A stretch of 63,493 nt of DNA, filler included, from Folioceros fuciformis (lineage: Eukaryota), in NCBI GenBank assembly GCA_049999805.1. It is 5 parts of 5 records of this genome, joined end to end, with 100 filler letters (N's around TTAATTAATTAA, not from the genome) between each part and the next. Parts side by side here need not be neighbours in the genome. Positions count along the whole stretch, not along the records: positions 1 to 26,945 come from JBNGIO010004063.1; 4 more parts are not named here. One strand, given 5' to 3'. A model generated the notes under the pieces. The model made no database searches and was not told the origin of the DNA. It was given only the letters and a program-made list of their open reading frames with translations. Below are positions 1-63,493 of the stretch, one piece after another. The position numbers were made by a program, and so were the translations under genes. The number at the start of each line of letters is the position of its first letter. The stretch's first letter is position 1.

Positions 1-155
1 TGCAAGAGGCTTTGGGGCACACAAGTGAAGGTGCAAAATACTCAACTAAGTCAATAAACACAAAAAGGTCACATATATACATATAGGGTATGTGCCCTAA
101 CTAAAGTAGCTTTAAGTATGTTTATTTAACCCTAAGAGGTTATTTTTATCTAACA
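1..155 (-). repeat. 3' LTR (partial, runs off window) of copia element B
   Basis: Minus strand begins TGTTAG at 155, preceded by the purine-rich PPT-like GAGGTTAAGTGGGCG. Bases 101-155 match 4239-4291 except for a 2-bp indel. Confidence 0.75.
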
Positions 156-1038
156 CGCCCACTTAACCTCGAACGGGTTCATTATGTTAGAAACTCGATT
201 AAGAATCGTGATACGAAACAGTGAAAACCCTAAACCCTGAGGCAAGCAGCGCTCCATGACTCACGAACGTTCTCACCAGCCTCATTCAAGGCTGCACGCG
301 AAAGTTTACACCGGCTCCGCGTGTTGAATCCGTAGCACCCCCACAAGCTCCGCGTGGAGATGGATTTGATATCTAATAAGATCGTTCCCATGGCCTTTTT
401 GGTGAGCTGCCTCCTCTGGCTGGTCCTTTTCTTGATCGCTGTAGTACCTTGGTTGCTCCCACCAGCTTTCAAAATGGTTAGAAACTAGATCTGTGGGCAT
501 ACATCTTAGCCTAGGCTTCAGGTGGCAGGAGGAGCAAATGACTCAGATGATGAAGGGAGCTCCATCTCTGTGGTCTCAGTGGCCTCAGCGAATTCCAGCA
601 AGAAGTGGCCAACAACAAAGGACAAGCAGCTGATTCAAGACCTCTTGGGTTTAGACGACAAGTGTGCAAGGTTGGAGAAGGAGTTGGAGGCTACCAAGCT
701 AAGTGCGACTCAACTCACCAACATGATCTCTGCTAGACTCAACTCAGGAGGAGGTGATTGCGAGCTGACAGTTGAGGAGTTCGAAGAGGTTCTGGCTGAG
801 CTCTCAAAAGGCGGCTATGACATGCGCAAGGCTTAAATCGCAGTCAGGAAGAAAAAGGAAGGGAAGTAAAGGGTTTGGCGAGGTAGGAAATTCGTTCTTT
901 TGCTCATGACTGCTCCCACGACTGGATGTAACTGTAAGGCTTGATCCACTGGGATAGATGTAAGGGAACAAACTCCCACTAACAATGTGCAGAGCTGTAA
1001 GCTAGTGAAACTGTTGTTAAGCAAACAGGGCTATTGCG

Positions 1039-4000
1039 TCATGATGTAAGTTGGGGAGAAAAATCAATGAGACCTAGACCTTCAACATGTGTCTCATGTT
1101 TGTGTCTGGGAAGAGTTTTCGTCAATATATCCACTATGTTTGCATGTGTATGGACATAGGTAGGGCTAACGACACCTCGTGATTTTACATCCCTAATGTA
1201 ATGGTGTTGTATCTCTATGTGTTTGGTTCGAGCGTGGAAACGAGGATGCTCAACAAGTTCTAGGGTAGATGCATTGTCACAGAAGAGGAGGGTTGGCTTA
1301 GGCTGTTCAGTGTGGACAAACTGGAGAAAAACTCTTTCCCACTCTACCTCTTTTGCTGATTCTGTCAAGCACTTATATTCTACTTTTGTGCTGGGCTGAG
1401 CTATGCTTGTCTATTTCTTGCAGGACCAGCTTATGGCAGCAGATGACAGTAAGAAGACATAGGCAGATAGGCTCCTACGGGAATCTGAATCTGAGGCCTA
1501 GTCAGCGTTTGCGAAACCCTGCAAGGTAGGGGCCAAACTAGTCCGCTTGTAACACAAGCCAAGGTGAGGAGTACCTTTCAAATATCTGAAAATATGTTTA
1601 ACTGCTGTCCAGTGGCTGCGTCCAAGGCACTCCAGAAACTGAGAAGTAGTGTTGACAGCATATGTAATATCCGGCCTCGTCCAGTTGCTAACAAAGAGTA
1701 GGCTGCCAACGGCATGCCTATAAGGTACATCCTTCATATTTGCCTTGTCAAGTACTGAAGTCGAGCAGTCATTCTTGCTGAGTCATGTTCCAACAACAGT
1801 AGGAGTAGCGGCAGGATGTGATGTGGCCATATGGAATCGCTGTAAAATCTCAAAAATATACTTATGCTAATGGATAATGATCATGCCTTGCTCACAAACT
1901 CAAAGGACTTGAATTCCTGGATAGAATTTTAGTTCTCCAACATCTATCATCTTGAACTCCTTGTGAAGCATGTCTCGAACTTTTGCTAACAGTGGTTTGT
2001 CGGTGGAAGCAAAAATGGCGTCATCATATATGGCCAGCAAGACATAAGCTTTTCCATCATCATAGATGTACACCGAGGGATCTGCGGGACTCTGCTTAAA
2101 GCCAAGGGACTTCGGGCAAGTTTCTAACCTAGCATTCCAGCGTTCTGCACGACGAATTGGTTGTATAGGAACAGGAATAAGATCAGGAGTATCTCCAGAG
2201 TCAGGAGAAGAAGCTATGGAACTTTGCTCACTTGAGTCTCCTAAACCTGCATCAGGATTCTGGCCAGGTAACTCAAGATCACCTACAGGTTGTTCAGAGG
2301 TGACGTGTTCTTCTGGATTTGGATCTACGTCGTGATCTGGATTTGCATTGGCAGGAAGAAGCTGTTGGTCTGCAGGTGGAGGAAGGGCATCTTGGTCGAC
2401 AGAACCATCATCACCATCTACATCACATGGATATTCAGCAAAGTCCTCGGCATACAGAAGATCAGTAGGATGTCCAGGTAAAGTGCCATTCTCTAAAACT
2501 AGTGGATTTATTATCTCAATGAAAGTAACACTCCTAGCGATTGCGGGCTACAAAGTCTTAGGATTAATAAGCTTATAAGATTTGGTTACTTCACTGTAAC
2601 CAACAAAGAGTAGGGGAAGAGCCCTATCATCTAACTTTCGCCGTTTCTCTGCAGGCACATATGCAAAGGCTTTGGAGCCAAAAACACGAAGATATGAAAT
2701 GCTTGGCTTCCGATTCAAGAAGACTTCATATGGGGTCTTATTGGACAGAGCCTTAGTGGTAAGTAGGTTTAAAAATATAGGTTAATGTGACCACAGCTTC
2801 TGCCCAGTATGGAGAAGAGAGTCCAGACCACAGCAGCATAGATCTGGTCATGCCCATCAAGGTTTGGTTCTTTCTCTTCGCTACACCACTCTGTTGCTGA
2901 GTGTAAGGAACAATAAGTTCATGTATTATGCCTTTGTCTTCCAGGAATTGTGTGAATACATTACTGACAAATTCGCTGCCATTATCAGATCTGAAAACCT
3001 TGAGAAGACGACCAGTCTGCCTTTGAACCAAAAGCAACCACTCTTGAAAAAGAGTGAACGTATCACTTTTCTTTTGCATGGGATATGTCCAAGTATATCG
3101 ACTGAAGTTGTCTATGAAGGTAAGATAGTATTCTGCTCCACCCAAGAATGGGACTTGCAGTCGTCCAGAAATGTCTGAATGTACTAAATCCAAGATTGCT
3201 ATTGTTCTGTGAGTAGGTGTACAAGGAAATGAAGCTTCACGTTGTTTTGTTAAAACACAAATCTTGCATGTGGGGAGTTCCTTGAAACTTGAAGGTAACA
3301 GCTCCCTGTACTTGTCCTGTCTAGATGATGCCAGGAGTTTAGTCTTGTTAGCATGGCCAAGGCGTGCATGCTAGAGCCTGGCCATCTGGGTAGCTGTTAG
3401 GCTGCCATTAGTTGCTGAACAGACTTGCTCTCGATGTATACAGGAAATGTCTAGGCGATACAACTCTGACTCCAGAAAGGCCTTAAAGATACAGACTTCA
3501 GGAGCACTATGTCTAGTGAAGCAACATACAATCCTTGATACAGTAAGTACTAAACTTTTCATTTTCATGAGTTTGCTCAAGGACATCAAGTTTTTCGCCA
3601 TCTTTGGGACATATAAGACATCTGGAAGCACTAACTCAGAGTCATTATGCAACAGGAACTTGCAGGTTCCATATCCTAAGATACTTAGACTAGTGGCACT
3701 ACTCTCATCACCAAGGTAGACTCTGTCTGGAGCAGAAGAAAAAGTAAGGCAAGTGAAAAGAGACTCGTCCCGACAAATGTGCGCTGTTGCCCCATTGTCC
3801 AGGTACCAACTGTCAACCTCACTCGCTAGAGTATTTAGACAGATAGTTAGAATCTTTACAACTGGCTTGCCTGAATTTGGTGTTGAGAAATCCATTGTAT
3901 GCTTATCTTTATTTTTTTAGGTTGTTGAATTCGCAATTGCTGGACGAGGTGCTATCCTTAGAGGTTTGCCAGCTTTCTTTTTGCGACATTCACAAGCCCA

Positions 4001-4228
4001 GCGACTAGGCAGTCCACACCAATTGCAGTTGCCTTGACGTTTTTGTATATTTGATGAGGAACTCTGGCTGCCATTGTTGGTTGGTCGTTGAGACTGATTT
4101 CTTCCACGACCTCGGCCTCTGCCCCTCCAGGCAGAAAATACCTTGTCATTCTTGCCTTTATGTTGTCCTTGTCCGCGCATGTGACGGACTTGTTCTTCCT
4201 GGTATAATGCTCCAATAACAGCACTGAG
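1039..4228 (-). pseudogene. Disrupted copia gag-pol (integrase upstream of RT), with part of RT deleted
   Basis: ORF fragments 3917-4180, 3371-3895, 2753-3193, 1498-1737 and 1039-1368 carry canonical copia motifs. Confidence 0.9.
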
Positions 4229-4238
4229 NNNNNNNNNN

Positions 4239-4291
4239 CTAAAGTAGCTTTAAGTATGTTTATTTAACCCTAAGAGGTTATTTTTCTAACA
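4239..4291 (-). repeat. Outer end of the 5' LTR of copia element B (rest hidden in N gap)
   Basis: ctaaagtagctttaagtatgtttatttaaccctaagaggttatttttctaaca is near-identical to 101-155 and ends in TAACA (TGTTA on the minus strand). Confidence 0.75.
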
Positions 4292-5598
4292 CTCATGACC
4301 TCATAGAGGGTCATGACTTCTCCTAACTTGAGCTTCTTTGCGTATGCACATTGCTTCATGAGGCTGTTCTAGGTTGCGACAAATGTGCGCTAGCGTGTTG
4401 GTAGGGTCATCAAGAGGGCTATGGCTGCCTGATCCTCTATTAAGGTAGTCCTGCATGAGGCAAGTCTTGCTCTCAAACTGCTGAAGGTAGTTGACATGTG
4501 CTTGGATGCTTTCCCCGTCCTTATATTTAAGGTTGTGGAAGTTCCTTATGGCTGTGGCTTAGTGCTAGGCATCATTGGTTTCAAACATTTGTGTGAAGCG
4601 TTCCTAGATGATTTCTGTTGTCGAGGCACTAAAGGTGTGATGAACCATATCTTTGTCAATCCTGGCACTTAGCAAATTGCGGGCTCTTCTGTCGAATTTT
4701 ATCCATTGATCGTAGCTTACGATTCTTGATGCGGGGCATAGCACTAACCCATTGACTATTGTCCATAGGTCTGCGTCCTCAAGATGTCCTTGCATTCGGG
4801 TGGCCCAAACATCGTAGTCTACACCTATGAATCTATTCTTTTCCTTTATTTCGATGCGGAGGCTAGCATAATGTTGCGTGATAGGGTTTGCAGCACCACC
4901 ACCACCACCCACGACTGCGCCACCACTACGAGCGGTGCCTCCATTGGCTCCTTTAAAGGTTGACATGGTTAGGTTTTATTCATGGAGCTTTAGCGTTGTT
5001 GAAATCGATTGCTTAGGGGATTTGGGGCCTCACATGCTTGGAGAAGATTCTTCCCGTCTCTCAATATGATGCCTATGAGGCTGTGCCGCAAGCGGGTCTT
5101 TGTGTGGACCTTTTTTTCAATCTGGTGAAGCTTCTTCGACACATGGCTCTCCAAGGTAGGCAGTTTGATGTTTCTTCGATTTGGTGCTACTTCTTTAATT
5201 CTCCTCACGGATCTACATCCGGACCGTGGAGAACTGAGAGGGGGATAACTTAATTGGAGATAGTGTTCCTCATGCACTGGTCTTGCCCACAAGTGGGCTC
5301 CCCTCCTCCGAGCCATTAGGTAACCATTCCAGTGGCATGTCTTAAATCCTCTTGCTCTGATACCATGGGAAAACGCACAAAGGTGCGACAATGATCTTTC
5401 TTTATTACAGGAGATCAGTTGGATTATTACTCTTGTTCAGATGGCTCTTGTTATGCTTGCACGTGTGTAGCAAGGCCTATGAGGAGGTGCGACGGTTGGG
5501 CAAGAATTATGGTTAGGTGTTCTTTAGTGAGTGGCGTGAACTATCTTGAGTCAGTCACCTAGGTATGTGGGTTCTCCTAGTCAATCACAATGTTTACA
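4292..5598 (-). mobile_element. 5' part of a second copia element (A): putative LTR 5366-5598, PBS, gag N-terminus
   Basis: gag N-terminal motif YDVWATRMQGHLEDADLW (ORF 4604-4966). tRNA-Met PBS is directly preceded by CA. Candidate LTR start TGTAAA at 5598. This LTR does not match the element B LTR. Confidence 0.65.
5354..5365 (-). other. tRNA-iMet primer binding site (TGGTATCAGAGC)
   Basis: Plus strand gctctgatacca; canonical plant LTR-retrotransposon PBS abutting an LTR-terminal CA. Confidence 0.85.
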
Positions 5599-5659
5599 TG
5601 GATGAGAGAAACGAATAAGGTTCATGGGTACAAGCAAGACCTTTTAAAGATTTGGTGGA

Positions 5660-6760
5660 TGCAAATATGGATGTAGGGTTATTAGGGTACAAGATTCCAA
5701 GCTCAAACAAGAAGATGAAATATTTCATCGAAATGTGCTAGAAATGAAGGCTTTCATGATGAAGCATCTCTACGATTTGCTTTTTGCGGATTTGACTTGT
5801 GACTTACAAAAACATGAGAATGACAAGTAATTGATAGATGGTGGCCTTAAAGAACCATTAAGTGGGATCAATAAATACACTAGCAACAGTGTGAACTACA
5901 CTATATCCACGCATGGTGTGGATGAAATTATGCAAGCAAGAAAAGCTTTATGCCCATAGTGCAAAAAGAGAACCATACAAACATTTATATGGTAGAAAAA
6001 TATTCCACGGAACATAGGAGCAGTGGACACAGTTTAGAACCTTAGCATTGGAAGTGATGTTAAGGCGAAGACATCTACATCGAGGGCACCACTATTTTCT
6101 CATGGGGGCTACCTTCTACTTAGAGTTATCCGTCTTGGCATGGTCATTAAAAAGCATTTATCGATCATATTGTAGACTTCATGGTTGTCTCATTATATCA
6201 AAAACCTTTAGGGTTGATAAGTATACTTCTACAAATATTCTTGTGTGATGGCAATTGGGTTGTTTACGCCTTCTAGGATTTGGAAGTTTTCTACAAGCAA
6301 TTATATAGAGATGGTAGAATGTAGTGGCAATAGATATGGATATGAGGTGCACACTATACATGACATAGAGGGTTTATGGTCTAGCAATTTTGTTAGATGT
6401 AGAGGAGGAGATAATAACATCATTATTCTTGAGAGGCCCATCCAAATTTTGGGCCAAGAAAGTTTGCAATATTAGTGATATTGATACAAAGATTCATGTC
6501 TTCAGACTGCTAGGGAAAAGGGGCAATAAGGTGATGCAAATACAAAGAGGGCTACAAACGACCTTTTAGCTATTATAATTTGACATGAAAATAGAACACT
6601 TCCATCACAAACTGTAAAGGCCCCTGAATTTCTTGTGTTGGAGATTGAGGGCAACAACTTTGCAAGTATAGAAGAACAACGACTTAGGTCTTTAGATGTC
6701 ATTGCAGTTTCAGAAGCAAATCAGGAAGAAATGGCTTGAAATTAGAATGAAATATGAGTC
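5660..6760 (+). pseudogene. Decayed beta-class N6A/N4C DNA methyltransferase-like ORF with C-terminal extension (copy 1)
   Basis: Manual translation across stops and shifts: IFHRNVLEMKAFMMKHLYDLLFADLTCD (motif IV-like), FIW*K, YQKPLGLISILLQIFLCDGNWVVYAFxGFGSFLQAII*RW*NVVAIDMD (motif X/I/II-like). Homologous to 42410-43570. Confidence 0.65.
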
Positions 6761-7599
6761 TAGGATTTTACTGCATGCTTATATTAGGTCTCACAGACTA
6801 TTACCTTGACCATGATAGCTCCTTTACATCTTTGAGGGTAGTGTGCCAACATACAAAGGTATACATTTGAACAAAAAGAATATGGTGTTTGAGCATCTTG
6901 GTCACTTTAATTATCAAATCTTGCTTGAATGTATCAATGTTTTTCAATTGCAAACATGTATGACACACACATTAAGCGCTAGCTTATAAAAAACCATAGA
7001 CTTCAACAAAAATCTGGTTGGCATTTTTAATTTTTCTTATGAGGTCAAATGAACTTGGAGGAATCCATCCGCTAGGCACAAACCTCGTTTATCTACGTTT
7101 TGTGCAAGAAGACAATGTAAGTGCCAAAGGAATTTGTTGCCTTAGCAAAATGTATGTCGATTTACATCGCATCCTACCTCATTTTTCTAACTCTTACTCT
7201 GCTCCTTAGCTATGAAAAATTGTAAGAGAGGATGAAGCTTATACAAGAGATTTTGGAACATCACTATAAGTTTTGCGTGCACTTGCAATAAATTTCATTT
7301 TGTGTCAAGCTTTCTCAAATTTTGAGTTGGATCCCAAAGATATTGATCCCAAGTTTGGCCTTTCAAGTGAGGATGATTCTCGGCAATGCAAGAGGGCTGG
7401 ACTCGGAGTTCCTTCGACATTGGCAGTAGTGACCTATAAGGACTATTTTTTTTTTACAGTAAACTCGTCCTTGGCTCATGGCCTACAGGGGTGGGCTGGA
7501 CCCGAAGTTCCTTGGCTCTTGAGGGATTGGATTCACTGAGAATCTATATAAAGAGGAGGAGGGGGAGTATTCCACTACAGGAGCCTGCTCCGGTGGGTT

Positions 7600-8920
7600 G
7601 GTGGCCGGCATCCCTATAGAGACTAAGTTATGTGGGTGCCAATTTGGCCAAGGCGGAGTTAACGACCCTAGTGGTGGTCTTGGGGGAGGCAGAAAGTCAA
7701 GAAGGACTTCTAGTCACGGAGCGCAACTGAGAGAAGCAGAGTCCAGGCGCCTCGGCCAGGTGGAGTCTCCGCAAAGATCAGAAGTCAGGGAAGGGTAGAA
7801 AAGGATCGAAGCGTGGAGGGGGGGCGGAGCGACAGCAAGGTGGCGCGGCCATCAGGATCGGGGAGCACCGACCTAGGAAGGGAAACAGGTGCAACAACTT
7901 AGGGAGCGTGCAACAGTCGAGGGGGAAGCCAACGTTTGAGGGGACAAGAGTGAGAGTAGAGTGGGGAATGGTGATACAACTCGAGCCAGCAATCCCCACT
8001 ATACAATGGCCCACTATGGACCACTGGAAAATAAGAGCCGGTGGCCTTGTGCAGGAGTTGGACCTGGAGTTCATGCAGAAGAAATGGTGCTATGACAGTC
8101 CCTCTTTGGTGCAAGAGTGTGCTCAGTACTTAAGGGCAAGGGCGTTGGAGGTAAGTTTGAGTCAGAAACTGTAGGACTGGAGACTGGAGCTTTTTCAGGA
8201 GGTGTACAGACGGGGAGAGGCAGAGCAGGGAGGCATCATAATCGATCTTCAGAGAAAGAGGACTTTGAAGACCGTTGTGGCCACCCTTATGAAGTCGGGA
8301 GAGGGAAGAACTAAAAACAGCTGGGTAGTCCGCCAGTTGGCTTCAACCCCATTGGCAGGACTAGCCAAATGGATTTTATGCTTCGTGCAAAGCAAGAAGG
8401 TAGATCACATGGCCGATCATTTTCTGGTCTTCCTGCATAAGGTAGTCAATGGCACCTAGGTGAACTGGGCCCGGATTATTTTCGACCGGGCATATGAAGA
8501 ATGGGTCAACTTGTTAGCAGATTCATCTCGCCCTTCCCTCCTCTCACCTTTCCTGGTTCATCTTTTTGCTCACACCAAGTGTTTAACTGAGTTGGAAGCA
8601 GTGTCCTCTCTCCATAGTTAGAAGCCAGTCATGGAGATCAGGGTTGAGGAGGAACCTAGAAATGGTTCGGGGGAGGATTTTAGCAGCTAGGAGCCTGAGG
8701 CGTTGGGTGACTTAGAAGAGGAAGTCATGACGGTCAGGAAGAAGAAGCCTTGGACCACAAGTCGAGAGGAGGTCAAGAGAGGGAAGGCTGGGCTGGGCGA
8801 GCAGGAGGTGGCAACCCTGGCTCAAACTGGCAAAGTGGGAAGGAGTGAGAAGGTTCTTCCCAATGAGGCCCTAATAACCCCCATCGTAAGGGGGGTTGTA
8901 ATTTGTGCAGGAAGCTGAGG
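7600..8920 (+). pseudogene. Degenerate retrotransposon-associated accessory ORF
   Basis: Purine-rich fragmented ORFs (7908-8174, 8202-8459) continuing as V-N-W-A-R-I-I-F after a stop. Resembles accessory ORFs of plant LTR elements; no RT or integrase seen. Confidence 0.3.
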
Positions 8921-11699
8921 CACTATGAACGAGAGTGCCGCAGCAAGCAAGCCAGCGAACCAAGGAGACAAGGTTCCCCAAGTGCCCACCTTGCCCTACT
9001 GGCACTAGCATTTAGTGCTAAATGAATGAACAAATGAGATTTCAAGTAAATGAGTTCTTATCATTTCCCAATTTGCAGCAAATAAGCACTCCAAATGGAT
9101 TCTATCCAACATCCTAGATGAGCTTACCAAGCATATTTTCACATTTAAAAGGAATTTCCATTTCATCACTGAACTTAATGTTAGACCCTCCTTATTACAT
9201 CAAGTAGGGGTCTCGAGCATGTTTTAGTGAACCTTCCACGTTTCTAGAACTTTATCATTTAAGACAACATAAGTTATTGTAAACTAAAAAAATATAGAGA
9301 GTGATAATATGTTCAAGGGCTCCCATATTCTACTCTTCATAACTTATTTAAAATAAAAGGGGTCTCAAACTTGAAAATAAGTATCCCTTTATCCATTCCC
9401 TTCTACATGCACCATCAAGTCCAAGAAACAACAATGAAACCATAACTCAATTGACAAACGAAATTTTGGCTAAACTCACCTAAAACCCCTACCCAATGGA
9501 CCTACCAGTTGTTTAGTAAATAGTTCTTTCCATTTCCAGGTTTGCAGGAAATGGAGCTATGAAAGTGGTCTCATCTCCAATATCCAAGATGAGGATACGC
9601 AGCCTATCTTGGGAATTAATCTGGATTCCCATTTGACTGCCGAACCTTATGTTCGAACTCCCTATTGTATTTTTAAAGTGCCATTATTTGTCAAGCCTCC
9701 ACTTTTCCCTTTCATGCCTATGCAATTTGGATTTTCTTTCCTACAATGTCTGTACATGACACATGGAGGGCTATTCAATGCTTGAAGTTATTAAATTCCC
9801 GCAATGCAGATGCTGCTACCCAAAGAAGTCTTCCGACTACATGTTATAATCGTATGTTTGTCCCTAACACCATTTGTTCAGGAGGTTCTATGATGAGCCA
9901 GATGTTCCTTCCATTTTCTTCGTATAGTTACCCGGCCCACCCTCGGAAAGGTTTTGAATTTGTTCCCCCTGCCTCTTGGTGAGAGTTCCGTTTGCAAGAG
10001 TGTTTACGCCTTTGACCGGTGCAATTGAACAGCCCTCATCGCAGCAGCAGGAGCTCTAATCATCTCCCAGCCATGGGGTTTGGATAACATCTTCTGGCTG
10101 CCAGTGCACATCCTTTGCACCTTGGATTGATTCACCATACCAGCCTTGATTTTGATGGTGATGGCTTGCCTGCGGAATTGGCTCCCTGTGCCAGAATCAG
10201 TCCGTGAAAGGTGACAAATATCTGAAGCAGATATGGGTTCAAGGTCGAGAATAGTTGCGATGATCCATCATCTCAACATGGAGGCTCAAATGATGTCATG
10301 TGGCATTTATCACCCTTCCTGTGAATTTGAACTGGGTAACAGGTCTGAAAGGTTTTGTGCTTCCAGATCGACATCCCTTGGAAAGTGATTTCCTCTGTGG
10401 CGAACGCTCTCTTCGGGTTGGATTTTATGCTCCCTTAGTCATAGATTAGAGCATCGAGATCTGATATTCCACAAGAAAGATTGAAGGCCGCTGATGAAGC
10501 ACCTGCGTTCTGCTGAGCTGCCCGATGTGGGAGAATGTGGACTGATGATAAGGAGGGTGGTGTGGGAAAGTTTCGAAGGCTGTCAATGTGCGATGCCATA
10601 CTTTGTAGCTGTGGCTGGGATATCGTTGCCGTGAACATCATGACACCTCGTCCTGACAAGACCTATACCAATTCCCGAGTCCTATCTTAGACAAGACTCC
10701 TAATGGCCAGTGCGCTGACTTTGTCTTGGTCTGGATTTTATGGTGCAATGGTTTTTAGATCGGATCGGCAGCCGTGATGCGTTGAGATGAGAGATTCATG
10801 TTCTGTGACGTATGGATGCGTGCCGCAGGGCTACTAAGCTGTGCCAGAAGGCCGCAGAATAGCTCCTGGAGATCTCCCTACAGCGTATAGCATCCATACA
10901 CTAGCTTTTCGGGTGACCTTTTCTGCTCCAACTCAGCCTGAATCAACCTCCCACACATCTGCACCTGCAGTTGCTGTTAGCGCATGATTTTCCGAACAGC
11001 TATCCCGTTATGACCTGTGGGTATGAGTTTTCCAGGGGTGCTCGTTTAGAGTACCGAGCGTCCATGGGACACCAAGAGAGTGCCAAACGCACGAAGTACA
11101 GAAAGTAACTTGTGGGACTGGACGCGACCAGTCTGAAGGGCACGTTTCAGGCACAAACGATGCCAACAACAGCTCCTGTGCTGCTGGTAACTTTTTCCTC
11201 CGGAACAGGAAGTACAAGCCCCAAGAGTGCGATGCACATCATCCTCTTCCTTGTGTTTGACAATAGGATCTACGCAGAAACATGGCTATAACTCGCCCAG
11301 TCTACTGGGCATTCTTTGCTTGCATTCAGAGGCAGTCTGAATGAGGCTTTATATCTACGAGTTCACGCGACACACATCCAGAGGCTCTTTGAAGAATCCC
11401 TTTAACTGAGCACCTGCCCACACGAGCTCACCGCCTGGGATGGACCAACTCCTACTGATCTAGTCTAACGCATAGATGATTTTGATAACAGAACCTGGTA
11501 TATCAAGAGTGAAAAAGAACAACAAGCGAGCCCTGTGAGCAATGATAATGCAAAAACCTGACGGATGCCAGAACCGCTGCCCACGTTGGGTTGCACCAAT
11601 AGGGTGAGCATATGGATTATGCTAAGGTGTCAAAATTTGCAGTCACAAGGTGTTATGCAGACCCGAAACGTAGACGGAAGGTGAGGAAAAGCGAAGCTT

Positions 11700-13520
11700 T
11701 CAGTTGAAGTTGACAAGGAAGAAGAGGAGAGCCAATGCTGCTATGACCGATATTCGATTGCCCCGCTCCAAGGGTAGCACACCTGCAGACGAGCTGCTCA
11801 ACGACAGACAAGCAACCAGATCCCACAGTCAGAGGGTGAGGCCGTGTAATGAAGGATTGAAACGGAAGCGAAATCCTCCTTGCACATCGGTAACATACCC
11901 TACGCTTGATTGGTAGAAGCATGTTGGAGTACCTGCCAATGAGGACAAGGGAACCACAAGGCATGAGCTTAAAATCCATGTCCAGCACCGCGAGGCAGCA
12001 TGGCAGGAAGATAAAAGGAATGCAGGAAAAAGACGCAGAACGCACTTGGATCGGTGGTGCTCAAGGTGGCAGCTCCAGAGAAATTGCAAGCTTGAGATTG
12101 GAAGCCGCTCCTGACCCAGAAGCTATTGAAAGCATAAGAAGCATGGTTGTAGATGGTGTTGGGCACGAAGCAGCGACCCCCCGGCTGAATTGGGCCGCAG
12201 TCCGCCTGGCCCTGCGGTCCGCAAGCCCAGTCCAGACCAGCCTGCAGACTGGCATTGGACGCACTCGTCCTCCCCACGCACCAAGCCCGGACTTGGTTTC
12301 CCCCGCCGTTGCCTCCTCCTCCGCCGCTCCCACCTCCCCCGGAGCTGGAACCCCCGGATGAGCTGAAGCTGATCTGGTACACCTGCTTCTGGTCGGGCGT
12401 GAAGAGCCCCCAGTTGCGCTCCGACGTTGGCCCCGGCTTGCCATTCTCATTGTAGAGCGCGAAGATGTAGACATCAATCTCCATGCCCACCTTCCCAGGG
12501 GTACCCTGATTGTTCAGCGAGTGCTTCACCAGGTTTCCGTTGAAGGCCTGCGCGTTGCTCACCGTGGCCGCCGTCTCCCCGGAGTCCCCCTTGGATGGCC
12601 ATCCCGCCTCCGACACCAGGACTGTGATCTGCGAGTAGTTGTAGAAACCAAGAGCAGCGTAGACGGCATCCACCTGCGCCTCGTAGAGGCCGTAGTACTT
12701 TAACCCGGAGCCGGAATCCACCACGGGCTGCGAGGCCTGGAGGAGGGCGTAGTTGAGGCTGATGTTGCCCGGATCCTGCACGTAGGCGTAGTAGGGGTAG
12801 GTGTTGACCATGAAGACGGAGCCTGTCTTCTGCAGGAAGGAGAGCATGTCCCGCACCACGTCATCCAGGCTGGTGTTAAACCTTCCCGCTGAGGGCGGAT
12901 ATGATTTCTGGAGCACGGACATGGAGTTGGGCGTGGACACCTTGATGCTCCCGTCCAGCTGCTTCTTGGTGAGCGCCGTGTGGATATTTACCATTGCCGA
13001 CACAAGGTACTGCGACAGGTTTGTGGTGGTGAGCACCTCGGTGCCCACCGCTACCATCTTGATGTTCACCTTGGGCACGTAGGCTGCCACATTGTTGTCC
13101 ACCCACTTGTTGGCCGCGTCCCCCGACATGGCCAGCCCCAGCAGCTCCTGGTTGGTCACCCCGACGATCACCTCTATGCTGCTCCCGGACAGAGCCTTGA
13201 GGGTGGAGGAATCCGAGTCGAAGAGGCGCACCCTGGTGATCCCGTACTGCTGAAGCAGCTGCACCGTCTGCGACGCCGGCGGCAAGTCGGTCGCCGCCCT
13301 CCCCCAGCATACTCCCACCTGCTTAGATCCTGCGCCCAAACCACCCACCACCGTCACGGGTGCGACAACACTTGTCAAAAGCATTCATCTCACAGACCGC
13401 CATGGCCGCAACATTAGAGCTGGCATTGCTGTACCCGCATTGGCATATACCTGCCACGCTGAAAAGGAGACACAGTCGCAGCAGCAGGAGCAATCCAGCC
13501 CAACCCATCCTCCGGTCCAT
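11700..13520 (-). CDS. GPI-anchored glucan endo-1,3-beta-glucosidase (GH17 + X8/CBM43), 4 exons: 13520-13451, 13329-12046, 11932-11899, 11793-11700
   Basis: Signal peptide exon (MDRRMGWAGLLLLL); GH17 motifs VGVCWG, VAVGTE, VNTYPY, VSEAGWPS, SERNWGLF; Gly-rich linker; X8 (WCV..LDWACG..ADC..CNF). GT-AG introns phase correctly into a hydrophobic tail SSAG..ISVIAALALLFFLVNFN*. Confidence 0.93.
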
Positions 13521-15349
13521 GGCCCTGGACTTTCTCCGCGCCTTCTTCAGCTCAGATCCATTCAGCTCGATTCCTCCCCAATTGGCAGCCGGCAATGCCA
13601 ATGCAGGCAGAATTAGGGGACACGCTATGTCACCGCCCCTCCGGTCTCCACTGCATCCGAATCCACCTGCTCCTTAATGCCCAGCTAACAGCGAATTTCG
13701 CCTCCCGTGAATCCGAGACCGCATTCAGCAATCTGGACCTGGGTCTGTGCATTGGATTGCACACTGACACTCCCTGTTGACCAAATTCCGGGAAAGCTCG
13801 GCCCAGATTTGACCTCCAATCCTACATACCCGGACTCACAATGCCGATGGGGCGATGGCGGAATGGAGAGAGTTCGAGAGGCGGACGCGAGGGGCGAGGC
13901 GAGGCGAGGCGGGGACAAGAAAAGGAAAGGGTGTACGGAGCGAGGGCGGGGAAGCGAAGGGGCTCTGGCTTGTTGCAAAGGGTGGCGATGGCTGCAACGG
14001 GGAAGACGCTGGGAGCTTGGTAAGGGGGTAAGGGACAGGCGGAAGAGATAGAGAGAGGGAATACAGTCCACCAGACCAACGGCCCATTCTAATTTTTTCG
14101 TATTCGGATGCATACTTACGTATTACGAGAATGTAAAAGTGGATGGTGATTCCAACAATACATACAGTACATACTCGGAATTGTAGTTTCAATTGCCTAC
14201 AGACCTACATACATACTTACCCTTGGGGTTCAGTGACAGGCCAAAAGGGTTGTCATGCACGGAGTTCCGACACCGAGAGTTCAATGGGATGGAGGCCCTC
14301 CGGCCGACGGGCTGACTGCTGGATGGCCCGACGGGCGAGGCAACCAACGGTGGGCCTCATTGGACACAGCAGAGAAGCCGCTTCAAATTTGGATGCAGCT
14401 GCCCAGCCCCTGCACCCTGCAAGCCGCAAGCTGCAAGATGCAAGCTGGATGTTGCAAGCTCGACGGCGTCCGCGATCCAGGGTGGAGGGGAATGTGCACA
14501 CGTCACGCATGTGGCCCCTCCAAAAGAGAAAAAGAGGTTTATTGGGAAACGTGATTTCTGGTCCGTACCGTGTACACACTACAGTCTGCAGGAGCAATAC
14601 TTCAACGGCTGCGGGTCGACCGATGTATGCCACACATCGTGCACTGCTGGGAGATCGTAACTGGATTGGTGGCCGCACGGCAGCCTGGCCGTTGCCAATT
14701 TGAAAAACACAGAGCCCGGACCCACGTCTCTGGCATCCACCAGATCTGGATGTATCTACAAACATTTTTGGGATGGCAGGGCAGGTCCCATGTATGTATG
14801 TACACAGCCCCACTCAACGGTAGGCTCGCCAAGCTCCGCCAGTTCGATGTTCAATGTCCGACGTCCACCCCACCCGCAAAACCCCACTACACCCAAAGTG
14901 ACTCTGTTTTCTAGTATAATAAGAGAAACGGAGTGCATCGGACTTCATATGCCCCGCTCTACGTCTACGTCTTGCAACTGCAGTCTTGGCATCTGGAGCA
15001 CTTCAGTACTGGCCCGCCACGAGGTGGCCATGGCTGCCGACTTTGTCCACACACCTTTGTGCGCGCCCGCGAGACAGGACTGTGGCTGACGACACGGTCT
15101 AGGTACGTCAATTTTAAATTGTGTAAGCAGACAGAAAGGACATCAACCCCGCAGCATCTCTCCTGGCTCTCGAGAACCTCTGGTTGGCTGGCATGCTCTC
15201 TGCCTCCTTCGTTAGCCTGCAAGACCGCGGGAAGCTTGATCATGCATTTGATCGAGTCCACAGTGTGTTTGATGCCATGCTGTTCGACGACGGAATCGAA
15301 TTGATTGTGCTCACCATCCCCTCATGACTCAGTGCTACTACAATTATAC

Positions 15350-16800
15350 GAGTAACAGTACCACCACTCCGACTGCATACCAGCGACTCACATCCAGTGC
15401 TGTCATCCTCATCACACGCATACCAATCGGACCATTCTTTGTCTCAGCATCCTTTATACGTGGCCACGGCCACGCTATAAAAAACCAGGCGTCCATCTTC
15501 TTCTTTCCAGAAACTGTGAGGACAACTGCATGCCTTTCTGCAAGCTGCCACCGCGTACAAAGGAGTCCAGAAGAAGGCAGGCTTGCGAAAATAACTTCGT
15601 CATCCACAATCGGGCCCTCCCCTCCTGCGAATCCATTTTTCTGCACACAACAAGCGCCTCTTGGTCAAGCTTTTGCTGGGCGTACCCAGCAATGCGGGCG
15701 GTTCTTGTCAACCAAATTGTTTGTAGACAAGCCATCAGAGACGCGCCAAGCATCTCCCAATTCGCCACATTTTGCATACTTATCCACCAAGCTGTTTCCC
15801 ACTGGTAAGCTAGTCAGACGCCATCCACCAGAACCGATGAGTGAATCTGCCTGCCCTTCCGTAGGGCATTATCCCGTGCACAGGGCTTCGGCCTTCAGAT
15901 GGCCCAGCAAAAGGAACATGGCCACCACAACCAGGCCCTCAAGCTCCATCTTCATCATTCAGCACATGCTCCTCGTCACCAGCCCTTGCTGTGCATACCC
16001 AGGTATCAGGTTACTCCATGTAAGCGCATCCTGTATGGCCAAGCTGTCAGAAACCCTACGCGCATCTTCCAGTTCGCCGTATCTGCCATACATGTCCACC
16101 AAGTGCAGGTGGACACCACCATGTTACCTTGCAGTCCTCTTTCCCCAATCTAGCCTTCTATAATGCAACTGAACATGCACACACCTTGAGAGGGCAAGAA
16201 AAAGTAACCTCCAAAGCCCCAATCAGGCCGTCCTGCTTCGTTTGGCCATGCAGAACAAGAGCATTGTTGCCGAAACCGTGTTGTGGCATGCACACTCGGG
16301 GAAATGATGGCGTCCACATCCTTGTCGGCCAAACTGTCCAAAACCTGGCGTGCATCCTCAACCACTCCACACTTCACACACATGCTCAGCAGGCACATGC
16401 CTTTGAGTATGTAATAATCTACCCGTCCTCCTCACACAATCGGTCAATGCAGCTGCCCACGAGCACATACCATCAGAAGACAAGTAACAATGACATGGGT
16501 CAGCCACGATTAATCCATCTCGCTCCACTTGTTCATGCGGAAAGCGCGCCTCTTGACGGACACGATGATCGGAGCCGTCCATGTCAATCAATCGAGTCGT
16601 GTGACCAAGATATCAAAAATGCAGCGGACATCCTCCGATTCGCACATTTTTGCATTTTGGATTATGTCCACCAATCGGCTGACAACGAAGAGGCTGCCAC
16701 TGATGCCAGTGTTCGAGACATCGAAGTCCACTTTTCTCCCAAATTTCAAGTCGGCGGAAGGTGCACAAGTTTGAAGAGCACCCACAAAGATGTGAGCATC
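15350..16800 (-). pseudogene. PLS-class PPR pseudogene
   Basis: Fragments such as LLSMCVKCGVVEDARQVLDSL, LVDMYGRYGELEDARRVSDSL..TWSNLIPGYAQQG and LVDKYAKCGELGDAWRV, broken by frameshifts and stops. Boundaries approximate. Confidence 0.8.
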
Positions 16801-17849
16801 TGCGTTGCACACCCAGCCTACGCATCTCAGGGTAAAGTTGAATCCCCTCCTTTGGTTTCCGGGGGATTGAAATGTGAGGAGCCGGGGCAATACTACGTGA
16901 CGGCATCCGGTTTCCCCACCCTGGTGAGCACATCGCGGGACCTTGTACCCTACCTGACAGCAAATAAATGATGCTGGATATGGCCCAAATATGTAAGTAC
17001 AGTACAGAGGTATGTACACATGCAGTTCCTTCGTACTCCATTACATACCAAGTACAAGCTAATAACCTACAGTATCTTAGATAGGAGAGGCCCAACATCC
17101 GCAGGCTTTTTCTGGCATATAAACTTATTCCGCCGCCGCCCTCTCCATCTTTTATATGGGTTGGGTACCCTTCGTACTTCCTCTCTTTGGTTCTTGAAGC
17201 AGTTTGGTTACCACCAGCATAATTTGAGGCGTGTTTCCTGTTCTATGATTTTTTTCAGCACTCTCCTCGATTGAGTTTATTACTGCCGTTAGTGTACTCT
17301 ATCAACTTCCTTTACACTCAATCCCTACGATGACGCTACCCACGCTTTTGTTCCTTTCTTTTAGGAACAAAGTTTGGCAAGCTAATAGTGTCTTCGATGT
17401 TCAAGGGGTGGGCTTTCGGGCATGAAGGTGTGGCATCCTGTCTCCATCATTTTCGGGTCGGCCAAGCCCTACCAAAGGAGTCTCAAGGTGGATGGCTATT
17501 TTTTTTTTTTTTTTTTTTTTTTTTTTATTTTATATTTTATATTACCAGCATAAATTATGGTGTAAATTACGAGATTCCTTTGCAAGAGGTCGATAAAGCT
17601 GATTTTTTATTACACTTAAATTACAACAAAATACAAGGTTACACTTGTAAAGTTAGTAAAATTACATGGCATGTATAAATTTACACACCTTCTATAATTT
17701 ACAGTGTATACATAATATAACTGTAAAATATATAAATATACATTAAAAAAAGTTAAACATACGTCGTATATTTGTAACATGTAAAATAATCCATATATGC
17801 AAAATATTGTAATTTCAAGTAAAGATCCAAGAAAATTAACTTATAAGCT

Positions 17850-19760
17850 CAAAATGGAGACACTTTCTTCTTCTTCATGTTTTCACTCTCCTCCCAAGAT
17901 CTAGATTCTACTTCTTCATTCTCCTCCATTTCACCATGGCGGATGTCTTCTATACCACTTTCTGCAACCACTTGTATTGGTTCAAGACTTTCTAAGTACG
18001 CCGTTCAACCCTCCCAATCTGTTGCTTCAATAGTAGCATTGTGTCGTTTTAACACTCTAGTATTATAGTAAACATAGACAAGCATACCAACCCTATGCAC
18101 CATGGTTCTAGCTCTTTTATCACGCCAAACATGTTTCCAAGCACTCCAGTTTCTTTCCCCTCCTATTGCAGTTGGAGGAATGCTCAACAACTTCTTTGCT
18201 ATATCTACAAGTTGTGAACATTCCTCTCCATATGCTTTCCACCACACCACACTATTATGCATCAACCCTTCTTGAAAATGTAGCTCCTCATCAATGCATA
18301 ACTTACCAAGTCTAAGGCGATAGTGGTTGAACTGCAACAAAACACTATGAACTTCTCTGGTATTAGACGCCAATGCCTTCCTAATACGCTCACCTTTCAA
18401 CCTATCAGCTGGAGAAATGCCAGGTAGCAATTTCCTATGCTTTGAATCTACCATTGTTGCAGCAATGAAGCAATCATGCCAACCAAACCCCTTCCGCGCA
18501 CTCCACAAATCTCACAAGTAAAGAACTACTTCAGAAAACTTAAGCAGAGTTACTCCCCTGTTGCCTAGGATCATTGTCTTGTATTAGCAATTGACCAAAA
18601 GTGATAGTACTTTGCTCATTAAAATGCACCTCAAGCTTCTCTAACATCCAATAAGCATCTCCCAAAATAATCATTCCCCCTTCTAGTTGATATAAGACAT
18701 CACATATATGTTGAAATACAGAAATAAAGTACTTCACGTCCAGCCAAAATGTTCCAGCACTATCTGTTACCTTCCGAGCAATCCCAAAACTTTCATCTTG
18801 TGGAAAGGCCGAATCATCCACGACTGCGAGAATGGCCTGCTTGTTAGCTATCAAGCTATTCATACTTAAAAGGAAGCTAGCAAATCTGGTTTCATATCCT
18901 TCTGCAACTCTCGCTTGATCTTCAGTCTCCGTCAAGCCTTTTTCAACAAACCATGTGGAGCTGTCTTCGTTGTGAAGAAATGCACCACCTCCTTAGCTTC
19001 TACTATTGTTTTTGTCACTGCCTCCAATGCACCAATATCTTTCAACAATAAGTTCAATACATGTGCTAAACACCCAAATGTTATAAGACTTAGTTGATGT
19101 TCTTGCAGATGCTCCCATGCTACTTTCATGTTGCCGGCATGGTCAGTAATCACTGCAACAACTTTATTTTCTAATCCATGCATGTTTCTTAATAACCTCT
19201 ACAAATCTCTCCTTAATGTGAAGGCCAGTAACACTATCCGCCTCTGTACTGACCATTTCTAAGAAGATACTTGCATCAACATAACATGCTTGAAAATTCA
19301 AAATATGATCAGAACCCCTCTTGCGTGACCACCCATCACTAGTAAGAGTAACATCTTGTAAGCTTTCATGTACTTTTCCACATCAGCTGACACTTCCTTA
19401 TATATCTGTTGCAAGTATGTATTTGCCAATCACCAACAAGATGGTAATTGAAAGGCAGGCCTCAACAACTTAAAAAACTCCTTACAACTCTCACTTTCCA
19501 CAATATTAAAAGGCAACGCCATCTAATATAAAGCTTTAGCAAAAGAAACTTGTAACTTTGCATTTTCCTCACGGGACATAACATCTACAAATGCATTTGG
19601 TGTTGTTTTCTTCCCACTCATTGAGGCACCTATGGAAATAGCAGTCAAAGTACCTTGTTCAGATCTTGGTTGCACACTGGCCTTCATTATAGCATTTTTC
19701 ACCTCCGCCACCACATTTTGTAACTCCTAAGCTTGGTCACTTGTTAAAAAACTAAAGTAA
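17850..19760 (-). mobile_element. Degenerate hAT transposase (DUF659 + hAT dimerisation domain)
   Basis: TLTSDGWS, VITDHAGNM, CLAHVLNLLLKD, TRFAS, WWKAYG..LLSIPPTAIGGERNWSAW..LVYVYYN. Frameshifted; TIRs not identified. Confidence 0.88.
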
Positions 19761-20049
19761 ATGGAACTTCAAGCGGGAAACATTTTTATTTGATAGGACT
19801 TGGGAGCAAAAGTTGCATTATCGTTTAACTTCATTGCCAACTTGGATTGTATGAAACAAGTCTCTAGCCCAACTTTTCTTGGTATTACGTGGCCTTTTTC
19901 TAGAAACAACAGTTAGTGGAAGGGCACTAGGTCCCCTTTTAGCAAGTCGTCTACTATGCTCCATGTTTAGCAACCTGGACTTGACACATCATAAAGCAAA
20001 GCATTCAGATATCTTCATATAAAACATCACAAAATAGAGCATCCAGATA

Positions 20050-20195
20050 GCATATGTGAGAATAGCATGTGCGAGAAAACTGCGAACAAAATGCATGCAA
20101 GAAAACTTGTGAGAAAACTGCGAACAGAATGCTTGCGAGAAAACCTACAAGAAAACTGCAAACAGCATGCCTGCAAGAAAACCTGTGAGGAAATA
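20050..20195. repeat. Short degenerate tandem repeats (gagaaaactgcgaaca / gcaagaaaac units)
   Basis: Repeated motifs visible directly upstream of the hAT relic; possibly subterminal repeats. Confidence 0.6.
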
Positions 20196-22759
20196 GCGAA
20201 TAGCAACACGTTGGTCTGTGCACTATAGGTACTCCAGGCAGGGTTTGTAGATGGGCGATGCTTCTTCGGGCTCAAAGCTGCGCGGTAGAGTGCAAGAGAA
20301 CTAACAGTTCTCATCAAGAAAGATGGCAGAACGTGCTACCGAGATTGGAGAAATTGCACCAGAGAACTGAGTGTGTTTGGAAAGCTTAGTGAAGAGCAAA
20401 AGATGCTATAATTGGTAGCTTGCATAATCATAGCTACCAACACCAATTCAAAATAACAAGAGAAGAACATATTGGAAGCAATATGATTATTATGTCATAA
20501 GGTAAACACCTTTCAACATCACCGTAGTAGCAACTATTAGAAGGCTTATAGTTCTTCCTATGGATCCCTGACACAAAGATATAAAGGGCGCCCTTGTTAG
20601 GCCTCCAAATCCATGACAAACCACCTGATCCAAACCCCTTGCACAGTTCGATGCAAATCAAGAAAACGTTGGAAGAGCCAATGCAAAAGTATCTTACTTA
20701 GGGTAATAAGGCATGCTGGATTGATTTTTAGAATGAACATGAAGAAATAGCACATAAAATCAACTTTTGAATGCATTGGACTTTAGGGACACCGTGGGTG
20801 TGGTACTATAGGCAAGAGGTTGAGAGGAATGTAAATCTTAAATAAAATATGATGTGAAGTTGATTTGACATACCTTTTTTTAGATGTGTTACATCAAAGA
20901 ACATGTACTTCGGTAACTACAAGCCAACTAAGAATGCTATCTTGGAATGTGATAGACTAAATGGAGACATTTCCAAAATCAAGTGCAAAGATATGATTGC
21001 AATGCCACGTGAGGGAGATGATCAAAATAGGAGATTTTGGATCACACAAGTGGAAGAGTTGGATTTTTCATCGATAAAAGGTTGCATAGTAATCTAATAG
21101 TGGGCCATTGAAAATACCAATGCCTTTGAAGACCATTATCTCCTAGAAAAAATATGTTCTTTCAAATGGCATAAGAAGGTCCCATGCTACCAACATCATA
21201 AATAATGAAAGAATCTTGAGCACTTACAAAATTCGAAGATATTTATATAAGTGTATGAATTTAGCTTGACATGAAAAACACTCTTTAAGTCTGAACACAA
21301 GAGCTCATTAAATCCAAATTATTTGAACTTTAACACCCACTTGCACTCAGTCTTGAACGCACCAATGACAATGGAGTTGCATAAGCACAAATGCATGGTG
21401 GTTTTGTTGCGCACCATTTGCACTATGAGGCTACATCTGCACTCAATGGGAGTTTATGTATTCCTCACAATATAGCACATGAAGAGGTTCCTCAAACATC
21501 TATCTCTGGGCCAATCGCTAGAAGAACATGAGGTTTGTGCGTAGAGAATATTCTTCCATCATATTCATCGTATGGATGCTATGATTGTCACTTACAGGCT
21601 ATGTGCTTTCTCCATAGCAATAAGTCTCATGCTTGTGGCAGTGCTACCACTACTAAGGCTACCAACCTACTCAACCACTATCCATGTGCACTTGCACTTA
21701 ACCTCACCCGTTTTTTGGGGATTGCTTGACAAACCTAAGAGGCTTGTCACGTGAACGATTAATTTGTTACAAGGTAGCTATTATCTTGCGCAAGGGGTTT
21801 GCATTAACGACCATTGGCCCTGCAATTGGCCTACAAGGATTGAACTAATCATACCATGCTCGTCTTTAGGATTCAAAGGTATGGGATTTAGTGGTAATGT
21901 TGAAAGACATCTTGAGCAGCAAGCCTTGGGTGTTAAAATTAGAGAGAAAGCAACCTTCCTACATACTGCATTGGGAGGTTCACACTTTGAACACACACAC
22001 ATTGCAATTCTAGCATTTCGGTACATCTTCAATCAGGTCACAATTCCTGAAATAAGCAGGAACCGTAAACTACATATGGTCTTAGCTTATCATATGACGC
22101 GGCCCTATGAGTGTCTATGGCATGCCATGTACAGCTGCAAACGTAAGTGGTGTAGAGCCCTAAACCAAGAATCATAACATAAGTAATGAGCCCGATGCAA
22201 ACCTCAAATTGAGCATGAACATATAAACAACAAGGGAGTTGAGGGGTGTGGAGTGCTTTGTAGCAGAAAGAATGTAAGAGCGTGATTGCCACAATAATCT
22301 TACACGTAGGTTTTTTTATGACTCTAAACATGTTTTTTTTTGCTAGAAGGGTATTTTTCATCTAAGCACCAAAGCGGTTACATGTGGTGTTACAAAAGAG
22401 AGTAGATAGTTATTGTTCCTTTAGCATGCCAAATTTCTCTTTGGCAATAGCCGTAGCAAGAAAAAAAAAACTGCTTTAAGGTCCCACAAAGAAAAGTAGT
22501 TCCAAACATGGTTATAAATTTCAAAAGATTTTGTTTTTGTGGTTGTAGACAATCCTAGCCTTGTGGCTTGTAGTGCTTTGGTAGTTTATGATCAACAAGC
22601 CATTTCATATTTGGTTAATGGATTAAGTAATGACTCTTTTTTCTCAACTACAAGATCGAGATGATAAGGTGGTGATTTTAGGAGCTTGAAGTGAATACAA
22701 GGTAGTACAAAATAAACTGTTAGAGTCTCTCAAGTCTCTTAGCTAGTCAGAAGAGGCAA

Positions 22760-23700
22760 CATCTATACTAGCCGATGCATACCATCAGATTGCATCTTAT
22801 GCATCTCAATGCTGGAAAGTGGGGAACAAGAACTTGTTTGAAATTTCCAAAGAGGTTGCTAGTACTTGTCAAACGGACAATCTATGCGCAAGAAGTATAA
22901 GCATAAGCTAGAAAATCTTAAGAATACGTACCACAAAGAGAAGGAGATGAGATAAAGTATATATTAGGTTAATTCTACGTAGCCTCATTTTCAAGCTTTG
23001 GCTTCTATTTGTGAAGGCAACCCAAAGTTTGTAGTTATTCTTTATGCTCAAGATTCAGGTAGTGGTATTGGCATCATTCTAGAGAGTGATTTCAACAATT
23101 TCTATCACTGCATTGTTTGATTTGCATGTTATCGATGCTGTGGACACTAGAAAAACTCTAAGATGCCACTTTCTTGCATTAGCTCTCTGTTTTCTACATC
23201 AAACACTTTCACTTTACGAAGGCTACTACCAACAATCCATCTTCCTAGGCATGGGCGAAATATAATGTGCTTTTTGGGGATTCTAATGTGTGACCTTTTT
23301 ACATGCATGTCACATAGATTGATGTGAAATTGGTTGGGCTCTGAATTTGAAGAAGAAGATACAGAAGAATCCCCTTGTTGAGATAGCAAAGAATTTTTTT
23401 GACTTTGTGCAAAGAAAAAGAATGAGGAGAAGATGGTCTTCTACATGCCTCGAAAACTAGTTGATTAACAAGCTTACTTCTCTTGCTCAAAGTTTAGCTG
23501 CTATCAAGTATGCTTGATTGTCAAATCAATTTCCAAAGGAAAAGCTATTGTTGGAATATGAGAGAAAAAATCAATTGAAGTTTCACAAGCTCATGTTTAA
23601 ACATGAGATAAGGAGAGAGTGAATGCAAATAGACAATCAGATTTGCATGGCAAAAGCCTTAGCTGGAAGGAGGTCTTCTAAGAAAGCAGCCTTGTAGAAG
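22760..23700 (+). pseudogene. Decayed Myb/SANT (trihelix)-like ORF, probable PIF/Harbinger partner gene
   Basis: KKYKHKLENLKNTYHKEKE resembles trihelix helix 3, followed by charged coiled-coil-like sequence. Convergent with the Harbinger transposase relic. Confidence 0.45.
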
Positions 23701-25949
23701 GAAGAGAGCCCTTGATAACAAGGACATGTGTTCCATTTTCAAGTTCGCATGTTTGTGAAAGCCTTCCAATTTCTACTTATGAGTATATATGCGTGTGTGT
23801 GCGTGTTTCCAATTTCAAGTTTGCATGCATGTCTTGGAGACTGTTTCAATTTCTACTTACAAGTATATGTGTGAACACATAAGGCTTTAGCTTATGAGCC
23901 TAAAATCAATGTGAGTCTTTTATGTCTTCTATGTGTATATAAGAGTAGTATAATTAAATTTAATTATTTTATATTTATAATAAAAAAAAGCTTCATTCTA
24001 TAACAAACTCAAATTCTATGTAATCTAAATTTTCCTCAATATTTGAGGCTTTCCAATGGTCGAACAATGCGTTCCTTCGTTGCGTTCCTTCGTTCCTTGG
24101 CTTTATTATAGAATATTTTGTTGGAAACACCTTATCAAAAATTGACATGTCCCTTATTATGTAATGGATCCGTATCTACATCAATATCGGATGTTGATAG
24201 AAATAGTTTGGATCTATCCACAAAAATAGGGGTTTGCCTTAAATCCAAACTTTGAATGGTTATTTCTGCTATTGAACTTGGCTTTTACGAGTTTTTGTTG
24301 GTGAATAAAATTTGACAATGCACACTTCTCATGACGTAATCCCACCATAAACGATATGTCGGAACATGAATGTATTAGATTTTTGTCCAAGCATGATTTT
24401 GCATGTCTGTTTATATTCTTTGTTCACAAAAACTCTTGCTTTCAGCTTTTGTTAGATTAATTTCAACTCGTAGGAATTTAGTATGCAAAACCTACATGTA
24501 ATTGGGGTGTACCCAAGAGTGTGGCATGCATTTGGGACCATGGTGACATATTGGAGAACTCAAGGCAATTCAAAGATACGGCAAGCCAGGCACTCCCTTC
24601 TTCCTCTTTTTTTTCAACACTCAGTGTTGAAAAGATGTTTGAGTGACCTTAAATGCCTTCAAAAAATGGGCTTAGGATTCGAATCCTAGGGTTCATTATC
24701 TTTTTACTCTCCCCACATTTAGGAGCCTTTAAATCAATATATTGATATCTAAAAGTGTGAATTAGAAGCCAAGTGGCATTTACAAGTCCACGGTAAGAAT
24801 CAATTGTCATACAAAAGTTTTCGCTACGAGAAACCATCACGCATCAGTGTGCACCATGGCCACGCTAGCGTGCATTTGTATACGAAATGACCGAATTGCT
24901 GTGCACTTGTGTGCGCGATGACGAAGATGGCAAGGCCCAAGCTGGCGTGCACAAGTGCGCACAAAAAATTAGCTAACACACATTTTAAGCACATAATATT
25001 AAAATAATCCTAAAAAATAGCAAAAAAAATACAAAAAAATCCCATTTTCTTGGCAAGCATTCCATGGCTTCAAAGGTTTTACAAGTTTTTTCTCCCCTAT
25101 CTTTACTATTTTTTGGATTTGTTTTGTATAAAAAGTCCATTTTGATTGTTTTTAACCTCTTTTTGCATAGCTTTGTAGTAAGAATATGAGTTCATTTGAA
25201 TACTAGTCCTCATCTTTCTTTTGATGATCTAAACCTTGAGTTAGTAGTGAAGACTTTAAGTGTGGTTGCATCATAGGATGTTTAAATACCTTTTACAACA
25301 TACGTTATTTGAACATACATTCTCCAACGTCGCTTCGCAGATGTACCTGAAGAAATGGCAAACAAACCTCAAGAGCCAAATCCGATGGCAAACCAAACAA
25401 AGACAAAAGACGATATTATTGTCCCCATGACTAAAAGGCTAGAATCTTCGTGATTTGAAGGATAAGGCCTTTCGTTGATAGGTTGTATGCATGTAAGTAG
25501 GTGGGCACACACTTGTGCACATCTTGGTACTGTAGTGCACTTGAAAAATAGCTGAATTGTAAAACATATTTAAAGCACACCTTATATCAATGTTCGCTTT
25601 TCTCATAAAACAAAAGTTTGTAAATTCATGTAGCAAGAGCCATTGGCCTTCTCAAACCCTCGACCTACATAAGAGGGCATTTTTTGAGGGAAGTACGATG
25701 CCATACAACTCGAGTAAAAGGCAAAAGAAGGGTTTGAGGTTAAACCCAATTTATTTCACACGCTGTTACCCCTAAGTTGTGGCTTGCTCACAAAAATGCA
25801 AAAGTTGTGTGGAGCACAACTTGGGAAGCATACTTCAATCAATCGCATATTCAAGTTCATAAGAATTCTCCACTTGTTCTTCAACAAAGTATACGCATTT
25901 TAAATCCTCATTCACCCTCCACATACGTTTCTGTTGAACATAGCCTTAT

Positions 25950-26700
25950 CGTCCTACTAGCTACTTGTTGAATGATAAGGTTTCAATAAAAATGACATGA
26001 GTGGATATGCAATCTCATTGACTATGTAAGAGCCACAATTCTTTCTTCAAGTTGTAATCTTGGCTGAGCCAAACTCCTACTATCCATCATTTTGTGTTCA
26101 TACACTACTCTCCTTCAAGATTGTTGCATCATTTACTCCTCCAAGATGCATGTAACACACATCTAGAAAGAATTTATTTGCATCACAAATACCTTGCAAC
26201 ACAATAGAATGTATGTCATGCTAACACTAATATGTAATTGGGTTATCTTTCTTGTCAAGTTGTTGTGCTAGCTTGATATGATATCCATCCATACACCCCA
26301 CCATGCTAGGTAACCTTGTAAGATATTGGAACTTAGTTGAAATAACCTGTTGCCTATGTTCGGAAGGCCATACGATGAAATGTGAGAAAAAATTTTGTGG
26401 ATTGCACAAAAATTACTTTATACTTTGTAAAGCAATCCACAAAATTACTATTATAATTTTTGCACATGTAATTTTTGTATGTAATTTGGACATGTAAGCA
26501 AATTGATAAGCACTTGTAAAAATTACATGTAATTTGGACATGTAAGCAAATTGCCATTGAGCATCACGAAGTCTCGCACCATCTCTATGCCAAGTTGTCT
26601 TGTGCATATCTCTTCACAATACTATCCAATCAATCATCAATCCCTTTTTTGCAACCCAGTATTTTCCTCTTCAATCATCATGGATATAAAAATAACTATG
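25950..26700 (-). mobile_element. Degenerate PIF/Harbinger DDE transposase
   Basis: LPSMVGCMDGYHIKL...Y*C*HDIHSIVLQGICDANKFFLDVCYMHLGGVNDATILK matches the DDE_Tnp_4 catalytic region. Confidence 0.85.
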
Positions 26701-27075
26701 ATAACATAATTGAGCAAGTAAGTAGGGTAGAAGAATTTAATATGCCTATGGATAATTGTAAATAAAGAGAAGAAATGTATCTCATCATTACAGTAAATAA
26801 ATAAATAATCCACAACTATTTAAATAATTATAGATTAAAAAAAACATATACAGCTGCACACCAAAATGCAAAAGAGGAAAGGGAAACTCTACTTATCTAA
26901 AATGTGTGAGAAGGTGGCCTTACATAGGTCTAGGCCGCATAATAANNNNNNNNNNNNNNNNNNNNNNNNNNNNNNNNNNNNNNNNNNNNTTAATTAATTA
27001 ANNNNNNNNNNNNNNNNNNNNNNNNNNNNNNNNNNNNNNNNNNNNGCCACGTCGTTTGTCGTCCTAAAATGCTCA

Positions 27076-28078
27076 CCTGGGATGGAAGGGAGGGCAAATG
27101 CTTTTGCAATTTCAGAAGAAAAGCCAGCAGTCCATCCTTCAACAGTTTGTCCACCCCCGTAAGCTCTGGCTCTCCTGCTACGGCTTCAGAGGGCGGGAGC
27201 TTAAATGCCTGGAAGAAACAGTAGGAAAAAGTAACCGTAATACTTTAGAAGTCCAACCCCTAGCATCATGGGAAGAGCCATACCAATATGGCCAGCAACT
27301 TGCCGGGCAGCTCAAAACGACATTATATCCACCTAAAACTGAATGTGCACGACTGGATTTGTAGATCATTTGGACGGATGCGAAAATCCTCTACGACAGG
27401 CGATGATGGTGGGGACTACGACGCGACCTTAAACCCATGTTACGGAAGAGCGGAAGACATGCAGACGTGCCGAGAAAGAAATAACCAAATTCAAATTCCG
27501 TGTATTACCGCCTCTAGCAGGAGATTAGATTCTGAGACATGGCCCAGATCAACAAGCGCCCTGTGATACTCGATAACCAAGCCAGTCAACTCAGCTTTTC
27601 CAATGGTACCCAACCTTTGTCTAATCGTCTCAGCAGTGAGAACAGATTCCCCTAATCCTTGTGAAGGTTCCACCTTGGAGACCCTGCGTAGCGTAGGAGC
27701 CGGACCTGCCTGTGTCTTCCTCTCGATACTCAGAACGCGTGGGCTGAAGCTTGTGGAGGCTTCTGAAAAGTTTCGCTTTCGACCTGGAGAGAATGGAGAT
27801 CTTGGCCATGAAGCGACTGACTTTCTCCTCGCCGATGCCCCAGCAACTTCGTCTGTGTGGTCGTACCATGTTCGAAGTCTGTCCTGATAATACTGTGCCT
27901 CTTCTGAATTGATATCACGGGCTGCTTCCAGAATATCGATCTGAACGGAGGAGGACGGTCCTGCTGCATTTGAAGGAATTTCCACTCGCAACCCTGAACT
28001 GGAACTCGTTCCATCAGCAGTGTCAGGTGGAGCAACTTCTTCTGAATTTGTGAGAATCCTATTCAGAGCTGCAAACAT
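27076..28078 (-). CDS. Probable intron-containing gene of unknown function (partial; 3' end lost in gap)
   Basis: 195-aa Ser-rich ORF 28078-27491 with a GTAATA donor after LLLEA. Downstream exon-like segment AFKLPPSE..KHLPSLPSQ bounded by tttcttccag and gtgagc. Full model unresolved. Confidence 0.4.
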
Positions 28079-28838
28079 GTCTGACGGACACTCTGAGGCA
28101 GGGGCGTTACGATCACCAGGCGTCCCCAGGTGTTAGAGATAGGTCAAGTTGTCAAGTGCTTTCAGAATCTGCTTCTACCCACAAGCCATTTGCAGGATCC
28201 TTCCACCCAATACTGTTCTGCAAGCTGAGCTCTCCTGACAGCAAGAGTGACATAAACTTCCCCGTGCGCTGCTGTTGTAGATTCAGATTGAAGCACGGCT
28301 TTTGGACTGCTAGCCACTCACAGCGCACTTTTCTTCCTCGTGTCCAGATCGTACCAGTCACGATTTTCCACCAGCACGAGATGCGACAATGTGAGCTCTT
28401 GCGAACGGGGTTCACACACAGTATCTTTAGTTGCCCGGAAGGCTACGAGGATGGCGCTTGTTCCCTTTATTCACAAGTGTAACATCCGGCTTGCTCGTAG
28501 ATTTCGTCGACGCTTGATTGATCGTCAAGCAGGTAGCAAGGAAGAACACGTCCAGCTGCCCTGCATCACCATTCCGGTGAGACTCAGTTGCACAAGTCTC
28601 CGAGAAGAGCCTCGAAGAAAGTTTTGCGGCATGCGAGTGCAGCGAGCCAGAGCAGAGTGGGCTGATGAGGTGCCGATTGTGCTCGAGGTTTCCTTCGCAT
28701 GATGAGCGAACTCCACAAGCCACAAGAAGACGGTCAGAGGCCCTTGCCTTGACGGTTGAGCCACGTAACGGAACAACTTTCAAAAACGTGAACCCCTATT
28801 TAGCATGTTCAACAGTCAAATCACACAAACAAGCACGC

Positions 28839-30423
28839 TCATCCGAAGCTGTGCGCAAATTGGGCTGCGGCTGCATCTGCTTGCAACACCCTTGGAGGAG
28901 CAGGTAGAGGAGGATTACTTCGATTGAGGCCGTTTCTGCGACTACATCACCAAAAGAAGCAGAATAGAGCCACGAGATGAGCAAGATAGTCCAACGAGGA
29001 TGGTAGCAACAGGTCCATGATGCCCAGGGTATGACGTACCCCAGCATGTGAAGTTCAATAGTGGCCTTGAACTGAGAAGGAATTTCCATCAGAGCAGTCA
29101 GTGCAAATGCTGCCTCCTTTTGTGTGGTTGTCCATGTTTTGCTCATGATCGAGGTGAAGTTGACGAACTGGAAGTTGTCGAACGCCCTCTGTGGTATTGT
29201 GTCATCGAACTCGTGCATCTTTTCCCATGGGCCATCCCCGACTCCAACCAGCACGATGGAGAGGGGGTACCGACTGATCACAAAGCAAAAGTCAGTGGTC
29301 ATTGGAAAGTAACTTGATGTTGCTGCGACAGTGGAAGCATGTATGTACCTTGCGTCCACGATTGCTTCGATTGTGGCTCTCTCTTGTTCACTTTGAGCTT
29401 CACCTTTCTCATTGGCAGATACCTGCAGTTTGGCTCACTGGTGGTTATCCTTACCACAAAGGCACAAGTCACACAAGGCTCACAAGTCCTGGATAACGCA
29501 CCTGCCCATCAGCAATGATCACCAGAACATGATACTGGCCTCCACTCTTCTCCACAATCTCCACTGCAGCTTCAATGATGGGTGCAAACGATGTGGGGCC
29601 TGAAACGCTCGCACCACAGACAAACAACAGCATGACAACCCTGGTTCCAACAACACACATCATCTCCTACTCGCCGGGAGTGTGACCTGAAAGACGGAGA
29701 TGAGGAACGATTGCTCGGTATCGAGACAGGGCCTCCTCAAATCCTACGCAGGGGTGCAGATCCTCGAAGAAGCTGAAGACATGCTTATCGTGAGTTGTGG
29801 CTGAAGATCGAACAGGGGACAGTAAACAGCAACCTTCTGAATCAGCAAAGACACGCAGCCGCCATATCGTCCTCGAGCTACGGCAAGCAAGAAACCAATC
29901 AACACTCACTGTCTCCAAACCCGAAACAAGGAATCAGGTTGTCGTCATCAAACGGGGATAGAGTCTCTCCAATTATCGCTATAGCTTGTTCGTACGGATT
30001 CAATTCAGATCCAATTGCATGCAAGCTCCGACCATTGAAGCATTGCCTGCCTGCCACTCCCAATGATCATCATCCATCCAAAGTCATTCTCACCAAGCCA
30101 CGACACCGTTTCCAACTCTAGCTTCCAACCTGTCCACTCGTTGCTCTTCGTGAAATCGATGCCCAGAATCAAGTTGGACGACTCCAAGCCAGCTTGCCTC
30201 AAAGCTTGTTGAACCTACCACATCAACTTTCGTCAGTCCGTCAAATACTATCACCAGCCACATGTCTGGGATGACCATCTCCCACCTCATCCAGGCTTGT
30301 GTACTGATCAGCTATGTAGGCATATTTTGCCGACACCGGGTGTGAAGCATGTGAACTCCGGTGAATCACACGCGCTCCCTGCGTTCTAGGTGAAGGCAAC
30401 GGTCCAGAGATGCAGACTCCCAT
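28839..30423 (-). CDS. RGLG: RGLG-like copine/VWA protein apparently lacking the RING finger (8 exons)
   Basis: MGVCIS start; [82 protein letters not shown]. Last exon PPLPAPPRVLQ..AHSFG ends at TGA 28841-28839. Confidence 0.85.
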
Positions 30424-30849
30424 CGGTAAACAAAGACCTCTGTCGACTGTTTTCATTTCAGGTGTTGTCACGACAACTGTCATGGATTCAAAGAGACGAA
30501 GATGCTTCACGGGTATTCACAAGCTTACGCAGTATGTGTTCCCTCCGCCACATGCTTCGTACACAAGGAGGAAAGCAACAATAATGGAAAGCTTGGACGG
30601 CAAGTATTCACAATAGCATGGGCGTCAATCCTAGGCTTCTTTGGGAAGAACAAGAAAAGTCCTCAATTTTTTTCTGGTGGTGATCCATAGTCTTCTTTCA
30701 AAAAATAAAAGAAATTCATAATTATAAAATGGGTTCTTCTCCTTTTCTTGGATTGGTTGAACAACTCATTGGTGGCCTTGGAATGAAGTTCTTCCTCTTC
30801 TTCTTCCAACTATTCAGTAGTGTCAACGATTAGTGTCAACTATTCAGTA

Positions 30850-31465
30850 CGAATGGGATTATCTCTTCCATCGAATGGGATTATCTCTTCCATCGANNNN
30901 NNNNNNTCTTCCATCGAATGGGATTATCTCTTCCATCGAATGGGATTACCCTCTTCCAATGATCTTCAAATGGGATTATCGTCTTCCATCGAATGGGATT
31001 ATCTCTTCTATCAGTGGTGGAATGGGATTATCAGTGTGGTGATCTTCGAATGGGATTACCCTCTTCCATCAAATGGGATTATCTCTTCCATCAGTGATGA
31101 AATGGGTGGGATTATTCTCTTCCATCAGTGGTGGAATGGGATTATCACTGGTGATCTTCGAATGGGATTACCCTCTTCCATCAAATGGGATTATCCTCTG
31201 CCATCAGTGGGATTATCCTCTACCATCAGTGGTGGAATGGGATTATCCTCTTCCATCAGCAGTGGAATGGGATTATCCTCTTCCATCAGCAGTGGAATGG
31301 GATTATCCTCTTCCATCACTAGTGAATGGGATTGTCCTCTTCCATCCGTAGTGGAATGGGATTATCCTCTTCCATCACTAGTGAATGGAATTGTCCTCTT
31401 CCATCCGTAGTGGAATGGGATTGTCCTTTTCTATTGGAATGGGATTGTCCTCTTCCATCACCGGT
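30850..31465. repeat. Minisatellite with 22-30 bp units built on gaatgggattatcctcttccatc
   Basis: Many tandem copies visible, with an internal 10-N gap. Confidence 0.95.
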
Positions 31466-32269
31466 GGAACCCTGTTTGAAGAAGCCATTGAAGAAGAACA
31501 GGAATAAAGTTCCTTTTTTTGCTCGGTGATGATCTTCGAATATTGGAATATTGATGGCAAGGGATGGGAGAGTCTACACTTCAAATTCAACAAAGAGAAG
31601 TCTCCTTTGGAGCTTTGATATATTGGATCTGGGTGAGCTCGAATATTAACTCAACCAATATTTCATATAGATTAACTATGTTCTGAATCAATTGTTCAAT
31701 CCTAAAGAGACAATGGCAACTATGGAGTTAATACTTGGTCAATCTCAACCAGGCAATCAAAACAATGTTCAAGTGCAATGGATTCAAGTGTGCAAATGGA
31801 AGATGACCGACAAGAGAAGAGGCACAACAGAAATAAAACTAAAGATTATGGATTGAAATTTAAAATAAAACTAAAGATCCTGATGTGTGAAGTCGAAGTG
31901 ATAGAAAAACTATAGGCTTAAAGCTAGAACATACAGAATATATCATAGAATTATACAGAATGACACTAGGGTCAAAATGAAATTCCTCCTCACAGACGAA
32001 AGACCAATATACAGAATGACACTAGGGTCAAAATGAAATTCATCTTCACAAACACAACCAACTTTAATGTTCGCAACCTAAGACACCATGTTTTTAAGTA
32101 GACTGACTCCGCGAGGCTTTGGCAAACTAGATACCAATTCCTCGCGGTGTCTTGCTGCGCGGGCATGCCAAGTCGAGCACAGGATGCAGACCTCACGCAG
32201 CATCAATCCCAAAATCCCAACCCCGTCGTTTAATGTACATGTCGGACTCAAGGCTACATACCACATAGA

Positions 32270-34309
32270 TTAGTAGAGCCGGATCCTCGTCACGATTCGT
32301 TCTCGGCATATCGGGCAGGTCGTCAAGTCCTTCCCACAATCTGTGCAAGTCTGCGCACAGTGGAGACTGGATTGAAGTTCTGTTTTGATTGAAACACAGC
32401 ACGAGCAGGATGAGCGAAATGAGAAGATTGGTTACCTGGTGGCCACACTGAAAGGCTAGGTTCTTGGGAGCTGTGTAGCAGATTGGGCATACCTGAAAAA
32501 CCTAAGGGTTAGGCAAGTGCATGACCAGTGTGAGTCCACTTGGAAAGAAAGGGGGGAGGCATAGGCAGACCTGATTGTCATTGAGGTTATCAGCAGGCAC
32601 GGAGGACGTTGACGTGTCGCCGTATTCATATCCGTATCCATAACCAGGAGAGATTGGAACTTTGGAGCCTCGGTCTTCTGAGAGTTCGGGGTACCTAATC
32701 TGCGTGCTGGTACCTGCGTGTGGATACTTGCTGCCAGTAGAATCCATCTGTAACACCCTGGGTGGCGGTGGTAAAGGAGGATTGTTCTGCACTCTGCCGG
32801 TTCGATTCCTGCAGCATTTCGTCCAGACATTCAGAAACAAGAACAATGCTACTGAAGGCTGCACTAGAAACCATGGAAGCCGAAGCAGTGTGCAGGGCCC
32901 ACCCCAACATCTTGAGTTCAATGCTTGCTTTGTACTGAGAAGGAATTTCCATTAAAGCAGAGAGTGCAAACAAAGCCTCCTTTTGCACTGCAGGCATATT
33001 CTTTGCCATGATCTGAGTGAAGTTCACGAACTGCAGAAAACCACATCGAGGGTTAAGATCAAGCAGAGTACGGTCTGACCCAGCGACGCGCATGGCTTAC
33101 TCAAGTGTGATGGAAAGAGGTGAAGATCAACCAAAGGGCGAGCGCCAGCAACTGCAATACCTGAAAATTGTCAAAACCACGGGCAGGTATGTTGTCATCG
33201 AACTCCCTCATGGTGTCCCATGGTCCATCACCTACCCCAACCAAAATAATTGATAGAGGATATTGGCTGGCAAGACAGATGACAGGGCAGGTTTTAATCC
33301 CATAAAGCTGAGCAAACATAAGATCTAGAATCGACATCAACAACGGCTCACTACCTTGCAGCCACGATTGCACTGATTGTGGCTTCCTCCTGAGGACTAA
33401 ACTGTCCGTGTTCGGTATCAACACTTCTCGTAACCTGCAAGCCGTCCAAGCTCCTCTGGTAACATGCACTCTGGATACGAACAGGTCATAGTGTGATACT
33501 AACGTTTTCGCACACATACCTGTCCATCTGCAATTATGAGAAGGACGTGGTACTGGCCACCACTCTCTTCAACAATGTCAATTGAGGTTTCTATCAACGG
33601 GGCAAACGAAGTCGGCCCTGCAGTCACCAGAAGAGATGTCACGAGAACAGACTTCAAAGCAAACACTCCTCTCCAATTAAACAAGTGTGCAGCAAAATGA
33701 TCACCAAAAGGAAACTGGACGCATGAAACAGAGACCAACCAGCAAGCCGAAGATGTGGGACAATGGCCCTATATCGCTTCAAAGCTTCTTCAAACCCATC
33801 ACAAGGTCTGTTGTTTTGGAAAAAGCTGAACACATGTTGATCATGAGTGGAGGCTGCACCCACAATCAAAACAAATGGGCGAGTGAAAAGCTATCTCACC
33901 AAGAGTAAACAACCAGACAGACGCGACGAGCTGCAGCACCTTCACCAAAACAGCTCAGGTCACAAGAAACATACCATCACCAAAGCCAAAGCAAGGAATC
34001 AAGTTGTCCTCATCGAACGGGGACAGAGTTCGGCCTATGATGGACAAGGCCTGTTCATAGGGGTTGAGCATAGGCGGTGGCAGAATCGAGTGGAGGCTTC
34101 GTCCATTGAACGAGTGCTTCCCTGCGAATTCCACAGCAAAATCCCATCACCATCACGAACTCCGCAAACCACCCCGCGACACTCAACCCGTAAAAACCCA
34201 CAAATCTTGCTCCAAACCCACAACCTGTCCACTCGTTGCTCTTGGTAAAGTCGATACCAACGATCAAATTCGACGACTCCAACCCAGCCTGCCCCAGCTC
34301 AGCTTGCAC
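32270..34309 (-). CDS. RGLG: RGLG-type RING E3 ubiquitin ligase (copine/VWA + C3HC4 RING); 5' exon(s) lost in gap
   Basis: Spliced exons [52 protein letters not shown], then [45 protein letters not shown]. Confidence 0.92.
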
Positions 34310-35019
34310 CTGCACCACGACCAACTCAGCTACACACACATCCTAATCACAACTCACCACGCCCCACCACTCCAAACCCNNNNNNNNNNNNNNNNNNNNN
34401 NNNNNNNNNNNNNNNNNNNNNNNTTAATTAATTAANNNNNNNNNNNNNNNNNNNNNNNNNNNNNNNNNNNNNNNNNNNNGGCCAAGAGCAGCGATCGAGA
34501 CAGGCGGTTTCTCTTAAACAAACTGGAAAACAATGGCGGTTGACTACCTTCTCCATCCGCAGCTGAAGGGTCCATCTTTCGGGTTATTCATCCAATGTAA
34601 AAGGAAAAAAAAGGGAATAATTCCTAAAAAATCACTATACCTATGTAAATAATAAATGCAGTGTAAAAAACATATTATTTATTCATCCAGTCTATGGATA
34701 GGATTTTTTTCATTTTTTTTCAAAAATAAAAAAATCCGTTAAAAACTAACATATCTATCTAAAAAATAAATCAGTATAAAAAATAAAGAAATCAAGGAGC
34801 TAAAATATTATAATATTTTCATAATAAATGGAAACATTGGCTTACGCTGGTGTCGGAAATAGACCGGAAATAGACCATGAGGAGGCAGCCATTCGCACAG
34901 CGGTTACTGCGATAGACGTAAGGCACGCATGGTTAGCGCAGACAGACCTTGAGACTGCCGTTATATGTATTACGGTCAAACAGTTATTTAACTATGTTCC
35001 CTGGGCTGGGAATGAAGCA

Positions 35020-37293
35020 TCAAACACTTGGACCCGCAGCATCATGACTCATGTTCGCCACCTTGTGCCCAGCTCCGAATCCCATGTGCCCCAGCAGCAC
35101 CCAGATGTGGGTGATGAATTCCCCGCCCTCCGTGAGCAGCTCCACATGCTCCTTGGCCTTCTCAAGCACGGCTATGGAGATGAGGAGGTCCGCCCACACA
35201 TTCCCCAGCATCTCCCACATCTGGGCCCTCATCTGGGCGCTACTCTCCTGTTCCTTTTCCGAAGGACAAAAGCGTTCGCGCAATTGCGACGCAAGGAGTC
35301 TCCCAGCCTTCCATGGCTCCTGGGCATACTGTTGCGGATGCTCCTTGGCACGCCACTCGCGGAGATCGTCCGCGTCGTCGTCCAGAAGCGTCCTGGAAGC
35401 CAGAGTTCCCCCCGCCTGCCTCTGGCTGCTGTTGTGCGTCGCAAGATTGGGAAGGTGGAGTCGGCGCTGGAGTTCGTGATTGGTGTTCAAGAACACCTCC
35501 TTGGCCAGGGTGGCGTTGGAGGGCAGCAACTGCGTCCGCTCCTTGAGCAGGTACAAAGTGTACCGCGACAAGTACTGCGACATCTCTTTGTGGTTGTCGG
35601 CCTTAGCGGAGGAGCAATCGTTGCTGCCCAGAATCATTGCCTTCAGCTCTGTCCACAGGATTTGGAATATGCTGCCTTCCTGGTAGTTCTCCTCACAGTT
35701 GATCTCGTGGGCCTCGCACAGGCTGGTGGCCACGTGCCATGTGACTATGGCGTTCTCCAGGTCCGTGCTGCTGGCCCATGCGAAGTTCTCTGGATCACGC
35801 TGGTCTCTTCTGCTGGTGTGGGCGTGGTAGCCGGAGAGAGTGTACCCGGGAACAGAGGCCATGGTGTCCTTCAGGTCCTGCAATTGCCACTTCTCTTCAG
35901 GGCAGTTCTCGGACGAGGGCTTCTTCGCCTGGTCCAGGAGGTTGCACCTTTCGAACACTTTGCGTAGAAGGAAGATCTCTAAGTCTCGCGCCTTGGTCTT
36001 GGGGACACTATGCCTGTCGTCGAATTCCTTCTCTCGGTCAGGGATCATGGAGACCTGCCCGAACCTGTGCCTCCAGTAACTGTGCCGGAAGGACCCAAAA
36101 ACCTTGAGGTTCACCACCGACTGGTGGCATAGGGCCACGTAACCCATGACGGTCCAAAAGTAAGTGAGAATTATTTGCTTGGGCCAAACACGGGTGTCGT
36201 CTCGACGAGGTTGTTCCCTTTTCACCTGCCTGCGACATATGACATACGCGCAGGTTAGCCAGACTCTCGTCCAGTCTGTGAGGACCACCCTTACCAGCTG
36301 GTAAACCTCCACCAGGATAATAAAGGCGAACAGGATCCATGTCACTATTCCAGCCACGCCGTTTGGCTGGAGCTCCTTCTCCCCTTGCTTGAAGACAATC
36401 AGGGAGCATATGATGATGACGGAGAGGGAAGAGGCTCGGGAGCCCGGGCCGACCCATGTGTATGCTGTGCCATACGATTTGGTGAACACGCTGTCGAACA
36501 GGAATCGGAGCTCTATGTCCAGGACGTTGACGAGTCTGTTCCTTGGAGGTTCTGAAGGTTTTTTAGACGGGTCTTGGATAGCTGCTGAGCTTGATGATGA
36601 TAATGACTCTCCCCACAGCTCATTGAAGAATGTTCTGATCTTGTCGGTGCTCCACTCGTGCATGTACAGGTTTGTGAGCCGTCTGCGGTACATCTTGAAG
36701 AGAGCAAAGGCTATGCAGATGTCCACCACTTTCCTGCCGTGGCCCGGATTCTGTGCCTGAAGTGCTTCCCTGTGGTCCGTCACCTCTGAGACCATCACCA
36801 CCACGTAGGACTGTCTGATCTTTTGTTCCGTTGCCTTCCGGTCGTCTTTGGGCTCGATTGGGACCCATCGAGACCAGTTGGTGAACAAGGGCTCGGACCA
36901 CTTCTGTTTCTGCAAGAAATGGTACCATTTCGGAGTGTTGAAGGCGTGCTCGTATGCCCGTTTCTCTCCTAGTACGAAGTAGTTGTATTCTCCATTAGAT
37001 TCGCTATACAAATTAGATTCTCCATACAAATTAGATTCTCCATCATATTCGCCATACACATTAGATTCTCCATCAGATCCCCTATCCAAAGGGTCGAACT
37101 GCATGAGTTTGCAAAGGGGGCCGGCCGCCTTGTCCAGATAGTCCCGGCTGGCACAGCGCAGAGCCACAGTTCGCTCGGCGTACTTCCCAGTTCCCACTAT
37201 AGCCAGAATCACGCTGATCCAGAGGATGGTGCCGTGTGCCGAGGAGAACACCACATAGAACGCCGTGACCACCTGCCCAGCCAGCGACATCAC
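35020..37293 (-). CDS. DUF4220/DUF594 membrane protein (5'-truncated by gap), copy 1
   Basis: GTGKYAERTVAL, ICIAFALFKMYRRR, LDIELRFLFD, WHVATSLC, LSRYTLYLL and C-terminal WADLLISIA..HVELLTEGGEFITHIWVLLGHMG. Confidence 0.88.
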   Translation of the reverse strand: MMSLAGQVVTAFYVVFSSAHGTILWISVILAIVGTGKYAERTVALRCASRDYLDKAAGPLCKLMQFDPLDRGSDGESNVYGEYDGESNLYGESNLYSESNGEYNYFVLGEKRAYEHAFNTPKWYHFLQKQKWSEPLFTNWSRWVPIEPKDDRKATEQKIRQSYVVVMVSEVTDHREALQAQNPGHGRKVVDICIAFALFKMYRRRLTNLYMHEWSTDKIRTFFNELWGESLSSSSSAAIQDPSKKPSEPPRNRLVNVLDIELRFLFDSVFTKSYGTAYTWVGPGSRASSLSVIIICSLIVFKQGEKELQPNGVAGIVTWILFAFIILVEVYQLVRVVLTDWTRVWLTCAYVICRRQVKREQPRRDDTRVWPKQIILTYFWTVMGYVALCHQSVVNLKVFGSFRHSYWRHRFGQVSMIPDREKEFDDRHSVPKTKARDLEIFLLRKVFERCNLLDQAKKPSSENCPEEKWQLQDLKDTMASVPGYTLSGYHAHTSRRDQRDPENFAWASSTDLENAIVTWHVATSLCEAHEINCEENYQEGSIFQILWTELKAMILGSNDCSSAKADNHKEMSQYLSRYTLYLLKERTQLLPSNATLAKEVFLNTNHELQRRLHLPNLATHNSSQRQAGGTLASRTLLDDDADDLREWRAKEHPQQYAQEPWKAGRLLASQLRERFCPSEKEQESSAQMRAQMWEMLGNVWADLLISIAVLEKAKEHVELLTEGGEFITHIWVLLGHMGFGAGHKVANMSHDAAGPSV

Positions 37294-37847
37294 GAGTNNN
37301 NNNNNNNGGCCAAGAGCAGCGATCGAGACAGGCGGTTTCTCTTAAACAAACTGGAAAACAATGGCGGTTGACTACCTTCTCCATCCGCAGCTGAAGGGTC
37401 CATCTTTCGGGTTATTCATCCAATGTAAAAGGAAAAAAAAGGGAATAATTCCTAAAAAATCACTATACCTATGTAAATAATAAATGCAGTGTAAAAAACA
37501 TATTATTTATTCATCCAGTCTATGGATAGGATTTTTTTCATTTTTTTTCAAAAATAAAAAAATCCGTTAAAAACTAACATATCTATCTAAAAAATAAATC
37601 AGTATAAAAAATAAAGAAATCAAGGAGCTAAAATATTATAATATTTTCATAATAAATGGAAACATTGGCTTACGCTGGTGTCGGAAATAGACCGGAAATA
37701 GACCATGAGGAGGCAGCCATTCGCACAGCGGTTACTGCGATAGACGTAAGGCACGCATGGTTAGCGCAGACAGACCTTGAGACTGCCGTTATATGTATTA
37801 CGGTCAAACAGTTATTTAACTATGTTCCCTGGGCTGGGAATGAAGCA

Positions 37848-40121
37848 TCAAACACTTGGACCCGCAGCATCATGACTCATGTTCGCCACCTTGTGCCCAG
37901 CTCCGAATCCCATGTGCCCCAGCAGCACCCAGATGTGGGTGATGAATTCCCCGCCCTCCGTGAGCAGCTCCACATGCTCCTTGGCCTTCTCAAGCACGGC
38001 TATGGAGATGAGGAGGTCCGCCCACACATTCCCCAGCATCTCCCACATCTGGGCCCTCATCTGGGCGCTACTCTCCTGTTCCTTTTCCGAAGGACAAAAG
38101 CGTTCGCGCAATTGCGACGCAAGGAGTCTCCCAGCCTTCCATGGCTCCTGGGCATACTGTTGCGGATGCTCCTTGGCACGCCACTCGCGGAGATCGTCCG
38201 CGTCGTCGTCCAGAAGCGTCCTGGAAGCCAGAGTTCCCCCCGCCTGCCTCTGGCTGCTGTTGTGCGTCGCAAGATTGGGAAGGTGGAGTCGGCGCTGGAG
38301 TTCGTGATTGGTGTTCAAGAACACCTCCTTGGCCAGGGTGGCGTTGGAGGGCAGCAACTGCGTCCGCTCCTTGAGCAGGTACAAAGTGTACCGCGACAAG
38401 TACTGCGACATCTCTTTGTGGTTGTCGGCCTTAGCGGAGGAGCAATCGTTGCTGCCCAGAATCATTGCCTTCAGCTCTGTCCACAGGATTTGGAATATGC
38501 TGCCTTCCTGGTAGTTCTCCTCACAGTTGATCTCGTGGGCCTCGCACAGGCTGGTGGCCACGTGCCATGTGACTATGGCGTTCTCCAGGTCCGTGCTGCT
38601 GGCCCATGCGAAGTTCTCTGGATCACGCTGGTCTCTTCTGCTGGTGTGGGCGTGGTAGCCGGAGAGAGTGTACCCGGGAACAGAGGCCATGGTGTCCTTC
38701 AGGTCCTGCAATTGCCACTTCTCTTCAGGGCAGTTCTCGGACGAGGGCTTCTTCGCCTGGTCCAGGAGGTTGCACCTTTCGAACACTTTGCGTAGAAGGA
38801 AGATCTCTAAGTCTCGCGCCTTGGTCTTGGGGACACTATGCCTGTCGTCGAATTCCTTCTCTCGGTCAGGGATCATGGAGACCTGCCCGAACCTGTGCCT
38901 CCAGTAACTGTGCCGGAAGGACCCAAAAACCTTGAGGTTCACCACCGACTGGTGGCATAGGGCCACGTAACCCATGACGGTCCAAAAGTAAGTGAGAATT
39001 ATTTGCTTGGGCCAAACACGGGTGTCGTCTCGACGAGGTTGTTCCCTTTTCACCTGCCTGCGACATATGACATACGCGCAGGTTAGCCAGACTCTCGTCC
39101 AGTCTGTGAGGACCACCCTTACCAGCTGGTAAACCTCCACCAGGATAATAAAGGCGAACAGGATCCATGTCACTATTCCAGCCACGCCGTTTGGCTGGAG
39201 CTCCTTCTCCCCTTGCTTGAAGACAATCAGGGAGCATATGATGATGACGGAGAGGGAAGAGGCTCGGGAGCCCGGGCCGACCCATGTGTATGCTGTGCCA
39301 TACGATTTGGTGAACACGCTGTCGAACAGGAATCGGAGCTCTATGTCCAGGACGTTGACGAGTCTGTTCCTTGGAGGTTCTGAAGGTTTTTTAGACGGGT
39401 CTTGGATAGCTGCTGAGCTTGATGATGATAATGACTCTCCCCACAGCTCATTGAAGAATGTTCTGATCTTGTCGGTGCTCCACTCGTGCATGTACAGGTT
39501 TGTGAGCCGTCTGCGGTACATCTTGAAGAGAGCAAAGGCTATGCAGATGTCCACCACTTTCCTGCCGTGGCCCGGATTCTGTGCCTGAAGTGCTTCCCTG
39601 TGGTCCGTCACCTCTGAGACCATCACCACCACGTAGGACTGTCTGATCTTTTGTTCCGTTGCCTTCCGGTCGTCTTTGGGCTCGATTGGGACCCATCGAG
39701 ACCAGTTGGTGAACAAGGGCTCGGACCACTTCTGTTTCTGCAAGAAATGGTACCATTTCGGAGTGTTGAAGGCGTGCTCGTATGCCCGTTTCTCTCCTAG
39801 TACGAAGTAGTTGTATTCTCCATTAGATTCGCTATACAAATTAGATTCTCCATACAAATTAGATTCTCCATCATATTCGCCATACACATTAGATTCTCCA
39901 TCAGATCCCCTATCCAAAGGGTCGAACTGCATGAGTTTGCAAAGGGGGCCGGCCGCCTTGTCCAGATAGTCCCGGCTGGCACAGCGCAGAGCCACAGTTC
40001 GCTCGGCGTACTTCCCAGTTCCCACTATAGCCAGAATCACGCTGATCCAGAGGATGGTGCCGTGTGCCGAGGAGAACACCACATAGAACGCCGTGACCAC
40101 CTGCCCAGCCAGCGACATCAC
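37848..40121 (-). CDS. DUF4220/DUF594 membrane protein, copy 2 (identical; possibly an assembly duplicate)
   Basis: Same 757-aa translation as 35020-37293. Confidence 0.6.
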   Translation of the reverse strand: MMSLAGQVVTAFYVVFSSAHGTILWISVILAIVGTGKYAERTVALRCASRDYLDKAAGPLCKLMQFDPLDRGSDGESNVYGEYDGESNLYGESNLYSESNGEYNYFVLGEKRAYEHAFNTPKWYHFLQKQKWSEPLFTNWSRWVPIEPKDDRKATEQKIRQSYVVVMVSEVTDHREALQAQNPGHGRKVVDICIAFALFKMYRRRLTNLYMHEWSTDKIRTFFNELWGESLSSSSSAAIQDPSKKPSEPPRNRLVNVLDIELRFLFDSVFTKSYGTAYTWVGPGSRASSLSVIIICSLIVFKQGEKELQPNGVAGIVTWILFAFIILVEVYQLVRVVLTDWTRVWLTCAYVICRRQVKREQPRRDDTRVWPKQIILTYFWTVMGYVALCHQSVVNLKVFGSFRHSYWRHRFGQVSMIPDREKEFDDRHSVPKTKARDLEIFLLRKVFERCNLLDQAKKPSSENCPEEKWQLQDLKDTMASVPGYTLSGYHAHTSRRDQRDPENFAWASSTDLENAIVTWHVATSLCEAHEINCEENYQEGSIFQILWTELKAMILGSNDCSSAKADNHKEMSQYLSRYTLYLLKERTQLLPSNATLAKEVFLNTNHELQRRLHLPNLATHNSSQRQAGGTLASRTLLDDDADDLREWRAKEHPQQYAQEPWKAGRLLASQLRERFCPSEKEQESSAQMRAQMWEMLGNVWADLLISIAVLEKAKEHVELLTEGGEFITHIWVLLGHMGFGAGHKVANMSHDAAGPSV

Positions 40122-40225
40122 GAGTNNNNNNNNNNNNNNNNNNNNNNNNNNNNNNNNNNNNNNNNNNNNTTAATTAATTAANNNNNNNNNNNNNNNNNNN
40201 NNNNNNNNNNNNNNNNNNNNNNNNN

Positions 40226-40652
40226 ATGACAAGGCTCTACAGGTATATAGCAGCCACCCACGACAGGGGCATCATGTACAGGTCGAAATCCAAAAATGCA
40301 TTGCAGTTAGTGGATTACAATGACGCCGACTGGGCCGCCGACCCTGATAGCAGAAAGAGTGTCTCTAGCTATGTTACCTTGCTTGCTGGAGGTGCTGTGG
40401 CCTGGAGTAGCAGGAGACAAACCACAATCGCACTCTTCTCGACAGACGCCGAATACAAGAGTCTCACAGAGGCCTGCAAAGAGGGAAGTGATTGCAGCAG
40501 GAGTGGTGGAAATTATCTACTGCCCGACAAGAGAGATGACAGCTGATATCCTCACGAAAAGTCTTGGGCGCATCAAACACTACCAGCACGCCACCAGCCT
40601 TGGACTCTGCGCTGCAGGAGAACTCTTCAAATGGAGCAGGGTGCTTGATTAG
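40226..40652 (+). mobile_element. Ty1/copia RT/RNase H fragment with internal deletion
   Basis: YNDADWAADPDSRKSVSSY..WSSRRQTTIALFSTDAEY, then in another frame YCPTREMTADILTKSL. PPT-like agtgggagag near 40881. Confidence 0.88.
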
Positions 40653-42409
40653 TAGCTCAACAGAGCTTGGGCGCAGCCGCAAAAGAACTGGAGCGCAAGT
40701 GACTGAACGAAAGTCGAGAAGTCGGCCTGCCCTAGTTTCTGGATTTTTCGAGTCTAGGTTGCTCAAATCTCGTTAGCAAGTTTAAGCTTTTCTCTATGTC
40801 AAGTAGATATAGATAAGCAAACAATAAATGACATATATATACATATATAGTTAAGTATGTGTAGATAGCCCTCTCACCTGAGTGGGAGAGTTAGAGTAGG
40901 GTAAATACATTAACTTACTTATAGGTTTAGGGCTAGACAGTTAGAAACCCTAATCGTCGCCATATCTTGGTGACGTGACCGAGAACGCTGAGCAACAACT
41001 TTTCTTTTCTCACGCTGTGACACCCATCTGATCCGTCTCATGAAAAGCAACAAGTTGGCAAGATTTGGGGAGTCCTGAAAAGGACAGTCCCGAATTTGCC
41101 TTGTCCCCGTAAATCCACTTCCAAAGGGGTAGGCCTTGCTTGCCATTGGTATAAGGTCCCCCACGGAGGACCATGAACACCATGTAGTCATAGACACCCG
41201 AAGGGCATGGATGGTGAATTAGAGGATGGGACAATTCCATCGCCGCAAGCCATCATAGGGTGTCATAGAATGCCCAAGCCAATATGGTCAACTGATTTGG
41301 GGGTCATGGAACTTCGGGTTCAGTGACCCGAGGACCTGTTATTAGTAGCCAAACCATGCCGAAGAGTGAAACTGCCATGGGCCAAAGAGACTGTCGGGTA
41401 TAAAAGAGGCCGCTCGGACCGTATTCAATCACTTTATTAACCAAAGCACCAAAAAACTACCAAGTGCCTGTCGTTCGATTTTTGGAGGGGAGTTTCGGTA
41501 CCTGCTACCTTCCACACAACCCTTGAGCAAACCACATGCAAGGAAGATGTTGTGCTGGCCCATCACAAAGTAAGTATGCATTCCAAAGAGGCATCAAACT
41601 GCAATAGCGTTCGCATTGTTGGGGTTTAAGGTTATGAGGGCTCCCGATTGCAAACACAATAAGCAATTCTTCCTTTTGCACATTTTTGTGCACGCACAAC
41701 CTATGTTGTGTGGACACCCAAAAGGAGCGTAAATGGGCATTGGCTGCATTGCGCATACGCAATCTACATAGGAAATTGGCCTATCCGATTCGCGCCCAAT
41801 AGCCCCAACATGGGACTCACTCAATGCTTTCTGCAGTGCTGTGACTCTTTCACCACTTGGGGTTTAGAGATGTGGGATTTGTAGCACGCATCTTGTGGAT
41901 GTACTCAAGGTGTACACATGGAGGACATCCAATATTGAATGAAAGCTACCACCTATAGATCCCGCTGCCACTCACCCCATTACTTTCCTTCCCCATTCTA
42001 AATATCAATGCAATTTGACGAAGCAATCTCAAGAACCACACTTATGTGAAACTAGGAAGGGGAATAATAAGTATTGGTGTAGAAACACAGACACCCAGAC
42101 CATCAACCCCTCATGTTATAATCTGCCTACTCAAATGCAACAGCTATACAACATCACGTTACACTGGGTTACTGAGCCTAGCCCCAACCTGCTGTTTGTT
42201 GCACTTGGGAGCAACATAATAAGAAAATGTTACTCGGTGTGTTACTGTGTTAGAGGCCTAACGTAGTAGTGATGATTGATGCACCTACATACCTGCGCAA
42301 CAAGGATAGTGGCACCAATGTCAACCTCATCTGACGTTGTAAACCGTTCATCACATGAACATTACATAATGTTCATGTGATGAATTGGAAGCAAATGAAG
42401 GAGGAGAAG

Positions 42410-43570
42410 CAACAATTAGGAGATGCAGGATTGTCAAAATACAGGATTCCAAACTCGAAGGACAAAGTCAAATCATTTCATAGAAATGTACTTAAGATGA
42501 AGGTTTTTATGACAAAATGACCATATACTTTGTTTTTTGCGGATTTACCATGTGGGCTGCAAAGGCATGAGAATGACAAGTTGCTGACTGAAACTAAGCT
42601 AGAAGAGCTATTGAGTGGATTCAATGAGTGTACTAGTAGCAATGTCGATCGGATTATCTTCATGCATAGTGTGGATGAAGTGATGCAAGCCAGAGAGGCT
42701 TTATGTCGATGATGTAAAAGAGTACCACACAGACCCTGATATGGGAGAAGACAAATATTCCACCAAACTTTGGAGTAGTGAAGATAGAAGACNNNNNNNN
42801 NNAGAAGACAAATATTCCACCAAACTTTGGAGTAGTGAAGATAGAAGACAAATATTCCACCAAACTTTGGAGTAGTGAAGATAGTGGAGTATCTAACCAT
42901 TAGCAGTGCTATGAAGGTAGAGACAAGTGAACAAAGGGCACCACTATTTTTTGCTCGCGGTATAAACCTTCTTCTTCGAGTCATTCAGCATGAGCCGTGG
43001 TAAAAAAGCATATGTTTCATACTGCACACTCTATGGTTGTCTCATCGTATCAAAACCCCTTGGATTGCTAGGTATGTTACTGCAAATGTTCTCATGTGAA
43101 GGTGATTGGGTGGTAGATGCCTTGGTAGGTTCCAGAAGGGTTTTACAAGCGGTTATCCAACATGGGTGGCACACAAAGGCCATCGAATAGGAAACTTGCC
43201 AGATGCAAAGAAGAGATTTCTATTTCATCGTTTGTTAGAGGCCCTTCAAAATTTTGGGCAAAAGAAGTTTGTGCCGATGAGAAAATTGATAGGAAGATGC
43301 AAGTCTTCAGCTTGCTTAGGAAAAAGGGCAATAAGGGCTCCCACAACGTTGAAAGGGTTGAGGAACATCCTCTTGCTATAATAGCATGGGATGAAAACGG
43401 CACACTCCCACCCTAAAATGTGGAGGCATCCGAATTTTTTGTCCTCGAGGTAGAGGGTGATGATTTTTGCTGATACAAAGGAGCAATAACTGAGGTCCCC
43501 GGACGTAGTTATAGGAATTAAAATCTAACTGAGAAGAATTGTCTTGAGATTTCAAGAGCTTTTGGTTTTG
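42410..43570 (+). pseudogene. Decayed beta-class N6A/N4C DNA methyltransferase-like ORF with C-terminal extension (copy 2)
   Basis: SFHRNVLKMKVFMTK*PYTLFFADLPCG, IWEKTN, KPLGLLGMLLQMFSCEGDWVVDALVGSRRVLQAVIQHGWHTKAIE, then RGPSKFWAKEVC... Collinear with 5660-6760. Confidence 0.7.
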
Positions 43571-44966
43571 AGGAGCCAGAACGTTTAGGCTTAAGTGCTC
43601 TAGTATACTAGCGGCGCACTATTCTTTGGATCTACAACTTTAAGCTGTTAGAGCTTCTCCATGGCTTAAGTTATGCAAGCTTACTTGCGTGTACTCAAGC
43701 TTTTTCAAATACAATACTATGGTGTACATGCATGCAACATGGTTTTTATGAACCTTAATGAACTTAAACACATATGTGGTTGGTCTTTTACATTATGCCT
43801 TTGGGGCTGAATGGGCTTTCAAGAATTTGCCTGCTTGGCGTAGACCATGTGTTTTATGGAATTACCTTGAGAAAGTGTTTTATAAAATTATTTTTCTCGC
43901 TTTCAAAATTGCGCTCAAACCCAATCTCTTCACTTGTGCAACTATTTATAATACAAGCGTTTAATAGCCATTGTGGCTGAGCAAGCAGTTAGCGGTGGTT
44001 TTTGATCTGGTACTGTGTAGGTTCCAAAGGAGGTTAACACAAAATGTAACATCGAAAAGGTGGTGAACTTCATTACAGTTGCTTTCCATAAAAAAGAAAA
44101 TTCTATGTATTTGCAAGAGACAATGCTTGGAGTGGTGTCATGCATATGGTGCCTGCAACACATGCTTGTCCAATGTGAGCCCTCCCCGTGCCCTCCTCGG
44201 TGCTATGAGGTTTCCACATTTAGGTCTTACTTGTCTGGTGATTCTATATCCACACAAACCAACACTATAATTTATCTCCCTCTCTTGGGGTAGATGTATT
44301 TTTTCCGTCTTATTTTCTCAAATAAATAAATCATACTTTATTTCTATATTTTTAGTTTTGTTTCCCTGCACTCCACTTCATTCATGCACGCATTATGTGT
44401 CAGAGGGTACGTACTTTTTATCCTAGAATACGCTTGGATGTACGGACGACCCCTTGTGAGCAAAGAAACAAAATACTGCCGTGAAGGAGATTCTGAAGCA
44501 GCGTCCAGTTGTCCGATCTCGTTGTCCCGTGTCCAGGATATTATAGAACCCGCGGATGCGTAGCGAGTAACACCGTCTGGACAGCGAATGCCGGCCACAG
44601 AGCACCGGCCAATACCTTCCGTGAGGCCCGTCGCAGCGTTGGGTCGCAGGAGCACACAAGGCTACGTCTTGACGCCGTGGAGGTTGTTGGCGAGTCATCC
44701 GCTCTTCTGCGCTCCACCAATGACGTCTCCGGGACGGCAGCGGCAGTGGGAGTGGCAGCGCTGATCCAGGCCCTTCCTTTCTCGCTTGCCCCGTTGTGAC
44801 CACACGTCGTTCTGCAGCTCTCGGTTAAGAATACCGGGTCAGGAATCGCCTTCATTGCCCGCGCTGCTGATCCACTCCCTTTCAGCACGAACCTGGTGCG
44901 TTAATCACGTTGGAAACTCCCGGAATCCTTGATATCGTCGGTGAATTTTTCCCCACGGTGCGGGCG

Positions 44967-47900
44967 ATGGAGGCTTCTGCCGGAAGCGCCTCGGTGGCAC
45001 AGGACCCTACAGGTGGAACCTGTCGTCTTTGGAGGAATTAGATCAGCGTGCCACTAAACAAGATCGTGCAGCGCTGCATCTCGACATCGAAAGTGAAAAG
45101 GAACGTTAACGGTGGCGCAACACGCACATGAGGATGCTCCACTTCCGGGACCGTCTCATCCTTGCAGCCGGTGCCTGATCGCTGGTAATGGTATTTTCTT
45201 GACAAAAGAACGTTCCTGGGCATCGCTGCCAGAATGGGCTTAGGAGAAGTCGAGTTGATTTCTTGATTTGCTTCGATGCTCTCGGAGGAAGGAGCGGTCC
45301 TTGGAACGGCCACCTTTGATAGAATGGAGTACCCTAGCGTCTGGCGGATGCTCCCGGAGCGTCATTCCTGGACGCTTGTTTGTGTGTGATCACTGTGATG
45401 AGAATCGTGTACGAAGATCCCTGTTGCCTGAATTTCGGCAGTTTGGTAGAGCCACCGGAACGTAGCTGTAATTCGAGCTCCTGCGAAAGGTTGGGCGTGA
45501 ACAGCGCAGCAAGTTCTAGAGGCAGAACGCGGTAGAATCCTTTGATCGGCTTCACCGCGGAGAGAAGATGATGAACAAGCTATTTTGTCTGGATGCGTGC
45601 TGCTGCCTGGAATGAGTGTTAGGGAATGAAGTTAAGTGGACTGCTGGATTGCGGGTGTGGAGCTGCACTGTACAACAAATCTGCAACTCGTCCTTCACCT
45701 GTGCACCGAATGCGACTAGGAGATGAGAGCTTGGACTGTGGATGATGAAGACGGCGTGGTTTCTATGGTATGTTCACACAAATTCTGGTCTTGATGCAGG
45801 CTTGTTTTCTGGCACTTGAACAAGGACTTGCACATCGCATCGACAATAATGTTGTCCAGTAAGTCCATTATGCATGTCGCTTTCTTGTGTGCTCGCATTA
45901 ATGCTGGCTCCTCCAGTGCTTCGTGGTACGTCTTGTGAAATTAACATGCGATTGAACCTCCATCTTTTGATTGTTGTATAGTGGAATGGTCACGCTTCTG
46001 CAGCACTCCGGGAGGATCTGCTGGTGGAAATTGCATGGGAGGGATCTGCTCTCCTCTTCAACAATCAGCTTCTGCGTCATCATGTCAGGAAGCGCTGCAT
46101 CTGGCCCCCTGCAGCTTGCAAGCTCTTATTACGGGAGCGCAAATCATTTTCCTTGCGTCCTATCTATTTCTCTGTGTGATGAGGTTCAACGCTTTATGGC
46201 GACAACGTTTTGGTATAAGGGATTTGCTAAGAACTAGGCAGACCCCGTCCATTTTCCGCCCAGTTGTTGCCTGTTTGGCTCTGTGCGTGGGTACTGCAAG
46301 TTTTGGTGTTGGAGGTTGGCAGCTTCTTTCGAGTTGGGGTGCTTCGGCTGAGCCTACGTACCAGGGGGTCGGATTGCTCGTTAAAGGCTTGGCATGGATT
46401 GTGCTGTCCCTGACTCTCGGCATATCTGCCCCGCCATCGATGGTCACTTTCCTTGAAATATGGTGGGTAGCTACTTTTCTTCTGGAAGGTACTGCTGCCA
46501 TCACAGCTGCATTGGACATATTAGTCTATGCGCAGAACTTATGTGCTGAGTACGTAGTGGATTTCGCAACCTGGTCTGTGTCCTTCTTGTTGCTTATTTG
46601 CCTTTGCAAGAGGGAAAAAATGGATACAGTAAGGGAGTCATATACAGAGCCTCTTCTGAACGGGAATCGATTCAAGCAGGACTCTGATGCGGCAGACCCG
46701 TTACTGGCTGAGGATGGATTATGGGCAGACAGGCATGGCGAGGACTACATTGTGACACCTTTTGAAAGGGCTGGAGTCTTTAGTCGTCTATCCTTCCTAT
46801 GGCTGTCTCCACTCATGTCTTTGGGGTACAGCAGACCTCTTGAGCAAACAGATTTACCTCAACTTGGTACATCGGATAAGGCACTTACTGCATACAACCT
46901 GTTCAGAGCAGCTTGGCAGCGCCAGCAAGTAGAAACTCCCTCAAAGGCTCCATCCTTGGTTCAGGTGTTTGCAATGTGCCATTGGAGGGATCTTGCCAAG
47001 AATGGCGTGTTTGCATTACTCAAATCATTGACTTTGTCCGCTTCACCTGTCATCCTAAACCTTTTCATAGGATTCGTCGGAGGAAGGAAAGCGTTTGAAT
47101 ATGAAGGGCATTTCCTTGTGCTGGGACTATTTTTGGCAAAAATAACAGAATCTCTGTCACAGCGCCAGTGGTACTTTGGGAGTCGAAGGGTGGGACTGCA
47201 TCTGAGGTCGTCCCTTATTGCAGCTTTGTATCACAAGGAGCTAGTACTGTCAAATTCTGGGAGGCAAAGACATGCAGCAGGAGAGGTAGTGAGCTACATG
47301 GCAGTCGATGCGTACAGGATCGGAGAGATCCCTTTCTGGTTTCACCTTCTCTGGACGACGCCTTTGCAAATTGTGATAGCTTTAATCATTCTGTTCTCAA
47401 CAGTTGGAATGGGCACCCTGGCGGGACTGGCTATACTTCTGGGTGTTATGATTCTGAATTCTCCTTTGGCAAAAGCCCAACAGAGATATCAGACGTCATT
47501 GATGGATGCACAAGATGCTAGATTGAGAGCAACAACTGAGGCTTTGCGCAATATCAGAATTCTCAAGCTTCAAGCATGGGAGGTCAAATTTAAAGAGAAG
47601 ATTGAAAGCCTTAGACATGAGGAATGGAAATGGTTGTCAGCTGTTCAGTTCAAGAAGGCTTACAACTCAATGTTGTTTTGGGTGTCTCCCATTTTCATGG
47701 CCACGGCAACTTTTGTAACAGCTGCCCTTCTTGGAACACCTCTGACTGCTAGCAGAGTTTTCACTGCTCTTGCAACTCTGAGAATCATACAGGAACCTAT
47801 TCGACTAATACCTGAATTACTTGCTGTACTGATACAGTTCAGGGTGTCGACTGGTCGTGTTGCAAAATTTCTGGAAGAGAAAGAGCTTGACCTGGGTGCT

Positions 47901-50900
47901 GTTGAGAGGGTCGCAAGGAACAGCACGAGTTATGCGGTTGAGATTCATAATGGTGTATTCAGCTGGGAATCGAATTCAGAGACTACTGTATTGAAGGACA
48001 TCACGGTTCAGATTCGACATGGTGATCGCGTTGCTGTGGTTGGTGAGGTTGGAGCTGGAAAGTCCTCACTCCTATGTGCTATAATTGGAGAGACTCCAAA
48101 GCTATCTGGCGTGGTAAGTTACATATAGCTTTCAGTATTTCAGAGATGGCATATGTTTGACGCTTTGGAGGAAGTTCCTGCAGCTTATGTTTACAGATGA
48201 TAATTTGGAATAATACTCTTTGTCAGCCACTTGACAGCCATTCTTGTTGCAGGTGAAGGTTGCTGGCAGCACAGCGTACGTACCGCAGACTCCATGGATT
48301 CAGAGTGGTACGGTGCAGGACAACATATTGTTTGGGCTTCCCATGGATGAATCTCGTTACAACGCATGCATTAAAGCATGTGCTTTGGACAAGGACATAC
48401 AGGGGTTTGCATATGGGGACCAGACAGAAATAGGTGAGAGGGGCATCAACATGAGTGGAGGGCAAAAGCAGCGGATTCAATTGGCCCGGGCAGTCTACCA
48501 GGATGCAGATATATATCTGTTGGATGATCCATTCAGTGCTGTAGATGCTCACACTGCCTCAAGTCTCTTCACAGTAAACGCCACCTTCCTTGCAGTACTC
48601 ATTTATCCTAGTGCACTTGTGTTTGCTTTGTATATGTTTCCTGTTCTTTGGACTGATGCCTTGAGTTTATTCCAGGACTGTGTGATGGGAATCCTTGCAC
48701 AGAAGACTGTTGTCCTGGTGACTCACCAAGTGGAGTTCCTTCCAGCGCTTGACATGATCCTGGTATGGCAAAAACTCTTTTCTGACTGATTTCTGCTCAG
48801 CGTCAGGGACTTGATACCTGCGTGTTATTCAAACTAAGTCGCGCCTTCTCAACTTGCTTGTCAAAAAATCAACCTTTGCAGCTTGTGGACGACGGGGAGA
48901 TTCGTAAGAAGGGAGGCTTTGATGAGTTGTTGGAGTCAAGCAGCGTGTTTGGAGATCTTGTGAATGCTCACCAACAAACCATGGGCCTCGCCAGCGGCAA
49001 CGGGGAACCGGATGATGCAATCGACACTAGCACAGTTGCAGTCCCGATTAGCAAAATTGAACATTCGGAAAGGAGACAAGGAAGCAAATTGAAAACATCA
49101 CGTAACCCGGGGGTAGTTGACGGGCATCAACTGACAAAGAAAGAGGAAAGAAAATTTGGGAGTCCAGGTCTTACAACATATAGAGACTATCTCTGGCAAA
49201 ATGGTGGATATTTATTCTGTCTGGGTTGTGTTGGCTCGCAACTCATGTTCGTTGCGGGGCAAATTGCAAGCAACTGGTGGATGGCCTCCGAGACTGGGAA
49301 TCCTGAGATTTCTGTCAAAAATCTCGTTGGAGTATATGCAGGCTTTGGATTATTGTCTGGTTTTTTTGTGTTAATGAGGTCACTCTTCATTGTGTGGATG
49401 GGCTTGGCAAGTTCATCTTCCTTCTTTTCTGGAATTATGGATTCTGTGTTCCGTTCTCCTATGGCTTTCTTTGATTCAACTCCCACAGGCCGGATTCTTA
49501 GTCGGGTAATAATCTTATCTCGTCGCACAGGGGAGGGTACATGTAGGTCGAAACCCGTTTTTGGTGGCTGTGAGGTGCTGGCAAGGATGTAACATCGATC
49601 TTTCGTGCAGGTATCCTCTGACATGAGCTTAATGGATCTCGATGTTCCATTCAACCTCGGGTTTTCCATTGGAGCGACTTTGAATGCTTGGAGCTCCTTG
49701 TTAGTAACTGTAGCGGTCACATGGCAAGTTGTCATCCTGATTTTCCCTGTGCTATGTTTCAATGGCTGGCTGCAGGTACGAAATTGGCATCTGGTGTTTC
49801 TTTCTGATAGTGCTCTTACATGAAGTCGTGATCTCTACAGGCCATGTCGCCGCGTGTGCTATAACTGTGGCTAACGCTTTCTTGTTTTGAAACAGAGATA
49901 CTACTTGGCGTCTGCCCGGGAGATTATGAGAATGAACGGGACCACAAAAGCACCTCTAGTGAACCACTTTGGGGAGGCCAGTGCTGGAGCAGTTACCATT
50001 CGAGCGTTTCGAGTAGAAGAACGTTTCAAGAAGAAAAATTTGAAACTGATTGATGACAATGCATCTGCTGTGTTCCACAGCTTTACAGCTAACGAATGGC
50101 TGATTCAGCGACTGGAATTTATGTCCAGTTTGGTGCTGACAGCGTCAGCTCTTCTGATTGTACTATTGCCAGCAGGGCAGATTGATCCTGGTACGTTGTT
50201 GTTTTCGCTGGTCATGTGCCATAGCGCAGAACTGGACCTGACAAATTTAGCCACGGATTAGTGTCACTCTCTTCCTAACTCTCCTTGATGCAGGTTTCGT
50301 GGGACTTGCGCTTACGTATGGACTCACTCTGAATGTGTCGATGGTCTATAGTGTGCAAAATCAGTGCACCCTTGACAACAACATTATATCCGTGGAGAGA
50401 ATCAAACAATTTATGAGCCTACCAAGCGAAGCTCCTCGTGTGATCGAAAGCAACCGACCTCCCGTTCAGTGGCCCAGCAAAGGCAAAGTGGAGTTGCAGA
50501 ATTTACAGGTTTGCGTTCAATCTCTGGGTGTTTAGGATGGTTTGTGTTCAATCTCTGGGTGTTTAGGATGGTTTGCGGTCCTGTTAAGTTTACCACGGAA
50601 CTAACGTAATTGTCACCTGGACAGATCCGGTACCAGCCGCATTCTCCGCTGGTGTTACGTGGAGTGTCATGCACATTTCAAGGTGGACAGCGAGTCGGTG
50701 TGGTTGGTCGCACGGGGAGTGGAAAGACAACACTTGTCAGTGTCCTGTTCCGCCTAGTGGAACCCGCCGGTGGCAACGTTGTAATTGATGACATAGACAT
50801 CACCACTATTGGGTTGTATGATCTGCGATCAAGACTGAGTATCATTCCTCAGGAACCGACCATGTTTCGTGGCACCGTCCGATTCAACATGGATCCGGTG

Positions 50901-51678
50901 GGGCAGCATCCCGACCATCTCATTTGGGAGGTAACAGTGATCATAATGGGATTGTTAGTAGACAATGCAGCAAATGGACATGCTTGGAATTGGTGTCTGC
51001 AGTTCAATGTTAAACAAGGTTGCGGTGCAGGCCCTTGACAAATGCCAGCTCGGAGATGTGATTCGAGAAAGGCCACATGGATTGGATTCTCCAGGTGCCG
51101 CTAAACTAAACTTTTGCCCTTGCGTTAAGGTCTACATTGCACGGGCGGGAAAGAGGAACCAACCTATTTTGCTCGTTTTCATGGGCATGCAGTCGGGGAT
51201 GATGGCGAGAACTGGAGCGCGGGACAGAGGCAACTCTTCTGTTTGGGTAGAGTTTTGCTGAAGCACAGCCGTATTCTGGTTCTGGATGAGGCCACAGCGT
51301 CAATAGACAATGCCACGGACTCCCTTCTTCAGAAAACAATTCGGCAGGAATTCTCGGAATGCACCGTCATAACTGTGGCACACAGAATCCCGACCGTGGT
51401 GGACAGCGACATGGTTTTAGCCCTACACGACGGTGCAACGCTTTCCCGCTCTGGATTCACCTCCATTATCACTCTTGTTGTACATTTGCTCTCTTGCTTG
51501 CCAGGCAGTGGGTATTCACTACTGATCACACTGTGTCTTTGCGGATGTAGGTGAAATAGCCGAGTTTGACCAACCATTCAAGCTGCTGGAAGATAGCACA
51601 TCCCTGTTTGCGAAACTTGTTGCCGAGTACTGGTCCCACGCCCAGCACGTGTCGGAAAGCGGCCACGATCAGGACTAG
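44967..51678 (+). CDS. ABCC: ABC transporter C family (MRP), ~12 exons; first exon 44967-45012 tentative
   Basis: TMD0-TMD1-NBD1 ([21 protein letters not shown])-TMD2-NBD2 ([22 protein letters not shown]). GT-AG introns; stop TAG 51676-51678. The tentative phase-1 first exon splices to the acceptor at 45981. Confidence 0.95.
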
Positions 51679-52339
51679 AAGCAAGAGACGTCACGTACTA
51701 GGCTTACCATAAGCCTGGGGTGAAGCTGCACAAGTCGTCTAGCTCACAAATTTAAGCGAACGACTGGGTGTGAAAACGAATTCGCGAGGCGAAACTCTGT
51801 AAGTGTCTCTCAGACTCAAGTTTCATACGATGTTTTGACTTCACGCTTCTTTCCTGACCGAGAGTGTTTCTTCTCCTCGTCTTCGTGCTATACGTCCAGG
51901 GCAACGCTACCTTCCCCGAATGTATGAACCAGGGGCGTGGTGTGGGTGTATTGCCCTGCCTCGGTCGTAGATCAGCGTCCCAGAGCTGTGGGATACAGCC
52001 GACGTTCCGTCGTAGTGTATCTAGGTCGGTACAAGCTCTTGTGTACTGTAGTGGTATCGGGTATCCAACAACCAGTATTGCTATATGTATGTCTGTCAAC
52101 TTTGGGGCCATAAAGGGGAAAGGGCAGGTGATGTGAAATTCAATTTGTTGGAAATGTGTGGATGTGGATTTCAGGCACCGACACATCGGTATGGTTTTCT
52201 TTAACCCTATATTATAAAGGAATATGCCGCAAAAAACCGGTACTAACAACCGGCTCATCGTTATTTTTTTTTAAACCTACATTTTAGGGGAATATAATGC
52301 GGCTTTAAGTATGTTCTAGGGTTCTTCTTGTGGATAATG

Positions 52340-55300
52340 GGGACTATACTATATACTTCTTCTCAACATGTGATTGTTGTTTGTCTTAAAGCTTTTCAGA
52401 CAGGTCATTGTGGCTTCTCACTCTTGTGGAAGGGCTTTGATGTAGAGCTGAAGCAAGCGAGGTGGGCTAGTGGGCATGTAAGTCTAGAGCATGGAATAGT
52501 AGATCTTGTTTTTTTCGTGAAGGAAAAAAATCGGATTATAATAGCATGCGCTGTTAATAGGATACAAGACGTGAAGCAGGGACTAAGGAGCAAAGCCACC
52601 TGAGTTTTTGACATTGACTATCGACTATGGGTAGAAACCTGAGGTAGTATCTACAAACAGCACTGTGCACCAAAGAGGGACACTCTATTGAAGTTGGGGC
52701 CATCGAGGATATATCAATCCCTCCAAGGGCACGAGTGGTTCCACCTCATTGCCTTCCCTAAGGCGAGGAAACTAACTCTTCTCCAATCCCTACATTTGAA
52801 TTTCCTCGGAGATGTCGTTCTTATCCCCTCAGCAGCAATCAAAACCTGCTCCCAGATTCTCCATGACAAGGATTTAACTGACACTAGTTTTTTTCCACTG
52901 TAAACCACTGCCATCCAATTGCGCCACAAACTTGAGAGACGAGCTCCACAATAGGCCCCACTATTGAAACCAGAGTAGAGGTTTGTCCGAGGACTCTCTA
53001 AGCCCAACAAGGGCTATTTGTTCCGTAATGGTGACATTTGCCACTGGGAGGAGGCGCCGCAACCACTTCGCAATCTCCCCTGAAACTTCTTGAGCAAAGG
53101 CATATCGGAAGAAGAGGTGCTGAATTTTGTTTGGTGCACCCACAGTGCACATCTTGCAAAATTCTTCCCCTATTACCACAAGTAAACCATCCCACTAGTT
53201 CGTTGTGGGCAAGCATGCTTGAAAAAGACACCAAATCAACAACCTCACCTTTGGGGAGACATCAATAGCTGACCAGAGAAGGTGGAGAGAGGCTTGTTGT
53301 CCACAAATGGGCAACCTCATCCTTAGAGCCATCGGGTCCCGTTTGAGACTCCTTTGAAGCGTGATCAACTAATGATAGATATCTACGGTACAAACGTTAA
53401 AGAGGGAGCTAGAGCTTTTAGAGTTGCTACCTGGGCGTTTGGGCCATCAAAAGAGGTTAGGCTGCATAGTAAGTTCCCAGTCCTCTACAAGATGGAACGA
53501 GCACAAACTCTTGGCAATGATTGCCAAGGAGGATTGCCCCTTGGAAAGTTCCTCCTCAATGTGCCATCTACTTGCTTGGGTGGAATGGGACAACATTGTG
53601 ATGGGTCGTAGGGTTCCACTACCTCTCAGCCCATCTTTACGTCCCTGTCCTTCTAGTAGACCACATGAGGAAGCTATTCTGAAGGATAGGGCAATAAGTT
53701 GTGGCCTCAACCTAGAGATGAAAACCGCTCTATCATACTCCAAAAGGGTCACCTCCCCTTCCAAATGCTCTCCTTCCTCCCTACCCTCCATCACGTAGGC
53801 TCCCTATTCATTTGCTGCTACCCCTGACGGTGCCAGCAAAGCTTGTCTAGGGCTATCCTCCATGCCAATCTGCAACCATTTAAACATGACCCTTAGATGG
53901 CGAGCAGGAAGTGCAAATTCCTCCTGGAGTATGTAAATCTCTTTCCAACAGTTCTCTATTGTGTTCCACAAGTGACCTACATGTGATAGTCCTTGTCTAC
54001 TGGCCCTTCTGAAAATTTGTAATCGATACACCCGGGAAGTGTACTCTTAATGCCACAACTTGTGAAATCCCTACAAGGGAAGCCCAAGCACACCATTCAT
54101 GCAAGTTGGCTTACTAGGGCAAAGAATCTTCTTCACCTCAACATAGCTTAGCCAAATTGCCTTGAAGAGCGGAGAGCAACAGTCAATGTCGAGCCGAGGC
54201 CTATCTATTAGAATGTTGTCCACTCTTCTCCGCCCCTATAGCACAACTCGTGTGGGCTCGAAATGTTGAGTGAGGAAGCTCTTCCATGGGTACGGAGATG
54301 GGTCAATGACCCTGATCAGCCATTGTGCATGAAGTGCTTGAGCGTTACTCCTGGAGTCTACTAACCCGAGATCCCCCAACCGCTTAGGTTGGATCATTTG
54401 ATGCCAAGCAACCTTTTGCATAGATCCAGAGTCCTCTCCACCTCAATTCTGCAGCAAGTTGGACAAAACCTACTGCAAGCCTCTAAACTCCAGCTTGGTG
54501 GGTGCCCATAGGAAAACGTAATATCATAGGGAAGCGGTCAGGATGTAAATAATCACCAGCAATCTCCGATTAAGCTCTAGTAGGCGAAGACCTACTACTT
54601 TCTGGATGAACCTCCGAACAACAAATTTGCCAATTTTGTTGTTTTCCTCAGTCTCTTGAGAAGGCAGGCCAAGGTGTTTGTGTGCGGAACCCTGGGCACT
54701 CGTATTTTGTGGTTAATGCACTGTAGCACTTTGCTTCCCATATTCAAACATAGCATGCGTGTCTTCCCCCAATTGACCCTGCATCCTGAAAGTTGGCCAA
54801 AGACCTGCACCTGATGCAACATAGCTTGCAAAGAGGACTCAAAAGCCAAGGAGAAGAGCATAGTGTCATCCGCAAAAGCTGAGATGCAGAGTTGTGAGCC
54901 ATCTGGAGCCTTTATGGCCTCAATGTTTGAGTCTTGCTTAACTGCCGTAAGGAAGAAGTCAGTGACAAACGTTGCATGCCCCAATTATGGCTGCTGAAGT
55001 CCTTCAAGCTATCAAGGACATGCCGAGGAACAAGTCTTTAGACCATGCTAGTATCTCTCCTCAATTCCTACTCTGGGGATCCATTGATTTCATGAAACGT
55101 TGATCCTTGGAAATTGTAGCAGGGAATTGGCCATATGTTGAGGACCAAAGAGGTTCCCACCATGTGCTTTTACCAAGAGTGGTGAACATTCCAATATAGA
55201 AATAGACAATCAATTTCTTCAGTCCTACCAAAGATTCTTGGAGCACGTGTTGGGCATTGAGGAGAGCAGGGATCCTAGATTTGTGTCGATTGGCAGCCAC

Positions 55301-55860
55301 CTTGTCAAAGAAAAATTTGGACGGACAGTCGCCTTCTTTGACCCACTTGACTTTCACTCTATGGAACCACCCCTTGGCCCTATCTTCTTCAAGCTCCGCA
55401 ATGGATCATAGTTGTTCTGTATTTCGCTGCACTATCAGTGAGGTCAATTCGCGCATTTCACTCAAGTTTTGTAGGTACCTTAATTCATCACACTAGAAAT
55501 CCTCCTGTTGTCGTTGTTCTTTCTTTCGCTTGGCTACAAATCCCCTTAGGAACTTAGTGGCTTCAGTATTCGCTGTTATTAGCCTTTGAATTATTGGCTC
55601 CTTTCGTTCTTCCGCCACTCGCCAAATATGATTGATATGGTCATAAACTCCTTTTTCTACTAGTAGGGAATTATTCATCTGGAAGGACTGACTACATTCT
55701 TGTGACCTTCCAACATTCGCATTGAGGGACGGAAATAGACTCACAAGGTGATGGTCCAAAAGGACTTGTGAAGTAGTAGATCTTGTGAAAGAGTTGGCAT
55801 AGATTTGGGATAATCGTGGATGGTGCAAAGGACATAGTGTAGACAAATGCAAACAATACC
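52340..55860 (-). mobile_element. Degenerate L1-type LINE (ORF2 remnants)
   Basis: Endonuclease tail (DHHLV), KWVKEGDCPSKFFF, RT ISAFADDTMLF..SGCRVNWGKT, KVAWHQMIQPKRLGDLGL and zf-RVT CKMC..QHLFF. Boundaries approximate. Confidence 0.88.
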
Positions 55861-56329
55861 AATCTTAAAATTAGTTTGTTGTGTTCCTACCGCATGATTG
55901 TGGAGAGAACATTGCTTGTGGTGGTACTACTTATCTCAAGACATGGAATGGCCTCCATGGTGCCTGCTCTTGACTTGAATGAGGCATCCTAGGAGTTGAG
56001 TGCAAGCTTTAGTTGCACGCGGAAGATGGCACTAATGCAGGCATGTAGTGGGAGATAGTAGTCGAGGGTGAGAAGGTTGTGTAATGGGGCAAGTATGAAG
56101 GTAGTTCCAAATTGAAGATTGCCTAACAAAAGGCCTTTGCACACGGCAGTTGCAAGTAGATTACAAGGGGCAGTTGCATATTGTAGTTGCAAATTGCCTT
56201 CTAGATTGCCTTACACTTGGCTTTGGAGATTACCTTCCATATGGCCTCGAATGCTGCAGTTTTGATTTGCAATTGTTAACATCACTTGCATACTCTTGCC
56301 TTGAATACTTCTTGAACAATCAATGTGCA

Positions 56330-56630
56330 AGGACCCTTGCCTGCAAGATGTTGCAATTTGCAGTTGCTCACAATAACTTGCACACCCTTACCTTGTACAC
56401 TTCTGGAACAATCGGTGTGCAAGGAACCCTTACCTGCAAGATGTTGCAATTTGTAATTGCTGACAATAGCTTGACACCCTTGCCTACAAAATGTTGCAAT
56501 TTGCAATTGCTGACAATAACTTGTACACCCTTACCTACAAAATATTGCAATTTATAATTGCTAACAATGGCTTACACACCCTTGCCTAAAATATGTTTCA
56601 ATTTGCAATTGTTGACATTGACTTGCATGC
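56330..56630. repeat. ~51-bp tandem repeat (cccttgcctacaaaatgttgcaatttgcaattgctgacaataacttgtaca), ~5 copies
   Basis: Units read directly from sequence. Confidence 0.9.
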
Positions 56631-56921
56631 ATGTCAAGCATAATCGTGTGATGTCGTTTAGGTTCATGCAAATAGTATTGAGTTAATAATTAAGTTATGC
56701 TAATAAGGAGTATTAGTAGTAATTAATAAAATATTTTGTTAAGATAATAAAAAAATATTATATACTATGAAGTCAACAAGATAGACTAAATTGTATATAC
56801 AACATATTTGAGAACTCTATATCGATAAGTGAGTTGGTTATTTTCATTAGACTACCGTGATGAAAAAGCCGTAATAGGCCCGACACATATAATGCCCGAT
56901 TGGGCCTTCTACGTTGTGGCT

Positions 56922-57088
56922 TGTGGTACTATGTACAGTACCGCATGTGTAGTTCATGTGGTGTGGTATTATGTACAGTACTGCATGTGCAGTTCATGTG
57001 GTGTGGTACTATGTACAGTACGGCATGTGCAGTTCATGAGATGTGGTACTATGTACAGTACTGCATGTGCAGTTCATGTGGTGTGGTA
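56922..57088. repeat. 40-bp tandem repeat (tgtggtactatgtacagtactgcatgtgcagttcatgtgg) running into gap
   Basis: About 4 copies visible. Confidence 0.9.
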
Positions 57089-57719
57089 NNNNNNNNNNNN
57101 NNNNNNNNNNNNNNNNNNNNNNNNNNNNNNNNTTAATTAATTAANNNNNNNNNNNNNNNNNNNNNNNNNNNNNNNNNNNNNNNNNNNNCCCAATGGTGGG
57201 GCCTATTGTGGTCTTCTTGTCTTTTTCATCTCTGGGTTAACTGGTCCGCGGTGGTTTATGGAGGACAGGAGTCGGCCTCACCGAAAGCTTTGTTATGGCG
57301 CATTTAGGAGCATGTACTGAAAGCAGCAGAAGCTCTGGAGCAATCCCGTCGGAAGCAGTTCAAGCGGAAAGATTAGAGGACAACGGGCTTTTATCGCCTG
57401 GGAAAGATCGCTGGAATCACTCGTGCCCATGGGGAAGGTGAGTCTTTAGGGTCCGTGAGAGGATTAGAGGTGGATGTATCAGTGGCTTTGGCAGTTTGCG
57501 GGTACCATCGGGGAGGGGAGCGCTCTCGGAGCGCCTTGTGTTGAGTTTTGGGCTCAAGGCCAGTTTCCCCCTCTCTTTTGGTACTAGATTTATGTACATA
57601 CGTTAGCAGGGTTTTCCTTTGTATTGTAAGTGGGAGGAGTCTTCTACTCATAATCAGAATTATTTTTTTTCTCGAAAAAAAAAGAATCCTCATTTGATGT
57701 TATGGTGCAGTAGGCATCC

Positions 57720-58235
57720 TTCATGGATGCTATGGAGGTGGTGGAATCCCCATTGAATGATATGCAAATGATGGAATCATCCCATGCATTGGATGGCATG
57801 GAGTGGATGGAATTGTGCCACCAATTGGATGATATGGAGGNNNNNNNNNNNNNNNNNNNNNNNNNNNNNNNNNNNNNNNNNNNNNNNNNNNNNNNNNNNN
57901 NNNNNNNNNNNNNNNNNNNNNNNNNNNNNNNNNNNNNNNNGAGTGGATGGAATTGTGCCACCAATTGGATGATATGGAGGTGATGGAATTGTGCCACCAA
58001 TTGGATGATATGGAGGTGATGGAATGGGCCCATGCATTGGATAGAATGGAGGGGATGGAATTAGTTGATGCATTGTATGTCATGGAAGGGGTGGAATTAG
58101 CCTCAATGCCTTGGATGGAATCTGCCCCCATGCCTTGGATGTCATGGAGGGAATGGAATCAGCCAATGCACTAGATGACAAGGAGATGATAGAATCAGCA
58201 AATGCATTGGATAACAAGGAGATGATAAAATCCAA
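57720..58235. repeat. Degenerate ~36-bp minisatellite (gatggaattgtgccaccaattggatgatatggaggt family)
   Basis: Tandem units on both sides of a 100-N gap. Confidence 0.85.
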
Positions 58236-58809
58236 AGCATTTTGATATTTTTCTGCAACATAGATGAAAAACAATTACAAATCTTCACAAACTTGTACAA
58301 CACACATCTTTTACCACTCACTACATAATATGTCACTATCTGTGCATTAACTGCAAGATAAAGACGCCGGCTGGCTGGCATCCCCCCATCACTCCCCCTC
58401 TATTGACAATCTTACGGAATTTTAAAATCGTTAGAGAGGTGCCGACCGGCCGGCGCCCTCTTCCCCATAGGCATAGTTCAGCTACGGTTGCAGCTACTAG
58501 AGGAATCTCGCGTACAATCCTCCTTCTCATTGGTGTCCTAAACCTAGCTGGCAAAACTAGCATTACGGGCGGAAGTGTAGTAAGGCCAAACCTAACCCCC
58601 CACTCAATGAGGATGGTGACGGTGGAGCTGCATGGCACTTCTTATTCTAGCGTCCCCCTTTGGAAGGCCGTACACACGTCCAAACTCAATAAAGGCAAGA
58701 CATCAAAACATGAAAGTCATGATTGATTTGCGGACTTCCTAAGAATGTGACATCATCACCATCCTTCCCTAACTTCCATAGTGATCAAATTATGTAATGT
58801 TGCAACAGG

Positions 58810-58982
58810 CAATGAATCCATCCCCATGCCGTAGATGGCACGGAGGGGATGGAATCAGCCCCCATGCCATGGATGCCATGGAGAGGATGGAATCAGCCAA
58901 TGCATTTGGATGACAAGGAGATGATAGAATCAGCCAATGCATTGGATGACACGGAGATGATAGAATCAGCCAATGCATTGGC
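58810..58982. repeat. Second block of the same ~36-bp minisatellite family
   Basis: gatgatagaatcagccaatgcattggatgac units matching 58140-58235. Confidence 0.85.
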
Positions 58983-59255
58983 CTCCTTCCTACTCCTAGT
59001 TCCGGGTCAAAACCTAACCTTGCAGCGCCTGGATCCGGAAGTTTGGAATTTGGCAGGAGCAAGCATCGCTTAATAGAAATATGTATGTAGGATCCTACAT
59101 TCAATTTGAATTGTACACATGAATTGGCGACTTAAAATGCATTTTGTACCGCCCGATGGCAGCACCCTGTACACTAGCCAGAAGGAGGAAGTTTAGAAAA
59201 ATGAACGGGCACACGTATCTGTCTGCGTATTTCGGCTGGTGATCGGGGACTGAGA

Positions 59256-62200
59256 TTAGTCTTGGCAAACATCCATCTTCTCTACTTCAGCAAAGGTCGA
59301 GTCTAGGAATGAATGCTTCTGATTCCCAACTACAAAACTATGCACCAGTCCGTCCATGTCTGTCCACCAGCTTTGACCTGCCCGCTTCCAGGCACTGATT
59401 CCAATTCTCTTGGCCTGCGTCGCTTGTGCTTCCTTCCACATCTGGGCACTGGTGTATATGCTTGACATGAGCACATAGGCAGCCGCATCTTTCTTGTCTA
59501 GCTTCACTGCTTCGTCAAAAGCCCACCGTCCCACCTCCACGTTGCCCCACTTTCGACACGCACCCAACAGAGTCTGCCAAAGTGCAGCATCTGGGAGGAC
59601 AGGCATTGACTTCACCAAAGCTACTGCCTCATCTAGTCGGCCTGCCCGGCCCAGGAGATCTACCACGCATGTGTAGTGCTCCACTGTGGGGGTTATCCCG
59701 TACAGTATCAACATATCCTCAAAGTATTGTCTCCCCTTGTTTACCAGCCCGCTGTGACTGCATGTTGTCAGTACGCCTAGAAGCGTGATGTCATTTGGCT
59801 GTACCCCATCCTCTCTCATTCTGAGAAGCAAATTACAAACCTCTTCACTGTAACCTTGCCTGCTGTACCCTGTGATCAGAGCATTCCAGGAGAGCACGTT
59901 TCTCTCCGGCAATGCCTCAAACACTTGCTGTGCTTCATCCATGCTCCCACACTTGGCGTACATGTTTATCAAACTCTGGGCTATGATCACATCATTTTCG
60001 AGCCCCTGGGCTTCGATCTGTGCATGTAAATGCCTTCCCAGATGCAAGGCTGCCACATTAGCACATGCCTGCAGGAGGCAGGCAAATGTCACACAATCCG
60101 GGATTGTTTTATCATCTGCTTGCATAGCACTGTACAGACGAAGGGCCTCTTGGCTATCGCCTTGCCGGGCATATCCTGAGATCATGGCATTCCATGTAAC
60201 CACGGTCCTTGCAACAAGTCCATCAAACACTGTTTGAGCGTCTTTTAGGCTGCCACACTTCGCATACATGGTCACCAAGCTGTTCGCAACAACCACATGA
60301 GCTTGAAGCTCTCGCCCTCGTATTTGCTCATGAAGCTGTTTCCCCGTCTCCAGAGCTGGGCTGCCCTCACTTGCACACGCCTGTAGGAGGGACACAAATG
60401 TGTCAGCATTTGGTGCTGCCATGCCATCTCTTTGCATGACACTGTAGACACGAAGGGCCTCCCGTCCCATGCCCTGCTGGGCGTACGCAGCTATCATGGA
60501 ATTCCATGTCACCACATTCTTTTCGGCAAGTTCATTGAACACCGTCTGAGCATCCTCTAAGCTACCACACTTTGCATACATGCTCACCAGACTACTGCCT
60601 ACAAAAACGTCAGCCTGATATCCTGATTCTCTAATCTGAGAATGAAACTGCTTCCCCTTCTCCAAAGCTGGGGGCCCAACATGTCCACAGGCTTGCAATA
60701 GGCAGACAAATGTCAAAGAATCTGGTGCTGTATTGCTATCTTCTAGCATACAATTGAACAGATGAAGCGCTTCTTGGCCCCTACCCTGCTGGGAGTACAG
60801 AGAAATCATGGTATTCCATGTTACTACATCTTTGCTACCGAGTCCATTGAAGACTCTTTCAGAGTCATCCAAGCTACCACACTTTGCGTACATGTTTACC
60901 AAACAATTGCCTATGAGCACATCAGCTTCATGTCCTCCTTTTCTAATTTGTGTATGCAGCAGCTTCCCCTTATCCAATGCCCGGGTACCCACCATTGCAC
61001 ATGCTTTCAGGAGGAACACAAACGTCACGGAGTTGGGCACGGCAATTCCGTCTTCCTGCATAGCGCTGTACAGGACAAGGGCCTCCTCGCCCATTCCATG
61101 CTGGGAATATCCTGCAATCAGAGCAGTCCATGTCACCACATCTTTTTGAACAAGTCCATCAAACAGATTTTGAGCATCCTCCAAGCGTCCACACTTTACG
61201 TACATATGTACCAAACTGTTTGCTACAAACACATCAGCTTGATGTCCGCCTTCGCTAATTCGTGCATGAAGCTCCTTCCCCTTCTGCAGAGCTGGGCTGC
61301 CCACATTCGCACACGCTTGCAGGAGGCAAACAAATGTCACCGCATTGGGAACAGCAATGCCTTCTTCTTCCATCTTACTATGCAGACGAAGGGCTTCCTG
61401 GTCCATGCCCTGCTCAGTATACCCTGCAATTAGGGCAGTCCATGTCACCACATCTTTTTGACCAAGTCCGTCAAACACTCTCTGAGCGTCCTCCAAGCTT
61501 CCACACTTTGCATACATGTCGACCAAACTATTGCAGATAAACAAATGAGGCTGGACCCGATCAGCCAACACATCAGCGTGCACCTGCTTGCCTGTTTCCA
61601 AGTCTGATCCCCTTGCACAAGCCTGAAGGGCTGCCACAAATACATGCCCATCTGCCTTCACACGTGACCTGCGCATCTCATGGTACAGTTGAACGGCCTG
61701 CTTGTCTTTTCCATCCTTCACATGCGCAGATATTATGGAGGACCACATGAAGGCATCTGGCTCTTGCACCATGGTAAACACATCCATCGCGTCCTGCAAT
61801 CTGCCATTCCAAGCATACATTCGGAGTACGTGATTGCAAAGAAACGTATCTGACTGGTAACCGCTTTTTACTGTCAAAGCATGGATGCGGCGACCCAGAA
61901 TAAGCTCCTTCTTCACCATACAGCCCTTGAGGACAGTATACAAAAGACCTTTGTCAATAAAACAGTCCGTCTGCAGCAGAACTCCCAGAGCCTCAACAGC
62001 CTCAGCAAGAAAACCCTCACGACAGAGCTTGCTTACGGATTGAGGAGTCACATCCCTGCTGTATCCTGCAGGCCTGCGAGGATCAGGATCGTCCGCTAAG
62101 CTCCATTCGGATTTTGATACAGAATGGGCCCCCTCCACATCCAGGGAAAGGGCGGCAAGCTCTCTACCCACCTGAGACTCTGGACACAAGAGCTCCTCCC

Positions 62201-62417
62201 AACCACGCTCGCTGGAAGATCCGTCTCCAGACATACATCCTCTTGGACAGGGCGTCGTATTGCAGGAGCATGCACCTTGGTCCTTTCCCAGGGCCTGGTT
62301 CCTTACAGACAGATGACCAAGAGCCCTGCCACTTGTAGCTCCAAACCGAGGAGGTTGTTGAGTCCATGACACTCGATCCCACAACGGGTTCTGTTTTGCA
62401 ACACTCCAGATGGACAT
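59256..62417 (-). CDS. PLS-class PPR protein with E1-E2-E+ tail and no complete DYW domain; candidate organellar RNA-editing factor
   Basis: Intronless 1053-aa ORF with a transit-peptide-like N-terminus and ~23 L/S/P motifs ending P2-L2-S2, then E1 (AALWQTLLGACR), E2 and AGQSWWTD..HSFVVG. Stop precedes the HxE/CxxC motifs. Confidence 0.95.
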   Translation of the reverse strand: MSIWSVAKQNPLWDRVSWTQQPPRFGATSGRALGHLSVRNQALGKDQGACSCNTTPCPRGCMSGDGSSSERGWEELLCPESQVGRELAALSLDVEGAHSVSKSEWSLADDPDPRRPAGYSRDVTPQSVSKLCREGFLAEAVEALGVLLQTDCFIDKGLLYTVLKGCMVKKELILGRRIHALTVKSGYQSDTFLCNHVLRMYAWNGRLQDAMDVFTMVQEPDAFMWSSIISAHVKDGKDKQAVQLYHEMRRSRVKADGHVFVAALQACARGSDLETGKQVHADVLADRVQPHLFICNSLVDMYAKCGSLEDAQRVFDGLGQKDVVTWTALIAGYTEQGMDQEALRLHSKMEEEGIAVPNAVTFVCLLQACANVGSPALQKGKELHARISEGGHQADVFVANSLVHMYVKCGRLEDAQNLFDGLVQKDVVTWTALIAGYSQHGMGEEALVLYSAMQEDGIAVPNSVTFVFLLKACAMVGTRALDKGKLLHTQIRKGGHEADVLIGNCLVNMYAKCGSLDDSERVFNGLGSKDVVTWNTMISLYSQQGRGQEALHLFNCMLEDSNTAPDSLTFVCLLQACGHVGPPALEKGKQFHSQIRESGYQADVFVGSSLVSMYAKCGSLEDAQTVFNELAEKNVVTWNSMIAAYAQQGMGREALRVYSVMQRDGMAAPNADTFVSLLQACASEGSPALETGKQLHEQIRGRELQAHVVVANSLVTMYAKCGSLKDAQTVFDGLVARTVVTWNAMISGYARQGDSQEALRLYSAMQADDKTIPDCVTFACLLQACANVAALHLGRHLHAQIEAQGLENDVIIAQSLINMYAKCGSMDEAQQVFEALPERNVLSWNALITGYSRQGYSEEVCNLLLRMREDGVQPNDITLLGVLTTCSHSGLVNKGRQYFEDMLILYGITPTVEHYTCVVDLLGRAGRLDEAVALVKSMPVLPDAALWQTLLGACRKWGNVEVGRWAFDEAVKLDKKDAAAYVLMSSIYTSAQMWKEAQATQAKRIGISAWKRAGQSWWTDMDGLVHSFVVGNQKHSFLDSTFAEVEKMDVCQD

Positions 62418-62499
62418 GAGGTTCAGGATTTACATGCTCCACAGCTGCAGCTGATATTGCCGGCAGTAATACCACAGCTGGAGCACCTACATGTGCACA

Positions 62500-62940
62500 G
62501 CTCCTGGCCCTCTCACCTATCCTGTCCTGTCTCCTTAGTTTTGAACTCGTTTGCCTTGAAGATGGCTCGATGTTCGGGAAATGCTGTGCCCATGCTTGCA
62601 CATGCCTACGGTAGGCACACAATTGTTACAGACGGAGTTTGGCACCACCACGTGATGTTCTTGAAGCGAGGTGTCGAGACAATGTGTCATGGCTCACCCG
62701 CGATCCCAGCAATCCATGTCACCACATTCTTTCATTCCATTTTACCACAGCCTTTCATCACTCAGTGCACGAACGCCCTGTGAGCGTCCACTAGACTGCC
62801 GGCCAAACGAGTGCGCGATCGCCCTGAGAGCGTCCACTAGACTGCCGGCCAAACGAGTGCGCGATCGCCCTGTGAGCGTCCACTAGACTGCCGGCCAAAC
62901 GAGTGCGCGATCGCCCTGTGAGCGTCTACTACGCTGCCAA
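62500..62940 (-). pseudogene. PPR remnant upstream of the intact PPR gene
   Basis: GSLVDAHRA, KNVVTWIAGIAG* and VVPNSVTIVCLP*ACASMG fragments. Confidence 0.7.
62774..62930. repeat. 46-bp tandem repeat, 3 full copies plus a partial
   Basis: cgccctgtgagcgtccactagactgccggccaaacgagtgcgcgat starting at 62774, 62820, 62866 and 62912. Confidence 0.95.
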
Positions 62941-63493
62941 CTGAGGGACTATGGCGTGCCGAATGATCTCACACCATAGTACCCTTTAAAGGTAAGCAGG
63001 GAATGTCCAGAGAAAACCAAGGTGGGAAACATGGATCCTGAAGAGGTGACACACCACGAAAATAAATTAGGTGATAGCTTAACCACAAGCGCCACGGTGC
63101 AAAGTTGTGAAGCACTGCTCCACGTTGTTTAGGAACTAGTGACTTGTCTGTCAACCTATCTCTTCAGTGTTCAGTGAGCAAGGCGACGCCTGCCCAAGGA
63201 AAGCCCAGCCCATGAGCAGAACGTTTGAAGCTAGGAGAACCAGACCATGTGAAGCTTAGAACAAGCGGTCAAAGAGGCCTAGCCATGGTGATGAACAAAG
63301 GGACGCAAGCCACAGTGGCGTTGTTTGGGGTGTCATGTTTCGTCGTCGAACCCAATCGAAAAATCATGTGGCCGCCTGGGACCATCTGAGTGCAGAACAC
63401 GACAGCGATGAAACCACAGAATTCGACGCAGCCTGCAGCCTTTCCTCCAGCTTCTGCTGAACAGACGAGAACGTCGAGACCTCGGCTGTATCC

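Follow-up and report, generated by a model that had tools for sequence, protein, structure and literature searches.

Decayed paralogues of a beta-class amino-methyltransferase-like gene, probably acquired horizontally, in the genome of Folioceros fuciformis

Few amino-methyltransferases of prokaryotic type have been retained by eukaryotes; the available parts of the literature give the N4CMT of bdelloid rotifers, DN4MT1 of Marchantia polymorpha and a 6mA enzyme of early fungi. A stretch of Folioceros fuciformis DNA (63,493 nucleotides, filler included, made of five parts of five records of assembly GCA_049999805.1 joined end to end; hereafter the window) raises the question of whether another plant genome carries the remains of such a gene and, if so, how they arose. 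An initial annotation had read there a relic of this enzyme class, in two copies, and had taken it for part of an amplified plant repeat.

Two broken copies of one reading frame

All the peptide strings quoted in the initial annotation, in the motif order it gave, were present on the plus strand at copy 1, at the place it gave and spread over three frames, and the second copy that it announced was located at 42380-43470. When read through stops and frameshifts, both copies yield a single ORF, ~350 codons long and without introns. They lie 37 kb apart in the window and on the same strand, with the following layout.

Copy 1
5670-6739, plus strand: pseudogene of the beta-class methyltransferase-like ORF, about 350 codons
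Frame of 5561, plus strand: IFHRNVLE..YDLLFADLTCD
5789-5800, plus strand: motif IV remnant D-L-T-C (LLFADLTCD), placed by HMM and hhalign on the family tD-l-P-y-g
5987-6019, plus strand: IW*KNIPRNIG, the 'IWxK' block, with TAG replacing Glu; the counterpart in copy 2 is IWEKT
5987-5998, plus strand: IW*K within this block
6199-6273, plus strand: QKPLGLISILLQIFLCDGNWVVYAF, YQKPLGL..DGNWVVYAF, motif X helix and the strand preceding motif I
6276-6341, plus strand: motif I remnant GFGS..LQAII..NVVAIDMD, downstream of a 1-nt deletion at 6273
6276-6370, plus strand: the longer string GFGS..NVVAIDMD.RC..YM.*RV
6420-6739, plus strand: C-terminal extension RGPSKFWAKKVC ... EFLVLEIEGNNF ..., conserved with copy 2 and without family match

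Copy 2
42380-43470, plus strand: pseudogene of the ORF common to both copies, beginning at ATG
42542-42556, plus strand: motif IV D-L-P-C-G (LFFADLPCG), placed by the HMM on the family ltDlPyg
42739-42750, plus strand: IWEK, at HMM positions 94-102
42746-42889, plus strand: three tandem copies of a unit with a 40-nt period, surrounding an assembly gap (N at 42793-42802)
43050-43187, plus strand: SKPLGLLGMLLQMFSCEGDWVVDALVGSRRVLQAVIQHGWHTKAIE, motif X, motif I and the 'iGiE' strand
43225-43470, plus strand: C-terminal extension, homologous to copy 1 at 6420-6680

Copy 1 contains nine premature stops in addition to the terminal TGA at 6737 (i.e., 10 in 350 codons) and six frame changes (~5722, 6138-6141, 6157-6158, 6210, 6273 and ~6567), including a shift of the QKPLGLISILLQIFLCDGNWVVYAF frame by an extra A at ~6203-6210 that is specific to this copy. 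Four premature stops (42518, 42710, 43188 and 43414) were counted in 317 codons of copy 2, together with at least three frame changes (~42715, ~42993 and ~43190-43225) and a deletion relative to copy 1 at ~43164-43200; the frame-shifting triplication with the 40-nt period is either an assembly artefact or a duplication specific to this copy. Both copies are dead pseudogenes, neither of which can yield a protein, and nothing functional stands at them in the window today. An intron was also considered as the cause of an apparent +1 frameshift shared by the copies, and this reading was rejected because mismatch phase and the indels between the copies exposed the 'GHHYF' frame upstream of ~6140 as a misreading, the frame changes being copy-specific; moreover, the frame-restoring GT-AG pairs of copy 2 span 46-49 nt or cut conserved blocks, and they have no match in copy 1.

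The copies share 69-70% DNA identity in three blastn pieces (42422-43457 on the copy 2 side), and no similarity was found, at the DNA or protein level, beyond ~5648-6736 and 42424-43470. Mismatches by codon position amounted to 83, 64 and 122, of 287 positions each (chi-square p 5.8e-5), and comparison of 276 codons gave dN 0.27, dS 1.1 and dN/dS 0.245, values for which the frames derive in part from the alignment of the two copies itself and in which dS is close to saturation. As a control, the same segments were read at +1 and +2, which yielded dN/dS values of 0.75 and 1.08, and 38 and 37 stop-containing codon pairs as opposed to 11 in the inferred frame. Furthermore, the phase of excess mismatches flips at the sites of indels between the copies. 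Since the differences fall mostly on third codon positions, purifying selection continued to act on the gene long past the split of the copies and preserved the protein over most of the time that followed; this selection could belong to donor lineages if the copies entered independently. A history of this kind, with old paralogues diverging while selection preserved the protein, is more in keeping with a gene family than with a dead repeat. In addition, contig pieces that are ~82% like copy 1 (at 5911-5966 and 6058-6099), and whose unaligned ends are ~87% like copy 2 as judged by eye, appear to show at least one more diverged member elsewhere in the genome, known from these pieces only.

Relationship to beta-class amino-methyltransferases

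In the ORF as pieced together from the two copies, motif IV (D-L-P-C-G) is followed by IWEK, QKPLGL, VVDAFVGSGS (motif I) and AIE. Both copies have the circularly permuted order with motif IV N-terminal, motif I C-terminal and IWxK and QKP in between. The pieces are also collinear with an HMM of the nearest methylase subfamily, at positions 12-81, 94-102, 188-233 and 216-236. PF01555 was the only Pfam family matched, in one of six read-through frames and in copy 2 only (E=0.0042, 17.5 bits; 15.2 bits on a longer read-through). The profile comparison named the N6_N4_Mtase family, but with a score short of the curated cut-off of 26.7 bits, which no match reached, the gene being split over frames. 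Five stop-to-stop ORF pieces had no match in Pfam.

All significant matches stem from SKPLGLLGMLLQMFSCEGDWVVDALVGSRRVLQAVIQHGWHTKAIE, the best-preserved part of copy 2. A tblastn search of phages with 85 aa of copy 2 returned 41 records at E<=10, and among the 25 listed there were 18 DNA methyltransferases, five hypothetical proteins, two unannotated records and none of other function. Similarly, six of the seven plasmid records matching a copy 2 piece are annotated as DNA methyltransferases, and QKPLGLISILLQIFLCDGNWVVYAF of copy 1 matched five phage methyltransferases by tblastn. PHROG methyltransferase families matched the QKP-to-AIE piece of copy 2 (E 0.012-0.034), which was one of seven pieces submitted. 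With regard to profile comparisons, hhalign aligned the C-terminal half with six phage methyltransferases at a probability of 96% (E 4.9e-9) and with a 65-sequence family alignment at E 3e-7; the six were picked by BLAST likeness to the C-terminal piece of copy 2, and qdvp001 partly for its N-terminal look, so that the hhalign and HMM E-values are somewhat flattering. In the ESM Atlas, 28 of the 30 nearest clusters to the C-terminal piece of copy 2 carry PF01555, with a top score of 0.94, as opposed to a best score of 0.77 and no family for its motif-IV piece.

Shuffled sequences were used to calibrate the subfamily HMM. None of 1000 shuffles equalled the scores of the 46-residue QKP-to-AIE region of copy 2 (26.8 bits), of copy 1 at 6199-6273 (7.0 bits) or of copy 2 residues 30-101 on positions 12-81 (7.7 bits), and four of 1000 matched that of the copy 2 IWEK at positions 94-102. 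The N-terminal half of copy 1 was weaker than that of copy 2 (10/1000), and the copy 1 piece 6276-6566, whose motif I remnant at 6276-6341 falls on positions 216-236, was not above chance (206/1000); nor did the middle block (RAPLF..LLLRVI) rise above shuffles. In hhalign, the top-ranking alignment of the N-terminal half lay on motif IV, with P values of 0.076 and 0.014 in two comparisons, tblastn of both N-terminal pieces against phages found no match, and AlphaFold2 on a four-row alignment gave a mean pLDDT of 36.6.

A phmmer search of the PDB with the C-terminal piece of copy 2 found no match; two glutaredoxin matches of the N-terminal piece of copy 1 in the PDB (E 0.3-0.4) were regarded as chance. 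No close relative emerged from a word-seeded search of 5.8 billion clustered proteins, in which the C-terminal piece of copy 2 led to 52 candidates of lengths 220-700 and the N-terminal alignment to 2257 among longer proteins, none of which scored. HMMER on 1.84 billion representatives, with a query alignment weakened by being partly out of frame (columns 1 to ~20, 'GHHYF'), returned the single match P0001, a repetitive protein with 'YxxxCRLHGC' ten times, which was discarded as spurious.

Judged from these comparisons, the homology is well supported in the C-terminal half and weak but collinear in the N-terminal half. Pfam, tblastn, hhalign, HMM and ESM Atlas agree in pointing to the remains of a beta-class amino-methyltransferase of prokaryotic type (N6_N4, PF01555), and this part of the initial annotation held. 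Chance resemblance of an AT-rich non-coding duplicate to methyltransferase motifs would accommodate library matches that all stay under curated thresholds, several pieces not above shuffles and the lack of matches in the PDB and the large protein searches, but it is close to refuted, and hardly credible to us, in view of four collinear blocks located where the model predicts them (for three, 0 to 4 of 1000 shuffles scored as high), of weak matches that are almost exclusively methylases and of a coding-type substitution pattern confined to the inferred frame.

The motifs were compared with those of 120 proteins related to the methylase of Vibrio phage qdvp001, each of which carries PF01555. In 100 of these proteins motif IV reads D-[LTP]-P-[YF]-G, and IWEK is found in 99. 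Both plant copies have Cys (TGT) at the aromatic position of motif IV (D-L-T-C-D in copy 1, D-L-P-C-G in copy 2), a residue present in none of the 100 subgroup motifs found, and neither conforms to the canonical (D/N/S)-P-P-(Y/F/W) or to the subgroup form D-[LT]-P-[YF]. The catalytic motif had been read correctly as DL(P/T)C, but D-L-P, taken at first as part of the anomaly, is normal in the nearest phage subgroup and only the Cys is aberrant. As for motif I, copy 2 retains VVDALVGSRR and copy 1 VVYAF, a 1-nt deletion and GFGS; pieced together, they suggest an ancestral VVDAFVGSGS that is whole in neither. By motif and profile likeness, the nearest sampled group is that of the phage orphan methylases with a normal motif IV, D-[LT]-P-[YF]-G. 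Since both copies have Cys in the place of the base-stacking Tyr/Phe, catalysis may already have been impaired or altered in the protein that was under selection.

Surroundings of the copies and the mobile-element reading

The neighbours of the copies are GH17+X8, PLS-E PPR, DUF4220/DUF594 and copine genes. Placement of the copies in a plant repeat, or in an amplified mobile family, found no backing: no shared flanks, terminal repeats or neighbouring TE or viral domains were found, and the per-contig depth figure is the same over copy 1 and its flanks. A mobile origin would mean that a transposable element carried the methyltransferase ORF as cargo or as an accessory gene, and that both copies and the third member are dead insertions of different subfamilies; the selection signature would then come from active master copies. 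We consider this improbable. It could draw on the presence of at least three diverged members in the genome, on the fact that diverging active TE lineages also leave purifying selection between copies, and on a dS of ~1.1, at which neutral flanks would be unrecognisable and old termini may have decayed. Moreover, the region resembles plant TEs in being CG/CHG-methylated and CpG-depleted. In a conversion-type library, all 38 listed C>T differences fall at CHH sites; per-contig counts of differences and CHH sites were 24/25, 41/42, 119/118, 36/39, 23/23, 34/35 and 20/25, and the contig at 5171-5398 fell short (34 differences versus 44 CHH). CG and CHG cytosines around the copies are thus unconverted, i.e., methylated, and the two copies have CpG o/e values of 0.33 and 0.41, versus 0.59 in the window.

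A precedent for such cargo exists in DIRS1 retrotransposons, in which, as described in PMC3266345, a methyltransferase domain without an assigned role ends an RT-RNase H-MT pol ORF adjoining a tyrosine recombinase. DIRS1 thereby resembles the present case in carrying a methyltransferase-like domain in eukaryotic repeated DNA, but, in a comparison by gene layout only, no relic of RT, RH or YR lies alongside the plant copies; these gave no match upstream or downstream of copy 2 nor downstream of copy 1. DIRS elements are, in the available part of PMC9033089, reported from green algae and not from land plants. Further evidence counts against a mobile element. The homology of the copies ends at the ORF, and no terminal inverted or direct repeats (TIRs/LTRs) surround either of them. 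Six-frame Pfam scans of 6700-11680 and 40900-45880 contained no TE or viral domains, and RT, RNase H, integrase, recombinase and transposase were not found by Pfam within 1.5-5 kb on the scanned sides; the only RT near copy 1 is a Ty1/copia fragment (RVT_2) to its left, on the opposite strand and without counterpart at copy 2. In two DNA runs, the contigs of copy 1 had an equal per-contig depth figure over copy and flanks, which is a weak measure, and just two further short pieces map at >=80% likeness. Finally, two of few members at 37 kb and on the same strand are better accommodated by local gene duplication.

Origin of the copies and relation to known systems

The copies are probably relics of a low-copy methyltransferase-like gene family that was horizontally acquired. 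Horizontal derivation of the ORF is plausible because it is intronless, all relatives found are phage, bacterial or plasmid, and GC3 is low (0.35 and 0.41 in the copies versus 0.45-0.78 in four host ORFs). On balance, and with some reserve, we favour the reading of both as decayed paralogues of an intronless gene of ~350 codons, akin to prokaryote-type beta-class SAM-dependent DNA amino-methyltransferases, whose history would comprise horizontal transfer, local duplication, long host service and loss. The gene would have passed from a bacterium or phage into the plant lineage or an ancestor of it. As donor enzyme we would expect an orphan methylase from the D-[LT]-P-[YF]-G subgroup. Such an enzyme would move the methyl of SAM onto a flipped-out base, at its exocyclic amino group, and the leading Asp makes adenine N6 the likeliest target. 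Local duplication would then have given rise to the two copies on one strand, with at least one member elsewhere, and after long service in the host the copies would have been lost one by one through C-to-T/G-to-A decay and small indels.

The three features that make horizontal derivation plausible would also be expected if the copies were separate integrations from related giant viruses, phages or endosymbiont DNA, with selection acting in the donors; in addition, large DNA viruses of algae are described as rich in such methylases (PMC7248222). We regard separate integration as unlikely, however. No further relic of a viral or bacterial gene lies beside either copy, and there is no viral or bacterial ORF among the window ORFs of >=130 aa. 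A single-protein pattern scan of IMG/VR, which detects near-identical 8-mers only, gave seven pattern matches, none of which was confirmed, and hence no relative. Furthermore, the Cys and the matchless C-terminal extension common to both copies point to one ancestor unlike the sampled methylases, and proximity and common orientation favour duplication in place.

Among known systems, the closest to the paralogous gene favoured here are PF01555 orphan methylases of phages, such as those of Vibrio phage qdvp001 (KT932418.1) and Polaribacter phage Danklef_2 (MT732459.1). They share with the plant copies the order of motif IV, IWEK, QKPLxLL, GDxVxD..GS.S and iE, have D-L-P-x-G and IWEK(T) literally in common with them, are likewise single intronless ORFs, and are 36-44% identical to copy 2 over 36-53 aligned residues of the QKP-to-AIE region. 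Unlike the phage enzymes, with Tyr/Phe in motif IV, both plant copies have Cys, a linker from IWEK to the next block that is ~20 aa longer, and an extra ~35 aa at the N-terminus and ~100 aa at the C-terminus without family match; they are also plant-chromosomal and broken.

Two eukaryotic cases were compared as well. The Marchantia polymorpha DN4MT1a/b, described as sperm N4-cytosine methyltransferases, likewise stem from a prokaryote-type beta-class amino-methyltransferase gene duplicated in a land-plant genome; they are, however, reported to be intact and highly expressed, to have TSPPY and to write 4mC (bioRxiv 10.1101/2021.02.12.428880), whereas the present copies are pseudogenes with D-L-P-C that, as judged by motif, resemble the D-x-P-[YF]-G subgroup. 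The N4CMT of bdelloid rotifers is presented as a bacterial-origin PF01555 gene retained in a eukaryote, functional, with five introns and a chromodomain, and with SPPY, whose change to APPA abolishes activity (PMC8885841); in contrast, the plant copies are without introns, an added known domain, the aromatic residue and an intact ORF. A (T)SPPY motif of the DN4MT1/N4CMT type is absent, copy 2 having D-L-P-C. No plant nuclear N6_N4 relic appears in the available text of the listed literature on PF01555 in plants, and the matches listed for hornwort horizontal transfer and adenine methyltransferases held nothing relevant. The terms DNA methyltransferase, 4mC and methylase do not occur in a 2025 review of horizontal gene transfer in plants, although its supplements might list such genes.

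As they stand, the two copies are ordinary silent pseudogenes. A bolder extension, which we consider doubtful, is that the plant lineage domesticated a phage-type beta-class methyltransferase with Cys already in place of the catalytic aromatic residue, and that strong selection preserved it there over tens of millions of years, in which case an intact, expressed paralogue may persist. If true, this protein would be a new eukaryotic 6mA/4mC writer with unusual chemistry or, alternatively, a SAM- or DNA-binding protein without catalytic activity that had taken on another role, in either case independent of Marchantia DN4MT1 and rotifer N4CMT. In themselves, the relics add evidence for long-lasting selection, in another plant lineage, on a gene of this kind with a non-canonical catalytic motif, and they justify a search for an intact member and for 6mA/4mC in this plant.

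Two decayed copies of one ORF

All peptide strings quoted in the initial annotation were found within 5648–6740 of the + strand, spread across three reading frames, and copy 2 matches copy 1 at 42422–43457 in three blastn pieces with 69–70% identity. A translated comparison of 3000–12000 with 40100–46500 detected homology only within about 5648–6736 and 42424–43470, and the conserved unit is therefore a single ORF of ~350 codons.

The two copies and the mobile-element remnants
5670–6739, + strand: copy 1 of the decayed methyltransferase-like ORF
42380–43470, + strand: copy 2
1900–4975, − strand: Ty1/copia fragment in several ORF pieces, with DUF4219 (gag region), Pol_BBD, gag_pre-integrs, rve and RVT_2
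18005–18511, − strand: remnant of a hAT-family dimerisation domain (E 7.5e-6)

According to the phase of the mismatches between both copies, copy 1 keeps to the 5561 frame between 5723 and about 6140, while later frame changes (at about 6138–6141, 6157–6158, 6210 and 6273) lie at indels that differ between the copies, which together indicates that the ancestor had a single, uninterrupted, intronless ORF. No convincing candidate for a frame-restoring intron was found in the copies. The mismatch phase also ruled out the ‘GHHYF’ stretch as the real frame with a +1 frameshift common to both copies. The ancestral ORF comprised, in this order, 35 aa, FHRNVL..LFFADLPCG, ~55 aa, IWEKTNIPPNFG, ~20 aa, RAPLF.H.G..LLLRVI, ~25 aa, SKPLGLL..F.C.GDWVVDAFVGSGS.LQAVI..GW...AIE/D and ~100 more residues. 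Today, copy 1 carries nine premature stops and six frame changes, and copy 2 four stops, at least three frame changes and one deletion. Inside copy 2, three copies of a 47-nt stretch occur at 42746–42889 (spacing 57 and 40 nt; 40-nt unit) around an N gap (42793–42802); this triplication, which alters the reading frame of copy 2, is probably an assembly artefact at the gap. Immediately upstream of and overlapping the ATG of copy 2, an 18-nt perfect palindrome with arms 2 nt apart was observed (42347–42384), the right arm of which is the start of the homology between the copies.

Mismatches between the copies at codon positions 1, 2 and 3 of the inferred frame amounted to 83, 64 and 122 (287 each; p 5.8e-5), and the Nei-Gojobori method yielded, over 276 codons, a dN of 0.27 and a dS of 1.1 (dN/dS 0.245).

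Comparison of the copies by reading frame (dN/dS; stop-containing codon pairs; amino acid identity)
Inferred frame: 0.245; 11; 58%
Frame shifted +1: 0.75; 38; 46%
Frame shifted +2: 1.08; 37; 44%

This codon-position bias and the dependence of dN/dS on the frame indicate that most of the divergence arose under purifying selection on the protein. The decay of the copies is copy-specific and later than the selected phase; roughly judged by the number of premature stops, much of dN would come from the pseudogene phase. GC3 was 0.35 and 0.41 in the copies, compared with 0.45–0.78 in four host ORFs, and CpG o/e was 0.33 and 0.41, compared with 0.59 for the window.

Relationship to phage methyltransferases

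Judging from sequence comparisons, the C-terminal half of the ORF is indeed that of a METHYLTRANSFERASE. When the six read-through frames were searched against Pfam, PF01555 was the sole match, on copy 2 (E 0.0042; 17.5 bits, below the cut-off of 26.7), and it was seen again in a second scan. Using 85 aa of copy 2, tblastn against 50,697 phage records retrieved 41 with E<=10, the best of them at 0.01; among the 25 listed of these 41, 18 were annotated as DNA methylases, 5 as hypothetical, 2 were unannotated and none had any other annotation. Six of the seven plasmid records matching copy 2 were site-specific DNA methyltransferases, three PHROG methyltransferase families matched (E 0.012–0.034), and PF01555 was present in 28 of the 30 nearest ESM Atlas clusters. 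A two-copy profile aligned by hhalign with six phage methylases at a probability of 96%, a flattering figure since these had been chosen by BLAST to copy 2; when the profile was compared with an alignment of 65 sequences related to the methylase of Vibrio phage qdvp001, E was 3e-7. With a local HMM of this alignment, the copy 2 piece scored 26.8 bits and the 25-aa QKP piece of copy 1 scored 7.0 bits, and in both cases none of 1000 shuffles reached the score.

Homology of the N-terminal half is weaker, yet consistent. No match to it was found in BLAST, Pfam, PHROG, PDB or Atlas, and its AlphaFold model reached a pLDDT of only 36.6. Its single best hhalign alignment falls on motif IV (P 0.076; 0.014 in a second comparison). 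In the HMM, residues 30–101 of copy 2 fell on positions 12–81 (7.7 bits; 0/1000 shuffles) and its IWEK on positions 94–102 (4/1000), and the score of the N-terminal piece of copy 1 was reached by 10/1000; the middle block and copy 1 6276–6566 did not score above shuffles (116, 440 and 206 of 1000). Taken together, the PF01555 match, the phage and plasmid methylase matches, the HMM and hhalign results and the collinearity of every matched block with the family model support the methyltransferase homology initially proposed, which we consider very probably established.

No close relative was found among 5.8 billion clustered proteins, among 1.84 billion representatives (where the sole match was spurious) or in IMG/VR. 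The best identities were 36–44% across ~45 residues. An origin of the gene by horizontal transfer is likely.

The catalytic motif

Motif IV reads TDLPFG in the qdvp001 methylase and TDLPYG in that of Polaribacter phage Danklef_2. Motifs were counted by pattern search in 120 relatives of the qdvp001 methylase, all PF01555, of which 99 contain IWEK.

Motif IV among the 120 relatives
DLPYG: 70
DTPFG: 21
DLPFG: 4
DTPYG: 3
DPPFG: 1
DPPYG: 1
Unmatched within the first 80 residues: 20

With regard to the oddity initially ascribed to the plant motif, these counts make the Leu normal for a subgroup of D-[LT]-P-[YF]-G type, and what remains aberrant is the Cys at the aromatic position. Its codon is TGT in both copies, and because the Cys is common to them, the selected ancestor probably had it already. 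According to PMC8885841, N4CMT lost its activity when the Ser and Tyr of its SPPY motif were replaced; the SPPY motif of that enzyme differs from the D-L-P-C type of the plant copies. By a rule of thumb in the same source, a leading Asp marks N6-adenine rather than N4-cytosine enzymes, and would thus point to the N6-adenine type here.

Genomic setting, methylation and family

The window is land-plant nuclear DNA, in which the copies are surrounded by a GH17+X8 glucanase gene, a PLS-class PPR gene with E motif, a DUF4220/DUF594 gene, a copine gene and an ABC transporter gene, as well as by the hAT remnant and, directly left of copy 1 on the opposite strand, the Ty1/copia fragment, which ends ~650 bp from copy 1 and has no counterpart near copy 2. 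Two head-to-tail stretches of 2818 bp (34480–37297 and 37308–40125), 100% identical and separated by a short N run, each contain a 773-aa ORF with DUF4220 and DUF594, and result from a very recent tandem duplication or from a scaffolding/gap-closing artefact. Tandem-like internal repeats (70–78% identity) were present at 30850–31469, inside an ORF built of short peptide repeats, and at 56265–56625.

The proposal that the ORF belongs to a plant repeat or mobile family found no support. The flanks of the copies share no sequence, no terminal repeats were found around them, and six-frame Pfam scans of 6700–11680 and 40900–45880 revealed no TE or viral domain. Contigs of copy 1 from two DNA runs of this organism had one depth figure each (9.4 and 12.7, a per-contig mean and not a copy number) that spans the adjoining flank. 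A very old element with decayed termini is possible; local gene duplication fits two members 37 kb apart in window coordinates on the same strand. Two further short contig pieces from these runs map at ~82% to 5911–5966 and 6058–6099 of copy 1, and the unaligned ends of one resemble copy 2 (~26/30 bases, by eye), which indicates at least one third, diverged family member elsewhere in the genome.

A third, bisulfite-like run of the same sample showed 185 C>T differences and 111 of the G>A type, and all 38 of the C>T places listed were CHH. Differences per CHH sites were 24/25, 41/42, 119/118, 36/39, 23/23, 34/35 and 20/25 in individual contigs, and lower (34/44) in contig 5171–5398; in two stretches that were checked, 8 of the 11 cytosines outside the list of converted places were CG or CHG. 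This CHH-limited conversion suggests that 5171–7391 (copy 1 with flanks) is CG/CHG methylated and CHH unmethylated, as the majority state from contigs at the places listed.

The two copies are thus decayed members of a methyltransferase-like gene family, low in copy number and formerly kept by selection; an intact member with the odd D-L-P-C motif, should one survive in Folioceros fuciformis, would be the point of interest.

Follow-up and report, generated by a model that had tools for sequence, protein, structure and literature searches.

Two collinear, homologous and decayed copies of one ORF lie on the plus strand of the window, i.e. the whole 63 493-nt stretch of Folioceros fuciformis DNA analysed here (assembly GCA_049999805.1; five parts joined with filler), with ~37 kb of the window between them. 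Their extents (Table 1) are slightly tighter than the coordinates given in an earlier inspection of the same DNA (the ‘sequence-only reading’). Homology begins at 42422 in copy 2 and at 5670 in copy 1 and ends just past the stop codon; it is confined to an ancestral ORF of ~356 codons without introns, and the flanks are not in common. Homologous TGA codons end the open reading in both copies (43545-43547 in copy 2 and 6737-6739 in copy 1). No conserved start codon was found at the 5′ edge of the unit in copies 1 and 2, and tblastn searches with the read-through of either copy detected no third copy in the window.

Table 1. Features of the two copies and of their surroundings (positions in the window)
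Feature	Position	Strand	Remarks
Copy 2	42422..43547	+	Decayed intronless ORF relic, ~356 ancestral codons; 7 in-frame stops, at least 5 frame changes
Copy 1	5670..6739	+	Homologous decayed ORF relic; 5 in-frame stops, several frame changes
Motif-IV-like site, copy 2	42536..42556	+	FADLPCG where (D/S/N)PPY would be expected; without aromatic residue
Motif-IV-like site, copy 1	5783..5803	+	FADLTCD
KP...L and motif-I-like stretch, copy 2	43053..43133	+	KPLGLL...GDWVVDALVGS; the sole part matching methyltransferase profiles
KP...L and motif-I-like counterpart, copy 1	6202..6270	+	KPLGLI...GNWVVYA, then LGFGSF in the next frame
C-terminal extension, copy 2	43210..43547	+	~110-125 codons; coding periodicity; no Pfam match
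C-terminal extension, copy 1	6405..6739	+	Counterpart of the copy 2 extension
Tandem-repeat lesion, copy 2	42746..42889	+	40-nt unit, three times; N10 assembly gap inside (42793-42802)
Insertion lesion, copy 1	~6309..6354	+	46 bases extra relative to copy 2, directly after the motif-I-like site
Inverted repeat	42347..42384	.	Perfect, 18 nt, with a loop of 2 nt; lies upstream of copy 2, 38 nt away
Copia RT by copy 1	1900-2547	-	Same minus-strand element as PBS
Copia integrase by copy 1	2753-3370	-	Same minus-strand element
Copia gag by copy 1	4604-4975	-	Same minus-strand element
PBS of the copia element by copy 1	5354..5365	-	5′ LTR from 5366 towards copy 1; neighbour
Presumed copia-type pol ORF, C-terminal end	40226..40650	+	1.8 kb upstream of copy 2; no Pfam match; called by eye

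Three blastn HSPs connect the copies: 42422-42780 with 5670-6025 (70.3% identity, E 4.7e-40), 42846-43156 with 5994-6304 (69.3%, E 5e-27) and 43237-43457 with 6432-6651 (70.1%, E 3e-17). The MAFFT alignment gave 67.4% identity across 1016 aligned sites (K2P distance 0.447), and amino-acid identity in the inferred frames is 56%. In tblastn searches of the window, the read-through of each copy, with X at the breaks, retrieved the other copy, with E-values of 1e-51 and 6.5e-54. All three peptide pairs quoted in the sequence-only reading as signs of collinear protein-level similarity were found on the plus strand in the order given there, and the substantial nucleotide-level divergence that it described agrees with the identities above. 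The C-terminal extension is the region best conserved between the copies; no counterpart of it was found in an alignment with 13 bacterial and phage beta-class methyltransferases.

Both copies are dead, non-functional relics today. Among the 13 indel events that separate them, 12 have lengths that are not multiples of three. The copies carry different lesions, as had been claimed: lesions occur almost all at differing sites, including nearly all of the stops (five in copy 1 versus seven in copy 2), and a single codon is a stop in both copies, yet the triplets differ (TAG versus TGA). The 40-nt tandem repeat is missing from copy 1 and also from contigs of closer paralogues (see below), which join 42719 to 42843. 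The copies have a GC content of 37-41% and CpG o/e of 0.34-0.44; for a neighbouring GH17 gene the values are 60% and 0.71.

Much of the divergence between the copies has the appearance of coding sequence. The Nei-Gojobori dN/dS ratio was 0.24 over 274 codons, with 0.63 and 1.03 in shifted control frames; the frames were picked on visual inspection of the alignment, a choice that biases the ratio towards low values, and the shifted-frame and best-phase controls correct for this partly. The dS value is ~1.2. Differences by codon position number 100/75/140 (chi-square p 3.6e-5). A severe null, in which the best phase was taken for each block, equalled the observed codon periodicity in 2 of 5000 trials. 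The ratio and the periodicity indicate that divergence was largely coding: the two lineages evolved apart for a long time under purifying selection, and then each copy died. The sequence-only reading had proposed descent from separately evolving functional members, with dN/dS as a check; the ratio in the (eye-chosen) inferred frame is not near 1, and the proposal stands.

Two DNA runs from this organism yielded contigs with pieces 80-90% like copy 2, in addition to the locus itself. In the first run, 18 contigs matched the copy 2 stretch and 10 of them were under 90% alike; in the second run this was the case for 9 of 20 contigs. The comparison covers positions 42200-43700 and is blind to members less than 80% alike, and depth in it gives no copy number. 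A further run, presumed to be RNA, had no contig matching this stretch, a result that carries no information on expression. The paralogue contigs cease to fit at 42422, which is also the 5′ edge of the homology between copies 1 and 2, and they fit again past the stop codon, to the end of the compared stretch (43700). DNA upstream of copy 2 is single-depth in the comparison of contigs and reads. Since pieces 80-90% like copy 2 exist, the family has more than two members; that further, closer members lie elsewhere in the genome is shown at the level of contigs. The earlier suggestion of more than two copies is thus upheld by the sub-90% pieces in both runs, whereas the description of the family as abundant is not, as just ~10 such pieces were seen per run. 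Several dispersed copies, the pattern looked for in a passenger gene, are present at contig level and their number looks small.

The sequence-only reading had suggested as the simplest vehicle a transposon with a methyltransferase cargo gene. A search of the flanks for repeats detected no TIRs, LTRs or TSDs around copies 1 and 2 (TSDs are unreadable because the unit ends are undefined), and neither copy is flanked by notable inverted or direct repeats. The 18-nt inverted repeat upstream of copy 2 has no convincing match at copy 1. No transposase, RT or recombinase was found in matching arrangement at copies 1 and 2. Nearby mobile-element genes are copia fragments only; with respect to the unit they face opposite ways at the two loci, and the copia pieces near copy 1 are unrelated in sequence to those near copy 2. 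The LTR of the copia element by copy 1 starts 305 nt upstream of the unit, and no 3′ LTR of this element was found in 1-2000; as a guess, the outer end of its LTR might be at 5568-5579 (three mismatches). The pol ORF by copy 2 stops at 40650, and no RT or recombinase is in continuous frame with the unit. Genes flanking the two loci are unrelated, and the copies lie in intergenic, copia-rich DNA. Neither shared ends nor a linked transposase was seen at copies 1 and 2, homology ends at the ORF, DNA upstream of copy 2 is single-depth, and the copia orientations are inconsistent; these results lend the cargo claim no support, and a transposon-cargo origin is left as plausible.

Several other interpretations of the unit were tried and rejected. 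A processed pseudogene (retrocopy) was discarded as there is no 3′ poly(A) tract, with no A-run of at least 7 within 600 nt past the stop in either copy. A minus-strand ORF of 168 aa (42478-42984) has no Pfam match, owes part of its length to the tandem repeat and lacks a copy 1 counterpart. An AG at 42418-42419 could be taken for a splice acceptor at the 5′ edge; the tract upstream is purine-rich and nothing equivalent exists at copy 1. The strand inconsistency with the copia neighbours, together with the coding periodicity, led us to reject a reading of the unit as an LTR.

Resemblance to methyltransferases is concentrated in one short part of the ORF. One of eight translated pieces (74 aa, 42966-43190) matched PF01555 in Pfam at E 0.0016 with 18.9 bits, below the gathering cut-off of 26.7; the match spans profile positions 165-203 of 221, and the other seven pieces had no relevant Pfam match. 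In PHROG, the same piece matched four families (E 0.016-0.05), three of them annotated as methyltransferases. In the protein atlas, 29 of 30 neighbours of the piece contained PF01555 (best score 0.93, 176 shared features). Pfam, PHROG and the protein atlas converge on a PF01555-type methyltransferase at the same residues. An HMM built from the 13 beta-class enzymes ranked the copy 2 ORF first among 2003 ORFs of the window (E 0.023); with this HMM the joined read-through gained no score and copy 1 alone gave no match. Alignment by hhalign of the two-copy profile with the 13 enzymes had P 4.7e-4 over 48 columns, which cover KP, motif I and GiE.

Several landmarks of the beta class also line up with the ORF. 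Where the motif I region is modelled as F-x-G-S-G-T-T after a (T/S)QKP..L helix, copy 2 reads KPLGLL...GDWVVDALVGSRRV. In the permuted order of this class motif IV is N-terminal to motif I, with ~130-170 residues between them; FADL(P/T)C precedes KPLGL by ~140 codons in both copies (the spacing in YhdJ is 160). A global alignment sets DL(L/F)FADL(T/P)C against SVDLIFADPPY or DLILCDLPY, RAPLF against HEpil and KPLGL against QKPvaL, which is the order seen in the beta class. For the N-terminal half, the highest-scoring local alignment coincides with motif IV and is collinear with it. Motif IV itself, (D/S/N)-P-P-(Y/F/W), does not occur in its proper form: copy 2 has DLPC and copy 1 DLTC, with the aromatic residue absent from both; three of the phage enzymes (L010-L012) naturally carry DLPY at this place.

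Other tests of the methyltransferase label gave less. The N-terminal half alone is non-significant (its score was equalled in 56 of 300 column shuffles), and in the protein atlas the N-terminal piece reached a best score of 0.77 with no family. NCBIfam matched none of the eight pieces, and no methyltransferase was found in PDB by phmmer or by the two-sequence profile. AlphaFold, run on the 74-aa piece with a two-row alignment, gave an all-helix model that was unusable, with a mean pLDDT of 53. Escherichia coli PrmA, an enzyme outside the beta class, matches PF01555 positions 170-219 with 22 bits; as this is the same part of the profile, the C-terminal match could be to a generic SAM-binding loop. 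From the label used in the sequence-only reading we retain the profile likeness, which is weak, and the order of landmarks; the label falls below the Pfam cut-off and relies on ~40-48 residues. The methyltransferase reading is plausible, then, at a level below threshold.

Searches for relatives outside this genome were negative. Word-index protein searches with pieces of 74, 63 and 95 aa found no relative. An exhaustive phmmer search of 1.84 billion representatives with an 85-aa piece had as its sole match a repetitive bacterial surface protein of 2321 aa, which we rejected as spurious since it matched via repeats. When viral and metagenome contigs were scanned for patterns, 44 and 88 matches were obtained, none of them confirmed, and Rfam had no match in the whole window.

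The explanation we prefer, with a confidence that stays just short of even, is that the copies are dead relics of a single gene family, small and multi-copy, derived from a beta-class enzyme, probably with an old mobile or virus-like vehicle. The ancestor would have been an intronless ORF of ~356 codons belonging to one such family. A bacterial or phage-type DNA methyltransferase of the permuted beta class (N6/N4 amino) would be the source of its first ~230 codons, and the last ~110-125 codons would form a conserved extension, to which no fold is assigned. The living protein might have bound S-adenosylmethionine via the motif-I loop. As both copies are without the motif IV aromatic residue (DLPC/DLTC), catalysis may have been altered or lost as early as in the ancestor. 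After death each copy gained stops and frameshifts and lost CpG, with copy 2 also acquiring its tandem repeat. The vehicle was most likely an old mobile or integrated virus-like element, with ends unrecognizable here; we infer this because the copies are dispersed, share the CDS only, are all dead and have no annotated relatives.

The same facts could be accounted for by an ordinary, non-mobile host gene family, ancient or acquired by one horizontal transfer, that was duplicated, became dispensable and decayed in all copies. The lack of element ends, of terminal repeats and of a linked transposase fits such a family, as does the small number of extra copies seen; homology restricted to the CDS is what old paralogues should show once neutral flanks are saturated (dS ~1.2, K2P 0.447). 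We consider it unlikely, since a long-lived host family should have annotated plant orthologues and the phmmer and word-index searches gave none, since all copies in the window are dead and are located between genes, in DNA that is rich in copia and has lost CpG in the way typical of methylation, and since the genes flanking the two loci are unrelated. That the ORF never was a methyltransferase is still rather doubtful, and deserves somewhat more weight: it might be a repeat-borne ORF of another kind, e.g. an accessory ORF of an LTR retrotransposon, with a generic or chance likeness to motif I over 30-48 residues. Significant similarity is indeed limited to one short stretch in a part of PF01555 that, as PrmA demonstrates, also catches unrelated SAM-binding loops; the motif IV pattern is not matched, the N-terminal half is non-significant, the ~125 conserved C-terminal codons match nothing in Pfam, PHROG or NCBIfam, and copia fragments adjoin both copies. 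However, Pfam, PHROG and the protein atlas, which are independent of one another, agree on the family and on the residues involved, the top local alignment of the N-terminal half coincides with motif IV in collinear placement, and several beta-class landmarks occur in correct order and spacing, while the copia neighbours are oppositely oriented relative to the unit and unrelated in sequence.

It is far less probable that the unit is a non-coding dispersed repeat, LTR or satellite-like, with an accidental codon-like pattern. The 5′ edge has no conserved start codon and the unit starts with TG(C/T)AGG; many LTRs start in a similar way, and a copia LTR begins as close as 305 nt upstream of copy 1. 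This explanation would have to accommodate three-base periodicity matched by only 2 of 5000 nulls, dN/dS of 0.24 in the eye-chosen frame versus 0.63 and 1.03 in the other frames, 56% amino-acid identity at 67% nucleotide identity and a TGA that closes the reading frame at homologous positions in both copies; besides, both units are on the plus strand, whereas the neighbouring copia elements are on opposite strands.

Returning to relics of a beta-class-derived family, we regard the two copies as remains of a methyltransferase-like gene family that was small and is apparently extinct. A more specific proposal, that they are fossils of an undescribed plant mobile or virus-like lineage with its own beta-class methyltransferase fused to a novel C-terminal domain, is improbable on present evidence. 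If true, such a lineage would be a streptophyte counterpart of methyltransferase-bearing retrotransposons, and intact members might survive here or in related genomes; an intact plant member, if one exists, would be a candidate writer of 6mA/4mC or a mobile element manipulating host chromatin. At present the two dead copies are of value for finding the other family members, and do not amount to a functional discovery.

Beta-class PF01555 enzymes (E. coli YhdJ and phage enzymes L004-L015) have a core of similar size and the same order of landmarks as the relics: motif IV, RAPLF/HEpil, KP..L, motif I loop and GiE. The relics differ in their sub-cut-off score, in DLPC/DLTC and in the extra C-terminal extension of ~110-125 codons; the enzymes are bacterial or from phages, whereas the relics are in a plant nuclear genome with all seen copies broken. 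Intergenic pseudogene relics and degenerate TE ORFs of plants are likewise scattered, poor in CpG and rich in AT, and lie next to copia insertions, with stops and frameshifts that arose independently; unlike in usual plant pseudogene relics, the searches of protein collections detected no relative of the ancestral gene here.

Prokaryote-type amino-DNA methyltransferases are, to our knowledge, rare in eukaryotic nuclear genomes, the cases being rotifer N4CMT, Marchantia DN4MT1 and Dam-bearing retrotransposons. Each known eukaryotic case altered ideas on eukaryotic epigenetic marks. N4CMT of bdelloid rotifers is described as a prokaryote-type permuted amino-methyltransferase with a chromodomain in a C-terminal extension (PMC8885841), and Marchantia DN4MT1a/b as tandem duplicates with a TSPPY motif (bioRxiv 10.1101/2021.02.12.428880). 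Compared by description only, both are prokaryote-type permuted amino-methyltransferases of the PF01555 type in eukaryotic genomes, as the relics would be, and were gained from bacteria, and N4CMT shares with them the presence of a C-terminal extension. According to these descriptions N4CMT and DN4MT1a/b are intact, expressed and catalytically active, whereas the relics are dead and read DLPC/DLTC; N4CMT has introns and the relics are intronless.

DAM-DIRS and DAM-LTR elements are described as carrying a domain of the Dam type, marked by an Asn-Pro-Pro triplet, together with a linked RT or tyrosine recombinase; to count as a DAM retrotransposon, an element must have one of these two enzymes encoded by the ORF itself or at a distance of up to ~3 kb (bioRxiv 10.64898/2026.05.21.726589). 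The same source interprets many ‘orphan’ DAM copies as degenerate TE remnants and, in its account, DAM-LTRs are absent from Streptophyta (bioRxiv 10.64898/2026.05.21.726589). Even with E-values of up to 1 admitted, Pfam gave no Dam-family match for the eight pieces. Whereas the DAM elements, as described, are linked to an RT or recombinase, the relics are without consistent linkage and have PF01555 as their sole methyltransferase match in Pfam; common to both would be a prokaryote-like DNA methyltransferase that multiplied in a eukaryotic genome.

The relationship between the two copies (copy 1 and copy 2, Table) is seen in three collinear plus/plus blastn HSPs (42422–43457 versus 5670–6651; 69–70% identity; E values 4.7e-40, 5e-27 and 3e-17). 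All three peptide pairs quoted in the sequence-only reading are present as well; its second, collinear methyltransferase-like copy is thus confirmed. Searches with tblastn between the copies, with X at stops and frame breaks of the read-throughs, gave E values of 1e-51 and 6.5e-54, and the MAFFT alignment has 1016 aligned sites at 67.4% identity (208 transitions, 123 transversions, K2P 0.447). Homology starts at 42422/5670 and fades within ∼20 nt past a TGA at homologous positions (43545–43547 in copy 2, 6737–6739 in copy 1); a more permissive search of 2.3–2.9 kb on each side of the copies detected no additional homology. The shared unit is essentially one ∼356-codon ORF and nothing more. Within the window, self-comparison found no other pairing for these stretches, and tblastn with both read-throughs found no third copy. 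The conserved reading begins CR(I/V)(V/I)(K/R)(I/V)QDSKL; the 5′ edge of both copies has no conserved start codon, a nearby ATG being out of frame.

Location of the two copies and of neighbouring features in the window
Feature	Position	Strand
Copia gag, integrase and RT fragments	1900–4975	minus
Copia-type neighbour of copy 1 (RT, integrase, zinc-knuckle/gag)	1900–5365	minus
Copy 1	5670–6739	plus
GH17 glucanase with X8 domain	11969–13384	minus
Overlapping open frames, 296 and 315 aa	15273–16971	plus
207-aa ORF with repeat array	30787–31410	
DUF4220/DUF594 gene, first	35020–37341	minus
DUF4220/DUF594 gene, second	37848–40169	minus
Copy 2	42422–43547	plus
ABCC transporter	45945–49592	plus
PPR-E protein, 1057-aa ORF	59256–62429	minus

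That the unit once coded for protein is a robust conclusion. In the frames that keep the translations alike (56% amino acid identity), the Nei–Gojobori method over 274 codons gave pN 0.244, pS 0.605 and dN/dS 0.24, the exact ratio being biased downwards as the frames were taken from the alignment; shifting the reading of these blocks by one or two bases gave 0.63 and 1.03. Differences are distributed over codon positions 1/2/3 as 100/75/140 (chi-square p 3.6e-5). A null model that placed the differences randomly within each block and took whichever phase suited that block best equalled this excess in 2 of 5000 trials. Therefore, a large share of the divergence between the copies arose under purifying selection on the inferred frame. 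The coding signal in the last 110–125 codons is at least as strong as in the core. The dN/dS comparison proposed in the sequence-only reading thus yielded a value not near 1, in support of its separately evolving functional ancestors.

Both copies died long ago, and independently of each other. The longest stop-to-stop ORF on the coding strand of both regions is 95 aa; the inferred frames contain five (copy 1) and seven (copy 2) in-frame stops, and 12 of the 13 indel events between the copies are not multiples of three. Copy 2 carries a 40-nt unit three times (42746–42889) with an N10 gap inside, a repeat skipped by closer paralogue contigs (joint from 42719 to 42843), while in copy 1 the motif-I-like (SAM-binding) site is followed by 46 bases that copy 2 lacks; the different lesions read from the sequence are thus borne out. 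The N10 run is flanked by perfect repeat copies. The codon after ALC(P/R) (5950–5960 and 42703–42712) has become TAG in copy 1 but TGA in copy 2, a stop in each case; separate G-to-A mutations of the same ancestral codon would fit this. GC content of the copies is 37–41% with CpG o/e of 0.34–0.44, as compared with 60% and 0.71 in the GH17 gene.

Two DNA sequencing runs of the same organism contain 0.87 and 0.86 of the sampled words of the copy 2 stretch. Contigs of four runs (X1–X4) were placed on 42200–43700 at a likeness of at least 80%, a filter that copy 1 (∼70%) cannot pass. X1 had 18 contigs placed (seven at ≥99%, one at 90–95%, ten below 90%) and X2 had 20 (8, 2, 1 and 9 over four likeness bands, the last below 90%); none were placed for X4. 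The likeness classes of X3 are unusable: all its contigs are less than 95% alike, and the changes listed include 137 C>T. It looks like a bisulfite-converted library, whose raw reads might show how the relics are methylated. The pieces below 90% come from additional genomic copies, which resemble copy 2 more than copy 1 does. Two of them end their fit at 42422, the 5′ edge of the homology between copies 1 and 2, and continue for 309 and 644 nt in unlike sequence; bins upstream of 42404 have depth only from the copy 2 locus's own contigs. On the 3′ side, one paralogue fits to 43570, omits 72 nt and resumes at 43643, and a loose contig end at 43695 carries on in recognisably similar sequence. 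Therefore, the family is larger than two, and in its closer members the unit reaches 3′ beyond the ORF. Although depth in contigs does not give a copy number, about ten fragmentary pieces per run suggest a handful of copies. The 'abundant family' of the earlier reading thus stands as to additional members and not as to abundance.

The methyltransferase origin of the unit is moderately probable. One of eight open pieces (74 aa of copy 2, 42966–43190) matched PF01555 (N6_N4_Mtase; E 0.0016, positions 165–203 of 221), its 18.9 bits lying below the Pfam cut-off of 26.7 bits. The same residues match four PHROG families, three of them annotated as methyltransferases (E 0.016–0.05), and 29 of the 30 nearest protein-atlas clusters carry PF01555 (top score 0.93, 176 shared features). 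With our own HMM, built from E. coli YhdJ and 12 phage beta-class enzymes, this ORF ranks first among 2003 window ORFs of at least 20 aa (E 0.023); the joined read-through scores no higher and copy 1 by itself has no match. In hhalign, the two-copy profile aligned with the 13 enzymes over 48 columns that begin at QKP, take in the glycine loop and end at GiE (P 4.7e-4). Global alignment places landmarks in beta-class order (NVLEMK/GDcLevm, (Y)DLLFADLTC/(V)DLIFADPPY, RAPLF/HEpil, KPLGL/QKPvaL, LGFGSF or LVGSRR/MGSGTT), which is support and not proof, because global aligners match some motifs by chance. The distance from motif IV, the catalytic site, to KP is ∼140 codons in the unit versus 160 in YhdJ.

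Other results speak against a methyltransferase. NCBIfam had no match for the unit pieces, PDB sequence and profile searches with the unit found no methyltransferase, and the protein atlas returned nothing for the N-terminal half; the best segment of this half falls exactly on motif IV, with a score equalled by 56 of 300 column shuffles. Positions 170–219 of PF01555 are not class-specific, since E. coli PrmA, which belongs to a different methyltransferase class, matches there with 22 bits. The structure predicted for the 74-aa piece (pLDDT 53) is unusable. On the supporting side, motif IV is non-canonical in 4 of the 12 phage enzymes: DLPY in those of Xanthomonas, Bacillus and Salmonella phages (L010–L012) and DILY in that of a Flavobacterium phage (L009). 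The DLPC of copy 2 is one step from a natural variant, given the DLPY of L010–L012. Since the score is below the cut-off and DLPC departs from the motif IV of PF01555, the unit is not filed as a member. Its ancestral role was probably SAM-dependent DNA modification or, given DLPC, a derived, possibly non-catalytic one; today it has no function.

The proposed transposon with a methyltransferase cargo found no support within the window: neither copy is bracketed by inverted or direct repeats or followed by a poly(A) tail, Pfam searches of 10 flanking ORFs detected only a copia gag domain, and the search of the flanks yielded only the homology edges. The minus-strand copia beside copy 1 carries at 5354–5365 a primer-binding site that matches the initiator tRNA perfectly over 12 nt, its 5′ LTR heading towards copy 1; its 3′ LTR was not found in 1–2000. 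Copy 2 has, 1.8 kb upstream, the end of a plus-strand copia pol frame, recognised by eye and terminating at 40650. The two copia neighbours have opposite relations to the unit and no common sequence. The 5′ LTR of the copia beside copy 1 may have its outer end at 5568–5579. An inverted repeat at 42347–42384 (perfect 18-nt arms, 2-nt loop) lies 38 nt before the start of copy 2; part of its second arm resembles sequence upstream of copy 1, with 15 of 20 bases alike by eye.

Had the unit belonged to a long-lived family of host genes, annotated orthologues should exist. Word-index protein searches with unit pieces found no relative, and no match from scanning viral and metagenome contigs for patterns was confirmed. 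An exhaustive search against 1.84 billion representatives had a single match, to a bacterial surface protein of repetitive sequence, rejected because the match runs through GxWxVDALKGS-like repeats. Because annotated orthologues are missing and the copies are all dead, dispersed, CDS-only and in methylated-looking DNA, the balance, by an argument from absence, tilts towards a mobile or viral origin over a host family.

By its genes (Table), the window is of flowering-plant type. Papers that name DUF4220 together with DUF594 deal, going by their listing, with cacao relatives, wheat, sorghum, poplar and rice. The 492 Ns of the window are spread over 13 runs: two 44-N runs 12 bases apart at each filler position (26946–27045, 34380–34479, 40126–40225 and 57089–57188), four N10 runs and one N100 run. 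Two 2818-bp stretches (34480–37297 and 37308–40125) are 100% identical, separated by an N10 run and flanked by the paired 44-N runs; they double the DUF4220/DUF594 ORF, which points either to an artefact of scaffolding or gap closing or to tandem duplication in the very recent past. Internal direct repeats of ∼70% identity lie at 30850–31469 (array in the 207-aa ORF) and 59840–61549 (PPR array of the PPR-E ORF). The overlapping 296- and 315-aa frames have no Pfam match at E ≤ 0.001.

The feature is genuine: both copies are relics of a small family of methyltransferase-like genes, now apparently extinct, and their chief value is as a probe for intact members. In the literature on PF01555/N6_N4_Mtase with plants or eukaryotes we found no such family described for flowering plants. 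Bdelloid rotifers have N4CMT, a prokaryote-type permuted amino-methyltransferase fused to a chromodomain and described as without eukaryotic homologues (PMC8885841). Similarly, a Marchantia study describes DN4MT1a/b as permuted, sperm-specific amino-methyltransferases with a TSPPY motif, encoded by tandem duplicates (bioRxiv 10.1101/2021.02.12.428880). Dam-type adenine methyltransferases in retrotransposons are widespread in eukaryotes and reported missing from Streptophyta as DAM-LTRs, many orphan Dam copies being interpreted as TE remnants (bioRxiv 10.64898/2026.05.21.726589). The unit is like all three in kind; it differs from Dam retrotransposons in enzyme class, and from rotifer N4CMT and liverwort DN4MT1a/b in host, in motif IV and in being dead.
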